From: Ostreococcus lucimarinus
Taxonomy: Eukaryota
Strand: one strand, 5' to 3'
DNA length: 64,000 nucleotides
NCBI GenBank assembly: GCA_000092065.1
Contig: CP000594.1
Below are positions 1 through 64,000 of the stretch, one piece after another. The notes under the pieces were generated by a model. It was not told the origin of the DNA, did not search any database, and saw only the letters and a list, made by a program, of their open reading frames with translations. How positions within the stretch are numbered: the first letter of the stretch is position 1; the number at the start of each line of letters is the position of its first letter. The translations under genes were made by a program, and so were the position numbers.

Positions 1-270
1 TTTCGTCCACGCGGCGTCCACTCGCGAACGCGCGGATACCGTTCGCTCTCTCAGCGCCCTCCACGTCCGATCGGTTCGGAAGTGACGCGCGCGCGCAGAA
101 TAGTTTCGCGTCACAACGCAATTATTCATTCCCGTGTTGATTTTATTCTATTCCAGGGGGTATGGGTATAGAGTTTACAGTGCCTTCGTACGAGATATTT
201 CCCAACACCCTTTAGTACCAAAACCTAATTGCGTATCTTCCCTCACTTTCCGACGTCACGCGCGCACGCG

Positions 271-3200
271 ATGACGTCGGCGACGCCGAAACGACGGCGC
301 GCGCGCAGATTTTTGTATGCGTTCGGAGGACCGACACTCTTATTTAACCTCATGCGCGTGTTTGCCATGTCCGGGCTCGTGGCAACAATTACAATGTCAA
401 CAGCCGCGGGCGCCGCCCACGGTGGAGGTGCGAGCATGGACGAGGGACCGGCGCAAATGCATTATATGCCTGATCGATTTCGCAGCCTCGCGGGCGGCGG
501 CTGGCTTACTATCTCATCGAGAGACGTGCACAAGAGCCTGATGCCCATGCCTGGGATGCGCGGTGGCGGGGAAGGCGCGAATGAGTCAGCAGTAAGTGGC
601 AGCGCGATGAAGGACGAGGTGAAGATCGATCTGGCCCACGGTGACCCAGACGGTGAGCGATCGTGCGATCTCGTGCATTACAAGTCATCCTCGAATGAGT
701 TGGTGTGTTCACCACGTGCGGTGGATTGCTGTTTGGACGGACTCACGGCGCAGGAGCTCGCCAGCGTAAGCGATGGGTGCCCGTCGGTGAGACCAGAGCT
801 GAACGTCGAGGTCAACGGTCAGCGATTGACGTGGGGCAGCGCTGGTAGAAATGGAAGGGACACGCTCACGGACGAAAGTCTCAAAGTGAGCCATGGGCAG
901 ACGCCGACGATCGTGGCGGTCGAGCCGGCTGAGGTTCGTCCCGGTGAGTTGATCACGGTGTACGGACGAACGTGCTTTGGCGATGTTTGGAAGAAAGATG
1001 AAGATGATGGTTCGTCTCTACGTGATGATCCCGACGCACTGCGAGATCTATTCTCGGTTGAAGCGAGCGCAAGAGAGGATCCGCGCCAAGAAATTGGATT
1101 GGAAAAGTCTCTCTACAAGGTGCTCATCGGTGACCTACCGTGCGAGGTTCGAGATCCACTCACAAACAGGTACTACCGATCCGAGCGCGGCGATGGTCCA
1201 TACACAGCCCACCGGCAAACAGAGTGTGGACCCGTTAACGGTTGGTTTCAGTGCCGTGTACCCCAAGACATCGATTCCGGTCTTCATCTACTTCATTACG
1301 AGACGTACACCAGAGGCAATGCTGTGATCCTGTCTGAGGCGCTCAGATGGAATGCATCGGACGCGTCCAAGGGCTACGTGCTGTCAGTGGTTGATGATAA
1401 GTCGGAAGATGAAGATCCACCGCGTGTTTATAACATAACGCAGCTCTCGAAGGATGAGTCCAAACAGCGACTCCTTGTTGAGGGTGCGTCTCTTGATGCG
1501 CCAAATATCGTCGTCGAGCTTGACGGGGAGCGCTGTGGTGGAAAAAAGGTTGTGTCCAGATCTGGCATCGAGGTTGAATGCTCAGGTTCAGCTGGAGCGA
1601 GCTCGCAGTATCACTACGGCCCCCCCGCGTGGCTGCGTGAAGACTGGGTGTTCAAGGACAAGAATAATAAGTTTGTCGGTGGCAAAGCGTGGTCTAACGC
1701 TCTCCACGTTTTGAAGCAGCGTGGAGAAAGGTACAACCCTCTCGCCGACGAAGTCATGGACGCTTTAAGCTCGGCATTGGCAACGAATGGCATTGTCCGC
1801 GGGTACAAGATCGAGAAAGTTCAACAGTATCTCACGAGCCCATCGGTTGGATCACCATATGTTGAGGCAACTAGCGGCATGAAAGCGGCGCACGCCGGAC
1901 TCATCCGTCACCGAAGGATACGGAATGCTGTGTTTGAACGTGTAAGCGGAGTCATCACCGCCAAAGCAAACGGGCGAATGCGCGTGGCGATCGCCAATGC
2001 GGCGGGCAATAACATGGTGCTTCGTGTGCGACATGTTTCCGACAACTTAAATGTATTCAAACCTTGGTTGTTAGTTTCCAAATTTTGCGGCACCAGATAC
2101 AGCAGACAAAACATTTATCGATACGGCTTTTCACAGTGGTTCAGTGTTCGTGGTAACGAAAAATACTATATGGAATTTCTGATGAACTTGGACCCCAGAT
2201 ACTTGCACAATTTCGGGGGATTCGATGTTAAGATGGAATTTTCCTACGACGCGGGTAATCCTGCGGGATCAATTGGGCAACTTACGCACACGACAACGCC
2301 TCACGTGCCCAAACGAGCGCATGGTGGCGATTACGTCGTGCGCTTTAGCGGCGCTTCGAAAACTGCGATCAGATTCGCTCATAATGCAACTTCTTCAAGA
2401 AGCAATTTTGAGTGGAAACTCTTCAGTGGCGGCAAGACCATCGAGTTCAATACGAAGAATTGGTTGCATGCACGCGAACACGTGCGGAAAGTTAGAGACG
2501 CTCTGCGATGGGCTAACTGTACCGCGCTGCCTGAAGACTCAAAGATGTGGGACGCGGACTCGACCCATTCTTCGCACCCATTCGACGTCGAGAATCGATG
2601 GCTCATGGTGCGTGATACGCAGACCTTCAAAGAGCCCACCACAGATTGGAACTTCATATGGCAACGTCGCATGGGCGGATTCAGAGGCGCGTCGATCGAC
2701 TGGAGTACCTCGTACTGTTCGACACACAGTCAAAAATTTGATTTGTCGTCACTACCCCCAGGAAGAGTCATCACTCCTTCTTCTCATTTCGACGTACCTG
2801 CATCTTCTCGTGCGACGACGAATAAGTTTCTGAACTTTGCCTACAAAGTCACTCCGGGTACGCGAGCGACCTTGTTACTTCGTCTAAAGTACCGAAGCGG
2901 TAATCGGGACATATCGACCACGTGCGCGGTTCTCCTCACCCATGAACAAGCGACTGGGAACGTGAAGAACTTCGATCACCCAGCGTGTGTGGACCTTCGA
3001 AGCGTCTTCAAGGATGATGGAGAGTGGCACTTTATTTCATTCGATTGGCGAACTGCGTTGGCCGGTGGTGAGTATGCCCCGAGTTATTTGGGCGAGGCTA
3101 TGTTCCCGCATAAAGTGCAAGTTCAACTCGATGGTATCGGTGTCGGCGCGCAGAGATTCCTCGGCAAGTGTCCGAATAAACAGCGCTTAGCGGAAATGTA

Positions 3201-6200
3201 TGTCGGTGATGAAGGAAGTGAACTGCGCGGTTACCTCTGGTTGGATAGCGTTTCTGTGACACAGGAACGCTACTCTCCTCAACGAGTCGAGACGCCCTCT
3301 GCACAGCTCGGAGGTATGCAAGAAGGCGTTCACGCAATCACAGATATTGAATATTCGGTCATCAGCCGAAGCGATGGCTCTAAGTGCAAATCGCTGTCGG
3401 ACTGTGATATCATCGTGAGCCTGCGTCAGGTGAAGAGATGCATTGATGCGCAGTCGCGAGGCGATTTCAATATTTCGCCGATGGTGATGTCACAGACGAG
3501 TCCAAACCCGCAACCCGCGACGGTCTCGTGTGGTCGTCACTATGCAGCGAACTGCTCGACTTGTCCGTGGAAGGTGTCCGCGGAAGGTGTCCGTGGAAGG
3601 TGGATGGGCTGGAAATATTGCAATGGTGCGTGCGAATGGAGATGGCACGGGCGTATCAATGCAGGTGGCACGTGCGTGTCAAAGCCAGCTCCAACTCCTC
3701 CGGCAATAACAGTCACGGATCGTACTTCTTCAACACGTGGAACCGTCACTGCACAGATCACAGGGGGGACGATGACGCAATTTTCCACCTCTGCCAATTC
3801 ATCTGAAGTGCAGGACGCATTACGTCATGTCCTCGGAGCGCACGACGGAGGCTTCGTGGTGAGTCCAAGCATGGATTTGTTTGATGCGTGCGGTGTGAGC
3901 GCTCATCGCATGCGCGTTGCGCATGCGAGCGATCTCGAATCGATCCAAGCGCGGTACAAAGAAGTCGTCAATGGTGTGCCCCTGGGAATGCTACCGAAAT
4001 CTTCCCGAGGCCGCACTGCGGAAAATGACGCAGGTCTCCTTAATATAACTGTGAATGTCTCAGGCGGCCTCGCTGAGATAGTCGCGACAGACGAGTCGAG
4101 CGATTTCATCGGTATGGTGCCCCTGGACACGAGAACAGATCTCGATGTGCGCGCCTTGATTCGCGGTGGCGACGCCGTGTTGGCGACGGCTGTTGTGACG
4201 GATGGCGACACAGTCGTACCATGTTCTGTCTCACCTGACCGTATGTCTGCGACTGGCTTCAAACAAGTTCCGAACGGGCAGGCATTCGTTGGCGATGCTT
4301 CTTGCCACATCATTGTGCCACACGAGGAAGTTGCATCTGACGCGACCGTGCACGCTCCGACGGAGTTGAATCAGGATGGTTTTCCCTCACTCGGTGAGTC
4401 CGTGAGTCAATCGAGTCCGACAGACCAGAAACGTCGACGGGACGTCGAAACTATCCGTCGGCGCAGCATGTCAAACTCGCTAAAATTTCCTGGCCATGAT
4501 ACCTGGGCAAAACGAGATCTATCGATGAGTAGATCCGATCTTGGACGATTAACAGTCACAGTGGTTGGTTTTGGTGCGCGTGTGCACAACGGCGCCGCGC
4601 ACCGTAGAGCTGCGAATCACGCGCGGAAACTGTTGAAAACGGAACTCGTCGCGAAGGATGCAGGTCAGGGGAGTCTCAACAATACGAAAAGCAAGTATGA
4701 ATTTCCGGCGGGCGCGGGTCGATTCAGTGATCCATCGACGTGGGGTCCTCGGGGAGTGCCGGACCAAAACTCGACGGATATGCTCTTTATTCCTGCCGGT
4801 TTCAATCTTACTCTGGATGTCGCCGATACGTACTTCCGCGTGTGGGTGATTGAGGGGCACCTAAATTTCCAACGGGGCATGAACATCACGATGCAAGCAG
4901 AAATGATCGTCATCAACGGCGACGACGCACACTTTAGCATTGGGAGTGAAACACGTCCCTTTGAAGATCAGGCGAATATCATCATGCACGGTCACTGGCG
5001 ATCCCTCGGCTTGCCCAAATATGGGGTGAAGTGCATCTCACTGACGAGCGGACGATTAACATTCTATGGTCAGCACGTCACGCCTTGGATGGAACTGGCC
5101 ACTACGGCTTCAGCTAACGCAAACGTTATTTCCGTCAGAAGCAAGGAAGGCAAGACTCCAGATCTCGCCGGATGGAAACCGGGTGCGAGTATTGTGGTGA
5201 CGTCAACCTCTTACGGGGACAGGAGATGTCGGCAAAACCGTACAGACGACTGTCAACCCGAGGAGCGCGTTATTGAATCTGTCACTCCTAGAGGCAACTT
5301 TGCGGACATAACTCTCGATCGACCGTTGAAGTATGAACATTTGGGTGAATCCGTGAATGTGGCGGGAAGCCCCCGCGGGGCTACGATTGAGCGTCGTGCT
5401 GAAGTAATGCTTCTCACGAGAAATATCAACGTGCGCGGCACGACTGAACACAATGGGTATAAGCTCGTCGGCTTTGGCGCGCACACTATGATGATGTCTG
5501 GTCAAATGGTGTTGAAAAATGTTGAATTCGGCCCAAACGTCGGACAGGCCTTCCAACTGGGTCGGTATGCCATCCACTACCACACGCCCAATGAAAAGAT
5601 GTTCAAATATGGTTTGACAGCCTCAAATGACCCGAGGATGCAGGGCGCAGACCAGCGCTTGAGTCGTGTGGAGGGAGTCTCGGTCCACCAATCAAACAAC
5701 CGTGCGATCGCGGTGCATGGTTGTTATCGACTGAACATCATTAACAACGTCGCGTACAACATCTTGGGACATGGGATGTTCGTTGAAGATGGTGTGGAAA
5801 TGTGGAACCTCTTCAAGGACAACGTTGTTTCTCTAGTGCATCGCTCTTTCTCTCTTTTGAACACTGATCAAACACCTGCAGCGTTTTGGATATCGAACGC
5901 TAACAATTTCTTCATCGGTAATCGAGTGTCATCGAGTAATCATCATGGATATTGGTTTGACCCACCAGGAGGACCTACCGGACCGTCGTCGCGAACGCTC
6001 ACGGGGCCTTTGGAAATCCAAAAATTAAGCACTCGGAAGGTACCGCTCGGCCAGTTTGAAAATAACAGAGCCCACTCGAATGGCCACTCCGGACTTTGGA
6101 TTGATCAAATAAACACGGTCTTGCAGCAAGGCGGCAGGCTCAGAATGTACATGGTCGGTACCCACGTATGGAACAATGGAATCAACGGTTTCGGAATGAT

Positions 6201-9200
6201 TACCGGCGTTGGGCATCTACAGATTGTGAATACGTTTGCCATGGGCAACGGGATTGACATCATGTATATCAAGTCGACTGGTGCGACGTGGGCGATGCCG
6301 ACGAATGGTTGGTCCGGTAACTTGGTGTACAACGCCACCCTTCGCGGTGACCCGAAACGCAATACCCAGGCAATCGGCTGTCCGCACGGCGGATGGGTAA
6401 CATTTAACGATATCCTCATTAGTGGCTATCAAAGTAGGTTGCCCCCAATACACCACTGCGCTGTGTGTCCGGGTTTCAAAGGCGGCATGGAAGTTCGTTT
6501 CATGAATATGAAATTCGTCGACAGTGATACAAGGCGGCTCCGCGGTGGTTCAACATCTCGACCGCGCGTATTCTGGAACGGGTACAACTCCAACCTTTTG
6601 CTCGACGTGGATGGGACCCTGAGTGGATCGCCAGGTCCACGATGGGCGCATTCAGTCAAGGGCGCCAGTGATGATCCCAGGAACCGGCCGACGGGTCATT
6701 TTCCGCCAGAACACTGCACCCTCAATGATCACATCGGAGGTGTTGTTTGCGACGCCAACACTGTGTCGTTGCGAGAGGTGCAGTGGCGCCGTATCAAGCC
6801 CATGACCCTTATACCCATGGCGATGCAGACAGCACCTGATCAAAATGCAGGGCAAGTGAACTTTTATCATTACGACCATATCGAGCGACGTTTCAATTGG
6901 CGTACGACATTGGTTATGGTTAAAAGTCCGAACGCGAAGCCATACATCCATAACTTTACGTTTAAGTTTAAAACATGGCAAATTGATGACCCGGACGCTT
7001 GGTACATGGAGGTCCGTGAGCTTCAGCCCAATGAATGGGCTATAATGCGATTCCCCACACTCCGCAATCCGTGGCGTTGGAACTTGAATTCAAGAATACC
7101 GACGGTCACATTGAATAACTACAATCAAAGTGATTATAGTTTCAATGAGAGCAAGGCCATCACCACCACGAGCAACGAATGGCTGAGTTGGAAAAATCAC
7201 AAGTTCGGCGACCACACATACCTACCCGTTGTGGAGACAAGGGATGTTAATGTAAAGCCAGATCCAGGGCTGCTCGATATCATGATATCTGGCAAGCGCG
7301 AACAAGGATGGACACAATCGTACGCCCTCGGTGCCAACTATGATGGCGCGCGTGAAGATATGCCCGTCTGCACCACTTCATGCGGAAGCTCGGCAAAGTC
7401 AACATGTGGCATGAAACGCTACAACTGCAGACCGGGCGACAAGAAACGATGTTTGCCGATGGAAAAGCCTGCAAACTGCTTCGACAATCGACCTATACCC
7501 GAGGTAGATCCCGAGCCTAAAACTTTTTCCTGGTGCGACTCAAACGAAGTTTGGTCTCCGCCGGCATTCGGGGATGACGTCATGATCAAGGCTGGTTGGA
7601 CGGTCATCTTAGATGAAACCTGTCTGGTGACCAACATAACTAGACACGTGGATTTATATGGGTCCCTGTTGCTTCGTGATCCAGGCGCTGGTAAAACCAT
7701 CAAGTTCCGAGCGCAGACCATCCACGTCGCGGCTGGGATTGGATACCTCGAAGCTGGTGACCAGGATGATCCGATATCGAATGGCGACGTTCGTATCGAG
7801 CTTTATGGGAACAGATTTTCTAACGCTCGAATGGGCTACGGTATGGAGACAAAGTACATCGCCGTTCTCGGACACCTCAGCCTCGTCGGAAAGGCGAGCG
7901 TGGAGCAAACGTGGTCGACGCTTAGAAGCGATGCGCCCGCGGGAAGCAGTACAATTGAAACGACAGCCTGTGGCGGTTGGAATACTGGCGACACGCTCAT
8001 GATTGGTGGCGCTATGCACAATTGGACCGGGATCAAGCATGCTTGGTTTTTGAGCGCGGAGCGCTGTGATATTTCCTCCATAGCAGTTGCGAGCGAAGGT
8101 TGCGTCATACGGTGTACTTCCAGCTTCAACTACACGCACTCAGGCCCGGCCCAAAAGCACGAGGTCAGTTTTGGTGGAATGCCAGTGACTCTCATGCATA
8201 GGCGCTCTCCAGGTGGGCGCGTGCAGGTAGTTGGCATGGAAGACAAAAACAAGGCACTGGCAGAGCAGCACTATGGTGCTGTTATTACTATCCTGAAACC
8301 GAAAAAGAAAGGCTATGACGCAAAATTGGCTAAGAGATTCAAGATAGAACTCAAGACGCCCGAGCGCATGCAAGCGGCAACTGAAAGCATGAAACATGAT
8401 CCCCCGCCTGAATGCCACCGCAGACAAGGTTCGGCTGTGATCGTCAATGTCAACTTTGCGCATTGCGGTCAGCGGCACTCTAGTCGCGCGTGTGTTTCTT
8501 TTGCCGCCGGTATTGGCGCTGAGTATCGAGCTACGTTCGCAGAAACGACATCGATGGCACTCGTTGCGAACAACACATTTGCGGACGCCTACAATTTTGC
8601 CGTGAGCGCAGCAGGAGATGGAATTATTATAGAGAATAACGCCATCGCACAAACCTATCACGGTGGATTCGAGGTCTCTGGTGCGAACAACACAATGTCT
8701 AATAACGCAGCTGTTCGATTATTCGACGATGTTAGTGATTACTTTCACGACATTGGGTCGGTTGGTTTCAAGTTGTCGGGATCAGGGAAATGGTATACTA
8801 ACGTCGTCGCCTCCGTGCAGTACACTGGGTTTAAAATTCCTGGATATCCGTGCGAAATGATGACTCCAGACGTGGAGGATGAGGGTTTAGACGTTCGCGC
8901 TGTGACCACCGTTCCCGCCGAACCTACAATGCGTGACCTTCGCGCGTATGGTGGCATGGTAGGCGTGAATCTGCGGGGCGGGCGTACTCGGATGGTCACA
9001 CGTGAACCGGTGGAGGCCTACGCGCCGCTCGAGTGTCGCCAATGGAGCGACTTCGAGATTCGTTCAATGGTTTGGTACGGCGTAACCACGTTTGGTCAGG
9101 GAAAAACGTCTATTGTGTTGAAAAACTTTAATATTTGGGACACCGGACTTGGTTTCGCGCTGTGGATGGTCAACGGTGGCTCAGCCGCAGGTTCGAGCAG

Positions 9201-10095
9201 CGAGCGAGGGCATTTCGCAGAAATCAGTGACACGACGATAATCGGTTCTGCAAGTCGATGTAGAAACGACGGCATTGGGTTTCCCGCGTTTTACTTAACG
9301 GCAGAACCGTACCGGCCGGATCAAGGAGTGAAAACGCCATCGCGCTTTGGTGGAACGACGCTAAGAAACATAAGGTTTCGCGATTTCGGCGCATGTGAAA
9401 AGAAAGGCGTTCGTCAAGTTCGTCAAAAGAATTACGCATTGGTGAACGCCATGAACCGTGGGCGATACGCGTGGGTTTACTACGACAACGCGAACCCCGT
9501 GCGATCTTCTGGCTTGAGCTTTAAGGGTGTACCATTCGAAAACAGGTTACTCATGATCCATCCAAGCTGGGGTCGAATAGGCAATGGGAAATGGGGCTGT
9601 GCCCAAATGTACTGCGACGGACATCGCAACACGTTTGTGATGGATGAGGACGGTTCGCTGCTCGGTGATAACGCCGCATTCGGGACCATCTTGCCCGAAA
9701 ACGAGATTGGTTGGTTCAAGAAACTGGCCTATATCGATCCGCTCAGCCGTGACATTCTTGAAGATTTGGTTCCATTCACACACCAGTGGCTGCCCAACGG
9801 TACCAAACTGACGCCCATGCGAGGGAAGCTCTACGACGAGCCAGGCCATCTCAAAATGGGCTGTCGAAAGGAGGCTTCATGGCAGGCGTGGCTCTGTCCC
9901 GAACACAGGCACAGGCAAATAATCCACGAAAGTTTGGACGGCGATCACACGAAGAGGCGCATCTCCCCAACTTCTGTTCTCACAGAGCTACCATCTCAGA
10001 GCAAGCGTTTCATGTCTCTGTACACTGGGCCTGCGAAATACGGAGGAAACTCCTCGACCGAGGGCAATAACATCCAAGCGCTCGATCGAGGCTAG
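271..10095 (+). CDS. Giant secreted/membrane protein (about 3275 aa) with a G8 domain and multiple right-handed parallel beta-helix (PbH1) repeats; fibrocystin-L/PKHD1L1-like architecture. N-terminal hydrophobic segment suggests a signal/anchor
   Basis: Single 9.8-kb ORF; first in-frame ATG at 271 (track start 229 is TTG). Region IPAGFNLTLDV...GHLNFQRG...GRLTFYG matches the G8 domain pattern; downstream repeats such as NNRAIAVHGCYRLNIINNVAYNILGHGMFVEDG are PbH1-like; N-terminal blocks resemble IPT/TIG. Codon usage and GC are clearly lower than in neighbouring genes. Confidence 0.55.
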   Translation: MTSATPKRRRARRFLYAFGGPTLLFNLMRVFAMSGLVATITMSTAAGAAHGGGASMDEGPAQMHYMPDRFRSLAGGGWLTISSRDVHKSLMPMPGMRGGGEGANESAVSGSAMKDEVKIDLAHGDPDGERSCDLVHYKSSSNELVCSPRAVDCCLDGLTAQELASVSDGCPSVRPELNVEVNGQRLTWGSAGRNGRDTLTDESLKVSHGQTPTIVAVEPAEVRPGELITVYGRTCFGDVWKKDEDDGSSLRDDPDALRDLFSVEASAREDPRQEIGLEKSLYKVLIGDLPCEVRDPLTNRYYRSERGDGPYTAHRQTECGPVNGWFQCRVPQDIDSGLHLLHYETYTRGNAVILSEALRWNASDASKGYVLSVVDDKSEDEDPPRVYNITQLSKDESKQRLLVEGASLDAPNIVVELDGERCGGKKVVSRSGIEVECSGSAGASSQYHYGPPAWLREDWVFKDKNNKFVGGKAWSNALHVLKQRGERYNPLADEVMDALSSALATNGIVRGYKIEKVQQYLTSPSVGSPYVEATSGMKAAHAGLIRHRRIRNAVFERVSGVITAKANGRMRVAIANAAGNNMVLRVRHVSDNLNVFKPWLLVSKFCGTRYSRQNIYRYGFSQWFSVRGNEKYYMEFLMNLDPRYLHNFGGFDVKMEFSYDAGNPAGSIGQLTHTTTPHVPKRAHGGDYVVRFSGASKTAIRFAHNATSSRSNFEWKLFSGGKTIEFNTKNWLHAREHVRKVRDALRWANCTALPEDSKMWDADSTHSSHPFDVENRWLMVRDTQTFKEPTTDWNFIWQRRMGGFRGASIDWSTSYCSTHSQKFDLSSLPPGRVITPSSHFDVPASSRATTNKFLNFAYKVTPGTRATLLLRLKYRSGNRDISTTCAVLLTHEQATGNVKNFDHPACVDLRSVFKDDGEWHFISFDWRTALAGGEYAPSYLGEAMFPHKVQVQLDGIGVGAQRFLGKCPNKQRLAEMYVGDEGSELRGYLWLDSVSVTQERYSPQRVETPSAQLGGMQEGVHAITDIEYSVISRSDGSKCKSLSDCDIIVSLRQVKRCIDAQSRGDFNISPMVMSQTSPNPQPATVSCGRHYAANCSTCPWKVSAEGVRGRWMGWKYCNGACEWRWHGRINAGGTCVSKPAPTPPAITVTDRTSSTRGTVTAQITGGTMTQFSTSANSSEVQDALRHVLGAHDGGFVVSPSMDLFDACGVSAHRMRVAHASDLESIQARYKEVVNGVPLGMLPKSSRGRTAENDAGLLNITVNVSGGLAEIVATDESSDFIGMVPLDTRTDLDVRALIRGGDAVLATAVVTDGDTVVPCSVSPDRMSATGFKQVPNGQAFVGDASCHIIVPHEEVASDATVHAPTELNQDGFPSLGESVSQSSPTDQKRRRDVETIRRRSMSNSLKFPGHDTWAKRDLSMSRSDLGRLTVTVVGFGARVHNGAAHRRAANHARKLLKTELVAKDAGQGSLNNTKSKYEFPAGAGRFSDPSTWGPRGVPDQNSTDMLFIPAGFNLTLDVADTYFRVWVIEGHLNFQRGMNITMQAEMIVINGDDAHFSIGSETRPFEDQANIIMHGHWRSLGLPKYGVKCISLTSGRLTFYGQHVTPWMELATTASANANVISVRSKEGKTPDLAGWKPGASIVVTSTSYGDRRCRQNRTDDCQPEERVIESVTPRGNFADITLDRPLKYEHLGESVNVAGSPRGATIERRAEVMLLTRNINVRGTTEHNGYKLVGFGAHTMMMSGQMVLKNVEFGPNVGQAFQLGRYAIHYHTPNEKMFKYGLTASNDPRMQGADQRLSRVEGVSVHQSNNRAIAVHGCYRLNIINNVAYNILGHGMFVEDGVEMWNLFKDNVVSLVHRSFSLLNTDQTPAAFWISNANNFFIGNRVSSSNHHGYWFDPPGGPTGPSSRTLTGPLEIQKLSTRKVPLGQFENNRAHSNGHSGLWIDQINTVLQQGGRLRMYMVGTHVWNNGINGFGMITGVGHLQIVNTFAMGNGIDIMYIKSTGATWAMPTNGWSGNLVYNATLRGDPKRNTQAIGCPHGGWVTFNDILISGYQSRLPPIHHCAVCPGFKGGMEVRFMNMKFVDSDTRRLRGGSTSRPRVFWNGYNSNLLLDVDGTLSGSPGPRWAHSVKGASDDPRNRPTGHFPPEHCTLNDHIGGVVCDANTVSLREVQWRRIKPMTLIPMAMQTAPDQNAGQVNFYHYDHIERRFNWRTTLVMVKSPNAKPYIHNFTFKFKTWQIDDPDAWYMEVRELQPNEWAIMRFPTLRNPWRWNLNSRIPTVTLNNYNQSDYSFNESKAITTTSNEWLSWKNHKFGDHTYLPVVETRDVNVKPDPGLLDIMISGKREQGWTQSYALGANYDGAREDMPVCTTSCGSSAKSTCGMKRYNCRPGDKKRCLPMEKPANCFDNRPIPEVDPEPKTFSWCDSNEVWSPPAFGDDVMIKAGWTVILDETCLVTNITRHVDLYGSLLLRDPGAGKTIKFRAQTIHVAAGIGYLEAGDQDDPISNGDVRIELYGNRFSNARMGYGMETKYIAVLGHLSLVGKASVEQTWSTLRSDAPAGSSTIETTACGGWNTGDTLMIGGAMHNWTGIKHAWFLSAERCDISSIAVASEGCVIRCTSSFNYTHSGPAQKHEVSFGGMPVTLMHRRSPGGRVQVVGMEDKNKALAEQHYGAVITILKPKKKGYDAKLAKRFKIELKTPERMQAATESMKHDPPPECHRRQGSAVIVNVNFAHCGQRHSSRACVSFAAGIGAEYRATFAETTSMALVANNTFADAYNFAVSAAGDGIIIENNAIAQTYHGGFEVSGANNTMSNNAAVRLFDDVSDYFHDIGSVGFKLSGSGKWYTNVVASVQYTGFKIPGYPCEMMTPDVEDEGLDVRAVTTVPAEPTMRDLRAYGGMVGVNLRGGRTRMVTREPVEAYAPLECRQWSDFEIRSMVWYGVTTFGQGKTSIVLKNFNIWDTGLGFALWMVNGGSAAGSSSERGHFAEISDTTIIGSASRCRNDGIGFPAFYLTAEPYRPDQGVKTPSRFGGTTLRNIRFRDFGACEKKGVRQVRQKNYALVNAMNRGRYAWVYYDNANPVRSSGLSFKGVPFENRLLMIHPSWGRIGNGKWGCAQMYCDGHRNTFVMDEDGSLLGDNAAFGTILPENEIGWFKKLAYIDPLSRDILEDLVPFTHQWLPNGTKLTPMRGKLYDEPGHLKMGCRKEASWQAWLCPEHRHRQIIHESLDGDHTKRRISPTSVLTELPSQSKRFMSLYTGPAKYGGNSSTEGNNIQALDRG

Positions 10096-11349
10096 GAGCT
10101 CGAGCGCTTGTTCCACCGCGGCGTCTCCGATGGCGTGCACGGCGATCTGAAGACCCGCTGCGTCCGCGAGAGTGGCTTGCTTGCGCAAAATTTTCTCTCT
10201 TTTACCTCTGGGGTACATCAAATGTCCAGACGTCGACCCGTCGTCTAGATACGGCGCCATCATCGCCGCGGTTCGCCCGCCCAAGCTACCGTCGAGAAAC
10301 GCCTTGACGCCGCCCAATCGAACCCGAGAAGCCGCGGTCTCATTCTCTCGCGTCCAACCACTGTTCCACGCGACGTGGGATTGAACGCTTGCCCAGTCCC
10401 CGAGTGGCATGTACGACGTGATGCGAATCGGAAGGTCGCCGACCGCGTCCCATCGCTCGAGCGTCTCAAAATCTTCCCAGAGCTGCGCGTATCCATCCGC
10501 GCCCGCCACCAAGCTCTCGATGTCCCCGAAATCACCCACGGTCGTGATTCCTTTACTGAGTAAGTACTCAAACGCCCGTTTAAACGCTTCATCGCGCTCG
10601 CTCCGCGACCGCTTCGGCACCGCGTTCGACATCGCCGCCGTGGCCAACTCCTTTAGAATCCCAGTCGGCGCCCCCTCGTCGTCCAACTCCACGATCCCAC
10701 CCGCGATCACCGTCTTCGCGCCCGTGATCTTCGCGATTTCCAACGCCGCCTCGCTCGCGAATCCGACGTGTCCGCACGTCCGCGTGACCCACACCTTCGC
10801 TCCGACGAATCGTTCGTCGCCGCGCGTCCACGCGTTCGACGGCGTCTCGCCGCCCCACGACGTCTCGTCCCAACCGTGTCCCAGCACCCATTTTTCCTTC
10901 CCAGCGTCGATCGCTCGCGCGAGGGTCTCTATGAACTCTTCTTTGGACCGCACGCCTCGCAGATCGAGCGCGTCGAGCGCGAATCCGCCCGTGACGACGT
11001 GCGCGTGCGCGTCGACGAAGCCGCTTCGCAGCGCGCGCCCGCCGCAGTCCAACACGACGCCGAATCTCGTCGACGGAACGTCTTCGACGGCGATGATTCG
11101 CCCGTGTCGGGATACCGTGATGTCTTTGATCGCGCCCGCGTCGCCGACGGCGCAGTTCGCGAACGTGGTGACGTCGGCGTCGCGTTCGGCGTCGGTCGAG
11201 TGATGACGCGCGCGAGCTGGACCGGTGGTTTTAGCGCCGTAGCCGAGCGGGCAGGCGGAGAATCGAGCCTCGAACGCGGGCCAGGCGATCGCGAGGAGTG
11301 CGCTCGCGATTGCGAGGGCGAACGCGACGTCGCGGGGGGTCCATCGCAT
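9988..11349 (-). CDS. Metal-dependent amidohydrolase-family protein (Amidohydro_3-like), N-terminal signal/TM; appears C-terminally truncated
   Basis: FVDAHAHV metal-binding motif near N-terminus, HAIGDAAVEQALE motif near the end; expected C-terminal roughly 100-150 aa of the fold are absent. ORF 3' end overlaps the 3' end of the giant + strand gene by 108 nt. Confidence 0.55.
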   Translation of the reverse strand: MRWTPRDVAFALAIASALLAIAWPAFEARFSACPLGYGAKTTGPARARHHSTDAERDADVTTFANCAVGDAGAIKDITVSRHGRIIAVEDVPSTRFGVVLDCGGRALRSGFVDAHAHVVTGGFALDALDLRGVRSKEEFIETLARAIDAGKEKWVLGHGWDETSWGGETPSNAWTRGDERFVGAKVWVTRTCGHVGFASEAALEIAKITGAKTVIAGGIVELDDEGAPTGILKELATAAMSNAVPKRSRSERDEAFKRAFEYLLSKGITTVGDFGDIESLVAGADGYAQLWEDFETLERWDAVGDLPIRITSYMPLGDWASVQSHVAWNSGWTRENETAASRVRLGGVKAFLDGSLGGRTAAMMAPYLDDGSTSGHLMYPRGKREKILRKQATLADAAGLQIAVHAIGDAAVEQALELLASIERLDVIALGRGVSSVFRRPSVQRHETLALRW

Positions 11350-11479
11350 GGCGCGGGAGCGCGCGCGAGGCGGACGCTGACGCGAGGAGCGGCGAGCGGG
11401 CGCGTGGCGGCGGCGGCGGTATGATTACATGAATGCCTGCGTGCTGGACGATCGGTGGTCGTCGTGAACGCGAGACGCT

Positions 11480-13918
11480 CTATTTGTTGTTGCTTTCGGC
11501 TTCGGAAATTTTTCTGAGAGCCTCCTTTTGAGACGCGTCGAACGCGTGCTGCATGTCTCGCTCGTTCCAACGCAAACATCTTCGAAGCGAATTGATGAAA
11601 TCGCCCGTTTGATCGGCGTAGTTGATGGTGGGAATCGGGTATTGGCTCATGCGGACGAACACGGAATCCCCGCTCTCGAGCTCGCAGCGATCGCGGCCGT
11701 CGAAGGAGACCCAGGCGGAACATCGAGCGTCTTGCGCAACGCGTAGCTCGATTTCGACGCTGTCGGGGAAAATGACGGGTCGGAAAGACAGCGTGTGTGG
11801 GCAAATCGGAGTCATCAAGATTGCTGGAACGTTCGGGTGCACCATCGAACCTCCAGCGGACACGCTGTAAGCAGTGGAACCGGTGGCGGTGGCGACAATG
11901 ACGCCGTCGGCTTGAATAGTCGTGATGAGTTCTCCGCGATCGTACGCCTCAATTTGAGATAAATACGGACTTGGACCTCGATCAACGAGCAACTCATTCA
12001 AGACGGTGATCTTTTTCGTGAATTCGCCCGTTCCACCGCTTCCGATCTTGTCCTTTGCCTTGACCAGTGTACACTCGAGACGCATGCGAAGCGTAATCGG
12101 CACGCCTCCTTGGATGTTCACCACGGGCTTCCCTCGTCCGATGGATTGAAGCAAGCTCGAAGCCATTTCGTCCGATGGGTGGCTTGTCAAAAACCCGAGC
12201 GAGCCGAAATGGAACCCGAGAAGCGGCGGCACTGGCCCTTGGAATAACTTGCTCGCGTGCAGGATGACGCCGTCACCGCCCAAACACACGATGATATCAG
12301 TTGTACCCCAGTCCTCTTGAGGGATGATGCCGTCCACTTTGCGCAGTTTTTCGGCATTTTTTAAAACTACCGCTCTGTGCAGGGTGTCTTCGAGGATGTC
12401 TGCGTTCGCCAATTCATCCATGACGTCTTCGTCGAGGACGACGGTGATCCCCATCGTCATCATCGCGTGCGCGATCTCTATGAGTTCTGGCAGCAGGCCA
12501 AAGCCAATCTTCTTCAGTAAGAAAACACGCCGCGGTTGTTGACGCCATACCAATATCAATTGTTGCGTGCTCGGGTGAGATATCTTCAGTTCCCGGTTCT
12601 CGACGAGCTCGCGCGTGCACGAGAAACCGTCGGTTCGAATTATGTACATATCCGGAGCGTCCGTCAGAGAGCTGTGTTCGCCAACGACAATTTCTTCCCC
12701 GTTTGCAGTACTATCGAATTCATGATCCGCGATAAACTTTTCTCCGTTGAATGTCTTGTTATTCAACTTCGCGGCGTACTCGCGAACAAACGCCTCCTGT
12801 GCGATCGATCCGAAGTCGCACACGAGCGATTCAGCCGAGAGCGCCTCGTCGACGTCCATTCCTTGGTGCACACGCCAGCACGCGACGAGTGATCCGGTCC
12901 GTCCAATTCCAGCTTTACAGTGCACCAGGATCGGTCGCATCTTGTCATCGTTTACAGTCTCGATGAATCGTTTCACATCCTCCTCCGTCGGCGGCTCCAT
13001 GTCGGGAATCGGTATGTGTACGATGTTGAGCGCGCTCGCGCCGAACGTCCCTTGGCCCGAGCCTCCCCCGAACGCTTGTAGCCACTGGTTATCTCTATCG
13101 CTCCCGCGCAAATCGATGACAGTTTTGAAGTTGTTGCGAACCAGCCAAGCTCGACCTTCCGCGGTGGGCTGCCCTCCTCGATAATACGCCGCAGCGCTCT
13201 CGTCGCCAACTTCGGTGACGATTTGCAAGTTTGGGATCGCCGTTCCGCTCGGCGCGTTCGGCGCGCGTAATCGCGGATGCACCAAGTCCAGCGACGCGCT
13301 TCGAAGCGCCTCGAAGCGATGCCGCACCGTTACCGAGCATCCGCCGATCTCTTCGCACGACTGTTCCAGTATCACTCGCAACTCCCACAGCGCCGTGCGA
13401 AGACGCGACAACTCCTTACTTCGCAAGTTGTTACTGAACCTCCCGGCGACTTCCGCGGCGGACGCGTACACGACCATCCTCCCCAACGCCTCCGTCACCT
13501 CTCCCGAGCATGAAGCGAGCGTGTTATTCGAAAAGTCCACCTCGCACTCCGCCGATAAGACGTCGGCGAACGACGCCAGCACCGCGCGTTCTAATTGCGC
13601 CGCCAACTGCGGCAACGGGACGTAACTCTGATCCGAGGTCGAAGGAAACTCCACGACATCTCCCTTTTCCTGTTTCTTCGCCCCGGTATCGACCGACGGG
13701 AACATTTCAGACTCTGAAATCGCGCGTCGCTCGCCGCCGCCTCGACCTCGCGACGCGTCCCGCGCGTTCGGGCGCGCACCTCCGAAGGCCGAGCGCCGTC
13801 CGGGCAAATGCGCGCGCCGCGCCGTCACTGTGCATACATTAGACCGTTCACGCGCGAGTTTCGTCGTCGACGACGCGCTGACGCGCGATGCCGCGGCGAT
13901 CATCGTCCCGCTCGCCAT
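11480..13918 (-). CDS. NAD kinase (NADK2-like, predicted plastid transit peptide) with N-terminal PFA-DSP/tyrosine-phosphatase-like domain
   Basis: GGDGVILHASKLF (NAD kinase GGDG motif) and downstream NAD_kinase C-terminal blocks (ADGVIVATATGSTAYSVSAGG). N-terminal half has YYRGGQP...ILVHCKAGIGRTGSLVACWRV (CX5R phosphatase P-loop). Ala/Ser/Arg-rich N-terminus resembles a transit peptide. Confidence 0.75.
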   Translation of the reverse strand: MASGTMIAAASRVSASSTTKLARERSNVCTVTARRAHLPGRRSAFGGARPNARDASRGRGGGERRAISESEMFPSVDTGAKKQEKGDVVEFPSTSDQSYVPLPQLAAQLERAVLASFADVLSAECEVDFSNNTLASCSGEVTEALGRMVVYASAAEVAGRFSNNLRSKELSRLRTALWELRVILEQSCEEIGGCSVTVRHRFEALRSASLDLVHPRLRAPNAPSGTAIPNLQIVTEVGDESAAAYYRGGQPTAEGRAWLVRNNFKTVIDLRGSDRDNQWLQAFGGGSGQGTFGASALNIVHIPIPDMEPPTEEDVKRFIETVNDDKMRPILVHCKAGIGRTGSLVACWRVHQGMDVDEALSAESLVCDFGSIAQEAFVREYAAKLNNKTFNGEKFIADHEFDSTANGEEIVVGEHSSLTDAPDMYIIRTDGFSCTRELVENRELKISHPSTQQLILVWRQQPRRVFLLKKIGFGLLPELIEIAHAMMTMGITVVLDEDVMDELANADILEDTLHRAVVLKNAEKLRKVDGIIPQEDWGTTDIIVCLGGDGVILHASKLFQGPVPPLLGFHFGSLGFLTSHPSDEMASSLLQSIGRGKPVVNIQGGVPITLRMRLECTLVKAKDKIGSGGTGEFTKKITVLNELLVDRGPSPYLSQIEAYDRGELITTIQADGVIVATATGSTAYSVSAGGSMVHPNVPAILMTPICPHTLSFRPVIFPDSVEIELRVAQDARCSAWVSFDGRDRCELESGDSVFVRMSQYPIPTINYADQTGDFINSLRRCLRWNERDMQHAFDASQKEALRKISEAESNNK

Positions 13919-14647
13919 CCCTCGTCACCGGGCGCCGCACACGATTCCCGCGCGCTCGCGCGTCCGCGGGACTCGCGAGACCTCGCGACGGGCGCGAACG
14001 ATGCTCTCGCGCTCGTTCCACGCGCTCTTCCGGCGATCGCGGCGTGCGCGTGCGTCGACGCGCGCGCGTGTGCGCCCGGGCGCGACGCGACGGCGAAGCG
14101 CGAAAACGCCCTCGCGCGCGTCGCGACGCCCAGCTTCGCGAAACCGAAACGTCCGAACCTTTAAGCGCCGTCATCGCAATCTACTCGAAGCACGATCAGT
14201 GTCGCGAACCACACCATCGATCGAACGCGCGACGAGCACCGCTTCGCGAAACATGAAACCGATCGACCCACCGTCAGGTTCACGAACCTGCAAGCCCCGA
14301 ACCCGCGCGCGGGTTCGATTCGACATCAACGAACCTCGCGCGGTTCAGCGAACCTTCGATCGGGTGACAAAAATAGCATCCCGAATGATGCGCGCCATCG
14401 TGGATCGCGGAATGGATGTCCGATCGAAAAAATACGACCGCGATCCCACGGATGCGTGGGTGTGCGAACATCGATATCGATATCATCGATGACCGGGGTT
14501 TCGATCGTTTCGTCGCCCCGTCCGCGATCGCGCGCGCGGGCCCGGTCGCGCGCGCGATTGCGATTACAAGGGGCCTCCCGACGCGTCGCATCGCGACGCG
14601 CGCACGCCATGGCCCTCTCTCTCGCGCAGGTCGCGCCCGCGGCGCAG

Positions 14648-14987
14648 GTGCGTCGCGTCTCGCACCGTCGCGCGCGTCGCGCGCGTCTCTCGGCGTCGCG
14701 AACGCGCGCGCGTCGTCGCGAACGGCGGCATCGCTCGGCATCGGATAGGATGGCCATCGGCGCGTCGTCGCGGGTCGACGCGCGACCGGGACGCGACGAC
14801 GCGCGACGTCGACGGAGGGCGAGAGAAAAATCGACGACCGCGGACGCGCGGGTGACTGACGAGAGGTTTCGCGGCGCAGTTTTCTTCGCGTAAGCGCGTC
14901 TGCGGCGCGCCGGCGGCGGCGTCCCGGACGCGCGTCGTCGTCCCGCGGGCTCGAGCGGTCGCGGCGCGCGCGAGCGGAGAGAAGAAG
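14648..14987 (+). other. Candidate 5' intron of the CSP41b gene (hypothetical): exon 1 ATG 14609..14647, donor CAG|GTGCGT, acceptor AAG|TCG
   Basis: Donor consensus GTGCGT at 14648 and an in-phase AG acceptor at 14985-14987 would join MALSLAQVAPAAQ to SVLIVNTNGGG. The resulting transit peptide would be unusually short, so this is low confidence. Confidence 0.25.
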
Positions 14988-15959
14988 TCGGTGTTGATCG
15001 TGAACACGAATGGTGGCGGACACGCGAACATCGGGTTCTGGCTGGCGAAGACGCTGGCGGGGGCTGGGCACGACGTGACGATGAACGTCGTCGGCGCCGA
15101 GGACGATAAGAAGATGGCCAAGACTCCGTTCTCGTTGTTCGATGAGATTCGAGGGATGGGTGTGAAGACGGTGTGGGCGAACCCCGATGAAGTGGCGTCC
15201 AAGCATGCCGGGGCGAAGTTCGACGTGGTCGTCGATAACAACGGTAAGGACATGGACACCGTTGGTCCGGTGGCGGATTTCGCCGTCGCCGCGGGGGCGT
15301 CGCAGTTCTTGTTCGTCTCGAGCGCGGGTATCTACAAGCCCACGCCGTGCCCGCCGCACGTCGAGGGCGATGCCGTGAAGGAGACGAGCGGCCACGCCGT
15401 CGTCGAGGCGCACTTGAAGACGTTGCCGTTGAAGATGAGCTCTTTCCGCCCGCAATACTTGACGGGATACGGATCGAACAAGGACTGCGAGGAGTGGTTC
15501 TTCGATCGCGCCGTGCGCGGCCGACCGATCTTGGTCCCGGGCTCGGGTGATCAGCTCTCGTCGGTGACGCACGCCGAAGATTTGGCCACCATGATCGCCG
15601 CCGCCGTCGGCAACGACGCCGCCGCTGGGGAAATCTTCAACTGCGTGACGACGAAAGCCGTCACGCTGAACGGCATGGCGGAACTTTGCGCCAAGGCTGC
15701 GGGCGTCGAACCGAACGTGATCAACTACGACCCGAAGGATGTCCCGGATGTCGAAGTTAAGAAGGCGTTCCCGTTCCGCCCGATCCACTTCTACAGCTCC
15801 AGCGCCAAGGCGCAAGCCGTGCTCGGCTGGTCGCCCAAGCACCCGGATTTGGCCGCCGAGCTCAAGGAACGCTTCGCGTACTACAAGTCCATCGGACGCG
15901 ATAAGAAGGAGATGTCGTTCGAAACCGACGACAAAATTCTCGCCGCGATCGGCAAGTAA
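14988..15959 (+). CDS. CSP41B: CSP41b-like chloroplast stem-loop-binding protein (NAD-dependent epimerase/dehydratase fold), main exon; transit-peptide exon not resolved
   Basis: LIVNTNGGGHANIGFWLAK..., FRPQYLTGYGSNKDCEEWFFDR, IGRDKKEMSFETDDKIL closely match plant CSP41b. No in-frame ATG upstream of the GTG at 14991 (stop at 14853), so the 5' end/transit peptide must lie in an upstream exon. Confidence 0.8.
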   Translation, partial: SVLIVNTNGGGHANIGFWLAKTLAGAGHDVTMNVVGAEDDKKMAKTPFSLFDEIRGMGVKTVWANPDEVASKHAGAKFDVVVDNNGKDMDTVGPVADFAVAAGASQFLFVSSAGIYKPTPCPPHVEGDAVKETSGHAVVEAHLKTLPLKMSSFRPQYLTGYGSNKDCEEWFFDRAVRGRPILVPGSGDQLSSVTHAEDLATMIAAAVGNDAAAGEIFNCVTTKAVTLNGMAELCAKAAGVEPNVINYDPKDVPDVEVKKAFPFRPIHFYSSSAKAQAVLGWSPKHPDLAAELKERFAYYKSIGRDKKEMSFETDDKILAAIGK

Positions 15960-16043
15960 ATAGCGAGCTTGATTTTATATTAAACGAACATATTGAACGT
16001 GCAACGCGAGCTAAAACGTACAGTACACGGATCGGCGACGTCG

Positions 16044-17222
16044 TCATCGGTTTGGAACTTGGGAGAAACCACCTAGAAAGTTGAGCGCCAAATTCTTCGC
16101 CGAGTCCGCCGTCAGGGATTGTATTTCACGATCCAAGTGCGCGCGATGCGTCGCCCGCGGACTGGCGTAGGCGTAACTCGCGTGTCGAAGCGTGACCTCG
16201 ACCCCTCGCGTCAACGACTCGTACGCCTCGCCGAGATCGGAATCTTTGAACCTTTCTAACTCATCCATATCACCGTCGATGATGTGCCAATGCTCGCCCG
16301 GACGCGCGGTGGTGGCGATGAGATTCGCCGCGGCGAGCGAGCGCGAGGCAAAGTTTTCGGTCGGGATCACGCAGACCCCGTAACCGTCGACGTCTTCGGC
16401 GACTTCGAAACCGTTTTCTCTAAATATTTCGCGGCACCTCTCCACCGCGCGTCCGCGCGAATTCAAGACGAACACCTTGCTCCCGCGCGCCAGCGCGGCG
16501 TGCAAGAGCGGTTTCAGGTCCTCGTACACGACCTGCTCGCCCGCGCTCGTCCCCGGCTCGCCGTCCGCCGTCGTCTCCATCCGACGCGCGTCCACCGACG
16601 CTTGCAAACCCGCCGGCATCATCCGTCGCCCGTCCCACCCGACGCTCGACTCCACCTCCTCCCCCCACTTCAACACGCTCATCAACTTTATCTCCGGCCA
16701 GCTCGACACGATCTCGTCCACCGTCAACGGCCTCGTTCTTCGCTCGAACCGCTGCTCGTTTGAAAACACCGGCCCCGGCCGCCCGCCGCTCGTCGTCCGC
16801 CCGCCGATGATCGCCTCGTCCGCGATCACCCGCACCATCACCACCGCCTCGCACGACGTCGACTCCGCGATCGCTCGTCGCATCGTTCGCATCGCCTCGA
16901 CGTACGACGACGCGTCTCCCGGGACGTGCTCCGGCCAGCGCTCGCGCGCCACCGCGTGGCTCACCCTCGTCATCTCCACCGTCGCGTCCACGACGGCGTC
17001 GTACGCGAACAGCACGACGTCGCGCGACCGCTCGATGGCGTCGTCGTCGCTCGCGTCGCTCGCGTCCGCCGCGCGTCGCGCGACGCGTCGGCGTCGCGCC
17101 GACGCCGACGCCGATGTCCCGCTCGATCGCGTCGCGCGGTCGCGCGCGCCTCGCGCGGTCGCGGTCGCGCGCGCGCGCGGCTCCGGACGCGCGCGCGACG
17201 CGTCGATCGCCCGCGCGTCCAT
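16044..17222 (-). CDS. Hypothetical conserved alpha/beta protein (about 392 aa), function unknown
   Basis: C-terminal 330 aa of the 720-aa minus ORF have balanced, non-repetitive composition (VLFAYDAVVDATVEM..., KVFVLNSRGRAVERCREIFRENGFEV...). The upstream portion of the ORF is an Arg-rich antisense artefact of the JmjC gene region. Start placed at ATG 17222. Confidence 0.45.
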   Translation of the reverse strand: MDARAIDASRARPEPRARATATARGARDRATRSSGTSASASARRRRVARRAADASDASDDDAIERSRDVVLFAYDAVVDATVEMTRVSHAVARERWPEHVPGDASSYVEAMRTMRRAIAESTSCEAVVMVRVIADEAIIGGRTTSGGRPGPVFSNEQRFERRTRPLTVDEIVSSWPEIKLMSVLKWGEEVESSVGWDGRRMMPAGLQASVDARRMETTADGEPGTSAGEQVVYEDLKPLLHAALARGSKVFVLNSRGRAVERCREIFRENGFEVAEDVDGYGVCVIPTENFASRSLAAANLIATTARPGEHWHIIDGDMDELERFKDSDLGEAYESLTRGVEVTLRHASYAYASPRATHRAHLDREIQSLTADSAKNLALNFLGGFSQVPNR

Positions 17223-17652
17223 GGCGCGCGCGCGTGTCGCGCCGCGCGCCGCGACGACGCTCGGAGGGACGCGGGACGCGCGATGCGACGAAAAGATATT
17301 TTGTTTCGCGCCGGACGCCGCGAGCGTTTTAATCGCGCGACACACTCGTCGTCGCGCGGCCGATTCGGGACGCGCGCGACGCCGCGGGGCGCGACGTTGC
17401 GCGGAAAAACATATCGAAGATCGATCTCGCACGGCGGCATACGCGCGTACGGCGCGCGAGGCGTCGCGAGACGGGACGACGATGGGGAATCGCGCGAGGC
17501 GAGCGTTTCTGAAGACGAGACGACGCGCGGGACGGGGGGGTGGACGCCGCGCGCGCGCGAGGATTTCGGGACGTCGGGAGGGGCGTTTCCGGAGATTAAC
17601 GTCGTGCAGTTCGTGGACGCGGAAGACGGGGCGCCGGTGAGTTGTTTTGGGA

Positions 17653-18761
17653 TGGATTACGAGACGCTGCGGCGGCGCGCGGCGGAGGCGGCGTTCGACG
17701 AGACGTCGACGACGCCCGAGTATCGTGGGTTTTTGAATCACGCGAGACGGTGCGTCGATGGGAGCGGAAAGATCGACTGGGGTTCGGTGACGCGCGTGGG
17801 GGGGCTGGCTGGGTCGAGAGAGGTGCGGCGGGCGCGCGGGGTGGACCCTCGGGACGTCGAGGCGGCGTGTTTGCGAGGCGAAGGCGAACCTTTGATCGTC
17901 GAGGACGGAGGGAAAGATTGGGCCAAGTGGGATTTTGAAACGCTTCAAAACGAAATCGGTGATTTTGAGGTGTTGTGTAACGATCGAGCGCCCGCGCGGC
18001 GACGAGAGATCGATGGATCCAAGCAGCGGTCGCACCTGATTCCGTTTCGGGCGTACGCCGACTACGTACGAAAGCGCGACGGCGTCGCCGGCACAGTCTT
18101 TGACGATCGCCGCACGCCGTTTTATGCAAACGGCATGCGCGTATTCAGCGAGTGCAAGCGCGCCGACGCCCTCTCGCGGGCGTTTCCACGACCTTATTTC
18201 ACGCACGAGTGCGATAATACGGAGACGCTGCTCATGGCGACAACGAACGAGCTCGGGTCGATACTCAAATTTGACTCGGAAATCGCGCTCAGAATGCGTG
18301 ACAGCGTCTCAAAATCGCTCGACAAGATGTTTGTCGGGCCTCGAGGCGCACTCACGCGCCTTCATTACGACGCCGGGGACGCTCACGGTTGGCTGGGACA
18401 GGTCGAGGGGCGGAAGCTCTTCGTGTTTTATCCGCCCAGCGCGTCGCCGATGCTTTATCCGATTGAAGACTCGCACGCCAGCGTCGATCCACTGGAGCCA
18501 GACTACGATCGATTTCCACTATTTCGCGAAGCGCAATCGCGCGCGCGAGTGTGCGTGCTGAATCCGGGAGAAGTCGTACTGTGTCCTCGACGATGGTGGC
18601 ACTACGCCGTGGCCCTGGACACTAGCGTCACGGTTATGAGGAATTGGTACAACGTCAATACCAACGCCCAGGCGTTGGTCGAGCAGATATGCTCCACGAT
18701 TAAACAAACAGTAGACAATAGAGCGAAAGGATCCGTGCCTCGAAACGAAGCGTCTCGATGA
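17653..18761 (+). CDS. JmjC (cupin) domain protein, JMJD5/HSPBAP1-like hydroxylase
   Basis: FVGPRGALTRLHYDAGDAHGWLGQVEGRKLFVFYPP (HxD iron site), WWHYAVALDTSVTV; N-terminal W-rich JmjC lead-in. Start at first ATG after the Arg-rich artefactual N-terminal part of the ORF. Confidence 0.65.
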
Positions 18762-18994
18762 AGATACGTCGCGGCGCTAGTCGGTGAATTCGCTCGCTCG
18801 CGCGTCGCGTCGTTTACGGATGAATGGAATCGAAAGATTAAAAGCCTATGGTAATTAATCAGCAGCGATACACGTGCGCTTGAGCGTCGTCCGCGCTTAA
18901 TGCTTGAACACCCGCTCGCGTGCGGCGAAAACTCGCGGCGAAAGAGATGATATTCGTCGTACAAACGAACGACTCGAACGACTCGCTCGAGCGT

Positions 18995-19735
18995 CTACGC
19001 CGAGAACAACTCCTCCAAAGTCATGTCCCGCATCTTGGCCACTTCCTTGAACGTTCGCATCTCGTTCAACCCCGCAACGACCGCCCGCGCATTATTCAAC
19101 GGGTTCGAGCTTCCGAGCTGTTTCGCGAAGCAATTCTTATAGCCCGCCAGCTCCAAAACCGTGCGGCACGCGCCCCCCGCGATGACCCCCGTCCCCGGGC
19201 TCGCCGGGCGCAGCATCACCACCGCGCCGCCCTTCCCCTTCACCGTCACTCGATGCGGGAACGTGTCCCCTTTAGTTATCGGCGCTCGCTTCGCGCTCTT
19301 TCGCGCATCGCTCGCCGCCTTCGTCACCGCGATTTGCACCTCCTTCGCCTTCTGGCACCCGACGCCAACCAAACCCTTGCCGTCGCCCACGACCACGGTG
19401 GCGCGGAAGCTCATCTGCGACCCGCCCTTGGTGATTTTCGTGACGCGCGACACCTGGACGACGGACTCTTGCATCCCGTCGTCCTCCTTGCCGCCGCGAC
19501 CGCGGCCTCGGCCGCCGCGACCACCGCGTCCGCCGCCGCGCCCGCCGCGCGCGCGCGGGGTCTCGGACTCGCCTTCGACTGCCGACGCGTCTGCGTCGTC
19601 GCCGGCGCGCGCGACCGTCGCCGTGCGCCGCGGGGCGACGGCGACAATTTTATCGCATCGGTTCGCGCGGCTCGGGAGGCGCGCGGACGCCGCGCGAGAC
19701 GCGGGCGCGGCGGTGAGGGCGATGGAGGCCATCAT
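18995..19735 (-). CDS. RPS5: Plastid 30S ribosomal protein S5 (uS5c) precursor with transit peptide and RGG-rich linker
   Basis: S5 N- and C-terminal domains ([46 protein letters not shown]...[22 protein letters not shown]) preceded by an Ala/Ser/Arg-rich presequence and GGRGG repeats. Confidence 0.85.
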
Positions 19736-20055
19736 GATTCGCGGCGCGACGTCGATGGTTGAATCGACGCGTGGAAGCGCGCGTGGGCGGCGGTCGTCCG
19801 GGCGTGCGGTGGGCGCGCGACGAAACGATCGACGGTGCGCGTCGAGCGTGCGCGAGCGGCGACGATGGCGTCGCGGTGTGCGGCGCGGCGGCGGCGACGT
19901 TCGAGGGCGAGGGCGAGAGAAACCCTATTGCTCCTTCAGGGTAGAGATGGGGTGGCGACCGACCGCGTGTGGGTAAACAGTGATAAATCGACGCGATCAG
20001 GACGCCGCGGCGCGCGCGAGTCGCTCGAAAAGGCGCGCGGGGATCGATCACAACG

Positions 20056-21363
20056 TTAATCGCGACCGGAATCGCGCGCGGCGTTCCGGATTTCGGTGCT
20101 ACTGACGTCGACGCGAAAAGACGGGAGGGCGGCGAAGAGGTCGGCGGCGCGGCGCGCGGCGGCGGCGGCGAGGACGTCGGCGGCGGGGACGAAGGCGCGA
20201 GAGACGCGGTCGACGCGGCCGGCGACGAGGAAATCGCACGCGTTGGCTCGGATTTCGTTGAGGGATTCGTCGAGGGCGGCGTCGGAGCCGGCGTATTTGG
20301 GGTCGAGGAGACGCGCGGCGGTGTCGGCGCCGACGACGAAGGCGGCGCCGGGGGCGGCGCGGGTCTTGTCCACGAAGAGTGGGGTTTTGGTGAGTAAACA
20401 CACCGTGCCGGGGGTGGAGAACTGCTCGAGTCGACGCATGATCTCGTCTATGGAGAGCGTCCCCTTGTCGGCGTTCGTGACGCCGATTTCGTACGCGCCG
20501 AGCGCGCCCGGGGGCTTTGTCGCCGTCGCCGCGGCGAGCAAGTCGCGGTGGCCGTCGTGCAAAGGGTTGAACGACCCACTCAACACGACGTTCGCACGCG
20601 TGGCGCCCACTGCGGTGAGCACGCCCCCCGTGAATTCCAAAATCATCGGCGCCGCGGTGGTGGCACCGCTCGTCGACGAGTCGTCCTCCGCCAACCACCG
20701 CTCGACGACGGCGCGAGCGTCGCTCGCGTTTGCGTACGCCGAATCCTCCATCGTCGTCACCGAAACCTCGTCGAACTCGCGTTCGCTCAGAACTTCTCGC
20801 ACTAAATCTACACCCGCGTCCGCGTCCGCGTCATCGACGCTCCGCCTCGCTTCCTCGTACAGCGCTCGCAACACCAACCGCGACGCGCAGCCCTCCTCGT
20901 CGAACCGCGAGCGCCCGCTCGTCTTCTCCAATCGCATCTCGTACGTCGTCATCCGCCCCAGCGTCTTCGCCGCCACGAAACATCTGTGGTCGCCTCGTTT
21001 GACGACGTCCTCCGTCGTCAGCGCGCACGTCGCGCCGAGGCCCGTCGTCGCTCGCGCGTCGCTCGCCGACGCCGTCGCTCGCGAGCTTCCGTGTCGCACC
21101 GCCCTCGCGTACGCCGCGCTCGCCAGCGCCTCCGCGACTTCCCGCGAGCAGTACGATTCCACGTCATCGTCCGTCGCCCTCCCGAGCGTCTCGAGCGCGC
21201 TCTCGCGCGCGTACGGCACGCGCGCGTCCAATAAAGTGTTCGAGCACCTCGGGACGCTCGTCAGCCACCCGAGCGCGCGCGCCCCGCCGCCCGTGACGTG
21301 CAGCACCGCCCTGACCTTGCTCGCGTGGATCGTCTCCACGATGGCGCGGATTCCGGGCTCCAT
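20056..21363 (-). CDS. Two-domain NAD-salvage-like protein: N-terminal CinA-C/PncC-like (NMN deamidase family) domain fused to C-terminal NadD/NMNAT-like nucleotidyltransferase
   Basis: N-terminus LHVTGGGARALGWLTSVPRCSNTLLDARVPYARESALETLG resembles the CinA C-terminal AESCTGG...VPGSS...V.Y...K..LG block. C-terminus has GSFNPLHDGH (HxGH nucleotidyltransferase motif) and terminal SSTEIR (NadD SxTxxR motif). Confidence 0.55.
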   Translation of the reverse strand: MEPGIRAIVETIHASKVRAVLHVTGGGARALGWLTSVPRCSNTLLDARVPYARESALETLGRATDDDVESYCSREVAEALASAAYARAVRHGSSRATASASDARATTGLGATCALTTEDVVKRGDHRCFVAAKTLGRMTTYEMRLEKTSGRSRFDEEGCASRLVLRALYEEARRSVDDADADAGVDLVREVLSEREFDEVSVTTMEDSAYANASDARAVVERWLAEDDSSTSGATTAAPMILEFTGGVLTAVGATRANVVLSGSFNPLHDGHRDLLAAATATKPPGALGAYEIGVTNADKGTLSIDEIMRRLEQFSTPGTVCLLTKTPLFVDKTRAAPGAAFVVGADTAARLLDPKYAGSDAALDESLNEIRANACDFLVAGRVDRVSRAFVPAADVLAAAAARRAADLFAALPSFRVDVSSTEIRNAARDSGRD

Positions 21364-21519
21364 CGGCGCGCGCGCGACGCGGCGTCGCGCGGTGAAGTGC
21401 GACAGCGCGTCCCGGTCGTTCGTTCAAACGTTCGCGTCACACGTCGACGCGACGACGCGCTCGATCGCGCGCGCGCTCGCGAGCTCGAACGCAGGCGCGC
21501 ATCGCGCGGTCGTCGACGC

Positions 21520-21885
21520 ATGCGCGCGAGGCGAACGGGCGCGGCGGCGGCGAACGAGGACGACGCGCGATTGGCCAAGTATCTCGTCGTGAACGCGGAA
21601 AACGTCGCGCACAACGCGCGAGTGAGCGCGCGAGTGTTCACGTACCTGAGCATCGTGTCCGGAATCGCGATCGGCGCGCTCGGATACACCGGAGTGCGAG
21701 GGTTCGCGGCGCACGGGGTGTTTATGCTGGCGAGCGCGTGCGCGGTGGCGGCGAGCAAGTGCGAGGGACGACCGACGAGTTTCTTTCCGTCCGTCGATAA
21801 GGTGTTCCTGGACGGACCGAACGCTGGATTGCCGACGTTTGTGTTGTTTTGGACGCTGTCGTATAATTGCTGGCACTTGTTTTAG
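21520..21885 (+). CDS. EMC6: ER membrane protein complex subunit 6 (EMC6, Rab5ip family)
   Basis: Two TM segments and C-terminal PTFVLFWTLSYNCWHLF aligning to human EMC6 FTYVLFWTFLYGMVHVY; central GIAIGALGYTGVRGF matches ATAGILGLTGLYGF. Confidence 0.7.
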   Translation: MRARRTGAAAANEDDARLAKYLVVNAENVAHNARVSARVFTYLSIVSGIAIGALGYTGVRGFAAHGVFMLASACAVAASKCEGRPTSFFPSVDKVFLDGPNAGLPTFVLFWTLSYNCWHLF

Positions 21886-21905
21886 ACGGTCGGAGGAGAG
21901 GGATC

Positions 21906-24035
21906 ATGAACACGGCGGCGCTGGTGAAGCGACAGCGGCGACCGGTGACGTATTCGCTTCCGCAGCCCGAGTACGCGAACAAGCACGTCGGTGGGGTGAA
22001 CGCGGTGGACTTGGGAGGAGAGGGATCCGATAGCATATTCACCGGTGGGCGCGATGGGACGGTTCGGATGTGGGATCTGTCGGCGGGGATGCCAGCGTGC
22101 GCGCGGCGGTTTGAAGGTCACGGCGGGTGGGTGAACGACGTCGCGAGAGTGTCGAGCACACATTTGGCGAGCGCTTCTAGCGATCACACCGTGCGGCTGT
22201 GGGATATAAGTGAAGGATCGATGTCGTCGTCTTGCGCGGTGGCTTTGCAGGGACACACAGATTACGTCATGGCGTTGGCGTGCGCGTCGGAACGCTTGGA
22301 AGGAAAGTTTGCTTCGGGCGGGCTCAATCGCGAGATTTTCTTGTGGGACATCGAGCGATGTCTCGCGATCAATGCCGCGCCGTCGTATCTAAGCGTGAAG
22401 AATGATGGATGCGTCACCGCGCTGGGGGGCTCGAAGGAGTCCATCTACGCTTTGGGTATGGATGGGACTGGAAACTTGCTCGTCTCCGGCGGTACCGAGC
22501 TCGCGCTTCGCGTGTGGGACACGCGGAGCGCTCAAAAGGAAGGCAAACTCAAGGGACACACAGACAATGTTCGAGCAATCGTCGTCGACACGGATGGTAA
22601 AAAGTGCGTCACAGCGTCGAGCGATAGAACGATTCGTGTTTGGGACATTGGCGAGCAGCGATGCGTGCAGACGTTTGCGGGCATGCACACCGGGTCAATT
22701 TGGGCGCTCGCGTGCAACCGCGATTTCACTCGTGTATACTCGGGAGGTATCGATGCCCGGATATGCGTCACGTCGTTGCGTGATAGGAAAAGTAGTTTAG
22801 TCGCGAACGAATCGGCGGCTATTTTAAAGCTGCGCCTAGACGAGTCAACGCGCGCGAGCGGTTTCGCCGCGCACTCGTCGGACGGCGACTTGTGGACCGC
22901 CACTGCGTCGCGGTCGATCAAGCGCTGGCCGACGATCATCCCGGGCGAAGATGGCTCATCAGCGAACGTAGAAGACTCTCATGGAACGCCGACGAGCACC
23001 TCGTTCTCGCGTCGCGCCGCTGGATCGAGTCTTTTGCGGCAGCCGGGAACGTGGTTCGACGTCGGTTCGCCCGGGGCATTTTCGTTCGGCGGCACGACGC
23101 CGCGAAAGTTCGATAACTGGGGCGATCCGCACGATCGTGAGCCCCAGGACTTAGTGCCGTCGATGGAGATTATCGGTGTGAGCCCGATCGTTCGTCACAG
23201 CGTGCTGAAGAACAAGATGGAGGTGTTGACGCAAGACTCCATGGGTGCCATCGCGCTGTGGGACGTGTCGCGATCGACCCCAATACGCACGTTCGACGGC
23301 GTCACCGATGGATCAGACTTCGAAATTTTACTCGAAAATGAAAGTTTGAATCCAGATGTCGTCGTTCCATCGTGGTTTACCTGCAACACTCGTAGTGGTT
23401 CGCTCGCCATCACGCTCTCGCCAAGTTCGGCGTTCAACGCCGAGGCGTACGCGAGCGATCTGGGTATCGCTGACGCCGCGCCGGACGAGCGAAGAAATTT
23501 AGGTGTCGAAATCATTCGACTATTGATGGATGAGTGGGTAGAAAAATTTACGTCGTCGAAACCTCCGCGATCAACGAAACGGGCGTTCGCCGAGCCGCTC
23601 CCGAGCGAGTGTGCGGTTTCGTTCGCGCACCCCATCGACGACAGCGGTCGCGTGTGCGTCAAGATTCGCGAAGACTTCTCGGGCACACCCACCGAGCGTG
23701 AGTTGCTTCCCAAATGGTTCGCCGATCACGCCCTGAATCAAGCGCCCGAGCCGGAATCTCCAAAGATCAGTTTCCGCCTCGCCCCTCGCGCAGGCTCGGG
23801 TCTCGCTGAAATTTCCCCCGCGAGCGTCTCGGCGCCCAAGATTCTCGGCGCTCAGAAGATTCGCGAATACATCGCACAGAAGTTAGACGAAACAGATGGC
23901 GGAACGAGCACCGATGCCAGCGCGCTCGCGCTCTGGTGCGCCGGCCAACCCGTGCCGTCGTCGGCCACGCTCGCCGCCGCGCTCGCGCGCGTCTGGAAAA
24001 AATCGCCCCCGATCGAGCTCGAGTACTCCAACTAG
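21906..24035 (+). CDS. WDR48: WD40-repeat protein WDR48/UAF1 orthologue (deubiquitinase-activating factor)
   Basis: Block-by-block match to human WDR48: GVNAVDL, FTGGRDGTVRMW, HGGWVNDV, ASASSDHTVRLW, HTDYVMALA, LNREIFLWD, KESIYALGM, VSGGTELALRVWDTR, KLKGHTDNVRAIVV, SSDRTIRVWDIGEQRC, FTRVYSGGID, SWFTCNTRSGSLAITL. Confidence 0.85.
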   Translation: MNTAALVKRQRRPVTYSLPQPEYANKHVGGVNAVDLGGEGSDSIFTGGRDGTVRMWDLSAGMPACARRFEGHGGWVNDVARVSSTHLASASSDHTVRLWDISEGSMSSSCAVALQGHTDYVMALACASERLEGKFASGGLNREIFLWDIERCLAINAAPSYLSVKNDGCVTALGGSKESIYALGMDGTGNLLVSGGTELALRVWDTRSAQKEGKLKGHTDNVRAIVVDTDGKKCVTASSDRTIRVWDIGEQRCVQTFAGMHTGSIWALACNRDFTRVYSGGIDARICVTSLRDRKSSLVANESAAILKLRLDESTRASGFAAHSSDGDLWTATASRSIKRWPTIIPGEDGSSANVEDSHGTPTSTSFSRRAAGSSLLRQPGTWFDVGSPGAFSFGGTTPRKFDNWGDPHDREPQDLVPSMEIIGVSPIVRHSVLKNKMEVLTQDSMGAIALWDVSRSTPIRTFDGVTDGSDFEILLENESLNPDVVVPSWFTCNTRSGSLAITLSPSSAFNAEAYASDLGIADAAPDERRNLGVEIIRLLMDEWVEKFTSSKPPRSTKRAFAEPLPSECAVSFAHPIDDSGRVCVKIREDFSGTPTERELLPKWFADHALNQAPEPESPKISFRLAPRAGSGLAEISPASVSAPKILGAQKIREYIAQKLDETDGGTSTDASALALWCAGQPVPSSATLAAALARVWKKSPPIELEYSN

Positions 24036-24078
24036 CCGCGATCGCAACGTTCATCGTCGCGCCTGTTGTCATCTCCAC

Positions 24079-24087
24079 AAAAAAAAA
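24079..24087 (-). terminator. Pol III oligo-T terminator immediately 3' of tRNA-Ser
   Basis: Run of 9 T on the tRNA strand starting 3 nt after the discriminator base. Confidence 0.5.
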
Positions 24088-24089
24088 TT

Positions 24090-24171
24090 CGCATTCGGCA
24101 GGATTTGAACCTACGCACGGAGACCGTATTCGATTTCTAGTCGAACCCCTTAACCACTCGGGCACGAATGC
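24090..24171 (-). tRNA. tRNA-Ser (anticodon AGA), class II with long variable arm
   Basis: Minus-strand sequence GCATTCG TG CCCGAGTGGTTAAGGGG TTCGA CTAGAAA TCGAA TACGGTCTCCGTGC GTAGG TTCAAAT CCTGC CGAATGC G folds as a cloverleaf (7-bp acceptor, 5-bp anticodon stem with AGA, T-loop TTCAAAT) and matches eukaryotic tRNA-Ser-AGA almost throughout. Coordinates derived from the overlapping ORF frame; +/-2 nt. Confidence 0.85.
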
Positions 24172-24977
24172 TCGTCGCGGACGCCGCGCGCTTCGACACA
24201 TGGTCAAATCACACATTAAATACGTCGCACACACACCTAAAAAAACATAAACTTCAATCTCAGACCCCCGACGCGATCGCGCGACGCGTGTTACAGGTTT
24301 TTCCCGATCCCCCTCGATCGCGCGCCGACGTCACGCGATCGCGTCGCCGCGCGGTCGATCGATCGCCGATCGCCGTCGTCGAACCTCGCCGCGTCGATCG
24401 ATGATCACGCGCGGACGATGCGGTGAGGTTCGACGCCCGCGCGGGCGCGTCGATCGCGAATATTCTCGAGACGTCGGGCCGCCGCGCGCACTTTACTTTA
24501 CGTCGCGTGGTCGAACGACACACAGCAGGTGCGCGAGCGATGCGAGCGCGCGTGACCGAGACGCGCGCGCGCGGGAAATATTCCGCCGCGCGTTCGCGCG
24601 CGCGGAGGCGCGGCGCGGCGCGGGATCGGGGCGAACGGACGCGCGATGGGACGCGCGCGCGATGATGATCCGTCCGCGGCGGCGGGTTATCTTGACGCGT
24701 GGCGTCGCGCGCGACGCGAATATGTCGGGGCTCGCGCGGTAATACCGCGCGGGAAATCGCGTGCGTCGATCCTGCGCGTCCGTGGGGGATGTCGCGGCGC
24801 GATCGCGCGGTGGGATGGGAAGATGTTGAAGATCTTGGATTTTTGGGACGAGGCGCGGGTGACGGCGCGCGGCGGCGCGGACGTCGAGGCGAAACGAACG
24901 AACCGGAAGACTGACGACGGCGAACGCGCTGAAAACGAGCAGTAAACCGCACATCAACACACTCCACAGACATAAAT

Positions 24978-26141
24978 ATGGGATTTCTTTTCACTTCCGA
25001 ATCCGTGAACGAGGGTCACCCGGATAAGCTCGCGGATCAAATCTCCGACGGCATCTTGGATGCGTGCCTCGCGCAAGATCCGGATTCCAAGGTTGCGTGC
25101 GAGACCGCGACGAAGACCAACATGGTGATGGTTTTCGGTGAAATCACGACCAAGGCCAAGGTTGACTACGAAGCCGTCGTGCGCCAAGTGTGCCGCGACG
25201 TCGGTTTCATCTCTGATGAAACCGGCTTGGACGGTAACAAGTGCCGCGTGCTCGTCGAGTTGCACGACCAATCCCCGGACATTGGTCAAGGTGTGCACGG
25301 TATGGGCACCAAGTCCGATGAAGACATCGGTGCGGGTGACCAAGGTCACATGTTTGGCTACGCCACGGATGAAACTCCGGAACTCATGCCGTTGACGCAC
25401 GTTTTGGCCACCAAGCTCGGTCACCGCCTCACCGTCGTCCGCAAGGATGGTACGTGCCCGTGGGTGCTCCCGGATGGTAAGACGCAAGTCACCATCGAGT
25501 ACGAAAACGAAGGCGGCGCCATGGTGCCGAAGCGCGTGCACACCATCTTGATCTCCACCCAACACATCGAGGGCGTGACGAACGAGAAGATCGCCGAGGA
25601 TCTCATGAACGAAGTCATCAAGAAGGTTGTCCCGGAAAAGTACTTGGACGCCGACACCATCTTCCACTTGAACCCGTCTGGACGTTTCGTCATCGGTGGC
25701 CCGCACGGTGACGCCGGTTTGACCGGTCGTAAGATTATCATCGACACCTACGGTGGCTGGGGCGCGCACGGCGGTGGCGCCTTCTCCGGTAAGGACCCGA
25801 CCAAGGTCGACCGCTCTGGCGCGTACATCTCCCGCCAAGCGGCCAAGTCCGTCGTCGCCGCGGGTCTCGCGCGCCGATGCTTGTTCCAAATCTCCTACGC
25901 CATCGGCGTCGCCGAGCCGTTGTCCGTGCACGTCGACACCTACGGCACCGGTAAGATTCCGGATTCCGAAATCCTCGCCAAGGTCAAGGCCGCGTTCGAT
26001 TTCCGTCCGGGCATGATGGGCAAGGCGCTCGACCTCAAGCGCGGCGGTAACAAGCGTTACCAAACCACCGCCGCCTACGGTCACTTCGGCCGCGATGAAG
26101 ACCTCGACATCTTCACCTGGGAAAAGGTCGTCCCGCTCTAA
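24978..26141 (+). CDS. METK: S-adenosylmethionine synthetase (methionine adenosyltransferase)
   Basis: [64 protein letters not shown]: canonical MAT signatures over the full length. Confidence 0.95.
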
Positions 26142-26398
26142 GATAAAGTAACGAAGCCGTCGGCGCGGCGCGTCTCCTCGCGCGCGGCGTCGTCCCGACC
26201 CCGCGCGCGCGTCGTCCCCGCGCCGCACACGTTTGTCAAATTTTTAGACGGCGAGCATTTCGCTGTCCGACGGAACAGTCGGAATCATCACTAGACGAGT
26301 CGTAAGGATATTATTACGTTGTGAGGAGAGCCACCGTATAGAGCACTCGCGCCTTCGCGCATTCATGCATTCGCTCGCGTCACGCCGCGCCTCGGGCG

Positions 26399-27193
26399 AT
26401 GCCCGCGCGCGCGTCCGCGCCGCCTCGTCCCGCCGCGCGCGCGCGTCGCCCTCGCGCGCCGCGCCGCGCGTCGCGCGTCCCGCGCGCGTCCCCCCTCGAC
26501 CGCATCGATCCCGCCGCCGTCGTCGCCCGCCTCGCCGAGGCCGCGCTCGCCTCGCCGCTCGTCCTCAAGCGCTGCGACGACGTCCGCGTCGTCGTCGACG
26601 CCGACCTCGCGCGCGCGCTCGCGCTCGGCGAGCTCGGCGGCGCGCGCGTGCGCGGCCGCGGCTGGTCGAGCCCGCGCGACTTGACCGCGCGCGACGTCGA
26701 GCTCGTCGCGCGCGACGTCCGCGTCGACTGGAGCGCGGCGATGGCGATGCGAGGGGTGGTGCTCACGCGACCGGCGCGCGGCGAGGCGCGCCTGACGCTC
26801 GACGGGAGGGATTTCGAGAATTTCTTGAGGCACCCGCTGGCGAGACGCGCGGCGCGCGACGAAGCGTTCGAGTTCGAGCGAGGCGACGTCGCGAGCGACG
26901 ACGACGACGGGTACCTGGAGTGCGACGTGGTGATGCGAGACGGCGGCGCGCGGCGAACGGTGCGAATGCGACCGGGAGAGGGATCGACGGTTCGCGCGAC
27001 GTCGCGCGGCGACGGGGACGAGACGCTCGAGCGCGCGTTGGAGACGTTTTTCGAGCGACTCGTCCTCGATTTAGACGGCACGGAGCTGCGGTATCGCGAC
27101 ATGACGATCGACGCGCGCGCGACGGCGCCGACGGTGACGTTCGAGCTCGATCTGTGCGTCAAAAGGTTTCCGTCGCCCGGGATACGGTTTTAG
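26399..27193 (+). CDS. Hypothetical protein (264 aa), no recognisable domain; Arg/Ala/Pro-rich N-terminal presequence
   Basis: Balanced composition over about 200 aa (DGRDFENFLRHPL..., ETLERALETFFERLVLDLDGTELRY...) unlike the overlapping Arg-only artefact ORFs. Confidence 0.3.
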   Translation: MPARASAPPRPAARARRPRAPRRASRVPRASPLDRIDPAAVVARLAEAALASPLVLKRCDDVRVVVDADLARALALGELGGARVRGRGWSSPRDLTARDVELVARDVRVDWSAAMAMRGVVLTRPARGEARLTLDGRDFENFLRHPLARRAARDEAFEFERGDVASDDDDGYLECDVVMRDGGARRTVRMRPGEGSTVRATSRGDGDETLERALETFFERLVLDLDGTELRYRDMTIDARATAPTVTFELDLCVKRFPSPGIRF

Positions 27194-27749
27194 CTCGCGT
27201 TCTCTCGCTCGCGCGCGAGACGCGCGCCTCTAATTCTAGCTCTACACATCTAGTTCGCGTTTTCCGGCGCCCGCGTTCGCCTCGACGCCTCCCTCGTCAC
27301 CGCCCGCATCGCGCTCGGCGGCCACAGCACCGCGGCGATCCGTCCTCGAAGCGCCCCCGTCGGCGTCTCGCCCGCGTCGCCGTCGTCTCGCGCGTCGCGT
27401 CCTCGCCATCCCGCGTCCGCTCGCAGCGCGCACGTCCCTCGCGAGGGCCCTCGCACGGCGTCGACGCGCTGAATCACGATGCCGTCGCCGTCGCGCGCGC
27501 GCACGGCGACGACGTCTCCCGCGTCGATCGCGCCGCGCGCGACGCTCGCGCGGTCGCACCACACCACCACCGCCTCGAACGCGTCGCGCGCGTCGCTCGA
27601 CGCGCTCGCGCGCCGCGCGAGCGCGCGCTCGGGCGCGCCGACGCGGTCGCCGACGACGGCGCCGAGCGCGAGCGCGAGCGCGCCGTCGCGCGCGACGCGC
27701 CGAAGCGTCATGCTCTGCCGCGCCGTCCCGGTCGCACTTCGCGACGCGC

Positions 27750-29018
27750 ATGCGCGACGCGCGGCGCCGCGCGCGCGCGCCGCGCGCGCGAATCGTCGCG
27801 GCGCTCGCGCTCGCGCTCGTCGCGGCGCGCGCGCGCGCGGGACGCGCGCGCGAGGCGACGGGACGCGCGAACGATGGCGACGACGTCGCGGCGCTGCGCG
27901 ACGCGCTGCCGAGCGACGGCGCGACGCTGAGCGAACTGTTCAGGTGGTCGATCGAGGCGGGACACCCGCGCGCGTCGAGCGACGCCGACGATCGGGCGCG
28001 CGGCGACGCGGGTCGGGCGGAGGGTTGGCGCGCGAGGGCGCGCGCGGCGCTCGCGCGAGCGACGGGACGACGCGACGACGGCGCGAGCGCGGTCGACGCG
28101 ATCGACGACGACGAGGGCGCGGAAGCGGAAGCGGGACGGTCGAAGACGGTGGATTCGATCGAGTCGAGGAAGAGGGAGGTGCGGGAGGCGCTGGACGCGA
28201 TGGCGGCGGCGCCGAGTCCGCACGCGCTCGCGCGAGAGTGCGGCGAAGTGGTGAGGGACGCGCGTAAGAATGAAACCAAGGCGCGAAGGGTGCGCGCGCT
28301 GGAGATTTTGTACGATTTGGTGGCGCCGATCGAGTTGGCGAACGATTTGGATAAGCTCGGGGTGGCGGAGGCGCTGATCGGGGCGCTGAGGGACGAGGAC
28401 GAGGACGTGGCGAGCGCGGCGGCGAGCGCGCTCGCGGCGGCGGCGTCGAATAACGTCGTCGTGCAGGGGATCATTCACGAGAGACGAGGGTTCGATGCGC
28501 TTTTAGAGCTCGTGTCGTCGCCCGCGACGCCCGCGGAGGTGCGTCATAAGTCGTTGTGGGTGCTCGGGATGTGCGCGCGGACGCACGAGGCGTCGCGCGC
28601 CGACTTTTTCGCCGCGGGCGGCGCCGGCGTGTTGGCTGATATTTTGTCTCCGAAAACGCCGGTCAAGACGCGCACGCGCGCGATGGTCTTATTCGGCGAC
28701 TTAGTTCTCATCGACGGCGTCGCGGACGCGATGTTTGCCGACGTAAAAGTCGCGAAATCCTTACTCGAGGACGTCGTCGCGAGCGCGCTCGACGCCGACG
28801 CCTCGCTCGACGCGCGCGAGAAAGCGATCGGCGCGCTTCTCGCCGCGCGCGAGCGCGGCCCTGAGATCGTGCGACATACGCTCGACGGATTCAAGCGCGA
28901 TCTCTCGACGCTCGCCGACGCGTTCGACGCCGCGGCAAAGGCGGAGGACGACGACTCCGCCGCCGACATCAGTCGTCTCGCGCGCGCGTTGAGCGTCTCG
29001 CCAAGGGTTGAATTGTAG
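27750..29018 (+). CDS. Hsp70 nucleotide-exchange factor of the Fes1/HspBP1/SIL1 family (armadillo-like), with N-terminal signal peptide (SIL1-like, ER)
   Basis: Hydrophobic signal IVAALALALVAARARAG, Fes1-N motif LSELFRWSIEAG, then ARM-like helical repeats (ILYDLVAPIELANDLDKLGV..., NVVVQGIIHERRGFDALLELV...). Confidence 0.55.
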   Translation: MRDARRRARAPRARIVAALALALVAARARAGRAREATGRANDGDDVAALRDALPSDGATLSELFRWSIEAGHPRASSDADDRARGDAGRAEGWRARARAALARATGRRDDGASAVDAIDDDEGAEAEAGRSKTVDSIESRKREVREALDAMAAAPSPHALARECGEVVRDARKNETKARRVRALEILYDLVAPIELANDLDKLGVAEALIGALRDEDEDVASAAASALAAAASNNVVVQGIIHERRGFDALLELVSSPATPAEVRHKSLWVLGMCARTHEASRADFFAAGGAGVLADILSPKTPVKTRTRAMVLFGDLVLIDGVADAMFADVKVAKSLLEDVVASALDADASLDAREKAIGALLAARERGPEIVRHTLDGFKRDLSTLADAFDAAAKAEDDDSAADISRLARALSVSPRVEL

Positions 29019-29164
29019 CGCGCGCGCGTTGAAATAGCATCCTCGTTCGTTGGTCATGTGGACTTCTTCATCATCACATTTCTACTAGTGTTAGATGGCG
29101 CCTCGCTCGCGTCGTCGATCTCGAAAGACCGCCTCCGCTCGCGCGCGCTCGCGCCTCGCCCCGC

Positions 29165-29474
29165 TCAGATGCGGTCGCGCGGCCCGACGACGGCCGGTTG
29201 CTGCGGGCCGACCGTGATCGGAAGCTTGGCGTCCTTCGCCCCCTTCACGCCGTACCCGACGGTCAACAAACCCGCGGAAACGGCCAAGAGCGAGTACACG
29301 GCCTCGCGTCGGCCCAAGCCTTGCGCCGCGTATTCGAAAAACGCCGCCTGTTGATCCGGGTATCGGCTCGACGCGTCGACGCCGTAGACGTCCCACGACC
29401 CCGTCGTCGCCTCGACGTCGGACAGATCGAAGTACACCGACTCATCGCCGTACTTCGCGTTCGTCTTCATCGCG
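29165..29474 (-). CDS. PSAH: Photosystem I subunit VI (PsaH) exon 2 (mature protein)
   Basis: KYGDESVYFDLSDVEATTGSWDVYGVDASSRYPDQQAAFFEYAA...LPITVGPQQPAVVGPRDRI aligns with plant PsaH. Preceded by AG acceptor (TGCAG|C). Confidence 0.8.
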
Positions 29475-29834
29475 CTGCATCGTTCGCAAACCACCGCGCG
29501 CGCCGTCAGTCCCTCGTCCCGCCGTCTCGCCCTCGCGCCCCGCTCGCTATCCGTCCCGATCGCGCCCCTCGCGCGCGTCTCCGCCCCTTTTCCGAACCCT
29601 CGTCGCCGCTCGCGCCGCGTCCCGCTCGCGTCGCGCGCGCGCGTCCTGGAGCGCGTCTCGCGCCCCTCGCACGCCCATCGTTCGCTCGCGTCGCGCGTCG
29701 TCGCGCGTCGCGTCGTCGTCCCGCGTCGCTCGAGATACGATCGCGATTCGCCCCTCGCGCGCCGCGCGTCGTTCGCGCGCGATCGCGCGTCGCGTCGCGT
29801 CACGCGCGGTCGATCGCGACGTCGCGGCACGCAC
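29475..29834 (-). other. psaH intron (360 nt), GTGCGT donor ... TGCAG acceptor
   Basis: Reconstructed from frame arithmetic on the ORF track; restores a plausible plastid transit peptide in frame. Confidence 0.55.
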
Positions 29835-29917
29835 CGTTCGCGTCGCGCGCGCGTCGAGCGCGGCGCGCGCACGGCGACGCCGGTGGCGAACGAGGTGGTC
29901 TTCGCGGTGGCGAACAT
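29835..29917 (-). CDS. PSAH: PsaH exon 1 (transit peptide MFATAKTTSFATGVAVRAPRSTRARRE); upstream in-frame ATGs at 29983/29980 are alternative starts
   Basis: ATG 29917; exon ends CG|GTGCGT (phase 2). Splices to exon 2 to give ...RARRE-R-AMKTNAKYGDE..., a 130-aa precursor of typical PsaH length. Confidence 0.55.
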
Positions 29918-30165
29918 GGCGCGTCGGGGTGTGGCGACCGGGGATTCGTTTCTCCGTATTCGACGTCCATCGAACGCCATCATAGGGACGTCGATCGCGG
30001 TTTATCGCGATCCACGTGGATTCGGCGCGATCGCGTGTGGAATCGGGGGGACGCGCGATGGTATTATACGTCATCGAGGGGTATATAATGCGTCGAAGTT
30101 TTACTATATAGAGGAGCGCGATCGGTCGGACGGTCGGTCGGACGCGGTCGGTCGGACGGCGCGCG

Positions 30166-32418
30166 CTACGCGTCGTCGTCGTCGTCGTCGTCGGCGGCGG
30201 GGCGTCGGCCGGCGTGCGCGGCGTTGATCTCGCGAGCCTCGCGGCGGAGGGACTTGACGACGCGGCGGTCGGCGCGGGCGGCGCGGGCGTCGGAGAGCGC
30301 GCGCGCGGAGGCGCGCGACGGACGCTGCCAGGCGCTGCTTCGGCGCGCGGGCGCGCGGGACGGGGCGTGGGAGTGGCCGTGGGCGTGGGCGTGGACGCGA
30401 GACGCGTCGGTGGACGCGGCGTGGGAGTGGCCGTGGGCGCGCTGGGCGCGTTTTTGGGCCTTGGCTTTGGCGGCGTCGGCGGAGGCGGCGGTTTCGGCGA
30501 CGGCGAGGGCGCGGTCGGCCCAGGCGTAGGCGCTTTGCATCGCGGCCTGCGCGCCTTTGGTGGATTTGAGTTCGGTTTTGAACTCCTTTCGCGTCGACAC
30601 CGGAACGAGGGCGCCGGCGTGATCTTTAGTCGCGCCGGGCGGCGCGACGACGAAGTCGTTCGCCGAACGAACGTCGACGAAGACGTCGGAAGAACGCGCG
30701 TCGACGTCGGCCGCGGACGCCGCGTTCGCCCTCGTCGCGGCTTTGTTAATTTCGTCGACGCGAAGCGCGTTCACGTCGTCCAGCATGCGGCGTCGCGCGC
30801 CTTCGAGATCTGTAATCATGCGCGTCGGGTACGTCGATCCCAACTCGACGCCCGCGGCGTCGAGCTGCTTCGCCGACGCTTCCCACGGGCGGTGTCGCAG
30901 GTGCCCTTTCGGCAGCGCCGCGAGCTCTGGAATCCATCGAGCGATGCTCTCGCCTTCGGGGTCGTGCGCTCGAGAGGATCCATCTGGGGTCAACGAACCC
31001 GCGAAGACGTCCCACTGATCGAGTCCGCTCTTTCCCGCGTTTTGCCACATCATGGAATTGATCGCCAAGTCCGCGTCCACGAGAGTGTCGAGGAACCAAT
31101 CTGCGCCGTGCGTCCAATGAACGCCGCAGTAATCGACGAGAAACGTGGCCGCAATCATGCGTTCACTCTGATGCATCCATCCGGTGGCCCAAAGCCGGCG
31201 CATGCCCGCGTCCACGGTGGGGAAGCCCGTCGTTCCAGTTTGCCATCGATGAAGCGCAACGGCGGCTTCGTCGCCCTCCAACCAAGCCTTGCGATTCTCG
31301 TAGTGCCCACGCACGGACTTGGACGGTAACTCGGGCCAGTTGTGCAGTTGCCAGTACGCAAACTCTCGGCGATAGAGACGGTGCCAAAACACGCGAGAGA
31401 GCTTTTTGCCCTCCACCCCGTCGCTGCCCATCTTTTTCGTCGCCAATTCGTGGTAAATCTGCCGCGGCGATATCTGACCATGGCGTAAATACGGTGAAAG
31501 CGTGCTCACCGCGGCCGGAGCGACGATATCCGCTCTTCCGTGATCGTCCTCAAACTTCTCCAACCCCACCGAAGCGAAGTGCTCCCAAGTAGAGGCGGCG
31601 CCCGACTCCGACATCGTCCACTCCGCGCGAATCCCAGCCGCCCAGTCCAAGCGTTTATCTACGTCTGATACTATCCCTAATTCTTCTAACGACGCCGCGA
31701 ATCCGTGCTCGGGGCCTAAATCCACCACTCGCGCGCTCGCCGGCGCCGCGCGCGGCGCCCCCACTTTCCCTCCGAGCTTCTCCGCGGCGTGCACGAACGG
31801 CATGAGCGTGCCGAAAAAGTACTTTTCCCTCCTCAGATCGATCTGAATCTTCTCTGGCTCAAACAACAAGTACCCCGGCAAGCGCACGATCTCGCACGCG
31901 TCCCGCACGCTCGCCGCCGTCTCTTCGTCGTCCGCGTCCGCCGTCGGTTCGTACCGCCTCGACGCGAACGCGCGCGTCGCTCCCACTCCCCCGCACGCCG
32001 CTCGCATCGCCTCCGCGTGCGTCCCGCGATAATACGACAGTCCTCCTCCACCGTACCGTCGTCGCAGTTCGCGATCGAGCGCGTCCAGCGCTTCGACCAA
32101 CCACGCCCTTCGCGCGCCTCTCGTCGTCTCGCCGTCTCGCGTCTCGTCCCACGCGAACACGCACGCCGTCTCGCCGCCGCGCCGTCGCGCCGTCTCCACC
32201 GCGGCGAGCAGCGCGGCGTTATCGCTCACGCGCAGGTCGTGGTCTCGGAACCACGCGACGGCGCCGCGACGCGCGTCGTCGGCGTCGCGCTGACGATTTG
32301 TGTCGCCCTCGACGTCACGCGTCGCGCGCGGCGCGAACCGTCGTGCGGCGCGCGTCGCGGGCGAGGACGCGCGCGCGGCGATCGGCGTCGCCGAGCTCGC
32401 GCGCGCGCCGAGGCGCAT
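30166..32418 (-). CDS. Cryptochrome/photolyase-family protein (class I CPD/CRY-DASH-like) with N-terminal presequence and His-rich, poly-Asp C-terminal extension
   Basis: WFRDHDLRVSDNAALLAA (photolyase N-domain), TGFPTVDAGMRRLWATGWMHQSERMIAATFLV and DADLAINSMMWQNAGKSGLD...DPEGESIARWIPELAALP (FAD-binding 7). Tail has HGHSHA/HAHAHGHSHA repeats and DDDDDDDA. Start placed at ATG 32418 (ORF upstream is Arg-rich). Confidence 0.8.
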   Translation of the reverse strand: MRLGARASSATPIAARASSPATRAARRFAPRATRDVEGDTNRQRDADDARRGAVAWFRDHDLRVSDNAALLAAVETARRRGGETACVFAWDETRDGETTRGARRAWLVEALDALDRELRRRYGGGGLSYYRGTHAEAMRAACGGVGATRAFASRRYEPTADADDEETAASVRDACEIVRLPGYLLFEPEKIQIDLRREKYFFGTLMPFVHAAEKLGGKVGAPRAAPASARVVDLGPEHGFAASLEELGIVSDVDKRLDWAAGIRAEWTMSESGAASTWEHFASVGLEKFEDDHGRADIVAPAAVSTLSPYLRHGQISPRQIYHELATKKMGSDGVEGKKLSRVFWHRLYRREFAYWQLHNWPELPSKSVRGHYENRKAWLEGDEAAVALHRWQTGTTGFPTVDAGMRRLWATGWMHQSERMIAATFLVDYCGVHWTHGADWFLDTLVDADLAINSMMWQNAGKSGLDQWDVFAGSLTPDGSSRAHDPEGESIARWIPELAALPKGHLRHRPWEASAKQLDAAGVELGSTYPTRMITDLEGARRRMLDDVNALRVDEINKAATRANAASAADVDARSSDVFVDVRSANDFVVAPPGATKDHAGALVPVSTRKEFKTELKSTKGAQAAMQSAYAWADRALAVAETAASADAAKAKAQKRAQRAHGHSHAASTDASRVHAHAHGHSHAPSRAPARRSSAWQRPSRASARALSDARAARADRRVVKSLRREAREINAAHAGRRPAADDDDDDDA

Positions 32419-32492
32419 CGCGCGCGCGACGCGACGCGACGCGACGAGCGACGACGAATGGCGACGACGAACGGCGTCTCGTCTGGATTCGA

Positions 32493-33398
32493 TTAAATGT
32501 TGAGCGCGTGCGCGACGGATCCCGCGAGCTTCAAAACGACGAAAGGCGCGACGCCGCTGCACGCGCTGACGGTCTGCGGACACGAATCGGTGATCCAAAA
32601 GTTGGCGAACCCGGCGGACGGGTCGGTGAAACGACGCCAAGACTCGTTGGGAAAGACGCCGTGGGTGACGTAGGCGCTCACCGCGGAGGCGCCCTCGCGG
32701 CGAAGAACCTTGGCGCACTCGATGAGGGTGCCGCCGGATTGCACGAGATCGTCCACGATGACGATGTGCTTACCCGTGGGTTTGCCCTCCTTGATCGTGA
32801 CGATGCGCTTGTCGCCCTCGCGAACCTTGGTGCAGACGACCTCGTCGTACTTGGCGAAAAAGTTGTGAAAGCGCTTGCACGCGCCCTCGTCGGGGTAGGC
32901 GATGACGACGTCCGCGGCGTCTTCTAAACTTGCTAATCGCTCCAACAAAAGCGGAATTCCCGATGCGAACAGCGGAGTGACGGAGTCACCGAAATAAAAT
33001 CGCTCCTGAAGCGCGTGAATGTCGAACACGATCATATCCGTCGGCCCGCCTCGCGAGTGCGGAATCGAGCTCAACATTCTCGCCATCGTCACCGCGGTGG
33101 GGATTTCTCCTTCCTTATCCACCCGTTCGAACGTACCGGTGGGGAAAAACGGTAAGATCAATCTGAACGACGCGACGAACATCTTGGGAAGGGAGTATAT
33201 CACGCTAAGCTGTTGGAAAATCACAGACGCGTTGTGAAACGACGCCAAAAACGCCACGTGCCGCCCGTGCAGCTGTTCCGCGTCGTTCACGAAAATGTTC
33301 GGGAAACCATCCGCGAACGTGCGCCACTGAATCTCACCCAACTCAATGTTTCCGTCGATCGCCGCGATCTCTCTCGCCATTTGTTCCATCTGTTCCAT
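32493..33398 (-). CDS. Ribose-phosphate pyrophosphokinase (PRPP synthetase)-like protein
   Basis: PRPP-binding loop [22 protein letters not shown], upstream [11 protein letters not shown] and N-terminal PRS-like blocks; overall PRTase type I fold pattern. Confidence 0.7.
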
Positions 33399-33848
33399 TC
33401 GTCCGGCGCGTCGTCGTCAGTCGCCGCGTTTGAATTCGACGTCGTCGCGCGTTCGCCCTCGCTCTCGCTTCGCTTCGCGCCGTCGCGCTCGCCGCGCTCG
33501 CGCTCGCACCTCGGTGCAATAAAACAACATCAGCGGCATGGACGACCGCGTCAGGCGCTGGCTCGTCGCTCGGCCGAGCGCGTTCGCGTCGGCGGACATT
33601 TCTTCGCGTTCGCGACGGCGCGTTCGCGACGGCGCGTTCGCGTCGCGGACGGGCGCGCGCCGCGAACCGCGCGCCGCGATCCGCGCGCGCGCTCTTTCGT
33701 CCGCGCGACGGCGCGAATTCCGGCGCACCGAGACGACGCGCGCGAGTGTGCGGCGCTCGGCGCGTCTCGACCGGGACGCCGCGCCGCGCCGCGCCGCTCG
33801 ACTACCGACTACGACTACCATTACAACCCATGCGCGCGCCGCGTCGCG

Positions 33849-34496
33849 CTACATCGCGCGCCCGACGAACGTCGAGCGAGGATACGCCGCGTGCGCGCGC
33901 TCCCACATCACGCACACCCGATCGACGCACCTCAGATGATAAAAAATCTTCCCCGTCAGGCTGAGCGTTCGCGCGCGACACGCGCTCTCCACGAACACCG
34001 TCGCCGGCGTTCGCCACCCCAGCGCGCGTCGCGCCATCGCCGCCAGCACGATCGGCACGCACGTCCCCGGTCCGTTACAAATCACCACGTCCGGTTTCAC
34101 GCGCGCGACGATCGCGATCGCCGCCGCGCACGCGCGCGCCGTCGTCGCCGCGCTCGTCGTCCATCGCTGGCCCACCTCTCGCGCGCGTCCGATCGTCAGC
34201 ACGCGCGCCTCGCCGCGAGCGCCGCGTCGCGAGCGCTCGAACGTGAGCGCTCTGTCGGCGCTCCGCGCGTCCGTGCTCGCGACGACGTACGCCGCGACGT
34301 CCAGTCGGTCGAGCGTTCGCGCGTCGCGCAGGATGCGCAGCATCTCCGCCGTGTGTCCGCCGCTGCCGAGCACGACGAGCGCCCGCGCGCGCCGGCCGCG
34401 GAGCGCCGACTTGTCGAACGCGCGCGTCGCGGCGCGCGCGATCCACAGCGCGACGTTGGCGAGCGCGAGGAGCGCGAGGAGCGAACGCGGTGGCAT
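33849..34496 (-). CDS. ALG14: UDP-GlcNAc transferase subunit ALG14
   Basis: N-terminal TM then LVVLGSGGHTAEMLRIL and PDVVICNGPGTCVPIVLAA, the two ALG14 signature blocks. Confidence 0.8.
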   Translation of the reverse strand: MPPRSLLALLALANVALWIARAATRAFDKSALRGRRARALVVLGSGGHTAEMLRILRDARTLDRLDVAAYVVASTDARSADRALTFERSRRGARGEARVLTIGRAREVGQRWTTSAATTARACAAAIAIVARVKPDVVICNGPGTCVPIVLAAMARRALGWRTPATVFVESACRARTLSLTGKIFYHLRCVDRVCVMWERAHAAYPRSTFVGRAM

Positions 34497-34545
34497 GGCG
34501 AGGCGAACACTGCGGTCAAAACGCGACTCGCGCGCGCGCGGCGCG

Positions 34546-35553
34546 ATGTCGCGGCGCGCGGCGACGGCGGTGACGCGCGCGGTGACGCTCGCGTCGCTGG
34601 TCGCGCGCGCGCGCGCGCACGGCGCGCGCGGCGGCGACGAGGGCGACGCGCGGGCGGCGGGGGCGTGGACGGTCGGGGACGCCGCGCGCGCGACGCTGGC
34701 GTCCGCGTGCGTGTCGCTCGCGTCCCTGGTCGGGTGCGCGCTGATGGCGATCGGCGCGCGCGCGGACGCGCTCGCGTGGCTGAGCGACGCGGCGATCGGG
34801 GCGATGCTCGGGGACGCGCTCGGGTGTCAACTGCCGTCGGCGCTCGAGGCGGCGACGCGAGCGCGAGGACGCGACGGCGCGGGCGTCGCGGCGTGCGCGA
34901 CGACGTGCGGCGTGCTGGCGTTTCATCAGTTGGAGGTGATCGTGCGCGCGGTGAAGGCGCGAAACGATGGGAAAGTGGGGACGACGCGGCGGCGTCGAAC
35001 GCCGAGCGAAAGCCGAAGCCGAAGCCGAAGCCGAGGCGCGAGTGGTCGAGCGCGCGAGCGACGCGCGGCGGCGCGAGAGATCGCGGCGAGCGGATGGCTC
35101 AATCTGTTCGCCGATGCCGCGCACAACTTCACCGACGGCGTCGTGATCGCGATCGCGTTCGCCCGGCGCGGCGCGACGCGCGGCTACGCCGCGGCGTGGA
35201 CGACGCTCGCGCACGAGCTTCCGCAAGAGCTCGGCGACTACGGCATCTTACGACGCTCGGGATTCACCGACGTCGAGGCGTTATGGTTCAACTTTCTCTC
35301 CGCCCTCGTCGCCGTCGGCGCGACCGCGCTCACGTTCCTCGTCCTGGCCGCGCTCGACGCCGCGAGCGCCTCCGCGTCGTCCTTCGCCCGACGTCTCGCC
35401 CTCGACGTTCCCTACCTCGTCGAGGCCTTCTGCGCCGGCGGGTTTCTCACCGTCGCCTTCACCGCCCTTCGCGAGGACGATTCGGGATCCGCGTTCGCGC
35501 GCGTTCGCGTGTTCGTCGCCGCCGTCCTCGTCGCGCGTCGCGGCGCCCACTGA
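34546..35553 (+). CDS. ZIP-family metal transporter, KE4/ZIP7/ZIP13 (IAR1-like) subfamily
   Basis: GWLNLFADAAHNFTDGVVIAIAF (ZIP signature helix) and HELPQELGDYGILRRSGF (HEXPHEXGD metalloprotease-like motif typical of the LIV-1/KE4 branch); signal-like N-terminus; SRSRSRSR loop. Confidence 0.75.
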   Translation: MSRRAATAVTRAVTLASLVARARAHGARGGDEGDARAAGAWTVGDAARATLASACVSLASLVGCALMAIGARADALAWLSDAAIGAMLGDALGCQLPSALEAATRARGRDGAGVAACATTCGVLAFHQLEVIVRAVKARNDGKVGTTRRRRTPSESRSRSRSRGASGRARERRAAAREIAASGWLNLFADAAHNFTDGVVIAIAFARRGATRGYAAAWTTLAHELPQELGDYGILRRSGFTDVEALWFNFLSALVAVGATALTFLVLAALDAASASASSFARRLALDVPYLVEAFCAGGFLTVAFTALREDDSGSAFARVRVFVAAVLVARRGAH

Positions 35554-35665
35554 TGCATAAGTAACCCGAGCCCGACTGCGCGCGCCCCCCCTCGTGTCCG
35601 CCCCCCCTGCGATTTCCAATATTTCATATTCAACGACCCAAATGACCCAATTAACAAAAAACATG

Positions 35666-35683
35666 ACACACACACACACACAC
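35666..35683. repeat. (AC)9 dinucleotide microsatellite
   Basis: acacacacacacacacac read directly. Confidence 0.8.
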
Positions 35684-36010
35684 GACGGTTCAGGACTCGT
35701 CGCGATTCAGGCGCCGTCGAGGGGCGCCGGCCGGTCTCCGCGCGCGGTCGTCGCGCCGACGCATCTCGCGACGCGATCGCGCGCGCGACGCGAGGACGAC
35801 GACGCGCGGGAGGCGCGCGAAGCGACCGCCGCGGACGCGCGACGACGCGCGGCGCGATCGACGACGGAGACGCGCGATCGGGCGCGACGCGGCGCGGCGC
35901 GGCGACGGGACGAGGTTCGAATTAATTCCGCGGCGTCATCTCGAGACGCGCGCGGCGAATCGAGGAAGCGCGCGGGGACGCGAGGCGGGCGGTTCGAGGC
36001 GCGAGAGGAG

Positions 36011-37306
36011 ATGTCGCAGGCGGGGACGTCGACGAAGGCGGGACGAGGCGCGGATGGGCGCGAGAGGTTCGTCGTCATTCGCGCGATGGGGCTGAGCGTG
36101 GACGGGAAGGTGGAGGCGGTGGTGGAGAGCGAGGCGTTTCCGACGCTCGAGGCGGCGATCGGGCACAGCGAGTACTTGGCGCAGACGGTGAGAGCGCGCG
36201 GGGGGGTTCGGGGGAACGTGGGACGAAACGGGGGGAAGAAAGGGATGAAGGCGTCGCGAACGACGATTTGCGAGTTGCCGGTGGACACGCAGGTGTGGCA
36301 CGTGACGCCGACGAATATTCCCGGGCCGGCGTATCGAAACGAGGGGCAGCTCATGGTGATGCTGCTGTCGAGTCTGTGCGGACGCGTGGTGTCGAAATCG
36401 CGCAATGGGGTGTTGGATGAGTCGGAGTTCGCGTACAACAACGGCCACGGCGTGCGGTCGGCTCGCAACGGGGGCGACGCGGAGGCGCCACAAATTGCGG
36501 ACGGCATTCCTTACGTCAAAGCAAAGATTTTCGGCCAGAAAACGGCTGACCCATTCATGTTGCGCCCTAACATCTCCAAGGCTGCGTTCAGAACGCTCCT
36601 CCTGCGCGCGGTGGGTAAGTACCTGGCCGACGATCGCGAGCCGTACCCGGTGCTGGCGAAATCAGACGTGCAGCTTCAAGTCGCGCAAGTGGCTCACGGA
36701 GTCCAATACCACGTTCTCGCGATTCGTGCGCTTGGACATTCCGCCGCGGACTTTTCGATGTCCATCGATGATCAAGGTCGAACCTTTGTGCGCGCCGATC
36801 CGGCGCAACCGCCAAACTCGAACCCGAAGTTGGGGCGGCCGTTCGAGCTGTTGTGTCAGTTCCCTTCCCTCGTGCACTTGCAAACGTGCCGCTGCATTTA
36901 TCAAGACGACGTACTGTACATCATTGTGTATCCTCGTAACGCCAAGTCGCGATCACTTCGTTTGTCTTCAGCAGAAATTAGAAACACGTCTTTGCCGGAA
37001 AGCATTCGAAACACCGCGACGGGCGCCGGCGTGGAAAAGGCCAACGGACCTTCGTTTCCGCGCGAAGTAGGGATCGAGGATGGAACAAATAGCGCTAGAC
37101 CGGGCGATGAGATTGCCTTGGCTACCCTTGGTGGCGCTTTTGGGAAGAACGAAGATGACTCTGACTCCGACAACACGGATGACTTCTCGAACGACGAGGC
37201 AGAGGAGCCACGTGCCAAGACTGCGGCGCCCGAGGTTGATGAGAAGACGATAGATTTACCAGACGAGGATGTCGACAGCGAGGTGGAAGAGCCGATGCCC
37301 GAATAG
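36011..37306 (+). CDS. Hypothetical protein with acidic C-terminal tail; function unknown (ORF open from 35594, start uncertain)
   Basis: About 330 aa of ordinary composition (FVVIRAMGLSVDGKVEAVVESEAFPTLEAAIGH..., DVLYIIVYPRNAKSRS...) ending in an Asp/Glu/Ser-rich tail; an (AC)9 microsatellite lies in the putative 5' region. Confidence 0.4.
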   Translation: MSQAGTSTKAGRGADGRERFVVIRAMGLSVDGKVEAVVESEAFPTLEAAIGHSEYLAQTVRARGGVRGNVGRNGGKKGMKASRTTICELPVDTQVWHVTPTNIPGPAYRNEGQLMVMLLSSLCGRVVSKSRNGVLDESEFAYNNGHGVRSARNGGDAEAPQIADGIPYVKAKIFGQKTADPFMLRPNISKAAFRTLLLRAVGKYLADDREPYPVLAKSDVQLQVAQVAHGVQYHVLAIRALGHSAADFSMSIDDQGRTFVRADPAQPPNSNPKLGRPFELLCQFPSLVHLQTCRCIYQDDVLYIIVYPRNAKSRSLRLSSAEIRNTSLPESIRNTATGAGVEKANGPSFPREVGIEDGTNSARPGDEIALATLGGAFGKNEDDSDSDNTDDFSNDEAEEPRAKTAAPEVDEKTIDLPDEDVDSEVEEPMPE

Positions 37307-37414
37307 GATGATTTTACGTGATGGACTATTAATAATGCACTCAATGTGAATACACGCTGCGCTACGCTCTAATGTGATGGAATAATGATGCGTTAAATGT
37401 CAGTACACGCTGCG

Positions 37415-38981
37415 CTACCCTCTGTCCGCGTTCAAATCCCCGTCGTTCTCTATCGGTGCCACCTCGTTTTCGTCCGTCTGTAAAGCCTCGAGCACGGCCC
37501 TTCGTTCCATCTCTACGTCGTGATCGATGGTAAATGTAATGCAGGCCAAAATAACGCCACACACAAACCAAAAGGTAAACGCCACGTTGAACGCCACTCG
37601 TCTGCCCATGCTCACGATGAGCAAGGCGACCAGCGCGGGTCCACCGCCTTTACCGACGTCGTCAATTTGTGAGTAAAATGCAAACATACTTCCACGAGTT
37701 TCCGGCGGGTTGACATTCAACAAAATTGCGCGCACATTGGGCGGTGTCACCGAGCAGAAAACGCCGCCGACGAGGCACGACAGGTACAAACCGACCCTCC
37801 CCGGACCGTAGTCGTTGACGTTGAGATAGTAATACGCTGGAAGTGCTCCAATAGCGGTCGTCAGTCCCATTAAAATCGGAAGTTCGCTCTTCTTCTTATT
37901 GTACATCCTCTGACCGATGAATCCTCCCCCAATGGTGCCGAAGGCGGAGCCCAAGCCGAAGACGGTGATGGCCGCCGTGGCGTTTTGCACCGTCATACCC
38001 TTTTGCTTATGTAAAAAGTCGACAAAGTACGAATTGAACACCCCCCACGGCACCGTGCCCGGCAAGCCTTGCGCAAGCACGAGGATGTTGGTCTTCACAA
38101 GCAATTGCTTCTTGACCTTGCTCCAATTCATCTTGGCTTTATACGAAACATCTCCCGCTTCGTCGCCGCTTTCGAGCTCGTCCTCCGTCTGCGCCGTCGT
38201 TTGTTCGTCGGAATCATCCCGCTCAGCGACATTTTTCGTTGAATTCCTTCGCATCGTCATTCGATGAACTTCTTCCTCCTGAGCGCCACGCTTGGGCTCG
38301 TCGACGACGAGAACCATCACCGTTGCGAGCACGACCGCGGGCGCGGATGTGAGGATGAACGGTAGTCGCCACCCGTACGCCGGCCCTACCGTACCCGCCA
38401 CCACTTGTCCGAGCGCCACTCCCGCTCCCGTCGCGATCGTCAAAAAACTCGCCACGTAACTCCGCTCATGACTCGCAAACAAATCTCCGCACCAACGAGA
38501 ACAAACAGCGGTAAAGCATCCGCCCACCGCGATGCCCTGGTCATCGCGCCGAAGCGCAAACAACTGCCAATAACTCGGTCACCCAATACGTCGCCATGCA
38601 CGGCCCTTCACCGATCAGTGTCGTCCAAAAGAACAAACGCACTCGACGCACTCGATCGGCGTAGTACCCGATGATCAGCGACGCCGGCGAGCCGACGACG
38701 AAAAACGCCAGCTGGAGCAACCCGCCCAGCTTGACATCCTTCTCTTTTTCATCCATCCCGAACTCCTCCGCTATGGCGCTCATGTTCGGCCCGATGAGGT
38801 TTTGATCGGCGTACAGGAACAGAGAAGTGGCCGTGATCAACCCGACGACGCCGTAGCGCTTCCATCGCTCGCGTCGCGCAAGTCTACGCCGTTGAAAACT
38901 CACGGAAGATGATGTCCCCGCCGCTGGGATAGCTTCGCCTTCGCGAGGCGCTCGGGACGCGTCGGAGGACTCAGAGGGCAT
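37415..38981 (-). CDS. Major facilitator superfamily transporter (spinster-like?), reading frame broken by an apparent single-nucleotide frameshift near 38544-38578
   Basis: N-terminal ORF (38541..39161) carries TM1-4 with GYYADRVRRVRL (MFS motif A). The ORF 37415..38563 in the adjacent frame continues with LFALRRDDQGIAVGG...CGDLFASHERS and 6+ further TMs. The two frames overlap for only about 35 nt, too short for an intron. Confidence 0.65.
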
Positions 38982-39191
38982 GAAACTTCGCGCGCGCGTT
39001 AAAAGCGATACGATGCACGAACCGCGGCGCGCGCACCGTCGCGCGCGGGCGCGCGCCGATGTACGGCTCGCGCGCGGGCTGGGACGCTCAACAACTCTTT
39101 CGGGACGAGCGCGCGCGCGGCGAAATACACAACACATCATATTTATTGCACTAAGTTTCATCGAGCGCTCGCGACCAGTCGCGCGGAATCA

Positions 39192-40094
39192 TTATTGACG
39201 ACCTCCTGAGCGCTGCAAAGCGGCGAGTTTCGCTTTAGTCGCCACGAGTTCGCGGCGGAGCGCGGCGTTTTCCTCTTCGAGCGCTCGCATCGCGCTCTCG
39301 CGCTTTTCGCGACTTCTCGCCGCGCTCTCGCGGTTACGGAACAGCCGCTCTTGCATGCGGAGCGCTTTCTCGGCTTCGGTCTCTTTCGGGGCGCCTTTCG
39401 GCTTCCGTCCCATCTTGAGCGGGGCGATGGCTTGTCGAAACGCCGGAGGCGTGGCGATGCCGCTGCGCTTCTTCAACCGCTTGGGTTCGTAGGACACGCC
39501 CGGAACGGTGGGAACTATCATCATCGACACCCGGGACGGCGCACTCCCCGTCGTTTTCGTCGTCGTCGTTTTCTTCACCGCGGTCGCCCTCCCGTTCGTC
39601 GCCCTCTTCGCCTTCGCCTTCGCCGTCTTCCCCGCCGTCACCGTCGCCGTCGTCGTCGCCGCTTCATCCCCCCCGGCGTCCGCCAGCGCCAGCGCCGTCG
39701 TCAACTGCATGAAATTCATCGTCGGCAGGCTCGGCAGGCTCGGCAGGCTCGGCTCGCGTCCCCGCGCCGTCCCGCTCGCGCCGCTCGAATTAATCTTCGC
39801 CCACACGTCTCCCATGCTCTGCCGTCCCGCCTCGTCCGGCAATCGATCGAATATTTTCGCGTCGATCGTCGACGCCTGTCGCGCCACCGCCGTCGCCACC
39901 TCGCGCATCGTCGCCGTCGCCGCGTCCGCGCCTCGTCCGAGCGCGTCCAGCGTCAGCCCGAGCGCGGGGTCGTCCGCGTGCGCGCTCAGCGTCGGGACGA
40001 GCTCGCGCGCCCATTTACGCAGCGAATCATCGCGCATCACCGCGTCGTCACCGTCGTCCGTCGTCGCGTCGCGTCGCGTCGCCGCGCGCGGCAT
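39192..40094 (-). CDS. bZIP transcription factor
   Basis: C-terminal basic region plus leucine zipper: KETEAEKALRMQERLFRNRESAARSREKRESAMRALEEENAALRRELVATKAKLAALQ. Start uncertain (ATG 40094 or 40037; ORF open to 40487). Confidence 0.7.
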   Translation of the reverse strand: MPRAATRRDATTDDGDDAVMRDDSLRKWARELVPTLSAHADDPALGLTLDALGRGADAATATMREVATAVARQASTIDAKIFDRLPDEAGRQSMGDVWAKINSSGASGTARGREPSLPSLPSLPTMNFMQLTTALALADAGGDEAATTTATVTAGKTAKAKAKRATNGRATAVKKTTTTKTTGSAPSRVSMMIVPTVPGVSYEPKRLKKRSGIATPPAFRQAIAPLKMGRKPKGAPKETEAEKALRMQERLFRNRESAARSREKRESAMRALEEENAALRRELVATKAKLAALQRSGGRQ

Positions 40095-40451
40095 CGCGTC
40101 GCGTCGTGCCGCGTCGCCGCGCCGATCGACCGGTCGCGCGCGTCGATATCGCCACGTGGCGATATCTGGATATTCGACGAGTCCCGACCCGTCGATCGAG
40201 CCCAGATCCGATCGCGCGGGTGCCGACCGACGCCGCCGCGCGCGACGGCGACGGTTCGCGCGCGACGGTATTTTTGGACGGCGCGCGACGGCGCGCGACG
40301 GCGCGCGCGCGCAGAGCGCGGCGCGCGACGCGCGGGCGAACGCGCGCGACGGTGCCGGCGACGCGCGCGGCGACGCGCGGTCGGCGCGCGACGGCGCGCG
40401 CGAGGAAACGGACGCGCGAGGACGCGACGGTTCGTCTCGCGCGCGGACGCG

Positions 40452-42842
40452 ATGGGAGGCGCGCGCGACGACGACGTCGCGACGCACGCGGAGCGGGCGC
40501 GACGGGAGGCGCGAGCGATCGAACGGCGAGCGACGCGGTTGGAGCGACGCGCGGAGGCGCTGCGGGCGCGGCGAAAGGCGCTCGGGACGGAGGCGCGGGA
40601 GGAGGACGTGGCGGCGGCGCGGTGCGCGGCGGAGGCGGAGCGCGAGGAGGCGAGGATTCGAGCGCGCGGGCGCGGTGAGACGGTGGAATCGCTGCGGGAG
40701 AAGCGAGACGCGGTGATGAGGACGCTAGAGGAGGCGAGACGGCACGAGGCCGAGCGGTTGGCGCCGATGGTGGTGAGCGCGCGGGAGGAGTGCGAGATGT
40801 TGCGCGAGGAAATCGAGGGATGCGGGAAGCGCGCCGAGGCGCTGACGGGGAGCAGAGACGAGCGCGAACGACGCGCGTGCGAGGTCGAACGCGCGTGCGC
40901 GAGCGTGCGAGAGGCACTGAAAATCGAGCGAGAGAGATTAAAGTGTGAGAAAGCGGTGTTGGGGAAAATACGAGCTGAAAAAGACGCACTGTTTGAGACG
41001 TTGACGCGCGCTCGAGCCGACGCGGCGACGCTCGAAACCCGCGCGGAGACGCTTCGATGCGCAGAAACCGATGCAGAGACGTCGGTGCGACGCAACGAGC
41101 AAGAATTGAGCGAACACGTGAGTAAGAACGCGAAGTTTGACGAGCAGCTGTCGACCGCGGAGAGAGGTTTAAACGATCTCAAGGCGCTCTTGGAGCGGGA
41201 ATCGTTGGCGCGAGACGAAATCGCCGCCGAGGGCGTGCGCCGCGAGCTCGATCGACGCGCGTGTCAGAAGTCTTTGACTCGAGCCAAGCAGACGTCGCTT
41301 CGTGAGACGCGTGCAAACGCACATCTTACGTATCTCGTGAACGAAATGTTGACGAACGCACGCTCGATTGCCGACATTGTCGAGGACGTCGAAGGGACAA
41401 AGGCTGCGCTCGAACGTGAGCTCGCCACGGCGGTTCGCGACACCAAGCGTACCATAGAAGAGCAAAACGCGCTCAGACTCGACGTGAACGAGCGTAGGGA
41501 AGAGTGCAAGGTAGAAATCACCAAAGGAGATTTGCTTGCGCACACCGTGACAGTCACCGTGCGCCAAGAAATAGCAGATTTAGAAGATGAGGTAAAATGT
41601 CTTCGTCGCGAGGAGGCGGCGAGAAATCGAATACAAAAGTACGTCGCCGACAGGGTCTCGCGCGCGATGAAGCGTCACCAAGGCGTGCAGCAAAACATAG
41701 CACAACTAAAATCGCTATTGCGTATCCGCGATGCGGAGATGATGGATGTGAAGTCAAATATCGACGACGCGCGAGAGCGCCGCTCGCACTTTGAACGCCT
41801 GCGAGAATTGACGACGACGCAACGCGACGCGTTCGCGACGATCGTGAGAAAATCTGGCGTCATCGCCGGAGCTACTCGAGAAAAGAATGAATGTTTACAT
41901 TTGAAAACGTTCGAGCTCGAGCGTCAAGCGCAAGAGAAAGATTGGGAAGTTTCCGCGGCGCGCGGAGAGACAGATGCGAAGAAGCGCGAGAGGGATGCGC
42001 GCCGAAATCAAAACGACGCCGTCTCGCACGTCATCTTGCGCGCCAGAGCGGACATGGAGGTGAGTGAAACCGAACTCGGAAAACTACAAAACGAGCTCAA
42101 GGCCGGGAAGTGCGATCAAGAGCTTTTATTCGAGCAATCAAAGGCGCTTGTGAAATCACGTCAGGCAGTCGCCATGGAGTTGCTCGACCGAAACGACGAG
42201 TTGTGTCAACTGTGCGATCGTATCGCCACGTCCGAAGACGTCAGCCGGCAGTGCGAAGAAGAGCTCGCGCTGCGTGTACATGAATATGAAACACTACGCC
42301 GTCAAGTACACGACCTAGAGCGTTCCCTGATCGTCGCGCGGCGAAACGTCGCCGCCATACCGCGCTACCAAGCCGAGATTTCGAGCAAGCGCTCGACGCT
42401 ATACGAGATGCGCGTCTCGGCGGAGAATCTGAGTCAGCGATTGGAAGATCCGAACGAGCACACGCGGTGGCGATTAATTCATGGTCCGAAGGGTGAGCAA
42501 GAAAACGACGTTGACGTGGACGTTTTCAACGATAAGCTTGCGAGCGTGGGATCGAGAATTCAAGATCAAGAGCGCGAGCTCGCGAGGCGTCGACTGAGAT
42601 GTCAAGACATCGATCGAGAGATTGAACGTTTGCGAGCGGTCATCGCCGAAAATGCAGACGAAGCGATCGAAACTGCGTCGTCGCTCAATCGAGCGAAATC
42701 CAAGCTCTCGGCCGTCGAGCGAGCGCTCCTCGCCGCGGTGTCCGAACTCACCATGTATCGAGCGCTCACCGCCGCGCTCGCCGACGCAAAATCGCGAAAC
42801 ATCGCCGAGATCGATGCCTTACGCTTGAGTTTAGAGACGTAA
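40452..42842 (+). CDS. Long coiled-coil protein, likely flagellar/axonemal (CFAP58/CCDC-like); specific family uncertain
   Basis: About 800 aa of heptad-rich sequence with the motif EDPNEHTRWRLIHGPKGEQ typical of several ciliary coiled-coil proteins. The ORF upstream of 40452 is antisense to the bZIP gene and Arg-rich. Confidence 0.5.
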   Translation: MGGARDDDVATHAERARREARAIERRATRLERRAEALRARRKALGTEAREEDVAAARCAAEAEREEARIRARGRGETVESLREKRDAVMRTLEEARRHEAERLAPMVVSAREECEMLREEIEGCGKRAEALTGSRDERERRACEVERACASVREALKIERERLKCEKAVLGKIRAEKDALFETLTRARADAATLETRAETLRCAETDAETSVRRNEQELSEHVSKNAKFDEQLSTAERGLNDLKALLERESLARDEIAAEGVRRELDRRACQKSLTRAKQTSLRETRANAHLTYLVNEMLTNARSIADIVEDVEGTKAALERELATAVRDTKRTIEEQNALRLDVNERREECKVEITKGDLLAHTVTVTVRQEIADLEDEVKCLRREEAARNRIQKYVADRVSRAMKRHQGVQQNIAQLKSLLRIRDAEMMDVKSNIDDARERRSHFERLRELTTTQRDAFATIVRKSGVIAGATREKNECLHLKTFELERQAQEKDWEVSAARGETDAKKRERDARRNQNDAVSHVILRARADMEVSETELGKLQNELKAGKCDQELLFEQSKALVKSRQAVAMELLDRNDELCQLCDRIATSEDVSRQCEEELALRVHEYETLRRQVHDLERSLIVARRNVAAIPRYQAEISSKRSTLYEMRVSAENLSQRLEDPNEHTRWRLIHGPKGEQENDVDVDVFNDKLASVGSRIQDQERELARRRLRCQDIDREIERLRAVIAENADEAIETASSLNRAKSKLSAVERALLAAVSELTMYRALTAALADAKSRNIAEIDALRLSLET

Positions 42843-42963
42843 ACGAAACGATCTTGATGACGTGAGCGATTACGACGACGACCACGACGACGCGCGCTTG
42901 GACGAACGCATTCAAGCTAAAAGAAAAGAATTACAACCGCTGGGTCTTCGCGCGGTGCTCACC

Positions 42964-43239
42964 CTAACTCGCTAGTATTCCCAGTAGCACCAACACGCCC
43001 GCGATCGCGCTGTACTTGAGCGTCGTAAAAATCAACGCCCACGTCACGCTTATCAGCTTCACCCCAACGACCGCGAACCACACACCGAGCAATCCAAACA
43101 AAACCCCCACCGCCGCGCCCTCGGGCGTGAGCTTGTCCCCGCCCGGCAGCTCGCTCGTCGGCATGCTGAACACGTTGGTATCCGCCTTGTATCGCTGTTG
43201 GTACTTGAACTGATCCAAAAACCACGCCGCTTCGGACAT
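42964..43239 (-). CDS. Small two-TM membrane protein (91 aa), unidentified
   Basis: MSEAAWFLDQFKYQQRYKADTNVF...GAAVGVLFGLLGVWFAVVGVKLISVTWALIFTTLKYSAIAGVLVLLGILAS; upstream part of the ORF is Arg-rich artefact. Confidence 0.35.
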   Translation of the reverse strand: MSEAAWFLDQFKYQQRYKADTNVFSMPTSELPGGDKLTPEGAAVGVLFGLLGVWFAVVGVKLISVTWALIFTTLKYSAIAGVLVLLGILAS

Positions 43240-43534
43240 TTGCACGTCTTTCTGCTCTTCTTCGCGCGCGCGACGACGGCGTGGCGATTTCGCTCGGACG
43301 AGGGCCGTTGAGGTTGGCGTTGGGGTTCGCACGCACCGCGAGTTCGGGACGCGGACGCGCACGCCGGCGCGCGCACGGTGCGCAACGACATCTGATTGAT
43401 GTCTCGGCGCGGTCGCGCGAGGCTGCGTCACGAGTTCGAGCGAGGCGCGCACTGCGGCGAAGGCTGGGTCGCCCAGCGAGCGAGCGTCGAGAGTAACTCG
43501 AGAGTCACGAAAGCAATGAATCAATCAAAATCAG

Positions 43535-44506
43535 CTATGTTTCCGTGGTGACGTACGTGTACACGTCTCCCGATCGCCCGAATCCTAGGGGTAGTTTTTT
43601 ACCCACGATGCCCGCGTAATCGCCGACGCTCCATCGGACGCACCGCTCGTGGAGCGCGTGCGCGTGCGAACCCGGCTCGATGTTTGGATTATTCAAGAAC
43701 TCGTCCACGCTCGCCCACTTCGCGCGCTCGATCTCTGTTTCCTGAATCTTAATCTCCCTCGACGCTCCATCCTTGACGCGCAGGCCGACGCAAAAGAATA
43801 AATCAGATTTGCCAAACAACCCAAAGTGGCCGTGTCGACACCCCACGACGGCGTCGAACGTCGTCTCGATCCCAGTCTCCTCCAACACTTCCCGCACCGC
43901 CGCGTCGGGAATGTCCTCCCCAGCCTCCAACAACCCCGTCGGCATCTTCCACAGATCTCTCCCGCTCGCCGGACCTCGTCGTTCCTGCACGAGGAGCACC
44001 TTTTCGTTTTCGCCGTCGTACACAAACGCCCCGACGCCAACCTGATGCGACGCATTATTCGGTATCGTCGACGCCTCATCGCTCGGCAACCACGTCGTCA
44101 TCATCACATACGTTCTTTCGGCGTGATGAAACTCAAATCCGCGCTCCTTCGCCACCGGAACCAACCGCGCGTCGTCGAGCGCGAGCTTCAGCCACACCCC
44201 TCGCGCGCCGCTCGCGCGCCACGTCGCCAACCACCCTCCCAGCGTCGCGTCGAACGCCTCCGGCGTGCGCGCCGCCCTCACGAACGCATCGTGCGCGTTA
44301 TCGACGATGATCCCACCGTATCGATCGATCGTCCACGGCGCGTTCGTCGCCGTCGCCATCGACGTCCCCGCGGTCGCCGTCGTCGTCGTCGTCGCGTCGC
44401 GTCGTCGCGTCGCCTCGCGCGTCGCGCCGTGGCGCGTCGTTTTTCGCACCGTCGCTCGAGCGCGTCGTCGCGCGCACGCGACGAGCGTCCTCGCGAGCGT
44501 CGACAT
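43535..44506 (-). CDS. Nudix hydrolase of the plant NUDX2/6/7-like family (ADP-ribose/NADH pyrophosphatase type)
   Basis: Nudix box GLLEAGEDIPDAAVREVLEETGI plus family-specific flanks (GVGAFVYDGENEKVLLVQE..., HFGLFGKSDLFFCVGLR, EIERAKWASVDEF). Confidence 0.8.
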   Translation of the reverse strand: MSTLARTLVACARRRARATVRKTTRHGATREATRRRDATTTTTATAGTSMATATNAPWTIDRYGGIIVDNAHDAFVRAARTPEAFDATLGGWLATWRASGARGVWLKLALDDARLVPVAKERGFEFHHAERTYVMMTTWLPSDEASTIPNNASHQVGVGAFVYDGENEKVLLVQERRGPASGRDLWKMPTGLLEAGEDIPDAAVREVLEETGIETTFDAVVGCRHGHFGLFGKSDLFFCVGLRVKDGASREIKIQETEIERAKWASVDEFLNNPNIEPGSHAHALHERCVRWSVGDYAGIVGKKLPLGFGRSGDVYTYVTTET

Positions 44507-44773
44507 GCGCGGCGCCGCGCGACCGCGCGCCGCGCGCGCGTCCGCGCGCCCACACACGCGGGTGTCGCCCCGCCACATCCCGGCACCCATATACATACCA
44601 TCAAACACACCCAAAGTACGCATACAAACCACATACGAAATACCACGCGAAATCCATCATTAAAATCAGGCACCCCCCGCCGCGCCCCATCGCGCGACAG
44701 GCGCGTCGATTTCGAAATCCCGCGTCGCCCGCGCGCCACTCCGCGACGCCGCGCGCGCCCGAGCGCACGCGCG

Positions 44774-45060
44774 ATGCCGCCCGCGCTGACGCCGAACGCG
44801 ATATCCAATATTCTCGAACAGACCCACGGATCGCAGGACTTCAAACCCATCGTCCAAGTGTTCGATCTGAAGGAATTGAAAACCAAACCCGACGCCGACG
44901 ACGCCGCGAAGCGATTCCGCGTCCTCGCGTCCGACGGTGGATTCGCGGCGCAGGGATTGTTCGGGGCGGAGTTGAACGCGATGTGCGAGCGAGGGGAAAT
45001 TACGAAATTCACGGTGCTGCGGTTGAGAGAGTACATCGTGAACGATCTGAACGGGAGACG
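44774..45060 (+). CDS. RPA1: Replication protein A 70-kDa subunit, exon 1 (N-terminal DBD-F/70N domain)
   Basis: MPPALTPNAISNILEQ...KPIVQVFDLKEL...RFRVLASDGGFAAQGLF...FTVLRLREYIVNDLNGRR matches RPA70N; exon ends CG|GTGCGT. Confidence 0.8.
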
Positions 45061-45254
45061 GTGCGTGCGCGAGATGGGTTGGGATGGGCGGCGCGGCGCG
45101 GCGCGGCGCGGCGCGAGGGGCGAGACGAGACGCGCGAGGATGGAGACGCGCGATCGAGGGATCGCGATGATCTTGGATGGAAGCGAGGAAGGCGGCGCGA
45201 TGCGCGAGGGGGGTGACTGACGATCGTGCGAACGGACGAATGGTTTGAACGTAG
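45061..45254 (+). other. RPA70 intron (194 nt), GTGCGT ... GTAG
   Basis: Splicing joins ...NGRR-R-ILIVMDAEVM..., aligning with human ...DGRRVVILMELEVL...; contains a (GGCGC)n run. Confidence 0.8.
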
Positions 45255-47466
45255 GATTTTGATCGTCATGGACGCCGAGGTGATGGATCGGTACGACGCC
45301 GTCATCGGACAGCCGCGGGTGTGGCAGCCGGGGACTGGGACGAACGCGTCGACGGGGATGAACGCGGGGGGGATGCAACAGCAAAGAAACGCGTACGGAG
45401 GAGCGCCGGCGGCGCAGGTGGAAGGCTACGGGTCGGGTGGAGGGAACGGCGCGAATCTGGCGACGGAACCGCCGCGCGCGAGCGGTGGCGGGTACGGTGG
45501 CGGCGCGCCGGCGGCGCAGGGGCAGTATCGTCGAGATGGTGGCGCGGTGGCGCGCAATGAGCAGCCGAGGTCCATCACGCCGATCCATGCGTTGAACCCG
45601 TACCAGAACCGTTGGACTATTCGCGCGCGAATCACGACTCCGTTGGAGTTGCGCTCGTATTCGAATGCGAAAGGCGAAGGTAAGGTGCTCGGCTTTCAAG
45701 TGCTCGATGCCGACGGAACGGAGATCAAGTGCGTGTGCTTTAACGACACCGCCGTGCGCCTCGCGGGGGAGTTACGTCAAGGCTTGGTGTACGAAATTTC
45801 CAAGGGAGCAATCGTCACGCCGCGCGACCCGCGGTACGCGATTTATCAGTACGAAATTAAGTTGGATAACCACGCGACGTTCGTGCCGTGTCCAGACGCC
45901 GAACGCGACATCAAGAAGATGGTATACAAGTTCAAGAAGCTTTCTGAACTCGACGCGCTCAACGCCGGAGATATGGTGGATGTCATTGGCATCGCATACT
46001 CTGTGGGTGATTTGACGACGATCATGAAGCGCGACGGTTCCGAAACTTCGAAGCGTTCTGTGATGATTCGCGACGACTCGGACACATCCATCGAGTTCAC
46101 GCTTTGGGATCCGCACTCAGTCGAGATTGGCGGGCAAATCGAAAGCTTGATCGCTAGCGGCGAAAAACCCGTCATCGCGGTGAAGAGCTCTCGATTGGGC
46201 GAGTTCCAAGGCAAGAACATGGGCACCGTGAGCAGCACGATGGTAGAAATAAATCCCGACAGTTCCGAGGCGACGCGCATGCGCGTTTGGTTTGATCAAG
46301 GCGGCGCCGATAAAACTTTCAACTCCTTGAGCGGTTCTGGCGGTGGCGGCGGCAAAGGCAGTGGTGAATTGCTCTCGTTCTCGACTGTGAAAGAGATCGG
46401 TGAAGAACTCGTGGCTAAAAATGAGGGCGTGGCGTACCTGAGTTGCTGCGGTATCATAAAGCACATCAAACTCGGCGCGGAAGGTAACTTCTATCCCGCG
46501 TGTCCGTTGCTTAATGGTGAACGCACGTGCCAAAAGAAGCTGCGTAAAGATGACTCGACTGGTGAATGGAAGTGCGAACGTCACGCCGGTGAAAAAATCG
46601 AAGCCGCGGATTGGCGTTACATGTTTAGCATGGTTTGCATGGATCACAGCGATGAGTATTGGGTGAGCGTTTTCGGTGACAAGGGTGACAAGATTTTCGG
46701 GATAAGCGCCGCTGAAATGAAGGAAATCTACGACCGTGAACCGGAGCGATACGAAAACATGATCAGTGACGCACTGTTCAACGATTACTCTCTACGCGTT
46801 AAGGTCGCCGTTGACAACTACACCGACGTACCCCGCGCCAAGGGCAGCTTGGTTGAAATCGAGCGCGTCAACTACGTAGACATGAGCAAGAAGTTGATCG
46901 GCAAGATTGCAAAGCTTCACGCTGGCGAAGAACCCGAAGTGTACGTGCCGCCTACGAAGAAGCGTGCTTCCGATGTCGGTTACGGGCAGGAGAACAAGAT
47001 GCCGGCGTTCAACGGCGGTTGGAACCAAGCGGGTGGGCAAGCCAACGGTGGTGGCGCGAGTGCCGCGAACGCCGCGAACGCAACTTGCTACAAGTGCGGT
47101 CAGACCGGTCATTTTGCGGCAGCCTGCCCGAGCGGTGGCGGCGGCGGCGGCGGTGCGTCGTACAACCAATTCAATGGCAACGGCGGCGGTGGCGGCTTCA
47201 ACAACAACGCTCCGAAGAAGGGCGCTTGCCACAAGTGCGGCGGAGAGGGACACTGGGCGCGCGACTGTCCGAACGCGGCCTACATGGGCAACGGCAACGG
47301 CGGTAATCAACCGGTGCACAACGGCAACGGCTACGGTGGTGGCGGCTACGGTGGCGGCGGCGGCGGCTACGGTGGCGGCGGCGGCGGCTACGGCGGCGGC
47401 GGCGGCGGCTACGGCGGCGGCGGCGGCGGTTACGGCGGTGGTGGCTACGGCGGCGGTGGTTTTTAA
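45255..47466 (+). CDS. RPA1: RPA70 exon 2: DBD-A, DBD-B, DBD-C (C4 zinc ribbon) plus C-terminal extension with two CCHC zinc knuckles and a Gly/Tyr-rich tail
   Basis: LNPYQNRWTIRARIT...EGKVLGFQVLDADGTEIKCVCFND (DBD-A), CPLLNGERTCQKKLRKDDSTGEWKCERHAGE (zinc ribbon), MISDALFNDYSLRVKV (DBD-C end). Then CYKCGQTGHFAAAC and CHKCGGEGHWARDC knuckles and (GGYGGGG)n. Confidence 0.85.
47329..47460 (+). repeat. Tandem 21-nt repeat (GGCGGCGGCGGCGGCTACGGT-like, about 6 units) encoding the GGYGGGGGG tail of RPA70
   Basis: Read directly; in-frame with the RPA70 CDS. Confidence 0.8.
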
Positions 47467-47552
47467 AATCAGATCACGAACAAACGCACGAACGCACGAA
47501 TAGATGACACGCGCATGTAACATGAACGAACGAATACAACAAATTACAAACA

Positions 47553-49619
47553 CTATTCGTCGACGAGCGGAAGCGCGTCTCTCGAACGGATGGCTGGAAG
47601 CATAGCCGGAATCAAGTTCAGGTAATCTTCCAACAGTCCTGTCGTGGTGATGAACTGCCACGTGAAGAAGGCCATGACGAGTGATACGAAAAGCGTGGCG
47701 ACGAAAGCGCGCTCGCGGAAACCCGAACGCCGGATCATAGCGATCGTCGTTGCCATGACGGGATGAATCGTCATTCTGAAGTAGAACATCGGATAGAAAA
47801 CGACGAGCGCGACGGAGTACACGGCCAAGTGTCTCAAGTACTGACGACGCTGTGACCCAGACATTTGCTGCCACGTAAGACCTCGCCACGAGCCCGCTAA
47901 AGCTCGTCGCGGCGGTCTTGGAACGAAAGGTTCATGCTTGCACTTGACGCAGTGACACTTACCACCCACGATGCAACGAGGCAAGATGTGGGGCGAAAAC
48001 TTTTCATGCAGCTTTTCGATGCCATCGTCGTCCGCTTGGTAAATCAAAATGCGTCCCTTTGTGCTACTACTCACGACCTCGAGTAATATTTGCAACGCAC
48101 GTCTCATGAGCCACCACACATTGATGCAATGCACCTCGCACGCCAGCTCCGGGTAGTTGGCGTCGAGCGTCACGAGAGTCGTGGCGACGAGGGAAATCGG
48201 AAGCGAAGTCAAATCGATACCCGAGCAATCGACGAGCGCCACCAAACGACCTCGCATGACACCATTTGACTTCTTCAACCGCATCCACTCCTGCTCGGCG
48301 TGCGTCATCACCGCGGCAACGACTTCGTCCAAGCCTTCCATGCCCACTGCGTCCATGGCGGCTCGAAGTCTCAGCACGAGTTGATAACCGCCGCTCCAGC
48401 TTTGCTTCGGACCGTGAATGTATACCACGTTCTCAAACTGCTTCAGCTTGGCGTCGGTCAAGAACTCATACCTTCTGCGCCATTGCAACGATCGTTCCAC
48501 GGCTTGCGCCGCGGCGGACGTGTGCTTCCACTGTAACAAGAAAGCCGCGAGTTGGGTGTCGGTGAACTTGGCTCTCGCGGTCGGCGAGAGTTTATTTTTC
48601 AAAGCGTGAATCTCGTATTCGCGGGGAATTAACAGTGCGTTCCCGTATCCAGTATCTGTCGCCACCACACCAGTGTACACGGCGGCTGGCAGTCGATGTA
48701 ATCTATTCATTCCGCCCTTGACCCAACCGACGGGGCGCAGCAGCGCGTGCCTTTGCCTATGGCTTTCGGCGTACTCTCTCGATTGATTGATGCTCTCGTC
48801 GTCGCTCTCTTCATCGCTACCTATGTCTTCGTCACTGGCGTACTCTCCGTTCGTCCCCGTTCCCGATCCACGTCGACGCCTTCGTCTGTTCCTAGCCCCC
48901 GTGAATCGCGCGATGGTGCTCAGCTGTCCCTCCGCGTGCCGCATCGCGTACAGCACGTCCCTCGGCAACGTCTCCTCCAAAACCTCCCACGCCTCGTTCA
49001 CCGCCGCCCTATACGAACTCACCTCATTCTTCACCTTATTCTTCGCCAACAACTTCCCCAACCGCTTCGCGTGTCGCTGCAGCTTTATCCGCACCGCCGG
49101 AATCTTGCACACGCGCGCCGCCATTTTCGCAAACTTCCGCACGAAACATTTATACGGCGCCGACGCCGCGACGAGCAGCGCCACGCGTCCCGTGATCGTC
49201 GGCAGCGGCTTACTCGACGCCAGCCCCTTCGTCATCGTCGCCAACGCCTTGACGACGAGCGTTTCGATCCTTCGTCTTCGCGTCCCGACCGCGTTCGCCT
49301 TTAAAAATCCCAACGTTCGTCGTCCGCGGTGGTTGACGCGATACATCTCTCCCGCGCACACGCACGCCGCGACCAGCGGGCCGCGTCGTCGTCGGGCTTT
49401 GCGCAGCCAGACGACTCGCGCGGCGTAGCTCGCGAACTGCGCCGTGGGCGTCGTCGCGCGGTACAATTCGCGCGCGACCGCCGCCGTGGACGCCGTCGCG
49501 AGCGCGACGGCACCGCGACCGAGCGGGCGCGTCGTCGCGCGCGCGACGACGCGAACGGCGACCTCAGCGGTAGCACCATCGTCCGCGCGCGTCGACGACG
49601 CGCCGGACGACGGCGTCAT
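47553..49619 (-). CDS. CRAL-TRIO (Sec14-like) lipid-transfer domain protein with C-terminal TM helices
   Basis: FENVVYIHGPKQSWSGGYQLVLRL...LVALVDCSGIDLTSLPISLVATTLVTLDANYPELACEVHCINVWWLMRRALQILLEVV...ILPRCIVGGKCHC fits the Sec14 fold pattern; two hydrophobic helices near the C-terminus. N-terminal boundary uncertain. Confidence 0.6.
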   Translation of the reverse strand: MTPSSGASSTRADDGATAEVAVRVVARATTRPLGRGAVALATASTAAVARELYRATTPTAQFASYAARVVWLRKARRRRGPLVAACVCAGEMYRVNHRGRRTLGFLKANAVGTRRRRIETLVVKALATMTKGLASSKPLPTITGRVALLVAASAPYKCFVRKFAKMAARVCKIPAVRIKLQRHAKRLGKLLAKNKVKNEVSSYRAAVNEAWEVLEETLPRDVLYAMRHAEGQLSTIARFTGARNRRRRRRGSGTGTNGEYASDEDIGSDEESDDESINQSREYAESHRQRHALLRPVGWVKGGMNRLHRLPAAVYTGVVATDTGYGNALLIPREYEIHALKNKLSPTARAKFTDTQLAAFLLQWKHTSAAAQAVERSLQWRRRYEFLTDAKLKQFENVVYIHGPKQSWSGGYQLVLRLRAAMDAVGMEGLDEVVAAVMTHAEQEWMRLKKSNGVMRGRLVALVDCSGIDLTSLPISLVATTLVTLDANYPELACEVHCINVWWLMRRALQILLEVVSSSTKGRILIYQADDDGIEKLHEKFSPHILPRCIVGGKCHCVKCKHEPFVPRPPRRALAGSWRGLTWQQMSGSQRRQYLRHLAVYSVALVVFYPMFYFRMTIHPVMATTIAMIRRSGFRERAFVATLFVSLVMAFFTWQFITTTGLLEDYLNLIPAMLPAIRSRDALPLVDE

Positions 49620-49766
49620 GACGCGCGTCGACGACTGACGCGGCGCGCGCCGAACGCGCCGCGCGGCGACGCCGCGAGCGACGAACGACGCGCCGCGAGA
49701 TCACGCGAAACGACGCCGCGATAACGCTACGACGAATACATCGAATAAATAGACGCGCCTACGAAT

Positions 49767-50321
49767 CTACGAATCGCGATCGCCGCTCGAATCGCGATCG
49801 CCCGCCTCGAGCGCGCCCGTCAACATCGCGCGCCGAAGCGTCAAGTTATCCTCGCGCGTCCGGTCGATCGCCTCAGCCTTCATCCAATCGTAATCGAATC
49901 CCTCGGCATCGCACGCCAGCACTTTTCTCGTCTCGATGATTCGCACGGCGACGAGTCGGTAATCCAGCTCTTCGTGCGCCATGAGTTCCGCCAACCACGC
50001 GCTCGCGTCGGCGCGCAGCGGCTTGGCGTGCAGGTAATCGATCAGTTTCGGCGCCATCGGCGAGCGGTGTCGCGTCCCTGACATCTGGTCCAGGACGACG
50101 CGGACGGCGGACATGGTGAGGAGGTCGGCGAGCGCCTTGGCGGCCTTTCGCGGCGGCGTGAGACCGTCGAAGTCGACGGTGGCGAAGAAGTCCGCGCCGA
50201 GGGCGTCGTCGTCGTCGGCGGCGGCGCGCGCGCGAGGCGAGGCGCGCGCGCGCGCGCGAGCGCGCGCGACGCGACCGGACGTGGACGCAGCGGCGGCGCT
50301 CGCGGCGGCGCTCGCGCGCAT
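49767..50321 (-). CDS. RBCX: Rubisco assembly chaperone RbcX homologue with plastid transit peptide
   Basis: RKAAKALADLLTMSAVRVVLDQMSGT aligns with cyanobacterial RbcX KETAITLQSYLTYQAVRLISQQLSET; ELDYRLVAVRIIETRKVLA vs ELVLRILTVRENLAE; NLTLRRAML vs NHRRSLLERL. Ala/Arg-rich N-terminus. Confidence 0.55.
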   Translation of the reverse strand: MRASAAASAAAASTSGRVARARARARASPRARAAADDDDALGADFFATVDFDGLTPPRKAAKALADLLTMSAVRVVLDQMSGTRHRSPMAPKLIDYLHAKPLRADASAWLAELMAHEELDYRLVAVRIIETRKVLACDAEGFDYDWMKAEAIDRTREDNLTLRRAMLTGALEAGDRDSSGDRDS

Positions 50322-50426
50322 GACGGCGCGGCGCGCGCGGGTGTGAGGAGGACGCGCGGTCGACGCGCGCGAGCGGGACGCGAGGGGCGTCGGTTGACGT
50401 CGGTTCAGCGCGAAAGGTGCGTCGAT

Positions 50427-52721
50427 TCAACAGACGAGCGGGCTGGCCGGAGCGGCGGGACGGAGCAAAAGGAGCGTCGCGCACAGAGCGACGAGACCGA
50501 GCTCGGTGGACGTCAACAGGGACGGGATGTGGGCGGCGCCGGCGTCGACGACGGCGGAGACGACGTTCGCGAGCGAGGCGCCGGACGCGAGGAGAGCGCG
50601 GCTGTCGGCGCCGACGATGGCGTAGAAGACGACCCAGGGCGCCATACCGAATGCGGTTCCGGCGACGATGGCGCGGATGGGGACTTGAGTGAGACCCAGG
50701 AGGTAGTTGGTGACCGTGAACGGGGCGTGCGGGAGGAGACGCATCAACGAAACTTTGGAGGCTTGCACGAGGGCGTCGCCGTCGCCGCTCACGGCGCGGT
50801 TCACCTTTTTCAACTGCGCCGCGATCGATCGACGCGCGGGCGCACCGATGCCCGTTTGCTGCGCCAAGTCATCGCTGATTTGCCTATACCCTCGAGCGCG
50901 GCTCGCGCTCGCCGAGATGGCGGCGGCGCACACGGCGGCGCATAAACCGAGCGCCGCGCCGTACGCGGGACCAAAAAATAAGCCAGCCATGATGAACAAA
51001 GGCTGCGTAGGAACGAATGGAATTATCGCCGCGAGCGTGGTGATCGCGGTGAGGCACAATGGCGCGAGCACGGGACCAGCTTTACTGATCGCGGACTCGG
51101 CGACGTTGAGCCAGCTCGTCGCTCCGAACGCGGCCTTGACTTTGGTCGCCGTGGCGATCGGACCGGCTTGTCTCGCGTAAACCAGCGCGCTCACGGCGGC
51201 GGCGAAGATGGCGACTTGCAAAATGTGTTGACCACTGATCAAAAAGTCAAACACAGCCACCGCGCGTCGGCGAATACCGATGGCTTTGATCGCCTTGCGC
51301 AAGTTTCGCAACTTGAAAAATCGCTCCAACCCTTTCGAGTACTGGTTCTCTCGGAGATTTCTATTGGACGACATCCATCCCCACTTTTCGACGTCTGCGC
51401 GACTTGCCGCACCCATGCGTTGGCGTTCGCTGTCGTTCTCGAGCAACATCTTGACGTGCTCGGCGGCTTTGTCGTAGTCGTACTCGGGGTAGAGCAAGCC
51501 GACGTCGCCCGGATTGGTGAGGATATCGAGTAAGCCACCGGCGGCGACGGCAACGACGGGTACGCCCGAAGCCATGGACTCCATGACGACAAAACCGAGC
51601 GTCTCACTCGGGCTCGGCATGACGAACACGTCCAAAGACGCGTACGCTGCGGACAAATCGTCTCCCGTGATCATCCCCGTGAAAACTGTATTCGTTCCGG
51701 CAAAGTGCTCCTCGAGCCTTTTACGTTCGGGTCCGTCTCCGATGATGGCCAAATTCACGTTCGACGGTAATTTTGCGAGAATATCTTTGAGATCTCCCAA
51801 GCGCTTTTCCGCGCCGAGGCGTCCGACGCACCCGATGATCGGACCGTCGCGACCGCCGCTCAGACGCTTGCGCATCTCCTCGCTCTTAAAGCTCGGATTG
51901 AACGCCACCGTGTCCACGCCCTTGTCCCAGACTTGCAAATTTTTACACCCTTCTCCTCTCAACTCGTTCTCCAGAATGCTCGAAGTCACCAACGTCGTCG
52001 ACGCGTAGCCGTTCCAAAACCGAATCAAGTCCCACATCGGCTTGACCAACCCCGCCCACGTGTACCTCGGAATGTAGTGCGGAATGTGCGTGTGATACGA
52101 CTCCACGAGCGGTATATCCATCGCCTTACAGTACGTCATCGCCCCAAAAATCATCCCTCCCGGCACCGCGCAGTGCACCAAGTCCGGTTTATTCTCCTTA
52201 AACTCCCGCCACACCCGTCCGTCGAGCCCGAACGAGCACAGCAGCGTGTCCGTCCCGTAAAACGGCAGCACGAACCCTCTCAACCCGATCACCTTCGCCC
52301 CGTGATACTCCTTCGGCGGATCGCGATCGGGCGTGATCACCACCACGTCGTCTCCCATCTCTCGCAGGTTCTCGATCAATCGCAGGAATCGATTCTTCAT
52401 CCCGCTCACGTGCGAAAACGGGCTCGGCTCCACGAAGATGGCCACGCGTCGTTTCGGTCGCGCGTCCGTCGTCGCCGTCGCCGTCGCGGTCGTTCGCGTC
52501 GTCGCGCGTCGCCTCGCGACGACCACCGCGGCGTTCCGCGTCGCCGTCGAGCGCGCGTCCGCGCGTCCCGCGTCGCCGTCGCGTCGTTTCGGTCGGAATA
52601 TACCACCGCCCGTCGTCGTCGTCGTCGTCGCGCGCGTCGTCGTCGTCGTCGTCGCGCGCCGCGGTCGCGCCGACGCTCGAGGCGCGCGCGTCATCGCGCG
52701 CGTCGCGAACCTCGCGTCCAT
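50427..52721 (-). CDS. SQD2: Sulfoquinovosyl-diacylglycerol synthase SQD2 (GT4) with transit peptide, fused in one ORF to a C-terminal DedA/TVP38/TMEM64 (SNARE-associated) multi-TM domain
   Basis: Residues about 100-490 match Arabidopsis SQD2 nearly block for block (RVAIFVEPSPFSHVSGMKNRF, LREMGDDVVVIT, SYHTHIPHYIPRYTWAGLVKPMWDLIRF, IGDGPERKRLEEHFAG, LDVFVMPSPSETLGFVVMESMASGVPVVA, NQYS). The last about 275 aa contain DedA-family blocks (FVPTQPLFIMAGLFFGPAYGAALG... and LMRLLPHAPFTVTNYLLGLTQVPIRAIVAGTAFGMAP). First ATG 52721 (track start 52760 is GTG). Confidence 0.85.
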   Translation of the reverse strand: MDARFATRAMTRAPRASARPRRATTTTTTRATTTTTTGGGIFRPKRRDGDAGRADARSTATRNAAVVVARRRATTRTTATATATTDARPKRRVAIFVEPSPFSHVSGMKNRFLRLIENLREMGDDVVVITPDRDPPKEYHGAKVIGLRGFVLPFYGTDTLLCSFGLDGRVWREFKENKPDLVHCAVPGGMIFGAMTYCKAMDIPLVESYHTHIPHYIPRYTWAGLVKPMWDLIRFWNGYASTTLVTSSILENELRGEGCKNLQVWDKGVDTVAFNPSFKSEEMRKRLSGGRDGPIIGCVGRLGAEKRLGDLKDILAKLPSNVNLAIIGDGPERKRLEEHFAGTNTVFTGMITGDDLSAAYASLDVFVMPSPSETLGFVVMESMASGVPVVAVAAGGLLDILTNPGDVGLLYPEYDYDKAAEHVKMLLENDSERQRMGAASRADVEKWGWMSSNRNLRENQYSKGLERFFKLRNLRKAIKAIGIRRRAVAVFDFLISGQHILQVAIFAAAVSALVYARQAGPIATATKVKAAFGATSWLNVAESAISKAGPVLAPLCLTAITTLAAIIPFVPTQPLFIMAGLFFGPAYGAALGLCAAVCAAAISASASRARGYRQISDDLAQQTGIGAPARRSIAAQLKKVNRAVSGDGDALVQASKVSLMRLLPHAPFTVTNYLLGLTQVPIRAIVAGTAFGMAPWVVFYAIVGADSRALLASGASLANVVSAVVDAGAAHIPSLLTSTELGLVALCATLLLLRPAAPASPLVC

Positions 52722-52771
52722 CGTCGCGGGCGTCGGCGCGAGCCCCCGCGCGTCCCGCACTGCCGCGCGCG

Positions 52772-53341
52772 ATGGACGCCCCGACGTCGGCGCTCGCGAT
52801 CGACCGCGCGGCGGTCGACCGCATCGCGCGCGCCGCGACGCTGTCGACGCTCGCGGGCGCGCTCGCGGGCGCGGCGCTGGCGCTGCGACGACGCCGACCG
52901 CAGGCGGTGGCGCCGACGCACGCCGTCGCGGGCGCGGCGAACGTCGGCGCGTGCGGCGCGGCGCACGCGACGACGCTCGAGGCGCTGGACAGACGGCCGG
53001 ACGCGCGAGGCGCGACGACGCACGCCGTCGCGGGCGCGTGCGTCGGGACGGGCGCGGCGTGGGTGAGGTGGGGACGACGCGCGGCGACGGCGGGCGCGGC
53101 GTGCGGCGCGGCGGCGGCGGGCGGCGCGAGGGCGTGCGCGACGGCGCTCGAGGGCGCGGGAGAGCGCGGGTACGAGTTCCCGAGGTGGTTTCCGGTGCAA
53201 ATCGTGCGAGAGGAGGGGCGCGAGGACGAGCTGCTGGCGCTTATGGGGCGGGCGCAGCGAGGCGAGCTGTCGGCGGAGGACGAGGCGAGGACGCGGGACG
53301 CGTACGCGCGGTGGAAGATGCGTCGAGCGGGGAGAGGGTAG
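52772..53341 (+). CDS. Possible small Ala/Gly-rich protein with conserved-looking C-terminus (hypothetical)
   Basis: ATG start 50 nt from the divergent SQD2 ATG; C-terminal GYEFPRWFPVQIVREEGREDELLALMGRAQRGELSAEDEARTRDAYARWKM is non-repetitive, but most of the ORF is low-complexity. It could be a GC-composition artefact. Confidence 0.2.
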   Translation: MDAPTSALAIDRAAVDRIARAATLSTLAGALAGAALALRRRRPQAVAPTHAVAGAANVGACGAAHATTLEALDRRPDARGATTHAVAGACVGTGAAWVRWGRRAATAGAACGAAAAGGARACATALEGAGERGYEFPRWFPVQIVREEGREDELLALMGRAQRGELSAEDEARTRDAYARWKMRRAGRG

Positions 53342-53449
53342 AGGCGCGCGCGGCGAAGCGGTGAAGTGGAAAAGTTAGCGTAGAATACAATCGCGATCGG
53401 CGAACGTCGGTCGAGACGCGACGCGACGCGACGCGCGCGCGCGCGAGGC

Positions 53450-54115
53450 TCAAATCATCGAAGGCGGCGTCGCGCCGAGAGACGCTAAACGTTTGAGCAT
53501 GTCTCGCCCGAAACTCCCCGGCGAGTCGTCGCGCGCCAGAGGCACCGAAATTTCAAACGGGAAGCTCACGACGTCGCTCGTCGTCACCGGCGGCACGTGC
53601 GCCTTCATCTCGTTCACCAATCCCAGCACGTGTCGCTGCGTCCCGACGACTTGGTCTCGCAGCGCCTCCCGCGCGCGCGCGCGCTCCGTCTCGTCCAACT
53701 CCTCACCCCTAAAAATCTCCAATCCGATCCTCCACTGTTCCCAGTACCCATTCGCCGCGCGCGCTTCCTCCCGTCGCGTTCGTCCGCCGCTCAGCGCCTC
53801 TCGCAGCGCGCCGCCGCGTCTCGGCTTGTCCCGCTCGCGCTCGTAAAAGCTCACCGCCACGTCCGCCTCCCCGCCTCCCGTCTTCAGCGCCCATCGCACG
53901 AGGGCGTTTATCTTCTCCTCTATCTTCCCGTCCACCGCGCCGTCGCCGCACGCGACGTAGTGCACGTCCACGCGCTCGCATCGCGCGTCCCGAGGCGCGC
54001 AGCATCCGAGCGCGCGCGCGAAGACGATCGTGTGCAGCAGCGCCGAGAGCACGTCGCGCACCTGCGACAGCTCGCATCGCAGCGGCGGCAGCGCGAACAC
54101 CTCCCGCGCCCGCAT
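53450..54115 (-). CDS. ATG101: Autophagy-related protein 101 (ATG101) homologue
   Basis: ALLHTIVFARA vs human AVLHTVLLHR; VSFYERERDKP vs LEFYQKKKSRWP; YWEQWRIGLEIF vs PWEVWTVKVHVV; VVSFPFEISVP vs PYLYKISFQIT; similar length. Confidence 0.65.
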   Translation of the reverse strand: MRAREVFALPPLRCELSQVRDVLSALLHTIVFARALGCCAPRDARCERVDVHYVACGDGAVDGKIEEKINALVRWALKTGGGEADVAVSFYERERDKPRRGGALREALSGGRTRREEARAANGYWEQWRIGLEIFRGEELDETERARAREALRDQVVGTQRHVLGLVNEMKAHVPPVTTSDVVSFPFEISVPLARDDSPGSFGRDMLKRLASLGATPPSMI

Positions 54116-54277
54116 GCGCGCGCGCGTCGACGCGCGCCGCGATGCGCGGTCGCGGCGCGGTCGCATCGCGATTCCGTCGCCACCGCGGCGTAACACTATA
54201 AAACGCGCGGACGCGACGACGCCGACGGTGTCGCGCCGCAGAAGACGACGCGCGCGACGCGACGCGACGCGAGCGGC

Positions 54278-56437
54278 ATGGACGAGCGAGCGGCGCTGCT
54301 CTCGCGCGCGGTCGCGGACGCGGAGGAGCGGACGCGCGCGGAAACGCGCGGGCGCGCGCGCGCGCGAGGGAAAGATGGGAAAGTCTCGACGTCGCGATCG
54401 GACGACGACGACGACGCGGTGCTCGAAAGAAGCGCGGGACGGGGTCGACGGACGCGGGCGATGATGGTGACGATCGGACTGGCGTGCGCGGTGGGATTGG
54501 CGGCGCTCGGGGCGCGGACGCGCGGCGGAGACGGCGGACTTTTGGGCGGGCGCGGCGCGAGCGACGGCGCGGCGACGAAACGGGGCGAGCGCGGACGTTC
54601 GTCGCGCGCGAAGACTTCGACCGGGGGCGCGCGCGCGAGTGTGGATTTAACGGCGGAGACGGAGAGCCGGGAGGTTGTGCGCGTCGCGGGCGTGGAGGAC
54701 TTCACGGCGAGCGATTCGCGATTGGCGGGTTACAGCAAGCTCGAGGTCGCGGACGCCATCAAGCACGCCGTGGAGTTTGTGAAGAAGGAGCAGTTGGAGG
54801 AAAAGCGACTTGAAGCGAAAACGTCGTCTGACGTGGGCGGGCTCGGCTCGGATGAGATCCCGGATGAGGATACCTGGGGCACGCCGATGCACCTGATGGC
54901 GAGACCGGGCGCGGCGAAGGACAGAGACGCGCTCAAGGTGACGCTGAGCAAGCTGCTGACGACGCACGACGTTGAATTGGTGTCAAAGAACGTCAAAATC
55001 ACCGCCAGTGTAAATCCGAAGAAATGGCCTGATGGCTTAGATCGCGCGGTGTACGCGCTCAAGTCGGTTTTTGAAATCCTCGGAGGCGACTACTTGCACC
55101 CGGATTTCTCCCTATTGAAAGGTTTGGACTGGATCGAAGCGCCGAACTCGCGTGATTTAGACGGTAAGATCGCCGGTGCATGGGGCGCGCTCTCTAATCA
55201 CGTCGGCACACTCTTCGGTCACATGTACCAGTGGCAGCTCGCCAAGGATTCGATGAACAAGGCCACCATCATCGTCGACAGCGACGGCCTCGCGCCGACA
55301 AAGCTCGGGGTGCCGGTGTCGTCGTTCGGGGCCATCATAGACAACGTGCCGGCGGAGTACGATATCATCTTACTCAACACTTATCCCGATGTCGAGAACT
55401 CGCACACGGTCGCGGAATTTCCCGATCACAGAGGGCACGACCTCAAGCTCACAACTTGGAAATCGCCCGGGCACACCGGCTTGAGCACTTACATAATCTC
55501 GTCGTCGTTCCCGGATAGAGTGTTCGCGTACGCCGCACAGAAGGGTGCGGGCTACTTAGACTCTTGGATTGTCGATGATTTGTGCACTCGTAAAGTATGC
55601 GATGACGATGGAGAAATTGTCGGCATGGGCGCAATCACGGCGAGCCAGCCTTTGCTGCGATGCTACCGAGCACACGGGGTCATTGAAACGCATCACGACA
55701 AGCAGAGCGACCAAGCGACGACTGTGATCGCTGAGAACGTGGAAGCAAACACGACCACTGTGCTAGCGACTGGTAAGTTGGTTGGCGATCACAAACACGC
55801 GACGAAGGAAGACGACAAACCGGGCAAGGCCAAGGGGGTGTCTGACGACTCGCTCAAGAAAGTCATGGACGAGACTTTGGACGAAGACTCTGAGCGGCGT
55901 GCCAGTCAGAAGAAGTCTTCACACCATGACAACGACTCCGATCATTCGTCGAAGGAGTCTTCGAACAAGGATTCCGACGCCGACGCGAAAAAATCAAAGC
56001 ACGCGCATGTCCACGAAGCCGCTGCGCTCGAGGCGAGTCTCGGCGTGACGCCCTTTGCTCGCGAGTCTCACGCGACGAAGCCGACCGGGTTAACGAGCGA
56101 TTTCATCTTCGATTCAATGCACGAGCTCAACGCTGAGCATGGATCTTTGATTCACAAGAAGTTTTCCTTGTTGCACAAGCATCAGCACGAGCGCGAGCGC
56201 GTTGAGGCGATGATAAAGCGTCTTCATGACCTGAGGGCGTCGGGCAAGGAGGCGACAGCTCAGGACATCTTGAGCGCGGTACCGACGGAGGAAGAACCGA
56301 TCGCGGAACCGATCGTAGAACCCATCGCCGTGGTGCCTCAGAGCGTGGTAGAGCCGGCGCGCAAAGAAGAATTCGAGGCGAAGAAGCCGGCGCCCGAGGC
56401 TGACGCAGAAGTCGGCAACTTTCTGACGGGGCTCTGA
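54278..56437 (+). CDS. Type II membrane protein with large lumenal/extracellular domain and acidic, Lys/Asp/Ser-rich C-terminal region; function unknown
   Basis: ATG 54278, single TM MMVTIGLACAVGLAALGA near the N-terminus, then about 450 aa globular region (no recognised motif), then a low-complexity charged tail. GC is noticeably lower than in neighbouring genes. Confidence 0.5.
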   Translation: MDERAALLSRAVADAEERTRAETRGRARARGKDGKVSTSRSDDDDDAVLERSAGRGRRTRAMMVTIGLACAVGLAALGARTRGGDGGLLGGRGASDGAATKRGERGRSSRAKTSTGGARASVDLTAETESREVVRVAGVEDFTASDSRLAGYSKLEVADAIKHAVEFVKKEQLEEKRLEAKTSSDVGGLGSDEIPDEDTWGTPMHLMARPGAAKDRDALKVTLSKLLTTHDVELVSKNVKITASVNPKKWPDGLDRAVYALKSVFEILGGDYLHPDFSLLKGLDWIEAPNSRDLDGKIAGAWGALSNHVGTLFGHMYQWQLAKDSMNKATIIVDSDGLAPTKLGVPVSSFGAIIDNVPAEYDIILLNTYPDVENSHTVAEFPDHRGHDLKLTTWKSPGHTGLSTYIISSSFPDRVFAYAAQKGAGYLDSWIVDDLCTRKVCDDDGEIVGMGAITASQPLLRCYRAHGVIETHHDKQSDQATTVIAENVEANTTTVLATGKLVGDHKHATKEDDKPGKAKGVSDDSLKKVMDETLDEDSERRASQKKSSHHDNDSDHSSKESSNKDSDADAKKSKHAHVHEAAALEASLGVTPFARESHATKPTGLTSDFIFDSMHELNAEHGSLIHKKFSLLHKHQHERERVEAMIKRLHDLRASGKEATAQDILSAVPTEEEPIAEPIVEPIAVVPQSVVEPARKEEFEAKKPAPEADAEVGNFLTGL

Positions 56438-56610
56438 TCTAGCGTAAACAAAATTTTAATGAGCGAAATGTAGCGAAATAATAGGAATTACTGAATGTTT
56501 GGTCGCGGTGAGGTCATTACAACCGCGTGACGCGTCACAAAGTGACGCATCTCGCGACAAACGAAGACTATATGGTGTCTACGCGTCGGTGACGTGAAAC
56601 ACGACAACGC

Positions 56611-57416
56611 TTACGCGGCCGCACGAAGAGCTTCGAGCTTGGCCTTGAGGTTGGCCTTCTTCTCTTCGTACGTGAGCTTCGGAAGCTTGAACAGACGCCC
56701 AGCGTCCGCCGGCTTCACGCGTTCCTTCTTCTCGTGGACGGGGTCTTCGCGAATGGCATCGAGGACGTCCTCCATGGCGTCTTCGAGCTCAGTCGGGTCG
56801 AAGTCCGCGGCCAAGTACTTGGCAAACTGCTGTTCGAACTTTTCCGGTTCCTCCTCTTGCAGCTCTTCCGCGTACTCGGCGACAACACCACCCTTGATGT
56901 ATCGCTCGAGAGTGTCCGGATCGTGGGACTTGTCTTGGAGATCGTACCCAGCGAATCGCTTTTCGTTGTGCGGAATGTCCAACCCGCCGTCCACCGCACC
57001 CTTGAGCGCAGCGAACACTCGCGCGCCGGTCGACGTTCGCACCAAACCGGTGTCCAAGAAGCACTTGAACGGGCGCGCTTCCTCATCACCTTGTTCAACG
57101 TGGTAATCCTCCCCGAGGTCCTCCGTCTTACCCTCGTACGCATCCGCCAAGCCGTACTTCGTCAACAGTCGTCGCGCGCACAGCAACCCGGTCGCGTACG
57201 TCGCGGCGTAGTTCGTCAAACCCGCCTTCATCCCGTACTTCGGCAACTCGTGCGAGTACGCGGACGCGATGCACACGTCACCCGCGAGCGTGGCGTAGAC
57301 AACTTGGCAAATCACATCGCGGTTCGTAAAGCGCACGACGAATCGGTACTTCGGCGAGTTGTACTTGTTCTTGTCCTGCGTGATCAAGCGCTGACGAGCG
57401 TAGTAATCCGTCTTGC
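56611..57416 (-). CDS. RPL5: 60S ribosomal protein L5 (uL18), exon 2
   Basis: GKTDYYARQRLITQDKNKYNSPKYRFVVRFTNRDVICQ...HELPKYGMKAGLTNYAATYATGLLCARR... matches human RPL5 from residue about 36 to the end; preceded by CGCAG acceptor. Confidence 0.9.
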
Positions 57417-57758
57417 CTGCGAGCGCGAAAACGTCCCGCGTCCAGCGCGAGCGCGTGATTTAAATCGTCAGTCCACACTCTGCGCGCTCGCACGCCCGCG
57501 CGCGCGTCGCGCGCGCGCTCGTTCGCGCCCGCGCGCGCGGTGCCGAAAAACCCTCGAGCGCGCCACCGCGCGGACATCGATGCGCCCCACGTCGCCGCGC
57601 CGCGCGCGCGCGCGATCGCACGCGTTCGAAACGAAGCATACGAATCATCCGCATCGAACGACGCGATCGACGCCGTCTCGACGGCGTCGACGCGTCGGTC
57701 GCGGCGCGATGATCGTCGCGCGATCGAGAAAGCCCTAAACGCGATGCCGAAGACGTAC
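57417..57758 (-). other. RPL5 intron (342 nt), GTACGT donor ... CAG acceptor
   Basis: Joins exon 1 (...KFARRRA + G) to exon 2 (GC AAG ACG...), giving FARRRAGKTDYYARQRL, compared with human FRRRREGKTDYYARKRL. Confidence 0.85.
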
Positions 57759-57855
57759 CAGCGCGGCGACGCGCGAACTTGACTTGGAAGCGCGAGAAGT
57801 ACGCGTTGGTCTTCGCCACGGATTGGGACTTGCGTTTGACTTTTCTGCGACCCAT
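57759..57855 (-). CDS. RPL5: RPL5 exon 1 (MGRRKVKRKSQSVAKTNAYFSRFQVKFARRRA-G)
   Basis: ATG 57855 in Kozak context CAACCATGG; matches human RPL5 N-terminus [26 protein letters not shown]; ends G|GTACGT. Confidence 0.85.
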
Positions 57856-59541
57856 GGTTGCGTCGTGTGACACGCGAGGCGCGCGCGTCGAAAAGACGGA
57901 GCGCGACGGGCGGGGCGTGGCATCGTGCGCGCGAGGATGGTGTGGTCCGTGTTTGTAGTTTACGATTTTGTTCCAAAGGCGTACTGCTACAGGCGCTCGC
58001 GCACGACGACGGGCACCGTTCGCTCGCCCACGGGTTCGCCGCGAATGAAGAGCGGAATGTCGTACTCGCCGAAATCTACGATCGGGCGCTCGAGCATGAG
58101 CGCGCCAGGGGTAAGATTGAGGGATTTCTGACGTCGAATCTGGAGAGAGACGAAGGCGCGGCGGTGAGTCTTCGCGAGGGTAGAAATCAAACAAACGCCG
58201 GGTGTCGGCGGTGCTCGACGGTCGTCGTCGTCGGTGTCGTCGTCGCGTCAGAATAATGTCTCCTCACGGGTTATAGGCATGAATCCGTCCATTCAGACGG
58301 AGGCGCGATGCTATCAGGTGACAATTTCTCTTCACTCGCGAACGAAGACGAGACGAGACGAGATGAGAATCGAATCGACGGAGCGCGCGTCAGTCGAATC
58401 ACGCACCTCTTCAACGATATTTTCCCGCGTCACCGCGATGCGAGGTTTCCCAGTTTTCTTGTCCTTAATTCTTCTAAAAGCGATCGCCGGTTCCGCGGTG
58501 AGCATCTTCATCACCGTGGCGCGTTCCTGCGAGTACGTACGATCGTCGTCGGCGTCAGTCCTAGCGCCATTGGCGTTTTGATTCATCGTCATGATTGACG
58601 ACGTGCGACGTTCGCGCGCCAGATACTTTGCTCAGACAGCCAAGGGAAACGTTTTGTAAACACCGGAGCCGAAACTCGAATCTTCAGAAACTCTAGTCCG
58701 TAGAAAGTTCCAGTCATCATCGCAGGCGTATCAAATGCCTCGACTTCGTCAGCGTCGTCATCACGGCGACGGCTACTCGATCATTTCTCCCATCGCGTCG
58801 CTACGTACCTTGCGTTTGTGTTCCTCCTCTTGCGCCGTCGCCGCGGCTTCGTCTCCGTCCTCCCCCCCCGCCTCGATTCGCGCCCTCTCCCGCGCCGCCA
58901 ACCGCTCGCGCGCCGCCGCTAACTTCTCCGCATTCACATACGTCGCCAACTTCCCCGGCACGAGATGATTCCTCGCCCGTCCCGGCCGCACGTGCGCGAC
59001 CTCGTCGACGTCGCCGAGCCCGCTCACCGGCGCCCTCAGAATCACCTCCACCCTCCGGTTCGCCTTCTTCCACCACCGCCGCTCGACGCGCATCGACGCC
59101 GGCATCACCCCAGCCTCCCCCACGCGCGCGCTCGCGCTCGACGCGATCGACAGCGCGCGCGCGCGCCCCGGCACCGTCGAACCTCCCGTCGGCGCGCGCG
59201 CCTCCACCGCGCGCTCGCCGAGCGCCCGCGCGAGCGCGCGCGTCGCGCGTCGCGTCGCGTCGCGCGCGCGCGGTCCCCACATCGCGCGTCACGCGTTCGT
59301 CGCGCGCGCCGTCGCCGTCGCGCGCGCCGTCGTCGTCGCGCTCTGCCGCCGCGCGCGCCGATCGACCCACCGATCGATTCGTTTTCAATCGAACCTCGAG
59401 CGAGGTTCGCTCGCGCGCGCTCGATCGACGATCGTCGATCGACTCCGGGGCGTCGAACGCGGCCTCGCGGGGGCAGAGCGCGACGACGCCGCGCGCGCGA
59501 TCCGTCTCTTTGCGACGCGCGAAAGCCGACGCTCTTTCGAG
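57856..59541. promoter_or_regulatory. Candidate shared bidirectional promoter/5'UTR region of divergent ribosomal-protein genes RPL5 (-) and RPL27a (+)
   Basis: Head-to-head arrangement of the two start codons about 1.7 kb apart; inference only, no motif identified. Confidence 0.3.
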
Positions 59542-59552
59542 ATGCCGACGAG
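59542..59552 (+). CDS. RPL27A: 60S ribosomal protein L27a (uL15), 11-nt exon 1 (ATG CCG ACG AG)
   Basis: ATGCCGACGAG|GTGCGG; spliced product [29 protein letters not shown] matches human [29 protein letters not shown]. Confidence 0.7.
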
Positions 59553-59989
59553 GTGCGGGCGATGAAACGGCGAGCGATGCGATGCGTTCGATCGGGCGCG
59601 ACGTCGCGGCGCGCGCGCGGTCGCGCGCGCGACGGGAGGGGCGAACGCGGCGTGGACGCGATGGCGAGCCCTAGCGATCGGTGTGCGGCGTGGACGCGCC
59701 CGGGCGAGCGGCGCGAACGCGCGCGGGCGCTCGCGCGCGCGCGGTTGGGCGTGCGGGATTGCGATGCGTCGTTTCGAGGCGCGCGCGGGCGGGCGTGCGG
59801 GGGAGACGCGCGCGTTCGACGCGCGCGTTCGGCGCGTTCGGAGGCTTTAGGGTTTTTAGGAGGACTCGACGCGGGACGCGTCGCGGAGCGCGCGGCGCGG
59901 TGGTTCGCGCGATGGCGCGAGAGCGATGGAAAAACTTCGGAGAATCGTCGACTGACCGAGGACGTGTGTTTGTTTGCGCGCGCGATTAG
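59553..59989 (+). other. RPL27a intron (437 nt), GTGCGG donor ... TAG acceptor
   Basis: Only AG upstream of the conserved exon-2 start; phase works (AG + G = Arg). Confidence 0.65.
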
Positions 59990-60422
59990 GTTGCATAAGA
60001 ACCGCAAGAAGCGCGGGCACGTGTCCGCGGGTCACGGCCGTATCGGTAAGCACCGCAAGCACCCGGCGGGTCGCGGTATGGCGGGTGGTCAACACCATCA
60101 CAGAATTATGATGGATAAGTATCACCCGGGTTACTTCGGTAAGGTTGGTATGCGTCACTTCCACAAGCTCAAGAACCACTACCACTGCCCGACCATCAAC
60201 ATTGACAAGCTTTGGACGCTCGTCGGCGAGGAGAAGCGTGAGGAGTGCGCCAAGAACACGTCTCAAGCGCCGGTGATTGATCTCACTGATCACGGTATCT
60301 TCAAGCTTCTCGGTAAGGGTCAACTCCCGAGCCAACCGGTCGTGGTGAAGTGCCGTTACATTAGCAAACTCGCCGAAAAGAAGATCAAGGATGTCGGCGG
60401 CGCGTGCATTCTCACCGCGTAA
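59990..60422 (+). CDS. RPL27A: RPL27a exon 2
   Basis: [59 protein letters not shown]...KLWTLV...[49 protein letters not shown], near-identical in pattern to human RPL27A. Confidence 0.9.
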
Positions 60423-60585
60423 AGGGCGTCTCTCGAATTCGGGTTCGTCTTCTGGGTAGTCTGGGATTAGTACCGCGCGTTGTTATGAGTAACATTCATC
60501 TCACGCGTTCATCAACCTAACCACATCCATCGAGCACGACTCCGCCCGCCTCACTCGTCGCCGCGCCGCGGAATATTCACTTCAA

Positions 60586-61182
60586 ATGTACCACGTCCTC
60601 ATCGCCGCTTTCGCCACCTGCGTCGCGTGCGAGCTCTTCGAGACCGAGAAAATCTACGCCACCGATGATTACGCGATCGCCAAGCGTCGCATCGAGCTCG
60701 CGCGCGAGCGCATCGCCGTCGCCGAGGCTCAAGTTCGCGAAAAAGGCGAACGGAAGAGCGCGCGTTTGGAGCAAGCGCAAGTCGCGCTCGTGCACGCCGA
60801 GCAAAAGATGAAACAGATGTGCATGGCCACGGGACGGACGTTCATGATCGTTACGTTCATCGGCGCCACGGCGGTCAGATGGTACTACTCGTACCCCGAA
60901 CAAAAGACTGGGTTCCGACTGCCGTTCGCCGCGCCGATGCGCTGGGCGCTCGGAACTGGCGAAGACGAACGCGATTTAAATCCCACCGCGGCGTATTTCA
61001 TCGTGACGTATCTCTGGCGCGTGGTGTTCGGGGATGTGCTGGGGCGTAAGACGAGACAGATCGAGGCGTATTGGAGCACAAAGGACACGGAACGTTACAT
61101 GGCCGCGCATCGACAAACCTTCAACTCGTTGACTCGCGACTCTACGATGGCGGTGGCGCCAAAGGTGAAGAAAATGCGATGA
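60586..61182 (+). CDS. TMCO1: TMCO1-like ER calcium-load-activated channel (DUF841/EMC3-Oxa1 superfamily)
   Basis: N-terminal TM, long charged coiled-coil helix, then GRTFMIVTFIGAT...GFRLPFAAPMRWALGTGEDERDLNPTAAYFIVTYL paralleling human TMCO1 ...VAKLPFTPLSYIQGLSHRNLLGDDTTDCSFIFLYIL. Confidence 0.6.
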   Translation: MYHVLIAAFATCVACELFETEKIYATDDYAIAKRRIELARERIAVAEAQVREKGERKSARLEQAQVALVHAEQKMKQMCMATGRTFMIVTFIGATAVRWYYSYPEQKTGFRLPFAAPMRWALGTGEDERDLNPTAAYFIVTYLWRVVFGDVLGRKTRQIEAYWSTKDTERYMAAHRQTFNSLTRDSTMAVAPKVKKMR

Positions 61183-61272
61183 TCACGAACGCGTGTGATA
61201 GATTAGTAGATAGTTTTGTAGCCAGTTGAGCGCTTATTATTACATACGGCTTGGGAAAGGGGGAACAAATTA

Positions 61273-63211
61273 TCAATCCTTGTCGAAGGAGGAGCTCACG
61301 GAGATTTCGCGTGAATCGTACTGGTCCAAATCGTCCGTGGGGTCGGCTTGAAGCAAGCTCGCGAATTCGTCCATGTCGATTTTACCGTTACCATCGATAT
61401 CAGCCTCACGGATACACGCCTTGACGATGGCGGCGCGAACTGAATCGTTTGATTCGCTTGACTCTTCGAAAATCAATTGCGCCACTTCCTCGGCGTCAAT
61501 TTGACCGCTATTGTCCTTGTCGAGAATGTTGAACGCACGCTCGACCCACTTGGGGTACTCACTCGTCTGTTCAATCTTTTCCCAATCCAACAGCGCGGCG
61601 ATGAATTCGTTGACATCAATCAAACCGTCGCCAGACGTGTCCAACGAACCTAAGAGCTGCTTGCTCTCTCGCCCTGTGACGTCGTATCCAATCTCCCTCA
61701 ACCCCACCTCGAGCTCGCCGAGCTCGGACCATGTTATCACCTGAAGTGTCCAACTTCGCGAACAATGCTTTCAAGGTCTCGATGTCCGCATCTCGGGCTT
61801 GGGACAACGTCTTGATGTCGTCTTCGTCCTCGCTCAAGAGTTCTCGGGCGATGAGCCTGAGCACCGAACGCTTGAGCAAACCTTGAGTGGCGAAACGCTG
61901 CAGTCGAGCGACGACTTGACCGTCCAACGCGGAATCCTGCCCCTTTGCTGCCTTTGCCTTCCAACTCGCCGACGTCTGCGTGAGCCAGGGGTGAAGGAGC
62001 GCAGCGCGAGCTATCGGTCGGGCTTCAGGATCGCGATCGAGTAGTTTGCGCACAAAATCCTTCGCCTCGTCGCTCACTTGGGACCAGGGATCGGACTCGA
62101 GGTCAACTTCGTCCTCAAGAATAGCCCTAAACACTTCCTTGGCGTTCGGTCGAGCGTTGACTTTATCGATGAAAGGCAGACGCCCGCTCAAAAGTTGATA
62201 GGCGACGACGCCGGCGGACCACACATCGGCTTGACTGCCGTAGTTGCGTTCAATCACCTCGGGTGCCATGTAGCTCGGCGTTCCACATCGGCGCGCGAGC
62301 ACTTCTCCTTTGGGGGGCAATTTACCCGCCAAACCGAAATCCGTGGCTTTGAGAGGCGAGTCGTCATCTTCGGTTTGGAACAAAAAGTTATCCGGTTTGA
62401 TGTCGCGATAGATAATCCCCCGACTGTGGCATTGCACCGCCGTCCGCAGCACGCTCTTCACCAATTGCGCCGCCTTTTGCTCGCGATAATCATTAGAATC
62501 GTTCATAGAGATGCGATCGAGCAACTCTCCGCCCGAGCACAACTCCATGAGAAGATGTACGCACTCGTCGTCTTCAAACGCGTCGTAAAGGTACACCACG
62601 CTCAACGAAGCTCCGATGGTTTGCATCACCTCCACCTCGTTCCTCAGCTTGCCGTGATAATACTGCACCGCCGCTTTCGATGCCGGCGCAGTCTTCCACG
62701 GCGCCTTCTTCAGCGTCTTCAACGCGAACGCCTCCCCGGTTTTCTTGCTCGTCGCCTTGCGCACGACGCCGTACGACCCCGCCCCCAGCGGCTCCTCATC
62801 CAAGCTCGGCACGTCGTACAGCTCGTGCAGATCCCTACGAAACCCAAAATCTGGTTTTAACTCTTCATTCGTGAAATCATCGAACGGACTATCGATCGTA
62901 TCCGCCACCTTCGGCGCCGGTCGTCTTCGCTCGCTCGGCGTCGCGCTCTTCTTCTTCTTCCCGCCCGCGCTCGCCTTCCCCTTCGACCCTTTATCGTCAT
63001 TCTTCGCCAACCAATCGCTCAGAAACCCTCGTCGCACGACCTCTACCCCTCGTCGCGCGTCCGCGTCGCGTCGCGCGAGCCGCGTCGCCGCCGTCGACCG
63101 ACCGCGCGCTTTATCTTCCCTTTTCCAACTTCCACCCCTCGCGATCGCGCGCGCGACCGCCGACGCCCGCGTCGTCGTCGCGCACCGCGTCGTCGTCATC
63201 TCGCACGACAT
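61273..63211 (-). CDS. Calcium-dependent protein kinase (CDPK: Ser/Thr kinase domain, junction, four EF-hands); ORF split by an apparent frameshift at about 61730-61745 inside EF-hand 1
   Basis: Kinase subdomains LGAGSYGVVRKA...ALKTL, HSRGIIYRDIKPDNFLF, DFGLA, GTPSYMAPE, DVWSAGV in ORF 61616..63211. ORF 61273..61740 (adjacent frame) has ITWSELGELEVGL plus EF loops DTSGDGLIDVNEF, DKDNSGQIDAEEV, DIDGNGKIDMDEF. The first loop DTSGDN is cut by the frame change. Confidence 0.8.
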
Positions 63212-63335
63212 TCGCGGCCGTCCGAGCTCGCGCTTCGCCCGCCGCGCGTCGCGCTTTCGCGTTTTCGTCGATTTCGCGCGTCGTCCCGATCGCGCGGTCG
63301 GTCGACGTCATCACATCGCGTCGTCGCGCGCCGCC

Positions 63336-64000
63336 ATGGGCGCGTCGCACAGCGCCGAAGCGGCGATCATCGACGGTAAGACGATCGCGTCGACGATTCG
63401 CGCGGAGATCAAGGGCGAAGTCGACGCGCTGCGCGCGAAGCACGGTAAAGTTCCGGGACTCGCGGTGGTCATCGTGGGCGATCGCAAGGACTCGCAGACG
63501 TACGTCCGCATGAAGCGCAAGGCGTGCGAAGAGGCGGGCATCGAGAGCTTTCACGCCGAACTCCCGGCGAGCGCGAGCGAGGCGGAGGTGCTGGCGACGG
63601 TGCGGAAGTTTAACGCGGACGCGCGCGTGCACGGGATACTGGTGCAGCTGCCGCTGCCGAAAGGGATGAACGAGGAGCGCGTCCCTGGCGGAGATATCGC
63701 TCGAGAAAGACGTCGACGGGTTTCATCCGGAGAATATCGGGAAGCTGGCGATGAAGGGACACGAACCGCTGTTTGCGCCGTGCACGCCGAAGGGGTGCGT
63801 GGAGCTGCTGAAGCGAAACGGGACGGTGTTATCCGGAAAGAACGCCGTCGTCGTCGGACGATCAAACATCGTCGGCATGCCGGCGGCGATGCTTTTGATG
63901 AAGGAAGATTGTACCGTAACCGTGGTGCACTCTAAGACGCGGGATCCGAAGAGAATCTGCCGCGAAGCCGACGTCATCGTCGCGGCGTGCGGGAGCGCGG
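63336..64000 (+). CDS. Methylenetetrahydrofolate dehydrogenase/cyclohydrolase (FolD/MTHFD-type), 3' partial; apparent +1 frameshift at the CCC run about 63683-63686
   Basis: ATG in GCCGCCATGG context; AAIIDGKTIASTIRAEIKGEV, PGLAVVIVGDRKDSQTYVRMKRKACEEAGI, HGILVQLPLPKG in the ORF frame. After GTC-CCT the conserved continuation LAEISLEKDVDGFHPENIGKL...GKNAVVVGRSNIVGMPAAMLL...VTVVHSKT is in the +1 frame. Confidence 0.8.

What the first reader, a model, noticed from the sequence alone, without database searches (positions are those of the whole stretch)
229..10095. Compositionally atypical 10-kb gene for a 3288-aa G8/PbH1 (fibrocystin-L-like) protein
This single giant ORF has markedly lower GC and different codon usage (frequent AAA, GAT, TTT, AAT codons) from the GCG-rich genes that start immediately downstream. 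Its architecture (IPT-like, G8, many PbH1 beta-helix repeats, signal anchor) is that of PKHD1/PKHD1L1/CEMIP-type extracellular proteins. Low-GC islands in prasinophyte genomes are associated with outlier chromosomes or foreign or fast-evolving DNA, so this could be a horizontally acquired or lineage-specific surface protein.
Basis: partly seen in the sequence, partly recalled or inferred. Interest (0 to 1): 0.5.

Follow-up and report, generated by a model that had tools for sequence, protein, structure and literature searches.

The report
Truncated giant G8 surface-protein gene
The ORF is the first 83% of a conserved giant fibrocystin-L-like surface-protein gene of the green picoalga Ostreococcus lucimarinus; its low GC is that of a larger low-GC island, and the sharp GC step at its end is a structural junction that cuts the gene short.

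Summary
The ORF (229-10095, +) and its G8/beta-helix content are real, and its GC (0.529; GC3s 0.545, Nc 56.6) is well below that of 18 downstream genes (GC3s 0.746 +/- 0.069). The source is Ostreococcus lucimarinus CCE9901, where the gene is already annotated (XP_001421255, 'G8 domain-containing protein').

Three points change the reading.

1. The ORF is not a whole gene. Wild same-species contigs (99.94-99.98% identical) and sister-species contigs encode 3,892-3,965 aa, ending in a Pro-rich stalk and a C-terminal membrane anchor. All lose homology to the window at exactly 10051. After 29 nt of unmatched filler, the window enters an unrelated normal-GC locus at 10081, inside a minus-strand amidohydrolase gene that is also 3'-truncated.

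2. In wild O. lucimarinus the gene lies in a low-GC region of at least 29.6 kb (GC 0.52). There its GC3 is typical (z = -0.74). Its neighbours are unknown or virus/mobile-like genes.

3. The gene is not recent HGT and is not fast-evolving. dN/dS is 0.25-0.27, and a collinear 39%-identity homologue exists in another eukaryote.

I could not decide whether the junction is a real strain rearrangement or an assembly error. Overall this is an ordinary family member in a locally interesting genomic context.

The parts
229..10095 (+).
   Evidence: translation
271..10051 (+). Native part of the G8 gene: codons 1-3260 of about 3,917. The NCBI model XP_001421255 starts at 271.
   Evidence: Homology to L001, L002, L016 and L018-L023 ends at exactly 10051. 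P0278 is 100% identical to 271-9768.
334..405 (+). N-terminal hydrophobic stretch (aa 22-45) after a basic n-region; a putative signal peptide or anchor, conserved in sister-species P0291
   Evidence: Hydropathy; this is an inference, not a dedicated predictor
1420..1590 (+). IPT/TIG-like segment, by transfer from a homologue only
   Evidence: P0315 has a TIG hit at aa 367-416 (E 1.8e-5) that aligns to this segment. There is no Pfam hit in the window protein itself.
4738..5100 (+). G8 domain 1 (aa 1490-1610)
   Evidence: PF10162, E 6.5e-45, profile positions 1-124 of 124
5470..6234 (+). Parallel beta-helix 1: CEMIP_beta-hel at aa 1734-1942 and Beta_helix at aa 1799-1988
   Evidence: PDB 8c6i (TMEM2) matches aa 1606-1948, E 4e-25
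7555..7923 (+). G8 domain 2 (aa 2429-2551)
   Evidence: PF10162, E 2.9e-19
8542..8712 (+). Weak second beta-helix signal (aa 2758-2814), below the Pfam cut-off
   Evidence: PF13229, 20.8 bits against a 25.9-bit cut-off
9769..9844 (+). 'Intron' in the NCBI gene model; probably an annotation artefact that gives the model a stop at 9920-9922
   Evidence: P0278 aa 3167-3191 map to 9845-9919 in another frame. The orthologues read straight through.
10052..10080 (.). 29-nt filler at the junction, matching neither locus
   Evidence: Alignment. It is unique in the window, absent from JGI metagenome contigs, and shares no 7-mer or longer with +/-400 nt of either native breakpoint.
10081..11349 (-). 3'-truncated Amidohydro_3 (YtcJ/LAF3-like) gene: aa 1-423 of 598
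   Evidence: Pfam profile positions 2-296 of 472 only. P0011 aa 1-423 map here. L003-L007 carry the full gene and lose homology to the window at 10081.
9988..10080 (-). Read-through tail of the chimeric minus-strand ORF, running through the filler and antisense G8 sequence to the first stop

Best explanation
Shown: the window comes from Ostreococcus lucimarinus CCE9901. Positions 271-10051 are the first 3,260 of about 3,917 codons of a conserved single-copy-type gene for a giant type-I membrane protein. The full protein consists of:
- a signal peptide;
- about 1,440 aa of beta-rich, Pfam-less sequence with one TIG-like segment;
- two G8 plus parallel-beta-helix modules;
- and, in the full-length allele only, a Cys-rich region, a 12-aa Pro-rich repeat stalk, a basic coiled-coil-like segment, one transmembrane helix and a roughly 20-aa tail.

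Shown: its low GC and almost unbiased codon usage are those of the region it belongs to. In wild O. lucimarinus the gene lies in at least 29.6 kb of GC ~0.52 DNA and is compositionally typical there. The window shows only the last 10 kb of that island. At 10051 the sequence switches, through 29 nt of filler, into an unrelated normal-GC locus. It enters that locus inside a convergent amidohydrolase gene, so both genes lose their 3' ends.

Inferred: the full-length protein is a cell-surface glycan-binding or glycan-processing protein. The beta-helix of this family is the fold of polysaccharide-degrading enzymes. The copy in this window lacks its membrane anchor, so it is either a disrupted gene or an assembly artefact.

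Inferred: the low GC3 is maintained by residence in a low-GC, outlier-like region and by weak selection for the G/C-ending optimal codons. It does not indicate recent foreign origin.
For: Identity of the source:
- P0278 (XP_001421255, CCE9901) is 100% identical to the window.

Truncation:
- P0001, P0269, P0270, P0273, P0277 and P0282 (3,892-3,917 aa, up to 99.94% aa identity) all read through residue 3260 to '...LLRNRRRF'. So do more than 10 partial environmental proteins. None carries the junction tail.
- DNA homology of ten independent contigs stops at 10051. These are sister-species L001 and L016 and same-species L002 and L018, L020-L023.
- DNA homology of five further contigs (L003-L007) starts at 10081.
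- The missing C-terminal 670 aa are nowhere in the window.
- The transmembrane helix is at P0001 aa 3847-3870.

Island:
- L020 has GC 0.47-0.59 per kb over 29.6 kb.
- G8 GC3 is 0.558, against 0.593 +/- 0.047 in its native neighbours.

Conservation:
- dN/dS is 0.25-0.27 and dS 0.17-0.18 against the sister species, similar to the neighbouring genes.
- P0315 is collinear over 3,170 aa.
- 3,569 HMMER hits, many of them 2,000-6,600-aa proteins including animal fibrocystin-L.

Codon bias: in O. tauri, bias rises with expression and nearly all optimal codons end in G or C (PMC3673656).

Fold and function lead: in TMEM2 the G8 domain is part of a beta-helix typical of polysaccharide-degrading enzymes (PMC10206443).
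Against: - In the sister species, the same gene and its divergent Cys-rich partner keep low GC3 (0.545 and 0.579) although they are flanked by normal-GC housekeeping genes. Part of the low GC therefore travels with the gene and is not purely regional.
- I could not read the CCE9901 sequence upstream of window position 1. I also could not place the island on a named chromosome.
- The function is inferred from family and fold only. Even for TMEM2, catalytic activity is disputed (PMC10206443 vs PMC10474455).
- Signal peptide and transmembrane calls rest on hydropathy alone.
Confidence: 0.75

Rival explanations
1. The junction at 10051/10081 is a real structural change in strain CCE9901: a duplication, insertion or translocation of a normal-GC block into the G8 gene, repaired by end-joining with filler DNA. 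It disrupts this G8 copy.
For: - A 29-nt untemplated filler is typical of end-joining, and not of assembler joins at shared repeats.
- The CCE9901 annotation holds an amidohydrolase model (P0303). Its first 324 aa are 100% identical to window 11052-10081, but its last 161 aa (the native C-terminus) are absent from the window.
- The identical uS5c protein has two CCE9901 accession numbers. Together these two points suggest a second copy of this block in the genome.
- Low-GC outlier DNA of cultured O. tauri undergoes duplications, deletions and possible translocations (PMC5082852).
Against: - No other assembly in the collections carries the chimeric ORFs or the filler.
- All wild sequences are intact.
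- I could not inspect the rest of the chromosome or any reads.
Confidence: 0.45
2. The junction is an assembly or finishing artefact in the 2007 Sanger reference, for example a chimeric clone used for gap closure. In that case the strain has an intact 3,917-aa gene.
For: - Two genes are cut mid-ORF and abutted tail to tail.
- The duplicated block is 100% identical at protein level, as expected if the same sequence was placed twice.
- Every independent same-species contig disagrees with the join.
- The annotators could not model a proper 3' end.
Against: - The genome was finished to chromosome level.
- More than 54 kb of normal-GC sequence follows the junction, which is longer than one fosmid insert.
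- Filler DNA is not the usual mark of a mis-join.
Confidence: 0.45
3. One reading: the gene is a recently acquired foreign (HGT) or lineage-specific, fast-evolving gene, and its low GC is un-ameliorated donor composition.
For: - GC3 is 0.2 below that of the window neighbours.
- The native island carries virus/mobile-like genes, one with a 71%-identical relative on a viral contig.
- The two-gene block (Cys-rich gene plus G8) sits in different contexts in the two species. In O. lucimarinus it is flanked by short repeats.
Against: - The orthologue in the sister species has the same low GC3 and is under purifying selection.
- A collinear full-length homologue exists in another eukaryote.
- The nearest named relatives are eukaryotic G8 and fibrocystin-L proteins.
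- No close relative of the G8 region was found in IMG/VR.
- Within the island the gene's composition is typical.
Confidence: 0.08
4. The low GC3 is intrinsic to the gene and does not depend on where it lies. The causes would be extreme length and low expression, giving no selection for G/C-ending optimal codons and little GC-biased conversion in a 12-kb gene interior.
For: - Nc is 56.6, nearly unbiased.
- Among the 18 neighbours, GC3s falls with log length (r = -0.50, p = 0.03). Extrapolation to 3,917 codons predicts 0.567, against 0.545 observed.
- GC3 falls from 0.62 in the first 900 nt to about 0.55 afterwards.
- Low GC3 persists among normal-GC flanks in the sister species.
- Codon bias correlates with expression in O. 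tauri.
Against: - The extrapolation goes far outside the data (95% prediction interval 0.36-0.78).
- Short native neighbours in L020 are just as GC-poor, so length cannot be the whole story.
- No expression data were examined.
Confidence: 0.3

Closest known systems
Fibrocystin-L (PKHD1L1) / fibrocystin (PKHD1), animal giant type-I membrane proteins
   Same: - Giant size.
- N-terminal signal sequence.
- Two G8 domains, each followed by parallel beta-helix repeats.
- A single C-terminal transmembrane helix with a short tail in the full-length allele.
- Animal fibrocystin-L proteins are the best named hits (E 1e-72 to 1e-56, 24-28% identity over 21-55% of the query).
   Different: - There is no array of IPT/TIG domains and no Pfam PA14 domain. 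The 1,440-aa N-terminal region has no Pfam match, and only one TIG-like segment is inferred through a homologue.
- The C-terminal Cys-rich, Pro-rich-repeat and basic coiled-coil region has no counterpart that I tested.
- The organism has no cilia.
- The window copy lacks the anchor.
CEMIP (KIAA1199) / TMEM2 (CEMIP2), PDB 8c6i
   Same: The G8 plus CEMIP-type beta-helix core matches. PF24606 gives E 2e-43, and phmmer to 8c6i gives E 4e-25 over about 340 aa. In this fold the G8 domain is part of the beta-helix, and the fold is typical of polysaccharide-degrading enzymes (PMC10206443).
   Different: - Two modules are present instead of one.
- No GG or lectin-like domains were detected.
- Membrane topology differs: TMEM2 is type II.
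- The protein is much larger.
- Hyaluronan is not known from Ostreococcus (my own knowledge).
Low-GC outlier regions of Mamiellales (small outlier chromosome, SOC; BOC1 region of the big outlier chromosome)
   Same: - The native region has GC 0.52, like the O. lucimarinus SOC at 53% (PMC3491373).
- Colinearity with the sister species is lost outside two genes.
- Many neighbouring genes are unknown or of possibly foreign origin.
- The region is involved in a structural rearrangement, as outlier DNA is in O. tauri (PMC5082852).
   Different: - The reference record is 708,927 bp, not the 149-kb SOC.
- No glycosyltransferase or methyltransferase cluster was seen in the 29.6 kb read.
- Membership of chromosome 2 (BOC1) could not be checked.
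- The extent of the island beyond 29.6 kb is unknown.

Membership tests
G8 domain proteins (PF10162) | Full-length match to the G8 profile above the gathering score | tested here: met
   Two copies were found. The whole-protein score is 152.5 bits against a cut-off of 22.9, with profile positions 1-124 of 124 matched. The second copy scores 69.6 bits.
CEMIP/TMEM2-type beta-helix proteins | CEMIP beta-helix (PF24606) directly after the G8 domain, with sequence similarity to a solved member | tested here: met
   PF24606 scores 149 bits against a cut-off of 27.3, with profile positions 1-212 of 212 matched. PDB 8c6i matches at E 4e-25.
CEMIP/TMEM2-type beta-helix proteins | Single G8/beta-helix module with inserted lectin-like (GG) domains | tested here: not met
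   Two G8 modules are present, and Pfam reports no GG or lectin-like domain.
Fibrocystin / fibrocystin-L (PKHD1, PKHD1L1) | Two G8 domains, each followed by PbH1/beta-helix repeats | tested here: met
   G8 domains lie at aa 1490-1610 and aa 2429-2551. The first beta-helix is strong; the second is weak, at 20.8 bits and below the cut-off.
Fibrocystin / fibrocystin-L (PKHD1, PKHD1L1) | Long N-terminal array of IPT/TIG domains | tested here: not met
   There is no TIG hit in aa 1-1480 at E<=1. A single TIG hit appears in the homologue P0315 at the aligned position. An AlphaFold2 model of aa 480-1010 was unusable, with pLDDT 35.
Fibrocystin / fibrocystin-L (PKHD1, PKHD1L1) | C-terminal single transmembrane helix and short cytoplasmic tail | tested here: not met
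   The helix is absent from the window ORF. It is present in the full-length wild alleles (P0001 aa 3847-3870, by hydropathy) and in P0291 and P0316; P0315 ends in a terminal hydrophobic segment with no tail.
Mamiellales small outlier chromosome (SOC) | Whole small chromosome (about 149 kb in O. lucimarinus) of about 53% GC | tested here: not met
   The GC matches, at 0.52. However, the CCE9901 record that carries the gene is 708,927 bp, against 149 kb for chromosome 18 (PMC3491373).
Mamiellales outlier-type low-GC region (generic) | Extended low GC, loss of colinearity with relatives, many unknown or foreign-looking genes | tested here: met
   The low-GC tract is at least 29.6 kb. Only the Cys-rich gene and G8 are shared with the sister species. 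Four of the 8 neighbours have no Pfam match; the others include S74-chaperone, GIY-YIG/zf-CCHC and Prim-Pol proteins.
Mamiellales big outlier chromosome region BOC1 (chromosome 2) | Location on chromosome 2, with many small introns and housekeeping genes | not testable with these tools
   The reference chromosome could not be fetched. The neighbours are not housekeeping genes.
Horizontally acquired gene | Absent from relatives, or nested in a foreign clade; composition differs from the native surroundings | tested here: not met
   Orthologues and a collinear distant homologue exist. The composition equals that of the native flanks. No close viral relative was found. A formal phylogeny was not made.

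The most novel reading that the evidence does not exclude
The G8 gene and its divergent Cys-rich partner form a relocatable two-gene cassette, bounded in O. lucimarinus by short palindromic repeats. The cassette lies in an outlier-like, virus-gene-rich low-GC island on an ordinary chromosome. Under this reading the CCE9901 junction is a real culture-era rearrangement of that island, comparable to the SOC rearrangements linked to virus resistance in O. tauri. It removed the membrane anchor of a giant surface glycan-binding protein that acts in prasinovirus adsorption or defence.
Probability: 0.1. Interest if true: 0.7.

Novelty: new member of a known kind. Interest (0 to 1): 0.3.

Why it matters
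The gene itself is an ordinary member of the G8/beta-helix family and is already auto-annotated.

Three practical points follow:
- The reference protein XP_001421255 / A4S7D5 (3,191 aa) is a truncated and mis-modelled version of a protein of about 3,917 aa. It should not be used as the species' sequence.
- The O. lucimarinus CCE9901 reference contains a non-native junction, and probably a duplicated block, that needs checking.
- O. lucimarinus seems to carry an outlier-like low-GC island outside the two known outlier chromosomes. It has virus-related neighbours and a giant surface protein. This island is a candidate locus for host-virus interaction studies.

Tried and rejected
- Exact-protein look-ups of the window's G8 ORF (from ATG 271 and from 394), the NADK gene, the kinase gene and the chimeric 453-aa minus-strand ORF all returned 'not on record'. 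There is therefore no independent confirmation of the junction.
- The 29-nt filler is unique in the window and absent from JGI metagenome contigs. It shares no 7-mer or longer with +/-400 nt of either native breakpoint. An apparent 11/12 similarity to the adjacent amidohydrolase sequence is not convincing, so a templated origin is rejected.
- I considered a simple tandem duplication, running from inside the amidohydrolase gene to inside G8. The window holds no second G8 or its upstream genes up to 64 kb. A 249-kb wild contig spans -115 to +133 kb around the amidohydrolase, while G8 in the same sample is on a separate contig. This evidence is weak, so the model is neither proven nor excluded.
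- I tried reasoning from the order of GenBank accession numbers (ABO99548, 99695, 99699, 99730). It was internally inconsistent and I dropped it.
- An AlphaFold2 model of aa 480-1010, built on a 3-sequence alignment, gave mean pLDDT 35 and was unusable. No fold search was run.
- IMG/VR scans found nothing for the G8 region or for Prim-Pol.
- Literature searches for a described duplication or misassembly in O. lucimarinus, or for G8/fibrocystin in Ostreococcus, found nothing relevant. Palenik et al. 2007 is not held.
- Intergenic GC in the normal-GC part is about 0.64. The G8 GC3 is therefore not simply the local neutral level of that flank.


Full report
**Observation**

The ORF 229-10095 (+) exists. 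Its first ATG is at 271. Pfam finds two G8 domains, a CEMIP-type beta-helix and a Beta_helix match. The best solved relative is the TMEM2 ectodomain 8c6i.

The ORF has GC 0.529, against 0.636 for the rest of the window. Its GC3s is 0.545, against 0.746 +/- 0.069 in 18 downstream genes (z = -2.9). Its Nc is 56.6, against 28-53. GC1+2 is unremarkable. The observation therefore stands.

**Source**

Cluster look-ups identify the organism as Ostreococcus lucimarinus CCE9901. The NCBI model XP_001421255 (UniProt A4S7D5, 'G8 domain-containing protein', 3,191 aa, on a 708,927-bp record) is 100% identical to window 271-9768 plus 9845-9919. The model invents a 76-nt intron and ends in another frame.

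**The ORF is not the whole gene**

Environmental proteins up to 99.94% identical to the window, and sister-species orthologues at about 91% identity, are 3,892-3,965 aa long. After residue 3260 they continue for about 650-700 aa: a Cys-rich region, a 12-aa Pro-rich tandem repeat, a basic coiled-coil-like stretch, one transmembrane helix and a short tail ending '...LLRNRRRF'. That C-terminal part is nowhere in the 64-kb window.

At DNA level, ten independent contigs lose homology to the window at exactly 10051. These are sister-species L001 and L016, and same-species L002 and L018, L020-L023 at 98.6-99.98% identity. Five other contigs (L003-L007, at 91.5-99.8%) begin to match at exactly 10081.

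Those five contigs carry a full 585-598-aa Amidohydro_3 gene. The window keeps only its first 423 codons on the minus strand, matching Pfam profile positions 2-296 of 472. The 29 nt in between match nothing.

**Real or artefact?**

The CCE9901 annotation includes an amidohydrolase model (P0303). Its first 324 aa equal window 11052-10081, but its last 161 aa, the native C-terminus, are not in the window. The identical uS5c protein also has two CCE9901 accession numbers. The reference therefore seems to hold a second copy of at least part of the normal-GC block.

Filler DNA and the known plasticity of outlier DNA in cultured O. tauri (PMC5082852) favour a real rearrangement. Several points favour an assembly error:
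- The duplicated block is perfectly identical at protein level.
- Every wild contig disagrees with the join.
- No independent assembly holds the chimeric ORFs.

I cannot decide between the two with these tools.

**Composition in the native context**

In the sister species the gene is flanked by normal-GC housekeeping genes. It has the lowest GC3 of 13 genes (0.545, z = -2.0), and its divergent Cys-rich partner has the next lowest.

In wild O. lucimarinus the picture is different. The 29.6 kb read from a 51.9-kb contig (L020) is low-GC throughout, at 0.47-0.59 per kb, with flanks at 0.519. The G8 GC3 (0.558) is typical of its eight neighbours (0.593 +/- 0.047, z = -0.74). Window position 1 corresponds to L020 position 9650, so the window shows only the tail of this island.

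The neighbours are:
- an 835-aa protein with a Peptidase_S74 chaperone domain, which has a 71%-identical relative on a 196-kb IMG/VR contig (the 6.8-kb stretch read has GC 0.45);
- a pepsin-like fragment;
- a GIY-YIG/zf-CCHC protein;
- a Prim-Pol protein;
- four proteins with no Pfam match.

Only the Cys-rich gene plus G8 are homologous between the two species, and the homology ends at the two stop codons. In O. lucimarinus this pair is bracketed by short palindromic repeats that are absent from the window and from the sister loci.

**Not foreign, not fast-evolving**

Against the sister species, dN/dS is 0.25-0.27 and dS 0.17-0.18, within the range of the neighbouring genes. A 4,370-aa EukProt protein is collinear with the gene over 3,170 aa at 39% identity, including the Pfam-less N-terminal region. 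An exhaustive HMMER search gives 3,569 hits, 426 of them below 1e-30. Named hits include animal fibrocystin-L and a labyrinthulomycete G8 protein. No close relative of the G8 region exists in IMG/VR.

Weak codon bias fits what is known for Ostreococcus: bias rises with expression, and the optimal codons are nearly all G/C-ending (PMC3673656). It also fits a negative GC3-length trend among the window's own genes.

**Function (inferred)**

The architecture is a signal sequence, a huge ectodomain with two G8/beta-helix modules, and a C-terminal anchor. This is the fibrocystin-L layout, and two more distant homologues also carry a C-terminal hydrophobic anchor; one of them has a classical signal peptide.

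In TMEM2 the G8 domain is part of a beta-helix typical of polysaccharide-degrading enzymes, though its activity is disputed (PMC10206443, PMC10474455). The most likely role is a surface glycan-binding or glycan-processing protein. The window copy would lack its anchor.

**Verdict**

This is a known kind of gene, already auto-annotated. The HGT reading is not supported, and the low-GC-island association is supported. New here are the truncating junction in the reference and the outlier-like island with virus-related neighbours. Both are of local interest to Mamiellales genomics.

Noticed in passing
L020:6994-7826 and L020:21780-23316 (outside the window; same-species contig): The Cys-rich + G8 gene pair is bracketed by nested short repeats. 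An inner palindrome (7511-7569 / 7781-7821) has a copy at 21803-21882, 49 nt after the G8 stop. An outer hairpin (6994-7087) has a copy at 23256-23316. The repeats are absent from the window and from the sister-species loci. They may be remnants of a mobile cassette.
   Followed up: partly
L020:287-2794 (7 kb upstream of window position 1 in wild contigs); L025: An 835-aa neighbour with a Peptidase_S74 (endosialidase chaperone) domain has a 71%-identical relative (aa 598-812) on a 196-kb IMG/VR contig; the 6.8-kb stretch of it that was read has GC 0.45. This hints at virus-host gene exchange in the island. The viral nature of that contig was not verified.
   Followed up: partly
L001:15148-15538 (sister species), corresponding to window ~5621/5623: Some sister-lineage alleles (P0002, P0290, P0296) carry an in-frame insertion of about 120-130 aa inside the first beta-helix. 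It is absent from the window, from P0001 and from P0294.
   Followed up: no
window 18995-19735 (-): This is the plastid ribosomal protein uS5c. The identical 159-aa product has two separate CCE9901 accession numbers (ABO99699, ABO99730), which suggests a duplicated block in the reference genome.
   Followed up: partly
window 10081-64000: GC is a mosaic of 0.53-0.77 at 1-kb scale. GC3s of 18 genes ranges from 0.65 to 0.86 and falls with log gene length (r = -0.50, p = 0.03). High GC generates many long spurious overlapping ORFs.
   Followed up: partly
window 24090-24171 (-): tRNA-Ser (anticodon AGA) is the only RNA gene found by ARAGORN and Rfam.
   Followed up: yes
window 59182-59639 and 57644-57713: These are imperfect palindrome-like self-matches: 488 nt at 69% identity, and 72 nt at 83%. 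The first lies in the long ORF upstream of a Ribosomal_L27A domain and may be GC-rich low-complexity or intron sequence.
   Followed up: no
window 3562-3682: Two short tandem repeats (13-nt and 23-nt units, 2-3 copies) lie inside the G8 coding region and are probably incidental. In the full-length allele the Pro-rich stalk is a 36-nt tandem repeat (L020:20931-21209) whose copy number varies between alleles of 3,892-3,917 aa.
   Followed up: no

Follow-up and report, generated by a model that had tools for sequence, protein, structure and literature searches.

The plastid-type NAD kinases of green algae, including that of Ostreococcus lucimarinus, carry in front of the kinase a cysteine phosphatase domain with an apparently intact active site, whereas all streptophyte orthologues examined appear to hold a dead copy of it. 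The fusion of phosphatase and NAD kinase is real but already catalogued (Pfam, 2014 survey), and it represents no new kind of object. The additions made here are the chlorophyte/streptophyte split of the active site and the stand-alone bacterial relatives of the whole module, i.e., of the helical lobe together with the phosphatase (PTP) fold. How the chloroplast NADP pool is controlled sets a limit on photosynthetic electron flow, and the plastid NADP phosphatase has been a long-standing gap, filled only in 2025 and for Arabidopsis (CCR4C). Should the live domain cleave off the 2'-phosphate of NADP(H), a single algal protein would serve as an NADP rheostat, and the N-terminal extension of the plant enzyme would be a pseudophosphatase sensor.

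Gene model and domain organization

The window is a stretch of 64,000 nucleotides of contig CP000594.1 (assembly GCA_000092065.1). The gene lies on its minus strand, residue n beginning at position 13918-3(n-1), and comprises the following features:

11480..13918, minus strand: complete single-exon CDS of an NADK2-type NAD kinase with an N-terminal PTP-NADK module (ORF list, Pfam architecture, orthologue alignment)
13637..13918, minus strand: poorly conserved N-terminus, residues 1-94, rich in Ala/Ser/Arg/Gly (orthologue identity, composition, pLDDT)
13253..13636, minus strand: helical N-lobe, residues 95-222, upstream of and packed with the phosphatase fold (AF2 model, conservation)
12764..13252, minus strand: Cys-dependent phosphatase (atypical DSP/PTP) fold, Pfam PTP-NADK, residues 223-385
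13001-13003, minus strand: Asp306, candidate general acid in IPIPDM (302-307); gtc on the plus strand
12893..12922, minus strand: P-loop HCKAGIGRTG, residues 333-342, with the CX5R signature (read directly from the sequence)
12683..12763, minus strand: short variable linker, residues 386-412 (orthologue identity)
11549..12682, minus strand: NAD kinase catalytic region, residues 413-790 (Pfam, human NADK structures, identity)
12269..12280, minus strand: GGDG motif, residues 547-550, for ATP binding/phosphoryl transfer (read directly; invariant in alignment A1)

The intron-free ORF encodes 812 aa plus stop and aligns without gaps with the Mamiellophyceae orthologues. The single-exon model agrees with public marine gene calls (JGI/Tara/ENA), since these have an equal length of 812 aa and differ by 6 substitutions. 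The preliminary description had placed a phosphatase-type domain at 12748-13231, which corresponds to residues ~230-390 of this one minus-strand ORF. The strings it quoted are found in place (YYRGGQP at residues 245-251, as well as IPIPDM and the P-loop), and a single polypeptide indeed carries a Cys-X5-Arg phosphatase fold followed by a canonical NAD kinase with the GGDG motif.

It is practically certain that the protein consists of a transit-peptide-like leader, a module of ~290 residues (helical lobe plus Cys-phosphatase fold, the latter being Pfam PTP-NADK) and a canonical NAD kinase. By sequence comparison, the gene product is the Mamiellophyceae orthologue of the plastid-type NAD kinase clade (AtNADK2 / CreNADK1). 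The N-terminal module and the pre-kinase segment characteristic of the NADK2 clade are both present and were aligned with those of Zea mays and Curcuma longa 'NAD kinase 2, chloroplastic'.

The leader (A14, R13, S11 and G10 among 90 residues) is modeled with a pLDDT of ~25 in the full-length AlphaFold2 structure. Its identity to the orthologues, apart from the 99%-identical P0105, is 9-31% vs 60-88% for the folded domains. Residues 1-94 are probably an organelle (plastid) transit peptide; the plastid location of CreNADK1 and AtNADK2 is established experimentally (preprint 10.64898/2026.08.14.744979). The linker between the two halves is likewise variable, with 7-41% identity among orthologues other than P0105 and long insertions in Micromonas and streptophytes. 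The full-length AlphaFold2 model, built on a 14-sequence Mamiellophyceae alignment, reaches a pLDDT of 50.4 and a pTM of 0.34, values too poor to describe the packing of phosphatase and kinase or communication between their active sites.

The C-terminal half has the features of an NAD kinase (EC: 2.7.1.23), as predicted from two profile matches, NAD_kinase PF01513 (residues 481-589; 45.1 bits, cutoff 25.5) and NAD_kinase_C PF20143 (residues 640-766; 124 bits, cutoff 23.7). Both lie in the same 812-aa polypeptide as the phosphatase family PF22741, which makes the protein an NAD kinase fusion. Human NADK structures 9cr3/8kgc/3pfn match at E~1e-80, and the kinase region is 70-92% identical to orthologues other than P0105. 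The pre-kinase segment is conserved (APDMYIIRTDGFSCTRE...SHPSTQQ), and NELLVDRG (641-648) and TGSTAYSVSAGG (679-690) are invariant kinase motifs. The role of GGDG in NAD kinases is as described in PMC4072752.

The phosphatase module and its orthologues

Residues 223-380 match the whole PF22741 profile (1-163/163) with 179.8 bits (cutoff 27) and E=3.5e-53, and the domain has the PTP/DSP alpha-beta fold. Upstream of it, the helical lobe contains the motifs LWxLR...VRHRxExLRSAxLD...IPN, and three of its cysteines (Cys125, Cys137 and Cys194) do not vary within Mamiellophyceae. In the AF2 model of the module, helices 8-115 (model numbering) lie inside one compact unit (pTM 0.85). The lobe is kept in algal and streptophyte NADK2 and in bacterial stand-alone proteins of ~250 aa.

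In sequence, nothing is missing from the phosphatase site: Asp306, Cys334, Arg340 and Thr341 are all present. The HCX5R(S/T) signature reads H333-C334-KAGIG-R340-T341 (codons of H333 at 12920-12922, of C334 at 12917-12919, aca on the plus strand, and of R340 at 12899-12901), and the P-loop is invariant in chlorophyte fusions and the nearest bacterial homologues. Asp306 precedes the catalytic Cys by 28 residues. It is invariant in 14/14 Mamiellophyceae sequences and in bacterial homologues (D166 of A4) and is aligned to the Asp of the PDF motif in PDB 25xa; it is a candidate for the general acid. Another cysteine, Cys347 of the ACWR motif, does not vary among the algal and bacterial homologues. 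Comparison of Ostreococcus-like, Micromonas and Bathycoccus proteins gives identities of 60-63% for the PTP domain, 70-74% for the kinase and ~10-20% for the leader and linker. Conservation of the PTP domain across genera almost as strong as that of the kinase indicates purifying selection.

The Cys and the Asp are kept in every chlorophyte orthologue examined, a set containing no named core-chlorophyte sequence (Chlamydomonas, Chlorella). All streptophyte NADK2 proteins inspected (Zea, Curcuma, Brassica, Camellia, Diphasiastrum, Spirogloea) have Ser in place of the Cys and have lost the Asp, its position being occupied by F/V/I/G. The streptophyte P-loop reads HS(Q/K/R)(G/E)GVxR(A/T)(C/S), and Cys347 is replaced by Arg (SRWR vs ACWR), i.e., it is lost together with Cys334. 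The streptophyte modules are predicted pseudophosphatases, since both the Cys and the Asp are gone. The Cys-to-Ser switch is already present in the zygnematophyte Spirogloea muscicola and is datable no finer than that, the profile search for named homologues having returned mostly fragments. A pseudophosphatase (STYX-like) reading was considered for the O. lucimarinus protein as well and was rejected: Cys334 is retained there, and the loss is confined to streptophyte orthologues.

Streptophyte NADK2 shares the orthologous helical lobe, PTP fold, pre-kinase segment and kinase with the algal protein. It differs in its shorter match to the PTP profile (1-~140/163), which leaves out the final two helices, and in the insertion of a long disordered linker. 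The preliminary description had left undecided whether the long N-terminal extension of plant NADK2 belongs to the same family; it does, with PF22741 matches at E=1e-47 to 1e-63 (Zea mays, Curcuma longa, Diphasiastrum). To our knowledge, this extension has been described so far merely as a transit peptide and a calmodulin-binding site.

Stand-alone relatives of the lobe and PTP fold (~250 aa, 37-47% identity) occur in Eremiobacterota ('Vulcanimicrobiota', Xenobia), Armatimonadota and other bacteria. They have the HCKAG(I/V)GRTG loop, the general-acid Asp and the cysteine of ACWR in common with the algal module, while an NAD kinase is neither attached nor nearby. Neither NAD kinase nor NAD metabolism genes were found near the genes of the bacterial homologues, whose neighbors are PALP, acid phosphatase, PNPOx, PPDK_N and MFS; the bacterial context therefore gives no support for a particular substrate. 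Among the fusions of the family, no NAD-related partner other than NADK was found; PilZ, FGE-sulfatase and tandem PTP repeats were seen.

Possible functions of the module

The best guess is that the module functions either as an NADP(H) 2'-phosphatase or as a redox- or ligand-sensing regulator of the fused kinase. That the chlorophyte module is a working cysteine phosphatase acting on the 2'-phosphate of NADP(H) is proposed tentatively, with chances below even. In such a reaction, Cys334 would form a thiophosphate intermediate, the leaving group would be protonated by Asp306, and the phosphate would be held by Arg340 and the P-loop amides. The most parsimonious substrate would be the 2'-phosphate of NADP(H), the product of the fused kinase, so that NADP could be made and unmade by one polypeptide. 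The two halves could be reciprocally controlled, for example by light/dark oxidation and reduction of a low-pKa Cys334, and could thereby set the plastid NADP pool. In streptophytes, where the Cys and the Asp are lost, the module would survive as a pseudophosphatase, and plastid NADP(H) dephosphorylation would be performed by the unrelated CCR4C.

[quoted passage not shown] CCR4C is the plastid NADP(H) phosphatase of Arabidopsis (PMC12557515). All NADK2 PTP sites examined in the lineage of Arabidopsis appear dead, an observation in favor of the NADP(H) reading. Other observations speak against it: with kinase and phosphatase activities on a single chain, a futile cycle threatens unless the two are reciprocally regulated; the structural neighbors of the domain are mostly protein or phosphoinositide phosphatases; and neither the gene neighbors of the bacterial stand-alone homologues nor the other fusions of the domain are NAD-related. 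The complete scheme, in which chlorophyte PTP-NADK is a plastid NADP(H) 2'-phosphatase redox-gated at Cys334 and NADK2 a bifunctional light/dark switch, and in which streptophytes inactivated the site, kept an NADP(H)-sensing pseudophosphatase and passed catalysis to CCR4C, is regarded as unlikely.

Alternatively, the module could be a regulatory sensor, possible but doubtful, which binds a phospho-ligand and/or senses redox state via Cys334 (together with Cys347 and Cys125/137/194) and switches the kinase, catalysis, if any, serving to reset the sensor. Throughout the green lineage the module persists, including in proteins that lack Cys334 and Asp306; its retention in streptophytes lacking both residues suggests that the green-lineage-wide function is probably binding or regulation, not catalysis. 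Cys-to-Ser forms of PTPs (PTP mutants, STYX pseudophosphatases) are classic substrate-binding, non-hydrolyzing proteins. The behavior of Cys347, invariant in algae and bacteria and gone along with Cys334 in streptophytes, fits a sensor too, as does the rigid unit formed by the helical lobe and PTP fold in the AF2 model, which is suited to docking. NADK2 itself is reported to be activated by light and redox (PMC10628217). The invariant chlorophyte set of Asp, His-Cys, Arg and Thr, however, exceeds the needs of pure binding or redox sensing. The same invariance, maintained over genus-level divergence while the leader and linker were randomized, and the identical P-loop of the nearest bacterial stand-alone proteins make it very improbable that the module is an inert relic limited to structural scaffolding of the kinase, even though the streptophyte orthologues tolerate the loss of catalytic residues.

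Dephosphorylation of the protein's own kinase domain or of other plastid phosphoproteins is considered distinctly unlikely, notwithstanding the nearest solved folds (DUSP23/VHZ, KAP, Tk-PTP, SsoPTP and TpbA), the resemblance of HCKAGIGRTG to Cdc14/DUSP23-type loops (CDC14B and DUSP23 match at ~4e-8 to 8e-8) and the general-acid Asp, which protein DSPs possess as well. Among PDB sequences, an unnamed DSP (25xa) matches at 7e-16. An inositol pyrophosphate or polyphosphate phosphatase of the PFA-DSP/Siw14 type, the family to which the preliminary description had assigned the domain, has very little probability. The HMM scan proposed there does return a PTP-family match, PF22741, with PF01513 above its cutoff, but PF03162, 8th of 10 families, falls short of its gathering cutoff (25.5 vs 27 bits), and PFA-DSP1 matches at only E~2e-4. 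The Siw14-like hits have the P-loop HCKAGKHRTG, of which the protein here lacks the basic Lys/His, and an acid loop NIPMSGWK devoid of Asp in place of IPIPDM.

Relation to known phosphatases and kinase fusions

In its architecture, the O. lucimarinus protein is identical to the PF22741 PTP-NADK proteins, or subfamily II NADKs, being a member with the same domain, order and clade. DSPc/PTPc domains in subfamily II (NADK2-type) NADKs were described by Li et al. in 2014 in a survey whose species include Ostreococcus lucimarinus, O. tauri and Micromonas (PMC4072752). Plant proteins in UniRef bear names such as 'DSP-PTPase phosphatase fused to NA...'. The paper of Burroughs & Aravind (2023, NAR Genom Bioinform lqad029) is the likely source of the Pfam PTP-NADK family. 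A full-text literature search, which did not extend to that paper, found nothing on PTP-NADK enzymology, pseudophosphatase status or active-site integrity. The preliminary description had reserved a lower interest for a domain already annotated and catalytically characterized in plant NADK2s; the annotation exists, while catalytic characterization was not found in the literature searched.

The PFA-DSP/Siw14 proteins (PF03162) are inositol pyrophosphate phosphatases; of the two, the Siw14-like hits alone have the basic P-loop and the present protein alone the Asp loop. DUSP23/VHZ, KAP and the archaeal Tk-PTP/SsoPTP are protein phosphatases with 15-24% identity and have neither the helical N-lobe nor a kinase.

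A kinase and a phosphatase on one chain find an analogy in PFK-2/FBPase-2. In archaeal MJ0917, a phosphatase is also fused N-terminally to an NAD kinase; the kinase halves are homologous, and the likeness of the fusions is at most convergent. The phosphatase half of MJ0917 has a different, metal-dependent fold of the IMPase type. An assignment to the MJ0917 type was rejected, as the corresponding NCBIfam model, 'bifunctional NADP phosphatase/NAD kinase' (NF010678), is matched only at profile positions 311-550/570, i.e., in the kinase half, with 128.8 vs a cutoff of 493. This model, like the MJ0917 NADP-phosphatase/NAD-kinase fusion cited in PMC4072752, provides a precedent for a fusion acting on NADP.

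Reading frame and genomic surroundings

The NAD kinase is encoded on the minus strand of the window, which is GC-rich (0.52-0.73) and has few introns. The interval 12748-13231, where the preliminary description had placed a PFA-DSP (Siw14-like) phosphatase domain fused to the kinase, corresponds to residues ~230-390 (residue n begins at 13918-3(n-1)) and lies wholly within the frame; all motif strings cited there were located in the translation.

11480..13918, minus: NADK2-type NAD kinase, single uninterrupted ORF, 812 aa
Residues 245-251, minus: YYRGGQP, located in the ORF
Residues 302-307, minus: IPIPDM, located in the ORF
13001-13003, minus: Asp306, codon checked by eye
Residues 333-342, minus: HCKAGIGRTG, located in the ORF
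12917-12922, minus: His333-Cys334, codons checked by eye
12899-12901, minus: Arg340, codon checked by eye
12269-12280, minus: GGDG, residues 547-550, codons checked by eye
9988-11349, minus: Amidohydro_3 hydrolase (Pfam)
14991-15959, plus: epimerase-like gene, divergent from the NADK gene
16926-18761, plus: Cupin_8/JmjC-like protein (Pfam)
21867-24035, plus: WD40 + DUF3337 protein (Pfam)

Gene calls common in marine metagenomic data (JGI, Tara, ENA) share 99% identity with the protein; for the Micromonas pusilla and Bathycoccus prasinos proteins the value is 57-59%. These matches place the source among the mamiellophyte picoalgae, probably in Ostreococcus, although named matches reach 59% identity at most. 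A functional tie of the Amidohydro_3, Cupin_8/JmjC-like and WD40 + DUF3337 neighbours to the kinase is not evident. Runs of CG dinucleotides (cgcgcg...) predominate in 13919-14990, between the NADK and epimerase-like genes. The leader of the latter may lie within this segment, since the GTG at 14991, its mechanical ORF start, is probably downstream of the true start. The picoalga also encodes a giant protein of fibrocystin/CEMIP-like type: a single 3288-aa ORF (229-10095, plus) in which Pfam recognizes two G8 domains and a beta-helix of the CEMIP type. GC content there is the lowest in the window (0.52-0.56 vs 0.56-0.73 elsewhere).

Domain assignment and conservation of the PTP-NADK module

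Residues 223-380 match Pfam PF22741 (E=3.5e-53, all 163 profile positions covered), followed by NAD_kinase (residues 481-589) and NAD_kinase_C (640-766). PF22741 is titled 'PTP-NADK: DSP-PTPase phosphatase fused to NAD+ kinase', and presumably originates from Burroughs & Aravind 2023. Among PDB sequences the best match is 25xa, 'dual specificity protein phosphatase family protein' (E=7e-16), followed by Cdc14B and DUSP23 (~4e-8 to 8e-8) and Arabidopsis PFA-DSP1 (~2e-4). For the kinase half, matches to human NADK structures reach E~1e-80. The one ORF and its Pfam architecture thus confirm the fusion of a Cys-phosphatase fold with an NAD kinase. The superfamily had been recognized correctly; the PFA-DSP/Siw14 family had not, PF03162 scoring 25.5 bits against a cutoff of 27. 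More distant matches named Siw14 by JGI carry the P-loop HCKAGKHRTG and lack the acid-loop Asp, so the domain should not be filed under PFA-DSP.

AlphaFold2 modelling of residues 95-410 (57-sequence alignment; pLDDT 87.9, pTM 0.85) predicts one compact unit in which a lobe of four to five helices (residues ~102-209) joins an alpha-beta fold of the classical atypical-DSP type. The full-length model is of a quality too low for interpretation (pLDDT 50).

Among 14 Mamiellophyceae orthologues there is no variation in the P-loop, at Asp306 and Cys347 (ACWR), or in the RGGQP and DLR...DRDNQW motifs. Constraint on the phosphatase domain, as judged from sequence identity, nearly equals that on the kinase.

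Identity of the window protein to other genera (Micromonas and Bathycoccus), by region
Leader: 9-23%
Helical lobe: 45-52%
PTP domain: 60-63%
Linker: 7-15%
Pre-kinase segment: 74-83%
Kinase: 70-74%

Cys125, Cys137 and Cys194 of the helical lobe (13253-13636, minus, residues 95-222) and Cys367 of the PTP domain are likewise invariant across Mamiellophyceae and may serve as redox or disulfide sites.

Relatives of the module

Searched exhaustively with HMMER, residues 90-406 matched 3425 proteins at E<=1e-3, and comparison of acid-loop and P-loop residues in all of the fetched sequences resulted in three groups. The first comprises chlorophyte NADK fusions (Ostreococcus-like, Micromonas, Bathycoccus and an MMETSP transcript, P0151), all with the acid loop I/L-P-x-x-D and the P-loop HCKAGIGRTG. 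These residues would fit a catalytically active module in chlorophytes.

The second group is streptophyte NADK2, including Zea mays 'NAD kinase 2 chloroplastic', Curcuma longa 'putative NAD kinase 2, chloroplastic', Brassica cretica, Camellia sinensis, the lycophyte Diphasiastrum complanatum and the zygnematophyte alga Spirogloea muscicola. These proteins match PF22741 at 1e-47 to 1e-63, which answers the earlier question whether the plant NADK2 N-terminal extension belongs to the same family. The P-loop position reads HSQGGVGRAC, HSREGVGRTS, HSKEGVWRTS or QSRGGLGRTS, the Asp306 position is F/V/I/G, and Cys347 is replaced by Arg (SRWR). The final helices of the profile have no match and a long low-complexity linker comes next. 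Every streptophyte NADK2 N-domain examined (P0224, P0241/P0319, P0232, P0196, P0223, P0334, P0336) has Ser for the catalytic Cys, Arg for Cys347 and no acid Asp, a state already reached in Spirogloea. By the usual sequence criteria, the streptophyte extension is a pseudophosphatase.

The third group consists of ~250-aa stand-alone bacterial proteins, mainly from Eremiobacterota ('Vulcanimicrobiota', Xenobia) and Armatimonadota (MAG loci L001-L016). They align with the algal module across the helical lobe and PTP fold and have the identical HCKAG(I/V)GRTG loop, the same Asp and the same ACWR. Since both lobes and the P-loop are shared, acquisition of the two-lobed module whole from bacteria is suggested. 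None of the genes beside them was tied to NAD metabolism or gave a functional clue.

PTP-NADK-type domains also occur C-terminally in 430-600-aa proteins of the red alga Cyanidium caldarium (P0169) and other, possibly in part eukaryotic, sources (P0153, P0158, P0165, P0171-P0175, P0348-P0355). They have a long preceding region without Pfam match and no NAD kinase; several carry Ser-Cys or Cys-Cys instead of His-Cys ahead of the P-loop.

Possible function and known systems

The phosphatase-NAD kinase fusion is an already known object. The survey by Li et al. 2014 covered NADKs from 24 species of Plantae, Ostreococcus lucimarinus, O. tauri and Micromonas among them, and described for subfamily II (AtNADK2 clade) extra catalytic domains at the N-terminus, of DSPc, PTPc/DSPc or ADK type, gained by gene fusion (PMC4072752). 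The domain has since been given its own Pfam family; UniRef labels plant proteins 'DSP-PTPase phosphatase fused to NA...' and the Micromonas orthologue 'Tyrosine specific protein phosphatases domain-containing protein'. The experimental NADK literature consulted makes little or no use of it, and the literature search returned no report of an activity. In plant NADK2 the extension is credited with no more than a transit peptide and a calmodulin-binding region (PMC6610520; PMC5890153). A 2026 preprint localised the orthologous CreNADK1 to the Chlamydomonas chloroplast; the words 'phosphatase' and 'domain' are absent from its text (10.64898/2026.08.14.744979).

The plastid-type NAD kinase carries, as a permanent part of its chain, a Cys-phosphatase module that is complete in sequence and strongly conserved. 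The simplest substrate of this module would be the 2'-phosphate of NADP(H), the product of the fused kinase, and the two halves would form a reciprocal pair that sets the NADP pool. This reading, of an NADP(H) phosphatase active in chlorophytes, is tentative. Its main rival, itself somewhat doubtful, treats the module as mainly regulatory, sensing a phospho-ligand or redox state, because it was kept in streptophytes after loss of the catalytic residues. A protein phosphatase is unlikely. A PFA-DSP-like phosphatase, with PF03162 below cutoff, is highly improbable, and a relic, given the constraint on the domain, equally so.

The additions made here are modest and may already be published: the contrast between a chlorophyte module that appears active and a dead streptophyte one, and the suggested bacterial source of the two-lobed module. 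Together they allow a clear experiment.

Chloroplast NADP dynamics are set by light/redox-activated NADK2 against an NADP phosphatase (PMC10628217), which in Arabidopsis is CCR4C (PMC12557515); in the Arabidopsis lineage the NADK2 PTP site is dead in every member examined. For a reciprocal pair within one chlorophyte protein, archaeal MJ0917 (cited in PMC4072752) provides a precedent as an NADP-related fusion, although its phosphatase fold is unrelated to the algal one and the window protein matches the MJ0917-type family (NCBIfam NF010678) in its kinase half only.

Follow-up and report, generated by a model that had tools for sequence, protein, structure and literature searches.

What does a gene of the alga Ostreococcus lucimarinus do when it encodes, in one polypeptide, a CinA/PncC-like domain followed by a NadD/NMNAT-like adenylyltransferase? 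PncC and NadD catalyze consecutive steps (PMC4246079), and an earlier note on this DNA had proposed that the fused protein converts NMN to NaMN and then to NaAD. We analyzed the gene within the 64,000-nucleotide stretch of contig CP000594.1 that contains it (the window, to which all positions refer). The reading that we favor, at a probability of roughly 55%, is that an NMNAT/NadD-like adenylyltransferase is permanently coupled to a predicted mononucleotide-binding domain of the CinA fold, whose chemistry, if it has any, would be new. The gene is divided as follows.

20056..21363, minus strand: complete coding sequence of 435 codons and a stop, without introns (open reading frame list, colinear homologs)
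20848..21363, minus strand: N-terminal CinA-fold domain, residues 1-172
20611..20847, minus strand: inter-domain region, residues 173-251 (alignment A1, secondary structure and pLDDT of the model)
20059..20610, minus strand: C-terminal NadD/NMNAT-like nucleotidyltransferase domain, residues 252-435

The minus-strand reading frame has 163 database homologs, most of which are colinear over 97-100% of its length, and the single frame with both domains that had been noted is thus one real gene. M1 is taken as the start because an in-frame stop is located 21 codons upstream in the translation, and there is no obvious targeting peptide, as the conserved core begins directly at the start of the protein. 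The motifs quoted in the earlier note were likewise found in the translation where it had placed them, with VTGGG at residues 23-27, VPRCS at 37-41, VPYARESALETLG at 49-61, GSFNPLHDGH at 263-272 and SSTEIR at 421-426.

The G+C content around the gene is 68%. An antisense frame of 498 amino acids (window 20096-21592, plus strand) overlaps the whole gene, and other long overlapping frames are present nearby; these are best explained as by-products of the high G+C content rather than as genes. Over the window as a whole, the first 10 kb have a G+C of 0.52-0.56 and the remainder 0.57-0.73, which places a compositional boundary near 10 kb; the peak value of 0.73 is reached both at 26-28 kb and at 34-36 kb. 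Approximately 157 bp (window about 21364-21520, positions taken from locus L096) separate the gene start from the divergently transcribed EMC6 gene, and because this interval is so short, the two genes probably share a bidirectional promoter region.

A protein identical to that of the window occurs in 906 blocks of the metagenome index, TARA Oceans samples included, and its copies always have eukaryotic genes on both sides. One flank carries genes for SAM synthetase, a WD40 protein and EMC6, and the other carries plastid-type ribosomal protein S5 (rpS5) and a JmjC/Cupin_8 protein. The order gene-rpS5-Cupin_8 is preserved in a relative with 67% identity, and the metagenome record fits a cosmopolitan marine picoalga. 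One metagenomic homolog (P0002, 87% identical) reads SGRHARERRVEWVVQPFARRPPRDLL... where the window reads VGATRANVVLSGSFNPLHDGHRDLL..., with loss of the HxGH motif, which is most likely due to a frameshift in a single-member assembly.

The N-terminal domain was examined by using an alignment of 49 full-length homologs (A1), the N-domains cut from it (A2), the C-domains (A3) and seven real CinA/PncC proteins (A4), a diverse CinA set assembled from plasmid records. The Pfam CinA profile (PF02464, gathering cutoff 23.5 bits) does not match the window protein even at E<=10. It does match 22 of 28 family members individually at this threshold (best E 5e-6), and two of ten members tested pass the gathering cutoff (the N-protein of locus L103 at 30.2 bits and another at 25.3 bits), where they align almost 1:1 with the profile. 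In the Pfam search that the earlier note had suggested, the window protein matched the CTP_transf_like profile at 22.3 bits, and the CinA profile was matched only by relatives.

Profile and structure comparisons agree on the CinA/PncC-like assignment. When the A2 profile was searched against the PDB, the four best matches were CinA proteins (2a9s with E 0.005, 4ct8, 4cta and 4uux), and hhalign of the N-domain profile against A4 gave a probability of 90% (E 1.7e-6). An AlphaFold2 model based on A1 (pLDDT 90.3, pTM 0.90) yielded Foldseek matches of which the top 18 in the PDB all belong to the CinA superfamily with probability 1.00, and the alpha/beta fold has the strand and helix order of that superfamily. 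Thus, the N-domain is a strongly diverged CinA fold, and it may already be tagged as CinA-like in structure-based domain databases. A PDB sequence match to HopZ1a/Orf34 (5klp, E 9e-5) was set aside as spurious; it reflects an Ala/Ser-rich stretch and finds no support in the profile search or in either fold search.

The residues required for PncC activity are established for A. tumefaciens CinA (AtCinA), wherein S31 is the proposed nucleophile, K63 is the general base and S48, Y58 and R145 bind phosphate, and wherein the S31A, K63A, Y58A and R145A variants have no detectable activity (PMC5384747). An alternative mechanism derived from the T. thermophilus structure needs the same absolutely conserved Lys (PMC4246079). 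The corresponding residues of the window protein were located with three registers: a comparison of the family profile with 2a9s and 4ct8, an hhalign comparison with real CinA proteins, and the coordinates of the Pfam profile (E. coli PncC 8-159 on profile 3-153; L103_N 6-137 on profile 6-138). These independent registers agree (window = E. coli/A. tumefaciens) that T24 = S29/S31, S41 = S46/S48, Y51 = Y56/Y58, A56 = K61/K63, T112 = S103/T105 and G124 = G118/G120. The pair R151 = R142/R145 is placed to about one residue and falls just outside the hhalign range. Before residue 32 the register is extrapolated without gaps, with support from the PDB-profile and Pfam-coordinate registers. Conservation was counted in a census of 324 unique N-domains, made up of representatives clustered at 50% identity plus 72 bacterial loci.

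21283..21297, minus strand: VTGGG loop, counterpart of the CinA block 'ESCTG' (three registers)
21292-21294, minus strand: T24, at the position of the PncC nucleophile Ser (three registers)
21241..21243, minus strand: S41, counterpart of the phosphate-binding Ser (S48 of AtCinA), Ser in 315/324
21211..21213, minus strand: Y51, counterpart of the phosphate-binding Tyr (Y58 of AtCinA), Tyr in 323/324
21196..21198, minus strand: A56, where PncC has its essential general-base Lys (K63 of AtCinA, K61 of E. coli; alignments)
20986..20988, minus strand: H126, family-specific and near-invariant, without a counterpart in CinA (E. coli PncC has Val; hhalign)
20905..20925, minus strand: basic loop K147...R151.R153 before the last helix ('KGxRDR' versus CinA 'SGDRD', Pfam coordinates)

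These positions bear on the proposal of a bifunctional NMN deamidase and NaMN adenylyltransferase that would channel NMN to NaMN and NaAD, with Thr24 or Ser24 acting together with a substitute base such as K147 or H126. Both folds are confirmed here, the phosphate clamp S41/Y51/R151 and T112 (the counterpart of T105) are conserved, the window protein and those of land plants have Thr or Ser at the nucleophile position, PncC and NadD act in consecutive steps, and other NAD-recycling fusions exist (PMC3680494). However, Lys is found at the general-base position in 0 of 324 family members (L158, M104, F20, V14, T14, I6, A4), with Leu or Met in 81%, whereas K63A abolishes AtCinA activity and both proposed mechanisms need this residue (PMC5384747, PMC4246079). 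The nucleophile position is Thr in 137, Ala in 122 and Ser in 63 members, and because it is Ala in 38% while the rest of the pocket is invariant, it does not seem to be under catalytic constraint. In addition, the Glu of the CinA 'ES' block is replaced by Val or Leu. The predicted pocket has lost the PncC amidohydrolase machinery, and because this Ser/Lys dyad is gone, the protein is probably not a PncC-type NMN deamidase; we regard the bifunctional deamidase as distinctly unlikely. Among the catalytic residues that the earlier note had left to be verified, the Arg has a probable counterpart in R151 (to about one residue), the nucleophile Ser corresponds to T24 and the Lys is absent, and the NMN -> NaMN step that it had proposed is not supported.

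What remains of the pocket is highly conserved. The clamp of PncC (S48, Y58 and R145 in AtCinA) is retained as S41, Y51 and R151, the last being the probable counterpart of R145, and in the basic loop K147 is present in 318, R151 in 320 and R153 in 323 of the 324 members. Six family-specific residues have no CinA counterpart (K147 and R153 of this loop, H13 in 302, T43 in 294, H126 in 311 and E156 in 322 members), and G25 and G124 are invariant. Indeed, H13, T43, T112, H126, K147, R151, R153 and E156 are 91-99.7% conserved among sequences that are less than 50% identical, which points to ligand binding or catalysis rather than a mere scaffold. A decayed pseudo-enzyme that serves the NMNAT-like enzyme only as a dimerization or scaffold module would fit the lost dyad, the dimeric state of CinA proteins, whose pocket spans two subunits (PMC5384747), and the stand-alone C-domain genes found in some Chloroflexaceae, a Dehalococcoidaceae MAG and Photorhabdus, but it would not account for such conservation of the former pocket, and we consider it very improbable. 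As judged from these alignments, the pocket is re-tooled and not merely decayed, and it looks built to hold a 5'-phosphorylated ligand.

The PncC/CinA C-terminal domain (EC 3.5.1.42; PF02464; 2a9s, 4ct8/4uoc) has the Ser/Lys dyad that the family is without: its Lys becomes Ala, Leu or Met, its Ser becomes Thr, Ala or Ser, the preceding Glu is lost, and a new invariant polar set appears (H13, T43, H126, K147, R153 and E156). The partner of the CinA domain is also different, namely a nucleotidyltransferase in place of the COG1058 domain of known CinA proteins. To our knowledge, NMN deamidation is the only enzymatic activity known for the CinA superfamily. Substituted active sites have precedents, since two E. 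coli paralogs with such changes, YdeJ and YfaY, show no activity on NMN. A fungal CinA lineage (2.2.3.4) resembles the family described here in keeping the Tyr without the Lys, and its Ser position is occupied by Ala (PMC3855486). Unlike the present family, however, YdeJ-type proteins have lost the phosphate-binding blocks, and neither YdeJ, YfaY nor the fungal lineage is fused to an adenylyltransferase. The same classification study explicitly left out the rare proteins in which CinA is fused to other domains (PMC3855486).

The region between the two domains is in part an insertion common only to close algal relatives (A1). Most of the region is nevertheless ordered in the predicted model (pLDDT >90 at about residues 180-220), where it forms helices plus one short strand. 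The C-terminal domain that follows carries four recognizable motifs.

20548..20577, minus strand: GSFNPLHDGH, HxGH ATP-binding motif (H269-D-G-H272; translation check)
20320..20331, minus strand: GADT, corresponding to 'GQDS' of NadD (hhalign against the E. coli protein)
20293..20301, minus strand: PKY, with Y357 aligned to W117 of E. coli NadD ('PTWY'; hhalign)
20086..20103, minus strand: SSTEIR, SxTxxR ATP-binding motif (S421-S-T-E-I-R426; translation check)

CTP_transf_like (PF01467, cutoff 21) is the sole Pfam match of the window protein alone, at 22.3 bits for the full protein (residues 261-427) and 24.2 bits for the C-domain by itself, and it is matched by all 27 family C-domains (best E 1.4e-10). 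Across these 27 domains the G, S, F, P, H, G and H of GSFNPLHDGH are invariant, as are G345, D347 and T348 of GADT and S421, S422 and R426 of SSTEIR in A1. The alignment with E. coli NadD is colinear, pairing HxGH, 'FVVGxDT' with 'FIIGQDS', 'PKYY' with 'PTWY' and 'SSTEIR' with 'ISATIIR'. In the fold search, the domain resembles NMN/NaMN adenylyltransferases in structure more than it does other HxGH enzymes, for which the scores were only 7.3 for phosphopantetheine adenylyltransferase, 6.2-6.8 for cytidylyltransferases and 5.0-5.6 for FMN adenylyltransferases. With HxGH and SxTxxR intact, this result bears out the NadD/NMNAT-like assignment made from the letters alone.

The resemblance to NadD is one of structure. 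The NCBIfam search of the window protein yielded only matches to NadD and PPAT, which are weak and cover the motifs, and the NadD equivalog cutoffs (112-240 bits) were not reached by TIGR00482 (20.5-24.4 bits) or PRK00071 (11.9-19.3 bits). Because every such cutoff failed, the C-domain is not a NadD orthologue but a separate family within the NadD/NMNAT structural clade. It is only 13-20% identical to NadD/NMNAT proteins (TIGR00482; 9iw1, 4rpi, 2h29, 5z9r, 1k4k), from which it differs in an extra beta-hairpin before strand 1 and in its own invariant residues E292, N297, D299, K300, R351 and R383. It also has Tyr in place of Trp at the aligned aromatic position, where Y357 is at least 90% conserved (A1) and the alignment probability is only 43%. 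The Trp at the W117 position of NadD stacks on the pyridine ring. Mutation of the equivalent Trp in human NMNAT1, W169, is reported to abolish activity (PMC12470169). Because the C-domain is far below the NadD/NMNAT cutoffs (20-24 versus 112 bits), we infer its substrate from its fold neighbors only.

A useful comparison is provided by yeast Pof1 (YCL047C), an NMN-specific NMNAT that is a small CTP_transf_like protein with T/HxxH and SxxxxR motifs, as in the window C-domain (PMC13191266). As appears to be the case in the family studied here, Pof1 is without the Trp conserved in other eukaryotic NMNATs (PMC12470169), and it is the only characterized small CTP_transf_like NMNAT outside the canonical family (PMC13191266, PMC12470169). 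At 258 amino acids, Pof1 is seemingly too short for both domains.

The earlier note had considered the fusion unusual for a eukaryotic alga, and this view did not survive a wider search. Full-length homologs are found in angiosperms, mosses, charophytes, the chlorophytes Chlamydomonas eustigma, Bryopsis and Elliptochloris, the red alga Porphyra and Chloroflexi; the architecture is the normal one across Viridiplantae, a red alga and several bacterial phyla. The A. thaliana copy is on chromosome 3, and we take it to be At3g27610, which is labeled 'Nucleotidylyl transferase superfamily protein' in a gene-list table. Pof1 is presumably grouped with the plant proteins of that name. An exhaustive profile search with a threshold of E<=1e-3 recovered 3,564 cluster representatives, of which 2,699 reach E<=1e-10; most have about 380 amino acids with the domain at the N-terminus. 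Longer homologs (500-660 amino acids) had no informative extra domain, and one has TPR repeats.

Prokaryotes were scanned with the C-domain alignment as query and one genome per species, and at least 583 relatives were matched. The best 80 of these come from Chloroflexota (Dehalococcoidia, Chloroflexia and Anaerolineae), Planctomycetota, Alphaproteobacteria, a Rokubacteria MAG and Photorhabdus; 67 are fused, five are split within the locus and eight have just the C-domain, including three that are truncated by the end of a contig. Where the N-domain has a gene of its own, a stand-alone C-domain gene comes directly after it. In L103, which belongs to a divergent lineage, the first frame ends cleanly at TAA and the second begins with GTG after a spacer of 21 nt, and the split genes of L102 have overlapping frames. 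The two halves have fused and separated repeatedly while staying adjacent, and this pattern and the high pTM of the model argue for joint action of the two domains. In this CinA-like/NMNAT-like family, fusion is the norm rather than an oddity of the Ostreococcus alga, and the family is a large and ancient one of two-domain enzymes.

That the architecture is undescribed, as had been supposed, seems right. A literature search found no paper on a fusion of a CinA-like with an NMNAT/NadD-like domain, none that characterizes the plant gene (At3g27610 appears only in gene lists) and none on the locus At2g01220. Known NAD-recycling fusions are COG1058-PncC (CinA), NadM-Nudix and NadR (PMC3680494, PMC4246079). 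They share with the present family the theme of two pyridine-nucleotide-handling domains joined covalently and differ from it in the domain pair. The window protein is a combination of known folds consistent with these fusions.

Taken together, these observations are consistent with the following model for the favored coupling of an adenylyltransferase to a nucleotide-binding CinA-fold domain. Folds, motifs, residue map, conservation, the pattern of fusion and fission and the taxonomic spread were observed directly, and the substrate class and any activity are inferred. The C-domain, with its motifs intact, would most likely adenylylate a pyridine mononucleotide (NMN and/or NaMN + ATP -> NAD/NaAD + PPi). 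The N-domain, probably not a PncC-type NMN deamidase, would clamp the 5'-phosphate of a mononucleotide through S41, Y51 and R151, and would thereby bind a phosphorylated, probably pyridine, nucleotide that it hands to the adenylyltransferase or through which it regulates that enzyme. Alternatively, the N-domain may carry out a different reaction by means of the invariant H13, T43, H126, K147, R153 and E156. A tentative possibility along these lines is that His13, His126, Lys147 and Glu156 form a new catalytic constellation for an undescribed reaction of a pyridine or related mononucleotide, or for a deamidation that does not use Ser/Lys, coupled to adenylylation. If so, At3g27610 and its homologs would represent an unrecognized nucleotide-cofactor step in all green plants, red algae and several bacterial phyla.

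Public annotation calls these proteins 'cytidyltransferase-like' or 'nucleotidylyl transferase superfamily protein', with the N-terminal half unannotated in most records. Recognition of the CinA fold and the NMNAT/NadD-like domain gives a testable handle on a gene of every land plant examined, in a family that also extends to green and red algae, Chloroflexota, Planctomycetota and Alphaproteobacteria. If the protein acts on pyridine nucleotides, an unstudied player would be added to plant NAD metabolism, and if the re-tooled CinA pocket is catalytic, the chemistry of the CinA superfamily would be wider. The case also calls for caution in annotation, wherein fold and adjacency suggest 'NMN deamidase' and the residue-level test argues against it.

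Bacterial gene neighborhoods were clustered for the 80 loci, and no recurrent NAD-metabolism gene was found beside the homologs. The sole strong pattern is a same-strand series of UbiD (+1), UbiA (+2) and a UbiX-like flavoprotein (+2 or +3). Of the 22 Dehalococcoidia loci, 17 have this series, as do L041 and three metagenomic loci (L007, L008 and L102).

UbiD-UbiA-UbiX loci: L007 6001-10157, L008, L020, L021, L025, L041, L048, L053, L056, L059
UbiD-UbiA-UbiX loci, continued: L062, L066, L069, L073, L074, L076, L077, L080, L082, L087, L102

The CinA-like/NMNAT-like gene upstream of UbiD is fused, except in L102, where it is split, and the spacing in this series, as measured in L007/L008 and L102, varies between a 4-bp gap and a short overlap. 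Because the UbiD proteins are 68-90% identical among themselves (70-72% for L102), the linkage belongs to one clade and probably reflects one event, and among the 80 loci the neighborhood is absent from other lineages. We also see no obvious biochemical link between the Ubi genes and the CinA-like/NMNAT-like gene. A role outside NAD metabolism, in which another phosphorylated metabolite would be adenylylated and bound by the CinA-like domain, perhaps with a link to the prenyl-FMN/quinone decarboxylases of Dehalococcoidia, appears rather unlikely to us; the Ubi neighborhood was down-weighted as a functional clue, being confined to one clade.

In Photorhabdus namnaonensis (L071 1909-8135), a 218-amino-acid stand-alone C-domain homolog is part of a same-strand gene string with an HIT-like protein (CwfJ_C_1), a class-V aminotransferase, an RyR-domain protein, a PIG-L deacetylase and a GT4 glycosyltransferase, neighbors that give no NAD clue. 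Chloroflexaceae (L003 4180-8289; L002, L004-L006) have conserved stand-alone C-domain genes of 205 amino acids, with no N-domain gene within 6 kb; their flanking genes, for a 524-amino-acid protein without a Pfam match and a UDPGP-family protein, are uninformative. Finally, a CinA-family protein of many Klebsiella, Enterobacter and Citrobacter plasmids (L095 25-540, matches H4-H20) is named '2-oxo-tetronate isomerase'. It keeps ESCTGG and the catalytic Lys and is 41.8% identical to E. coli PncC, and the name given to these plasmid proteins looks questionable.

What the first reader, a model, noticed from the sequence alone, without database searches (positions are those of the whole stretch)
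50427..51263. SQD2 sulfolipid synthase carries a C-terminal DedA/TVP38-family membrane domain
One uninterrupted 764-aa reading frame contains a complete SQD2-type GT4 glycosyltransferase, very close to Arabidopsis SQD2. It is followed without a stop by about 275 aa with the DedA/TVP38/TMEM64 re-entrant helix signatures (G-rich FIMAGLFFGPAYGAALG and LLPHAPFTVTNYLLGLTQVPIRAIVAGTAFG). DedA superfamily members (TMEM41B, VMP1, bacterial DedA/UptA) are implicated in lipid scrambling and flipping. Coupling a glycolipid (SQDG) synthase to a putative scramblase domain is a mechanistically suggestive fusion that I am not aware of being reported.
Basis: partly seen in the sequence, partly recalled or inferred. 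Interest (0 to 1): 0.7.

Follow-up and report, generated by a model that had tools for sequence, protein, structure and literature searches.

The report
Sulfolipid synthase fused to DedA membrane domain
In this Ostreococcus-type green alga, the enzyme that makes the chloroplast sulfolipid SQDG is encoded as one protein together with a DedA/TVP38-type membrane domain, a family implicated in flipping lipids, which gives a testable clue to how chloroplast lipids cross membranes.

Summary
Window 50427..52721 (minus strand) is one 764-aa ORF. It has a transit-peptide-like N-terminus, a complete GT4 SQD2-type glycosyltransferase (aa 91-460), a basic linker plus a TM helix, and a Pfam VTT/DedA domain (aa 570-705, 47.7 bits against a cut-off of 33.9).

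It is not a mis-join. In-frame GC3 is continuous, and no Met lies between aa 450 and 578. dN/dS against O. tauri is 0.19 for both linker and VTT core. O. tauri has the same fusion with the same gene order. About 159 database proteins in several diverged clades carry both halves, including intron-containing genes where the junction lies within one exon.

The closest unfused relatives of the tail are stand-alone VTT proteins of core chlorophytes (Chlorella, Tetraselmis, Chlamydomonas, Astrephomene, Neomeris), so this is a Rosetta-stone link.

Almost all fused tails have lost a conserved Glu before re-entrant loop 1. They keep the Pro, Gly and Arg of both loops.

The function is inferred, not shown: membrane anchoring plus translocation of newly made SQDG. 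No paper in the searchable library describes the fusion. The nearest precedent is the bacterial DedA-PAP2 fusion.

The parts
50427..52721 (-). Whole coding sequence of the fusion protein (764 aa plus stop at 50427-50429). The ORF extends upstream to a GTG at 52760.
52452..52721 (-). aa 1-90: N-terminal extension rich in Arg, Thr and Ala, presumed to be a plastid transit peptide. It is unstructured in the model.
   Evidence: pLDDT below 50 for aa 1-86. 29% identity and dN/dS about 1 against O. tauri. 21 K+R against 5 D+E. Plastid targeting is inferred, not tested.
51342..52451 (-). aa 91-460: GT-B fold, GT4-family SQD2/SQD3-type sulfoquinovosyltransferase domain, including the E373-x7-E381 motif.
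   Evidence: Pfam. E373 and E381 are invariant in A1. Best named homologues are plant and algal SQD2 or sulfolipid synthase. The model has pLDDT about 90, and its best structural matches are MshA, BshA, PimB' and PimA. dN/dS is 0.09.
51255..51341 (-). aa 461-489: strongly basic helical linker (10 K/R in 29 residues). The first ~10-15 residues continue the enzyme's own C-terminal helix, shared with unfused SQD2; the remaining basic stretch (about aa 470-489) has no counterpart in land-plant SQD2.
51177..51254 (-). aa 490-515: first transmembrane helix, continuous with the linker helix in the model.
   Evidence: Hydropathy. Single helix 449-519 in the AF2 model.
51081..51176 (-). aa 516-547: variable loop between TM1 and the DedA core, modelled with low confidence.
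50586..51080 (-). aa 548-712: DedA/VTT core. The order is TM helix, re-entrant loop 1, TM helix, two extramembrane helices, re-entrant loop 2, TM helix. The Pfam VTT_dom match is aa 570-705 (window 50607-51014).
   Evidence: tail model pLDDT 87.4, pTM 0.80. dN/dS is 0.19.
50970..51023 (-). aa 567-584: re-entrant loop 1, IPFVPTQPLFIMAGLFFG. P568, P571, P574, G580, F583 and G584 are invariant or nearly so among fused tails. A565, just upstream, replaces the Glu found in stand-alone relatives.
50691..50741 (-). aa 661-677: re-entrant loop 2, RLLPHAPFTVTNYLLGL. R661, P664, P667, F668 and Y673 are invariant among fused tails.
50430..50585 (-). aa 713-764: less conserved C-terminal helices, including a last hydrophobic helix at about aa 737-757.
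   Evidence: (dN/dS 0.57)

Best explanation
This is a genuine, evolutionarily conserved single gene for a two-part plastid membrane protein.

Shown:
- An SQD2/SQD3-type GT4 sulfoquinovosyl-diacylglycerol synthase domain is covalently joined, through a basic helix and one TM helix, to a TVP38-type DedA/VTT domain with two re-entrant loops.
- Both halves and the junction are under purifying selection, and the arrangement is kept in many diverged green algae.
- In core chlorophytes the closest relatives of the tail are separate genes.

Inferred:
- The catalytic domain sits on the stromal face, where UDP-sulfoquinovose is made. The tail holds it on the plastid inner envelope or on an envelope-thylakoid subdomain.
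- The DedA domain moves the anionic product SQDG (or possibly the DAG substrate) between leaflets right where it is made. This would relieve the leaflet asymmetry created by one-sided synthesis and feed thylakoid biogenesis.
- This would be the eukaryotic counterpart of bacterial DedA-PAP2 fusions, in which the enzyme and the lipid translocator catalyse consecutive steps.

My probabilities: real fusion protein about 0.95; tail acts as a lipid translocator coupled to SQDG synthesis about 0.45.
For: Real fusion:
- One ORF with continuous in-frame GC3 and no internal Met before the VTT core.
- Pfam hits for both halves above threshold.
- The O. tauri genome (GCA_002158475.1) has a 756-aa orthologue at 81% identity with the same neighbours: ATG101, a 190-aa gene, the fusion, RbcX, CRAL_TRIO.
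- A 55%-identical relative on a 2 Mb contig is also fused.
- In the intron-containing clade the GT C-terminal half and the VTT domain lie in one exon.
- dN/dS against O. tauri: GT 0.09, linker 0.19, VTT core 0.19.

The tail is a folded DedA domain:
- AF2 tail model has pLDDT 87.4 and pTM 0.80, with two short helices each preceded by a Pro-rich loop and followed by a long helix. [quoted passage not shown]
- The Pro, Gly and Arg residues of both loops are invariant across tails that are only 28-39% identical.

Rosetta stone:
- A profile search of 1.84 billion representatives gives fused proteins first. Next come stand-alone VTT proteins (E 1e-41 to 1e-30) from Neomeris, Astrephomene, Tetraselmis, Chlamydomonas sp. 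and Chlorella variabilis.
- In an NJ tree the fused tails form one group next to that stand-alone group.

Context from papers:
- DedA members TMEM41B and VMP1 are scramblases. Cyanobacterial DedA proteins were proposed to reduce the asymmetry caused by localised lipid synthesis (PMC9950537).
- Arabidopsis TVPFP, a Tvp38/DedA protein, forms chloroplast puncta and its loss alters thylakoid-envelope contacts. SQD2 is enriched in the intermediate 'lightThy' membrane fraction in the same study (PMC13381928).
Against: - No activity, localisation or transcript data exist for this protein. The function of the tail rests on family membership only.
- 154 of 156 fused tails have G/A/S (A565 here) where 70 of 81 stand-alone representatives have E/D. 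This position lies on the N-terminal flank of re-entrant loop 1, where YqjA has the essential E39 (PMC7818093; my alignment to YqjA is weak). The fused domain may therefore have lost proton coupling, or transport altogether.
- The tail evolves about twice as fast as the GT domain.
- No solved DedA structure exists to validate the model.
- A few database entries are frameshifted inside the tail. These are probably assembly errors, but that is not proven.
Confidence: 0.5

Rival explanations
1. Anchor or targeting module only. The DedA-derived tail no longer transports anything. It persists as a multi-pass anchor that fixes the otherwise peripheral synthase to a particular plastid membrane or to envelope-thylakoid contact sites.
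For: - The conserved acidic residue before re-entrant loop 1 is lost in 154 of 156 fused proteins, but retained in stand-alone relatives and in the basal fused forms P0030 and P0258.
- dN/dS is higher in the tail than in the enzyme.
- Unfused SQD2/SQD3 of other algae often end in a short hydrophobic extension, for example P0079 and P0061, so anchoring is a plausible selective need.
- Arabidopsis TVPFP was interpreted as a contact-site organiser (PMC13381928).
Against: - A simple anchor would not need about 165 conserved residues.
- Both re-entrant loops keep invariant Pro, Gly and Arg across lineages that share only about 30% identity.
- The TM1 helix already present at aa 490-515 would be enough to anchor the protein.
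Confidence: 0.3
2. The tail is an active DedA transporter, but for something other than the product. Candidates are supplying DAG to the active site, moving another anionic lipid (PG, glucuronosyl-DAG), or acting as an ion- or proton-coupled regulator of the synthase.
For: - DedA substrates are diverse: undecaprenyl phosphate for UptA, phospholipids for TMEM41B and VMP1 (10.1101/2022.02.03.479048; PMC9950537).
- SQD2-type enzymes also make glucuronosyl-DAG in plants.
- The Mamiellophyceae enzyme belongs to the functionally uncharacterised SQD3-type clade (PMC11771548).
Against: Nothing specific supports it. Precedent for fusion with the enzyme (DedA-PAP2) favours consecutive steps on the same lipid. 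DAG flips spontaneously and quickly (general membrane biophysics, my own knowledge), so it needs no translocator.
Confidence: 0.15
3. Artefact: two neighbouring genes (SQD2 and a DedA gene) joined by an assembly or sequencing error, or by chance read-through in GC-rich DNA.
For: - Long spurious ORFs are common in this GC-rich window.
- Three database clusters (P0003, P0009, P0014) differ by frameshifts inside the tail.
Against: - The same uninterrupted architecture occurs in an independent O. tauri genome assembly and in many metagenome assemblies from several clades at 41-81% identity.
- Purifying selection acts across the junction.
- There is no start codon for a separate DedA gene.
- The linker itself is conserved.
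Confidence: 0.03

Closest known systems
Plant and algal SQDG synthase SQD2 (Arabidopsis At5g01220) and its chlorophyte paralogue SQD3 (Chlamydomonas Cre16.g689150)
   Same: GT4 GT-B fold, EX7E motif, an N-terminal plastid-type extension, and 49-59% identity over the catalytic domain.
   Different: The known enzymes are about 450-530 aa and end shortly after the catalytic domain. This one continues for about 300 aa into a multi-pass DedA domain. By published phylogeny it groups with the SQD3-type clade rather than with AtSQD2 (PMC11771548).
Stand-alone chloroplast/chlorophyte TVP38-family VTT proteins (for example Chlorella variabilis E1Z6S4). Arabidopsis At1g22850 and TVPFP are the described chloroplast Tvp38/DedA proteins.
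   Same: Same Pfam domain and the same loop motifs (PLxPTQPL...GLLFG and RLxPxxPFSxSNYLLG). They are the closest non-fused relatives by profile search and NJ tree.
   Different: Those are separate genes of about 360-410 aa with their own N-terminal extension, and they keep the Glu before re-entrant loop 1. I could not test orthology to the Arabidopsis proteins because no sequence was available in the tools.
Bacterial DedA-PAP2 fusions and the UptA undecaprenyl-phosphate flippase (10.1101/2022.02.03.479048)
   Same: A DedA domain is fused to, or adjacent to, an enzyme acting on the same membrane lipid. This is read as consecutive steps: enzyme, then translocation.
   Different: The partner enzyme differs (a GT4 glycolipid synthase rather than a lipid phosphatase), as do the lipid (a glyceroglycolipid rather than a polyprenyl phosphate), the DedA subfamily (TVP38-type) and the setting (a eukaryotic plastid). 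In the bacterial fusion the translocated lipid is the enzyme's product at the outer face, whereas here the enzyme is expected on the stromal face.
ER scramblases TMEM41B and VMP1 (DedA superfamily)
   Same: VTT/DedA domain with two re-entrant loops. They have a proposed role in equilibrating lipids made on one leaflet (PMC9950537).
   Different: They are distant in sequence, are not fused to a synthase, and act in the ER rather than the plastid.

Membership tests
GT4 glycosyltransferase, SQD2/SQD3-type SQDG synthase | Both Rossmann-like halves of the GT-B fold (Pfam Glyco_transf_4 plus Glycos_transf_1) score above gathering cut-offs | tested here: met
   (82.8 and 107.7 bits). Model pLDDT about 90, with top structural matches MshA, BshA and PimB'.
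GT4 glycosyltransferase, SQD2/SQD3-type SQDG synthase | EX7E catalytic or nucleotide-sugar motif of retaining GT4 enzymes | tested here: met
   E373-TLGFVVM-E381. Both Glu are invariant in alignment A1.
GT4 glycosyltransferase, SQD2/SQD3-type SQDG synthase | Closest characterised or named homologues are SQDG synthases rather than other GT4 enzymes | tested here: met
   The best named hits are SQD2, sulfolipid synthase or sulfoquinovosyl transferase of algae and plants at E 1e-108 to 1e-138. Bacterial NCBIfam GT4 models all score far below their cut-offs. Published trees place the Mamiellophyceae enzyme in the SQD3-type clade (PMC11771548).
GT4 glycosyltransferase, SQD2/SQD3-type SQDG synthase | Transfers sulfoquinovose from UDP-SQ to diacylglycerol; located in the plastid envelope | not testable with these tools
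   Needs an enzyme assay and localisation. The N-terminal extension is compatible with a transit peptide.
DedA superfamily / VTT domain (PF09335), TVP38/TMEM64 branch | Pfam VTT_dom match above the gathering threshold covering the whole profile | tested here: met
   47.7 bits against 33.9, profile positions 1-122 of 123. JGI names fragments of the same clusters 'YdjX (TVP38/TMEM64 family)'.
DedA superfamily / VTT domain (PF09335), TVP38/TMEM64 branch | [quoted passage not shown] | tested here: met
   AF2 tail model (pLDDT 87.4). Short helices at aa 573-583 and 668-676 are each preceded by a Pro-rich loop and followed by long helices at aa 585-623 and 682-712, with helices 627-644 and 650-662 between the repeats. 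This is model-level evidence only, since no solved DedA structure exists for comparison.
DedA superfamily / VTT domain (PF09335), TVP38/TMEM64 branch | Sequence motifs GxxxM/VxxxxF/Y and F/YxxxR/K (PMC3836016) | tested here: inconclusive
   The window has G677-LTQ-V681-PIRA-I686 (the last position is I, not F/Y). Relatives such as P0154 have GLSKVSMATF. The F/YxxxR motif after loop 1 is AFxxxR in most relatives, but SASASR in the window. My assignment of motif positions is by eye.
DedA superfamily / VTT domain (PF09335), TVP38/TMEM64 branch | Membrane-embedded charged residues essential in YqjA: acidic E39/D51 at loop 1 and basic R130/R136 at loop 2 (PMC7818093) | tested here: not met
   The Arg before loop 2 is invariant (R661). 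The acidic residue before loop 1 is A565 here, and G/A/S in 154 of 156 fused proteins. It is E/D in 70 of 81 stand-alone relatives and in fused P0030 and P0258. The D51 position is Q573.
DedA superfamily / VTT domain (PF09335), TVP38/TMEM64 branch | Lipid scrambling or transport activity | not testable with these tools
   Requires reconstitution or genetics.

The most novel reading that the evidence does not exclude
The fusion is a Rosetta stone. It would reveal that the chloroplast TVP38/DedA proteins of the whole green lineage (the stand-alone chlorophyte proteins, and possibly Arabidopsis TVPFP/At1g22850) are the missing translocators for SQDG and other anionic thylakoid lipids. They would work directly with SQD2 at envelope-thylakoid contact sites. 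In Mamiellophyceae and a second algal clade, the two partners have simply been welded together.
Probability: 0.3. Interest if true: 0.8.

Novelty: new variant of a known kind. Interest (0 to 1): 0.6.

Why it matters
How glycolipids made on one face of the plastid envelope reach both leaflets and the thylakoids is still an open question, and the function of chloroplast and cyanobacterial DedA/Tvp38 proteins is described as elusive (PMC3836016, PMC9950537, PMC13381928). A conserved natural fusion of the SQDG synthase with such a domain names a specific lipid and a specific partner enzyme for this family. It also yields simple experiments: tail deletion, loop mutants, and reconstitution with SQDG. 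In addition it predicts an SQD2-TVP38 functional interaction in plants and in Chlamydomonas-type algae, where the genes are separate. The recurrent loss of the conserved Glu in fused forms offers a natural experiment on what that residue does in DedA proteins.

Tried and rejected
- Tail-only and tail-profile word-index searches returned almost only fused proteins or fragments. The exhaustive HMM search was needed to reach stand-alone relatives.
- The single genome-contig scan with an SQD2 alignment, meant to test whether cyanobacterial sqdX sits next to dedA, returned one 397-bp contig. That question remains untested.
Assigning the 50-55% identity clades to Micromonas or Bathycoccus, or naming the second clade, would be a guess from composition, so I do not claim it.
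- Transcript evidence: L008 (2294 nt, one gene, short flanks) looks transcript-sized but has no poly(A). Other short contigs carry neighbouring genes. I found no direct RNA proof.
I use it only as a positional hint.
- NJ trees are crude. Whether the fusion arose once or more than once is left open.
- NCBIfam has no model matching the tail.
- I considered and rejected a mis-join, chance read-through, and the tail being part of the downstream RbcX gene. P0004 is a chimeric gene call joining the tail end to RbcX.
Full report
**1. What is in the sequence**

The minus strand of the window carries one ORF from 52760 (GTG) or 52721 (first ATG) to the stop at 50427-50429. That is 764 aa from the ATG.

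Pfam places Glyco_transf_4 at aa 106-271, Glycos_transf_1 at aa 281-441, and VTT_dom (PF09335, the former SNARE_assoc/DedA domain) at aa 570-705. The VTT_dom hit scores 47.7 bits against a gathering cut-off of 33.9 and covers the whole profile. Bacterial NCBIfam GT4 models all score far below their cut-offs, and no NCBIfam model matches the tail.

GC3 remains high (0.60-0.94) in this frame from start to stop. The only Met residues after aa 450 are at 578, 660 and 693, all inside the VTT domain. An independent DedA gene could therefore not start upstream of its own first re-entrant loop.

**2. It is a real, conserved fusion**

A search with the whole protein returned a 100%-identical 756-aa protein. 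It also returned an 81%-identical 756-aa protein from the Ostreococcus tauri genome (BE221DRAFT_66306), and about 30 further cluster representatives of 700-915 aa at 48-82% identity. All of these have precomputed GT4 and PF09335 domains. By contrast, SQD2 proteins of Trebouxiophyceae, Chlorophyceae, Ulva, Pseudoscourfieldia, streptophyte algae and land plants are about 450-580 aa and lack PF09335.

The O. tauri locus has the same gene order as the window: ATG101, a 190-aa gene on the other strand, the fusion, RbcX, and a CRAL_TRIO protein. A 55%-identical fused relative sits on a 2.09 Mb contig, again near ATG101 and an RbcX-like gene.

Nei-Gojobori dN/dS between the window and O. tauri:

| Region | dN/dS |
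|---|---|
| N-terminal extension | about 1.0 |
| GT domain | 0.09 |
| Linker (aa 461-545) | 0.19 |
| VTT core | 0.19 |
| Last 54 aa | 0.57 |

The junction and the tail are therefore translated and constrained.

Three small database clusters (P0003, P0009, P0014) deviate by frameshifts inside the tail. Given the many intact copies, I take these for assembly indels.

**3. Breadth and history**

Besides the clade containing the window and O. tauri and its 50-55% identity relatives, there is a second clade (P0073, P0077, P0093, P0095, P0237, P0241, P0250-P0255, P0292) at 41-43% identity. Its genes have introns: the N-terminal GT half is called as a separate ORF. The C-terminal GT half and the VTT domain are in one exon.

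A basal full-length form (P0030, 706 aa) and a fragment (P0258) are also fused.

In an NJ tree of the VTT core, all fused tails group together, next to a large group of stand-alone proteins. In an NJ tree of the GT domain, clade 2 is monophyletic (100/100). All fused proteins together are monophyletic in only 6/100 replicates, because clade 2 sits among core-chlorophyte enzymes near Chlamydomonas Cre16.g689150. Whether this reflects one old fusion with later losses, two fusions, or a transfer is unresolved with these crude trees.

A published ML tree places Mamiellophyceae SQDG synthases in the clade of Chlamydomonas SQD3, not that of AtSQD2/CrSQD2 (PMC11771548). 'Very close to Arabidopsis SQD2' should therefore read 'SQD2/SQD3-type, about 50% identical'.

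**4. The tail's relatives**

A profile of 12 tails searched against 1.84 billion representatives gave 8218 hits at E<=1e-3 and 54 at E<=1e-30. The fused proteins came first. They were followed by 250-425-aa stand-alone VTT proteins in which the match starts after an N-terminal extension of roughly 20-170 residues.

Those stand-alone proteins that carry names are all green algae:
- Neomeris dumetosa
- Astrephomene gubernaculifera
- Tetraselmis sp. GSL018
- Chlamydomonas sp. CCMP681
- Chlorella variabilis E1Z6S4, named 'VTT domain-containing protein'

These names come, and Pfam sees only VTT_dom in the stand-alone proteins scanned (Neomeris, Astrephomene and four unnamed representatives). The two parts are thus separate genes in core chlorophytes and one gene here, which is a classical Rosetta-stone relation.

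**5. Anatomy of the tail**

The AF2 model of the whole protein has pLDDT 76. The GT domain is at about 90, and aa 1-86 are disordered. A single long helix (aa 449-519) runs from the end of the enzyme through a very basic stretch (aa 461-489, 10 K/R) into the first hydrophobic helix.

A tail-only model built on a 60-sequence alignment has pLDDT 87.4 and pTM 0.80. In full-length numbering its elements are:
- helix 534-566
- loop FVPTQP
- short helix 573-583
- helix 585-623
- helices 627-644 and 650-662
- loop LPHAP
- short helix 668-676
- helix 682-712
- helix 717-752

No solved structure resembles it by sequence or by fold, in line with the statement that no experimental DedA structure exists (PMC9950537).

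The two strongly basic segments (aa 461-489 and 608-661) are expected on the same side as the enzyme, by the positive-inside rule. This is an inference. I could not inspect coordinates.

**6. A derived feature**

In stand-alone relatives, the residue three positions before the first Pro of loop 1 (...AEMIPLFPTQP...) is E/D in 70 of 81 non-redundant representatives. In fused proteins it is G, A or S in 154 of 156 (A565 in the window). The two exceptions are the basal forms P0030 and P0258, which also keep the stand-alone-type loop 2 (RLTPVVPFSxSNY).

In E. coli YqjA, the essential E39 lies on the N-terminal side of re-entrant loop 1 and D51 on its C-terminal side. R130 and R136 lie at loop 2 (PMC7818093). 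By position, the lost Glu corresponds to E39 and Q573 to D51, while the loop 2 Arg (R661) is invariant. My direct alignment to YqjA is weak, so this equivalence is an inference.

The pattern suggests that fusion came first, followed by loss of the acidic residue.

**7. Mechanism**

Shown: a single constrained protein with a complete lipid glycosyltransferase and a complete, derived DedA domain.

Established background:
- SQD2 makes SQDG from UDP-sulfoquinovose and DAG at the plastid inner envelope (as cited in PMC11771548).
- DedA members TMEM41B and VMP1 scramble phospholipids (PMC9950537).
- UptA flips undecaprenyl phosphate. [quoted passage not shown]
- Cyanobacterial DedA proteins were proposed to dissipate the asymmetry caused by localised lipid synthesis (PMC9950537).

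Inference: the tail anchors the synthase and translocates its anionic product between leaflets at the site of synthesis.

The main rival is that the tail has become a pure anchor or targeting module. The lost Glu and the faster evolution fit that idea. The invariant loop residues argue against it, as does the separate TM helix that could already anchor the protein.

A 2026 study fits either reading. Arabidopsis TVPFP (Tvp38/DedA) forms chloroplast puncta, its loss lengthens thylakoid-envelope contacts, and SQD2 is enriched in the intermediate-density 'lightThy' fraction (PMC13381928).

**8. Novelty**

The architecture is visible in public databases. None of the ten literature searches found a description of an SQD2-DedA/VTT fusion. 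Nor did targeted term searches within surveys of algal glycosyltransferases (PMC3797821) and SQDG synthases (PMC7281551, PMC11771548), a paper on chloroplast Tvp38 homologues (PMC3836016) and the 2026 chloroplast membrane-fraction study (PMC13381928).

I rate it a new variant of a known kind: DedA fused to a lipid-metabolic enzyme, and SQD2 with an added domain. It is of moderate to high interest because it makes the function of plastid DedA proteins directly testable.

Noticed in passing
window 47553..49619 (-): A 688-aa protein with a CRAL/TRIO (Sec14-like lipid-binding) domain at aa 450-548 and hydrophobic C-terminal helices lies two genes downstream of the fusion. O. tauri has the same neighbour. 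A chloroplast Sec14-like protein (CPSFL1) serves as a chloroplast-localised control alongside SFR2 in the localisation screen of PMC13381928. Whether this gene is plastid-targeted or functionally linked is unknown.
   Followed up: partly
window 49767..50321 (-): The gene immediately downstream is an RbcX (Rubisco assembly chaperone) homologue (PF02341, 36.5 bits). It is separated from the fusion's stop codon by only about 105 nt. A MetaClust entry (P0004) wrongly joins the end of the DedA tail to RbcX.
   Followed up: partly
window 52772..53341 (+) and 53450..54196 (-): Upstream neighbours are a 189-aa ORF with no Pfam hit (a 190-aa gene is called at the same place in O. tauri) and an ATG101 autophagy protein (128 bits).
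   Followed up: partly
P0055 (Scenedesmus sp. PABB004 'SQD2', 1056 aa) and P0089 (720 aa): Some Sphaeropleales-type SQD2 proteins carry a thioredoxin domain (PF00085). This is another, different C-terminal fusion of this enzyme, or possibly a gene-model artefact.
   Followed up: no
P0003, P0009, P0014 (ENA metagenome proteins, 97-100% identical to the window protein): These entries leave the window's reading frame inside the tail (after about aa 549-630) and continue in another frame of the same GC-rich DNA. They are probably assembly indels, but natural frameshift alleles are not excluded.
   Followed up: partly
P0184 (WP_430962135.1, 'glycosyltransferase, partial [Pseudomonas aeruginosa]', 120 aa) in the cluster of P0018; L017 (Glycocaulis profundi VJOU01000287.1, 397 bp): Two bacterial records hold short fragments that belong to algal SQD2-type genes. 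They are most likely eukaryotic contamination in bacterial assemblies.
   Followed up: no
window 52250..53250: GC reaches 0.70-0.81 across the 5' end of the fusion gene and the intergenic region. Many long overlapping ORFs in other frames there are compositional, not genes.
   Followed up: no
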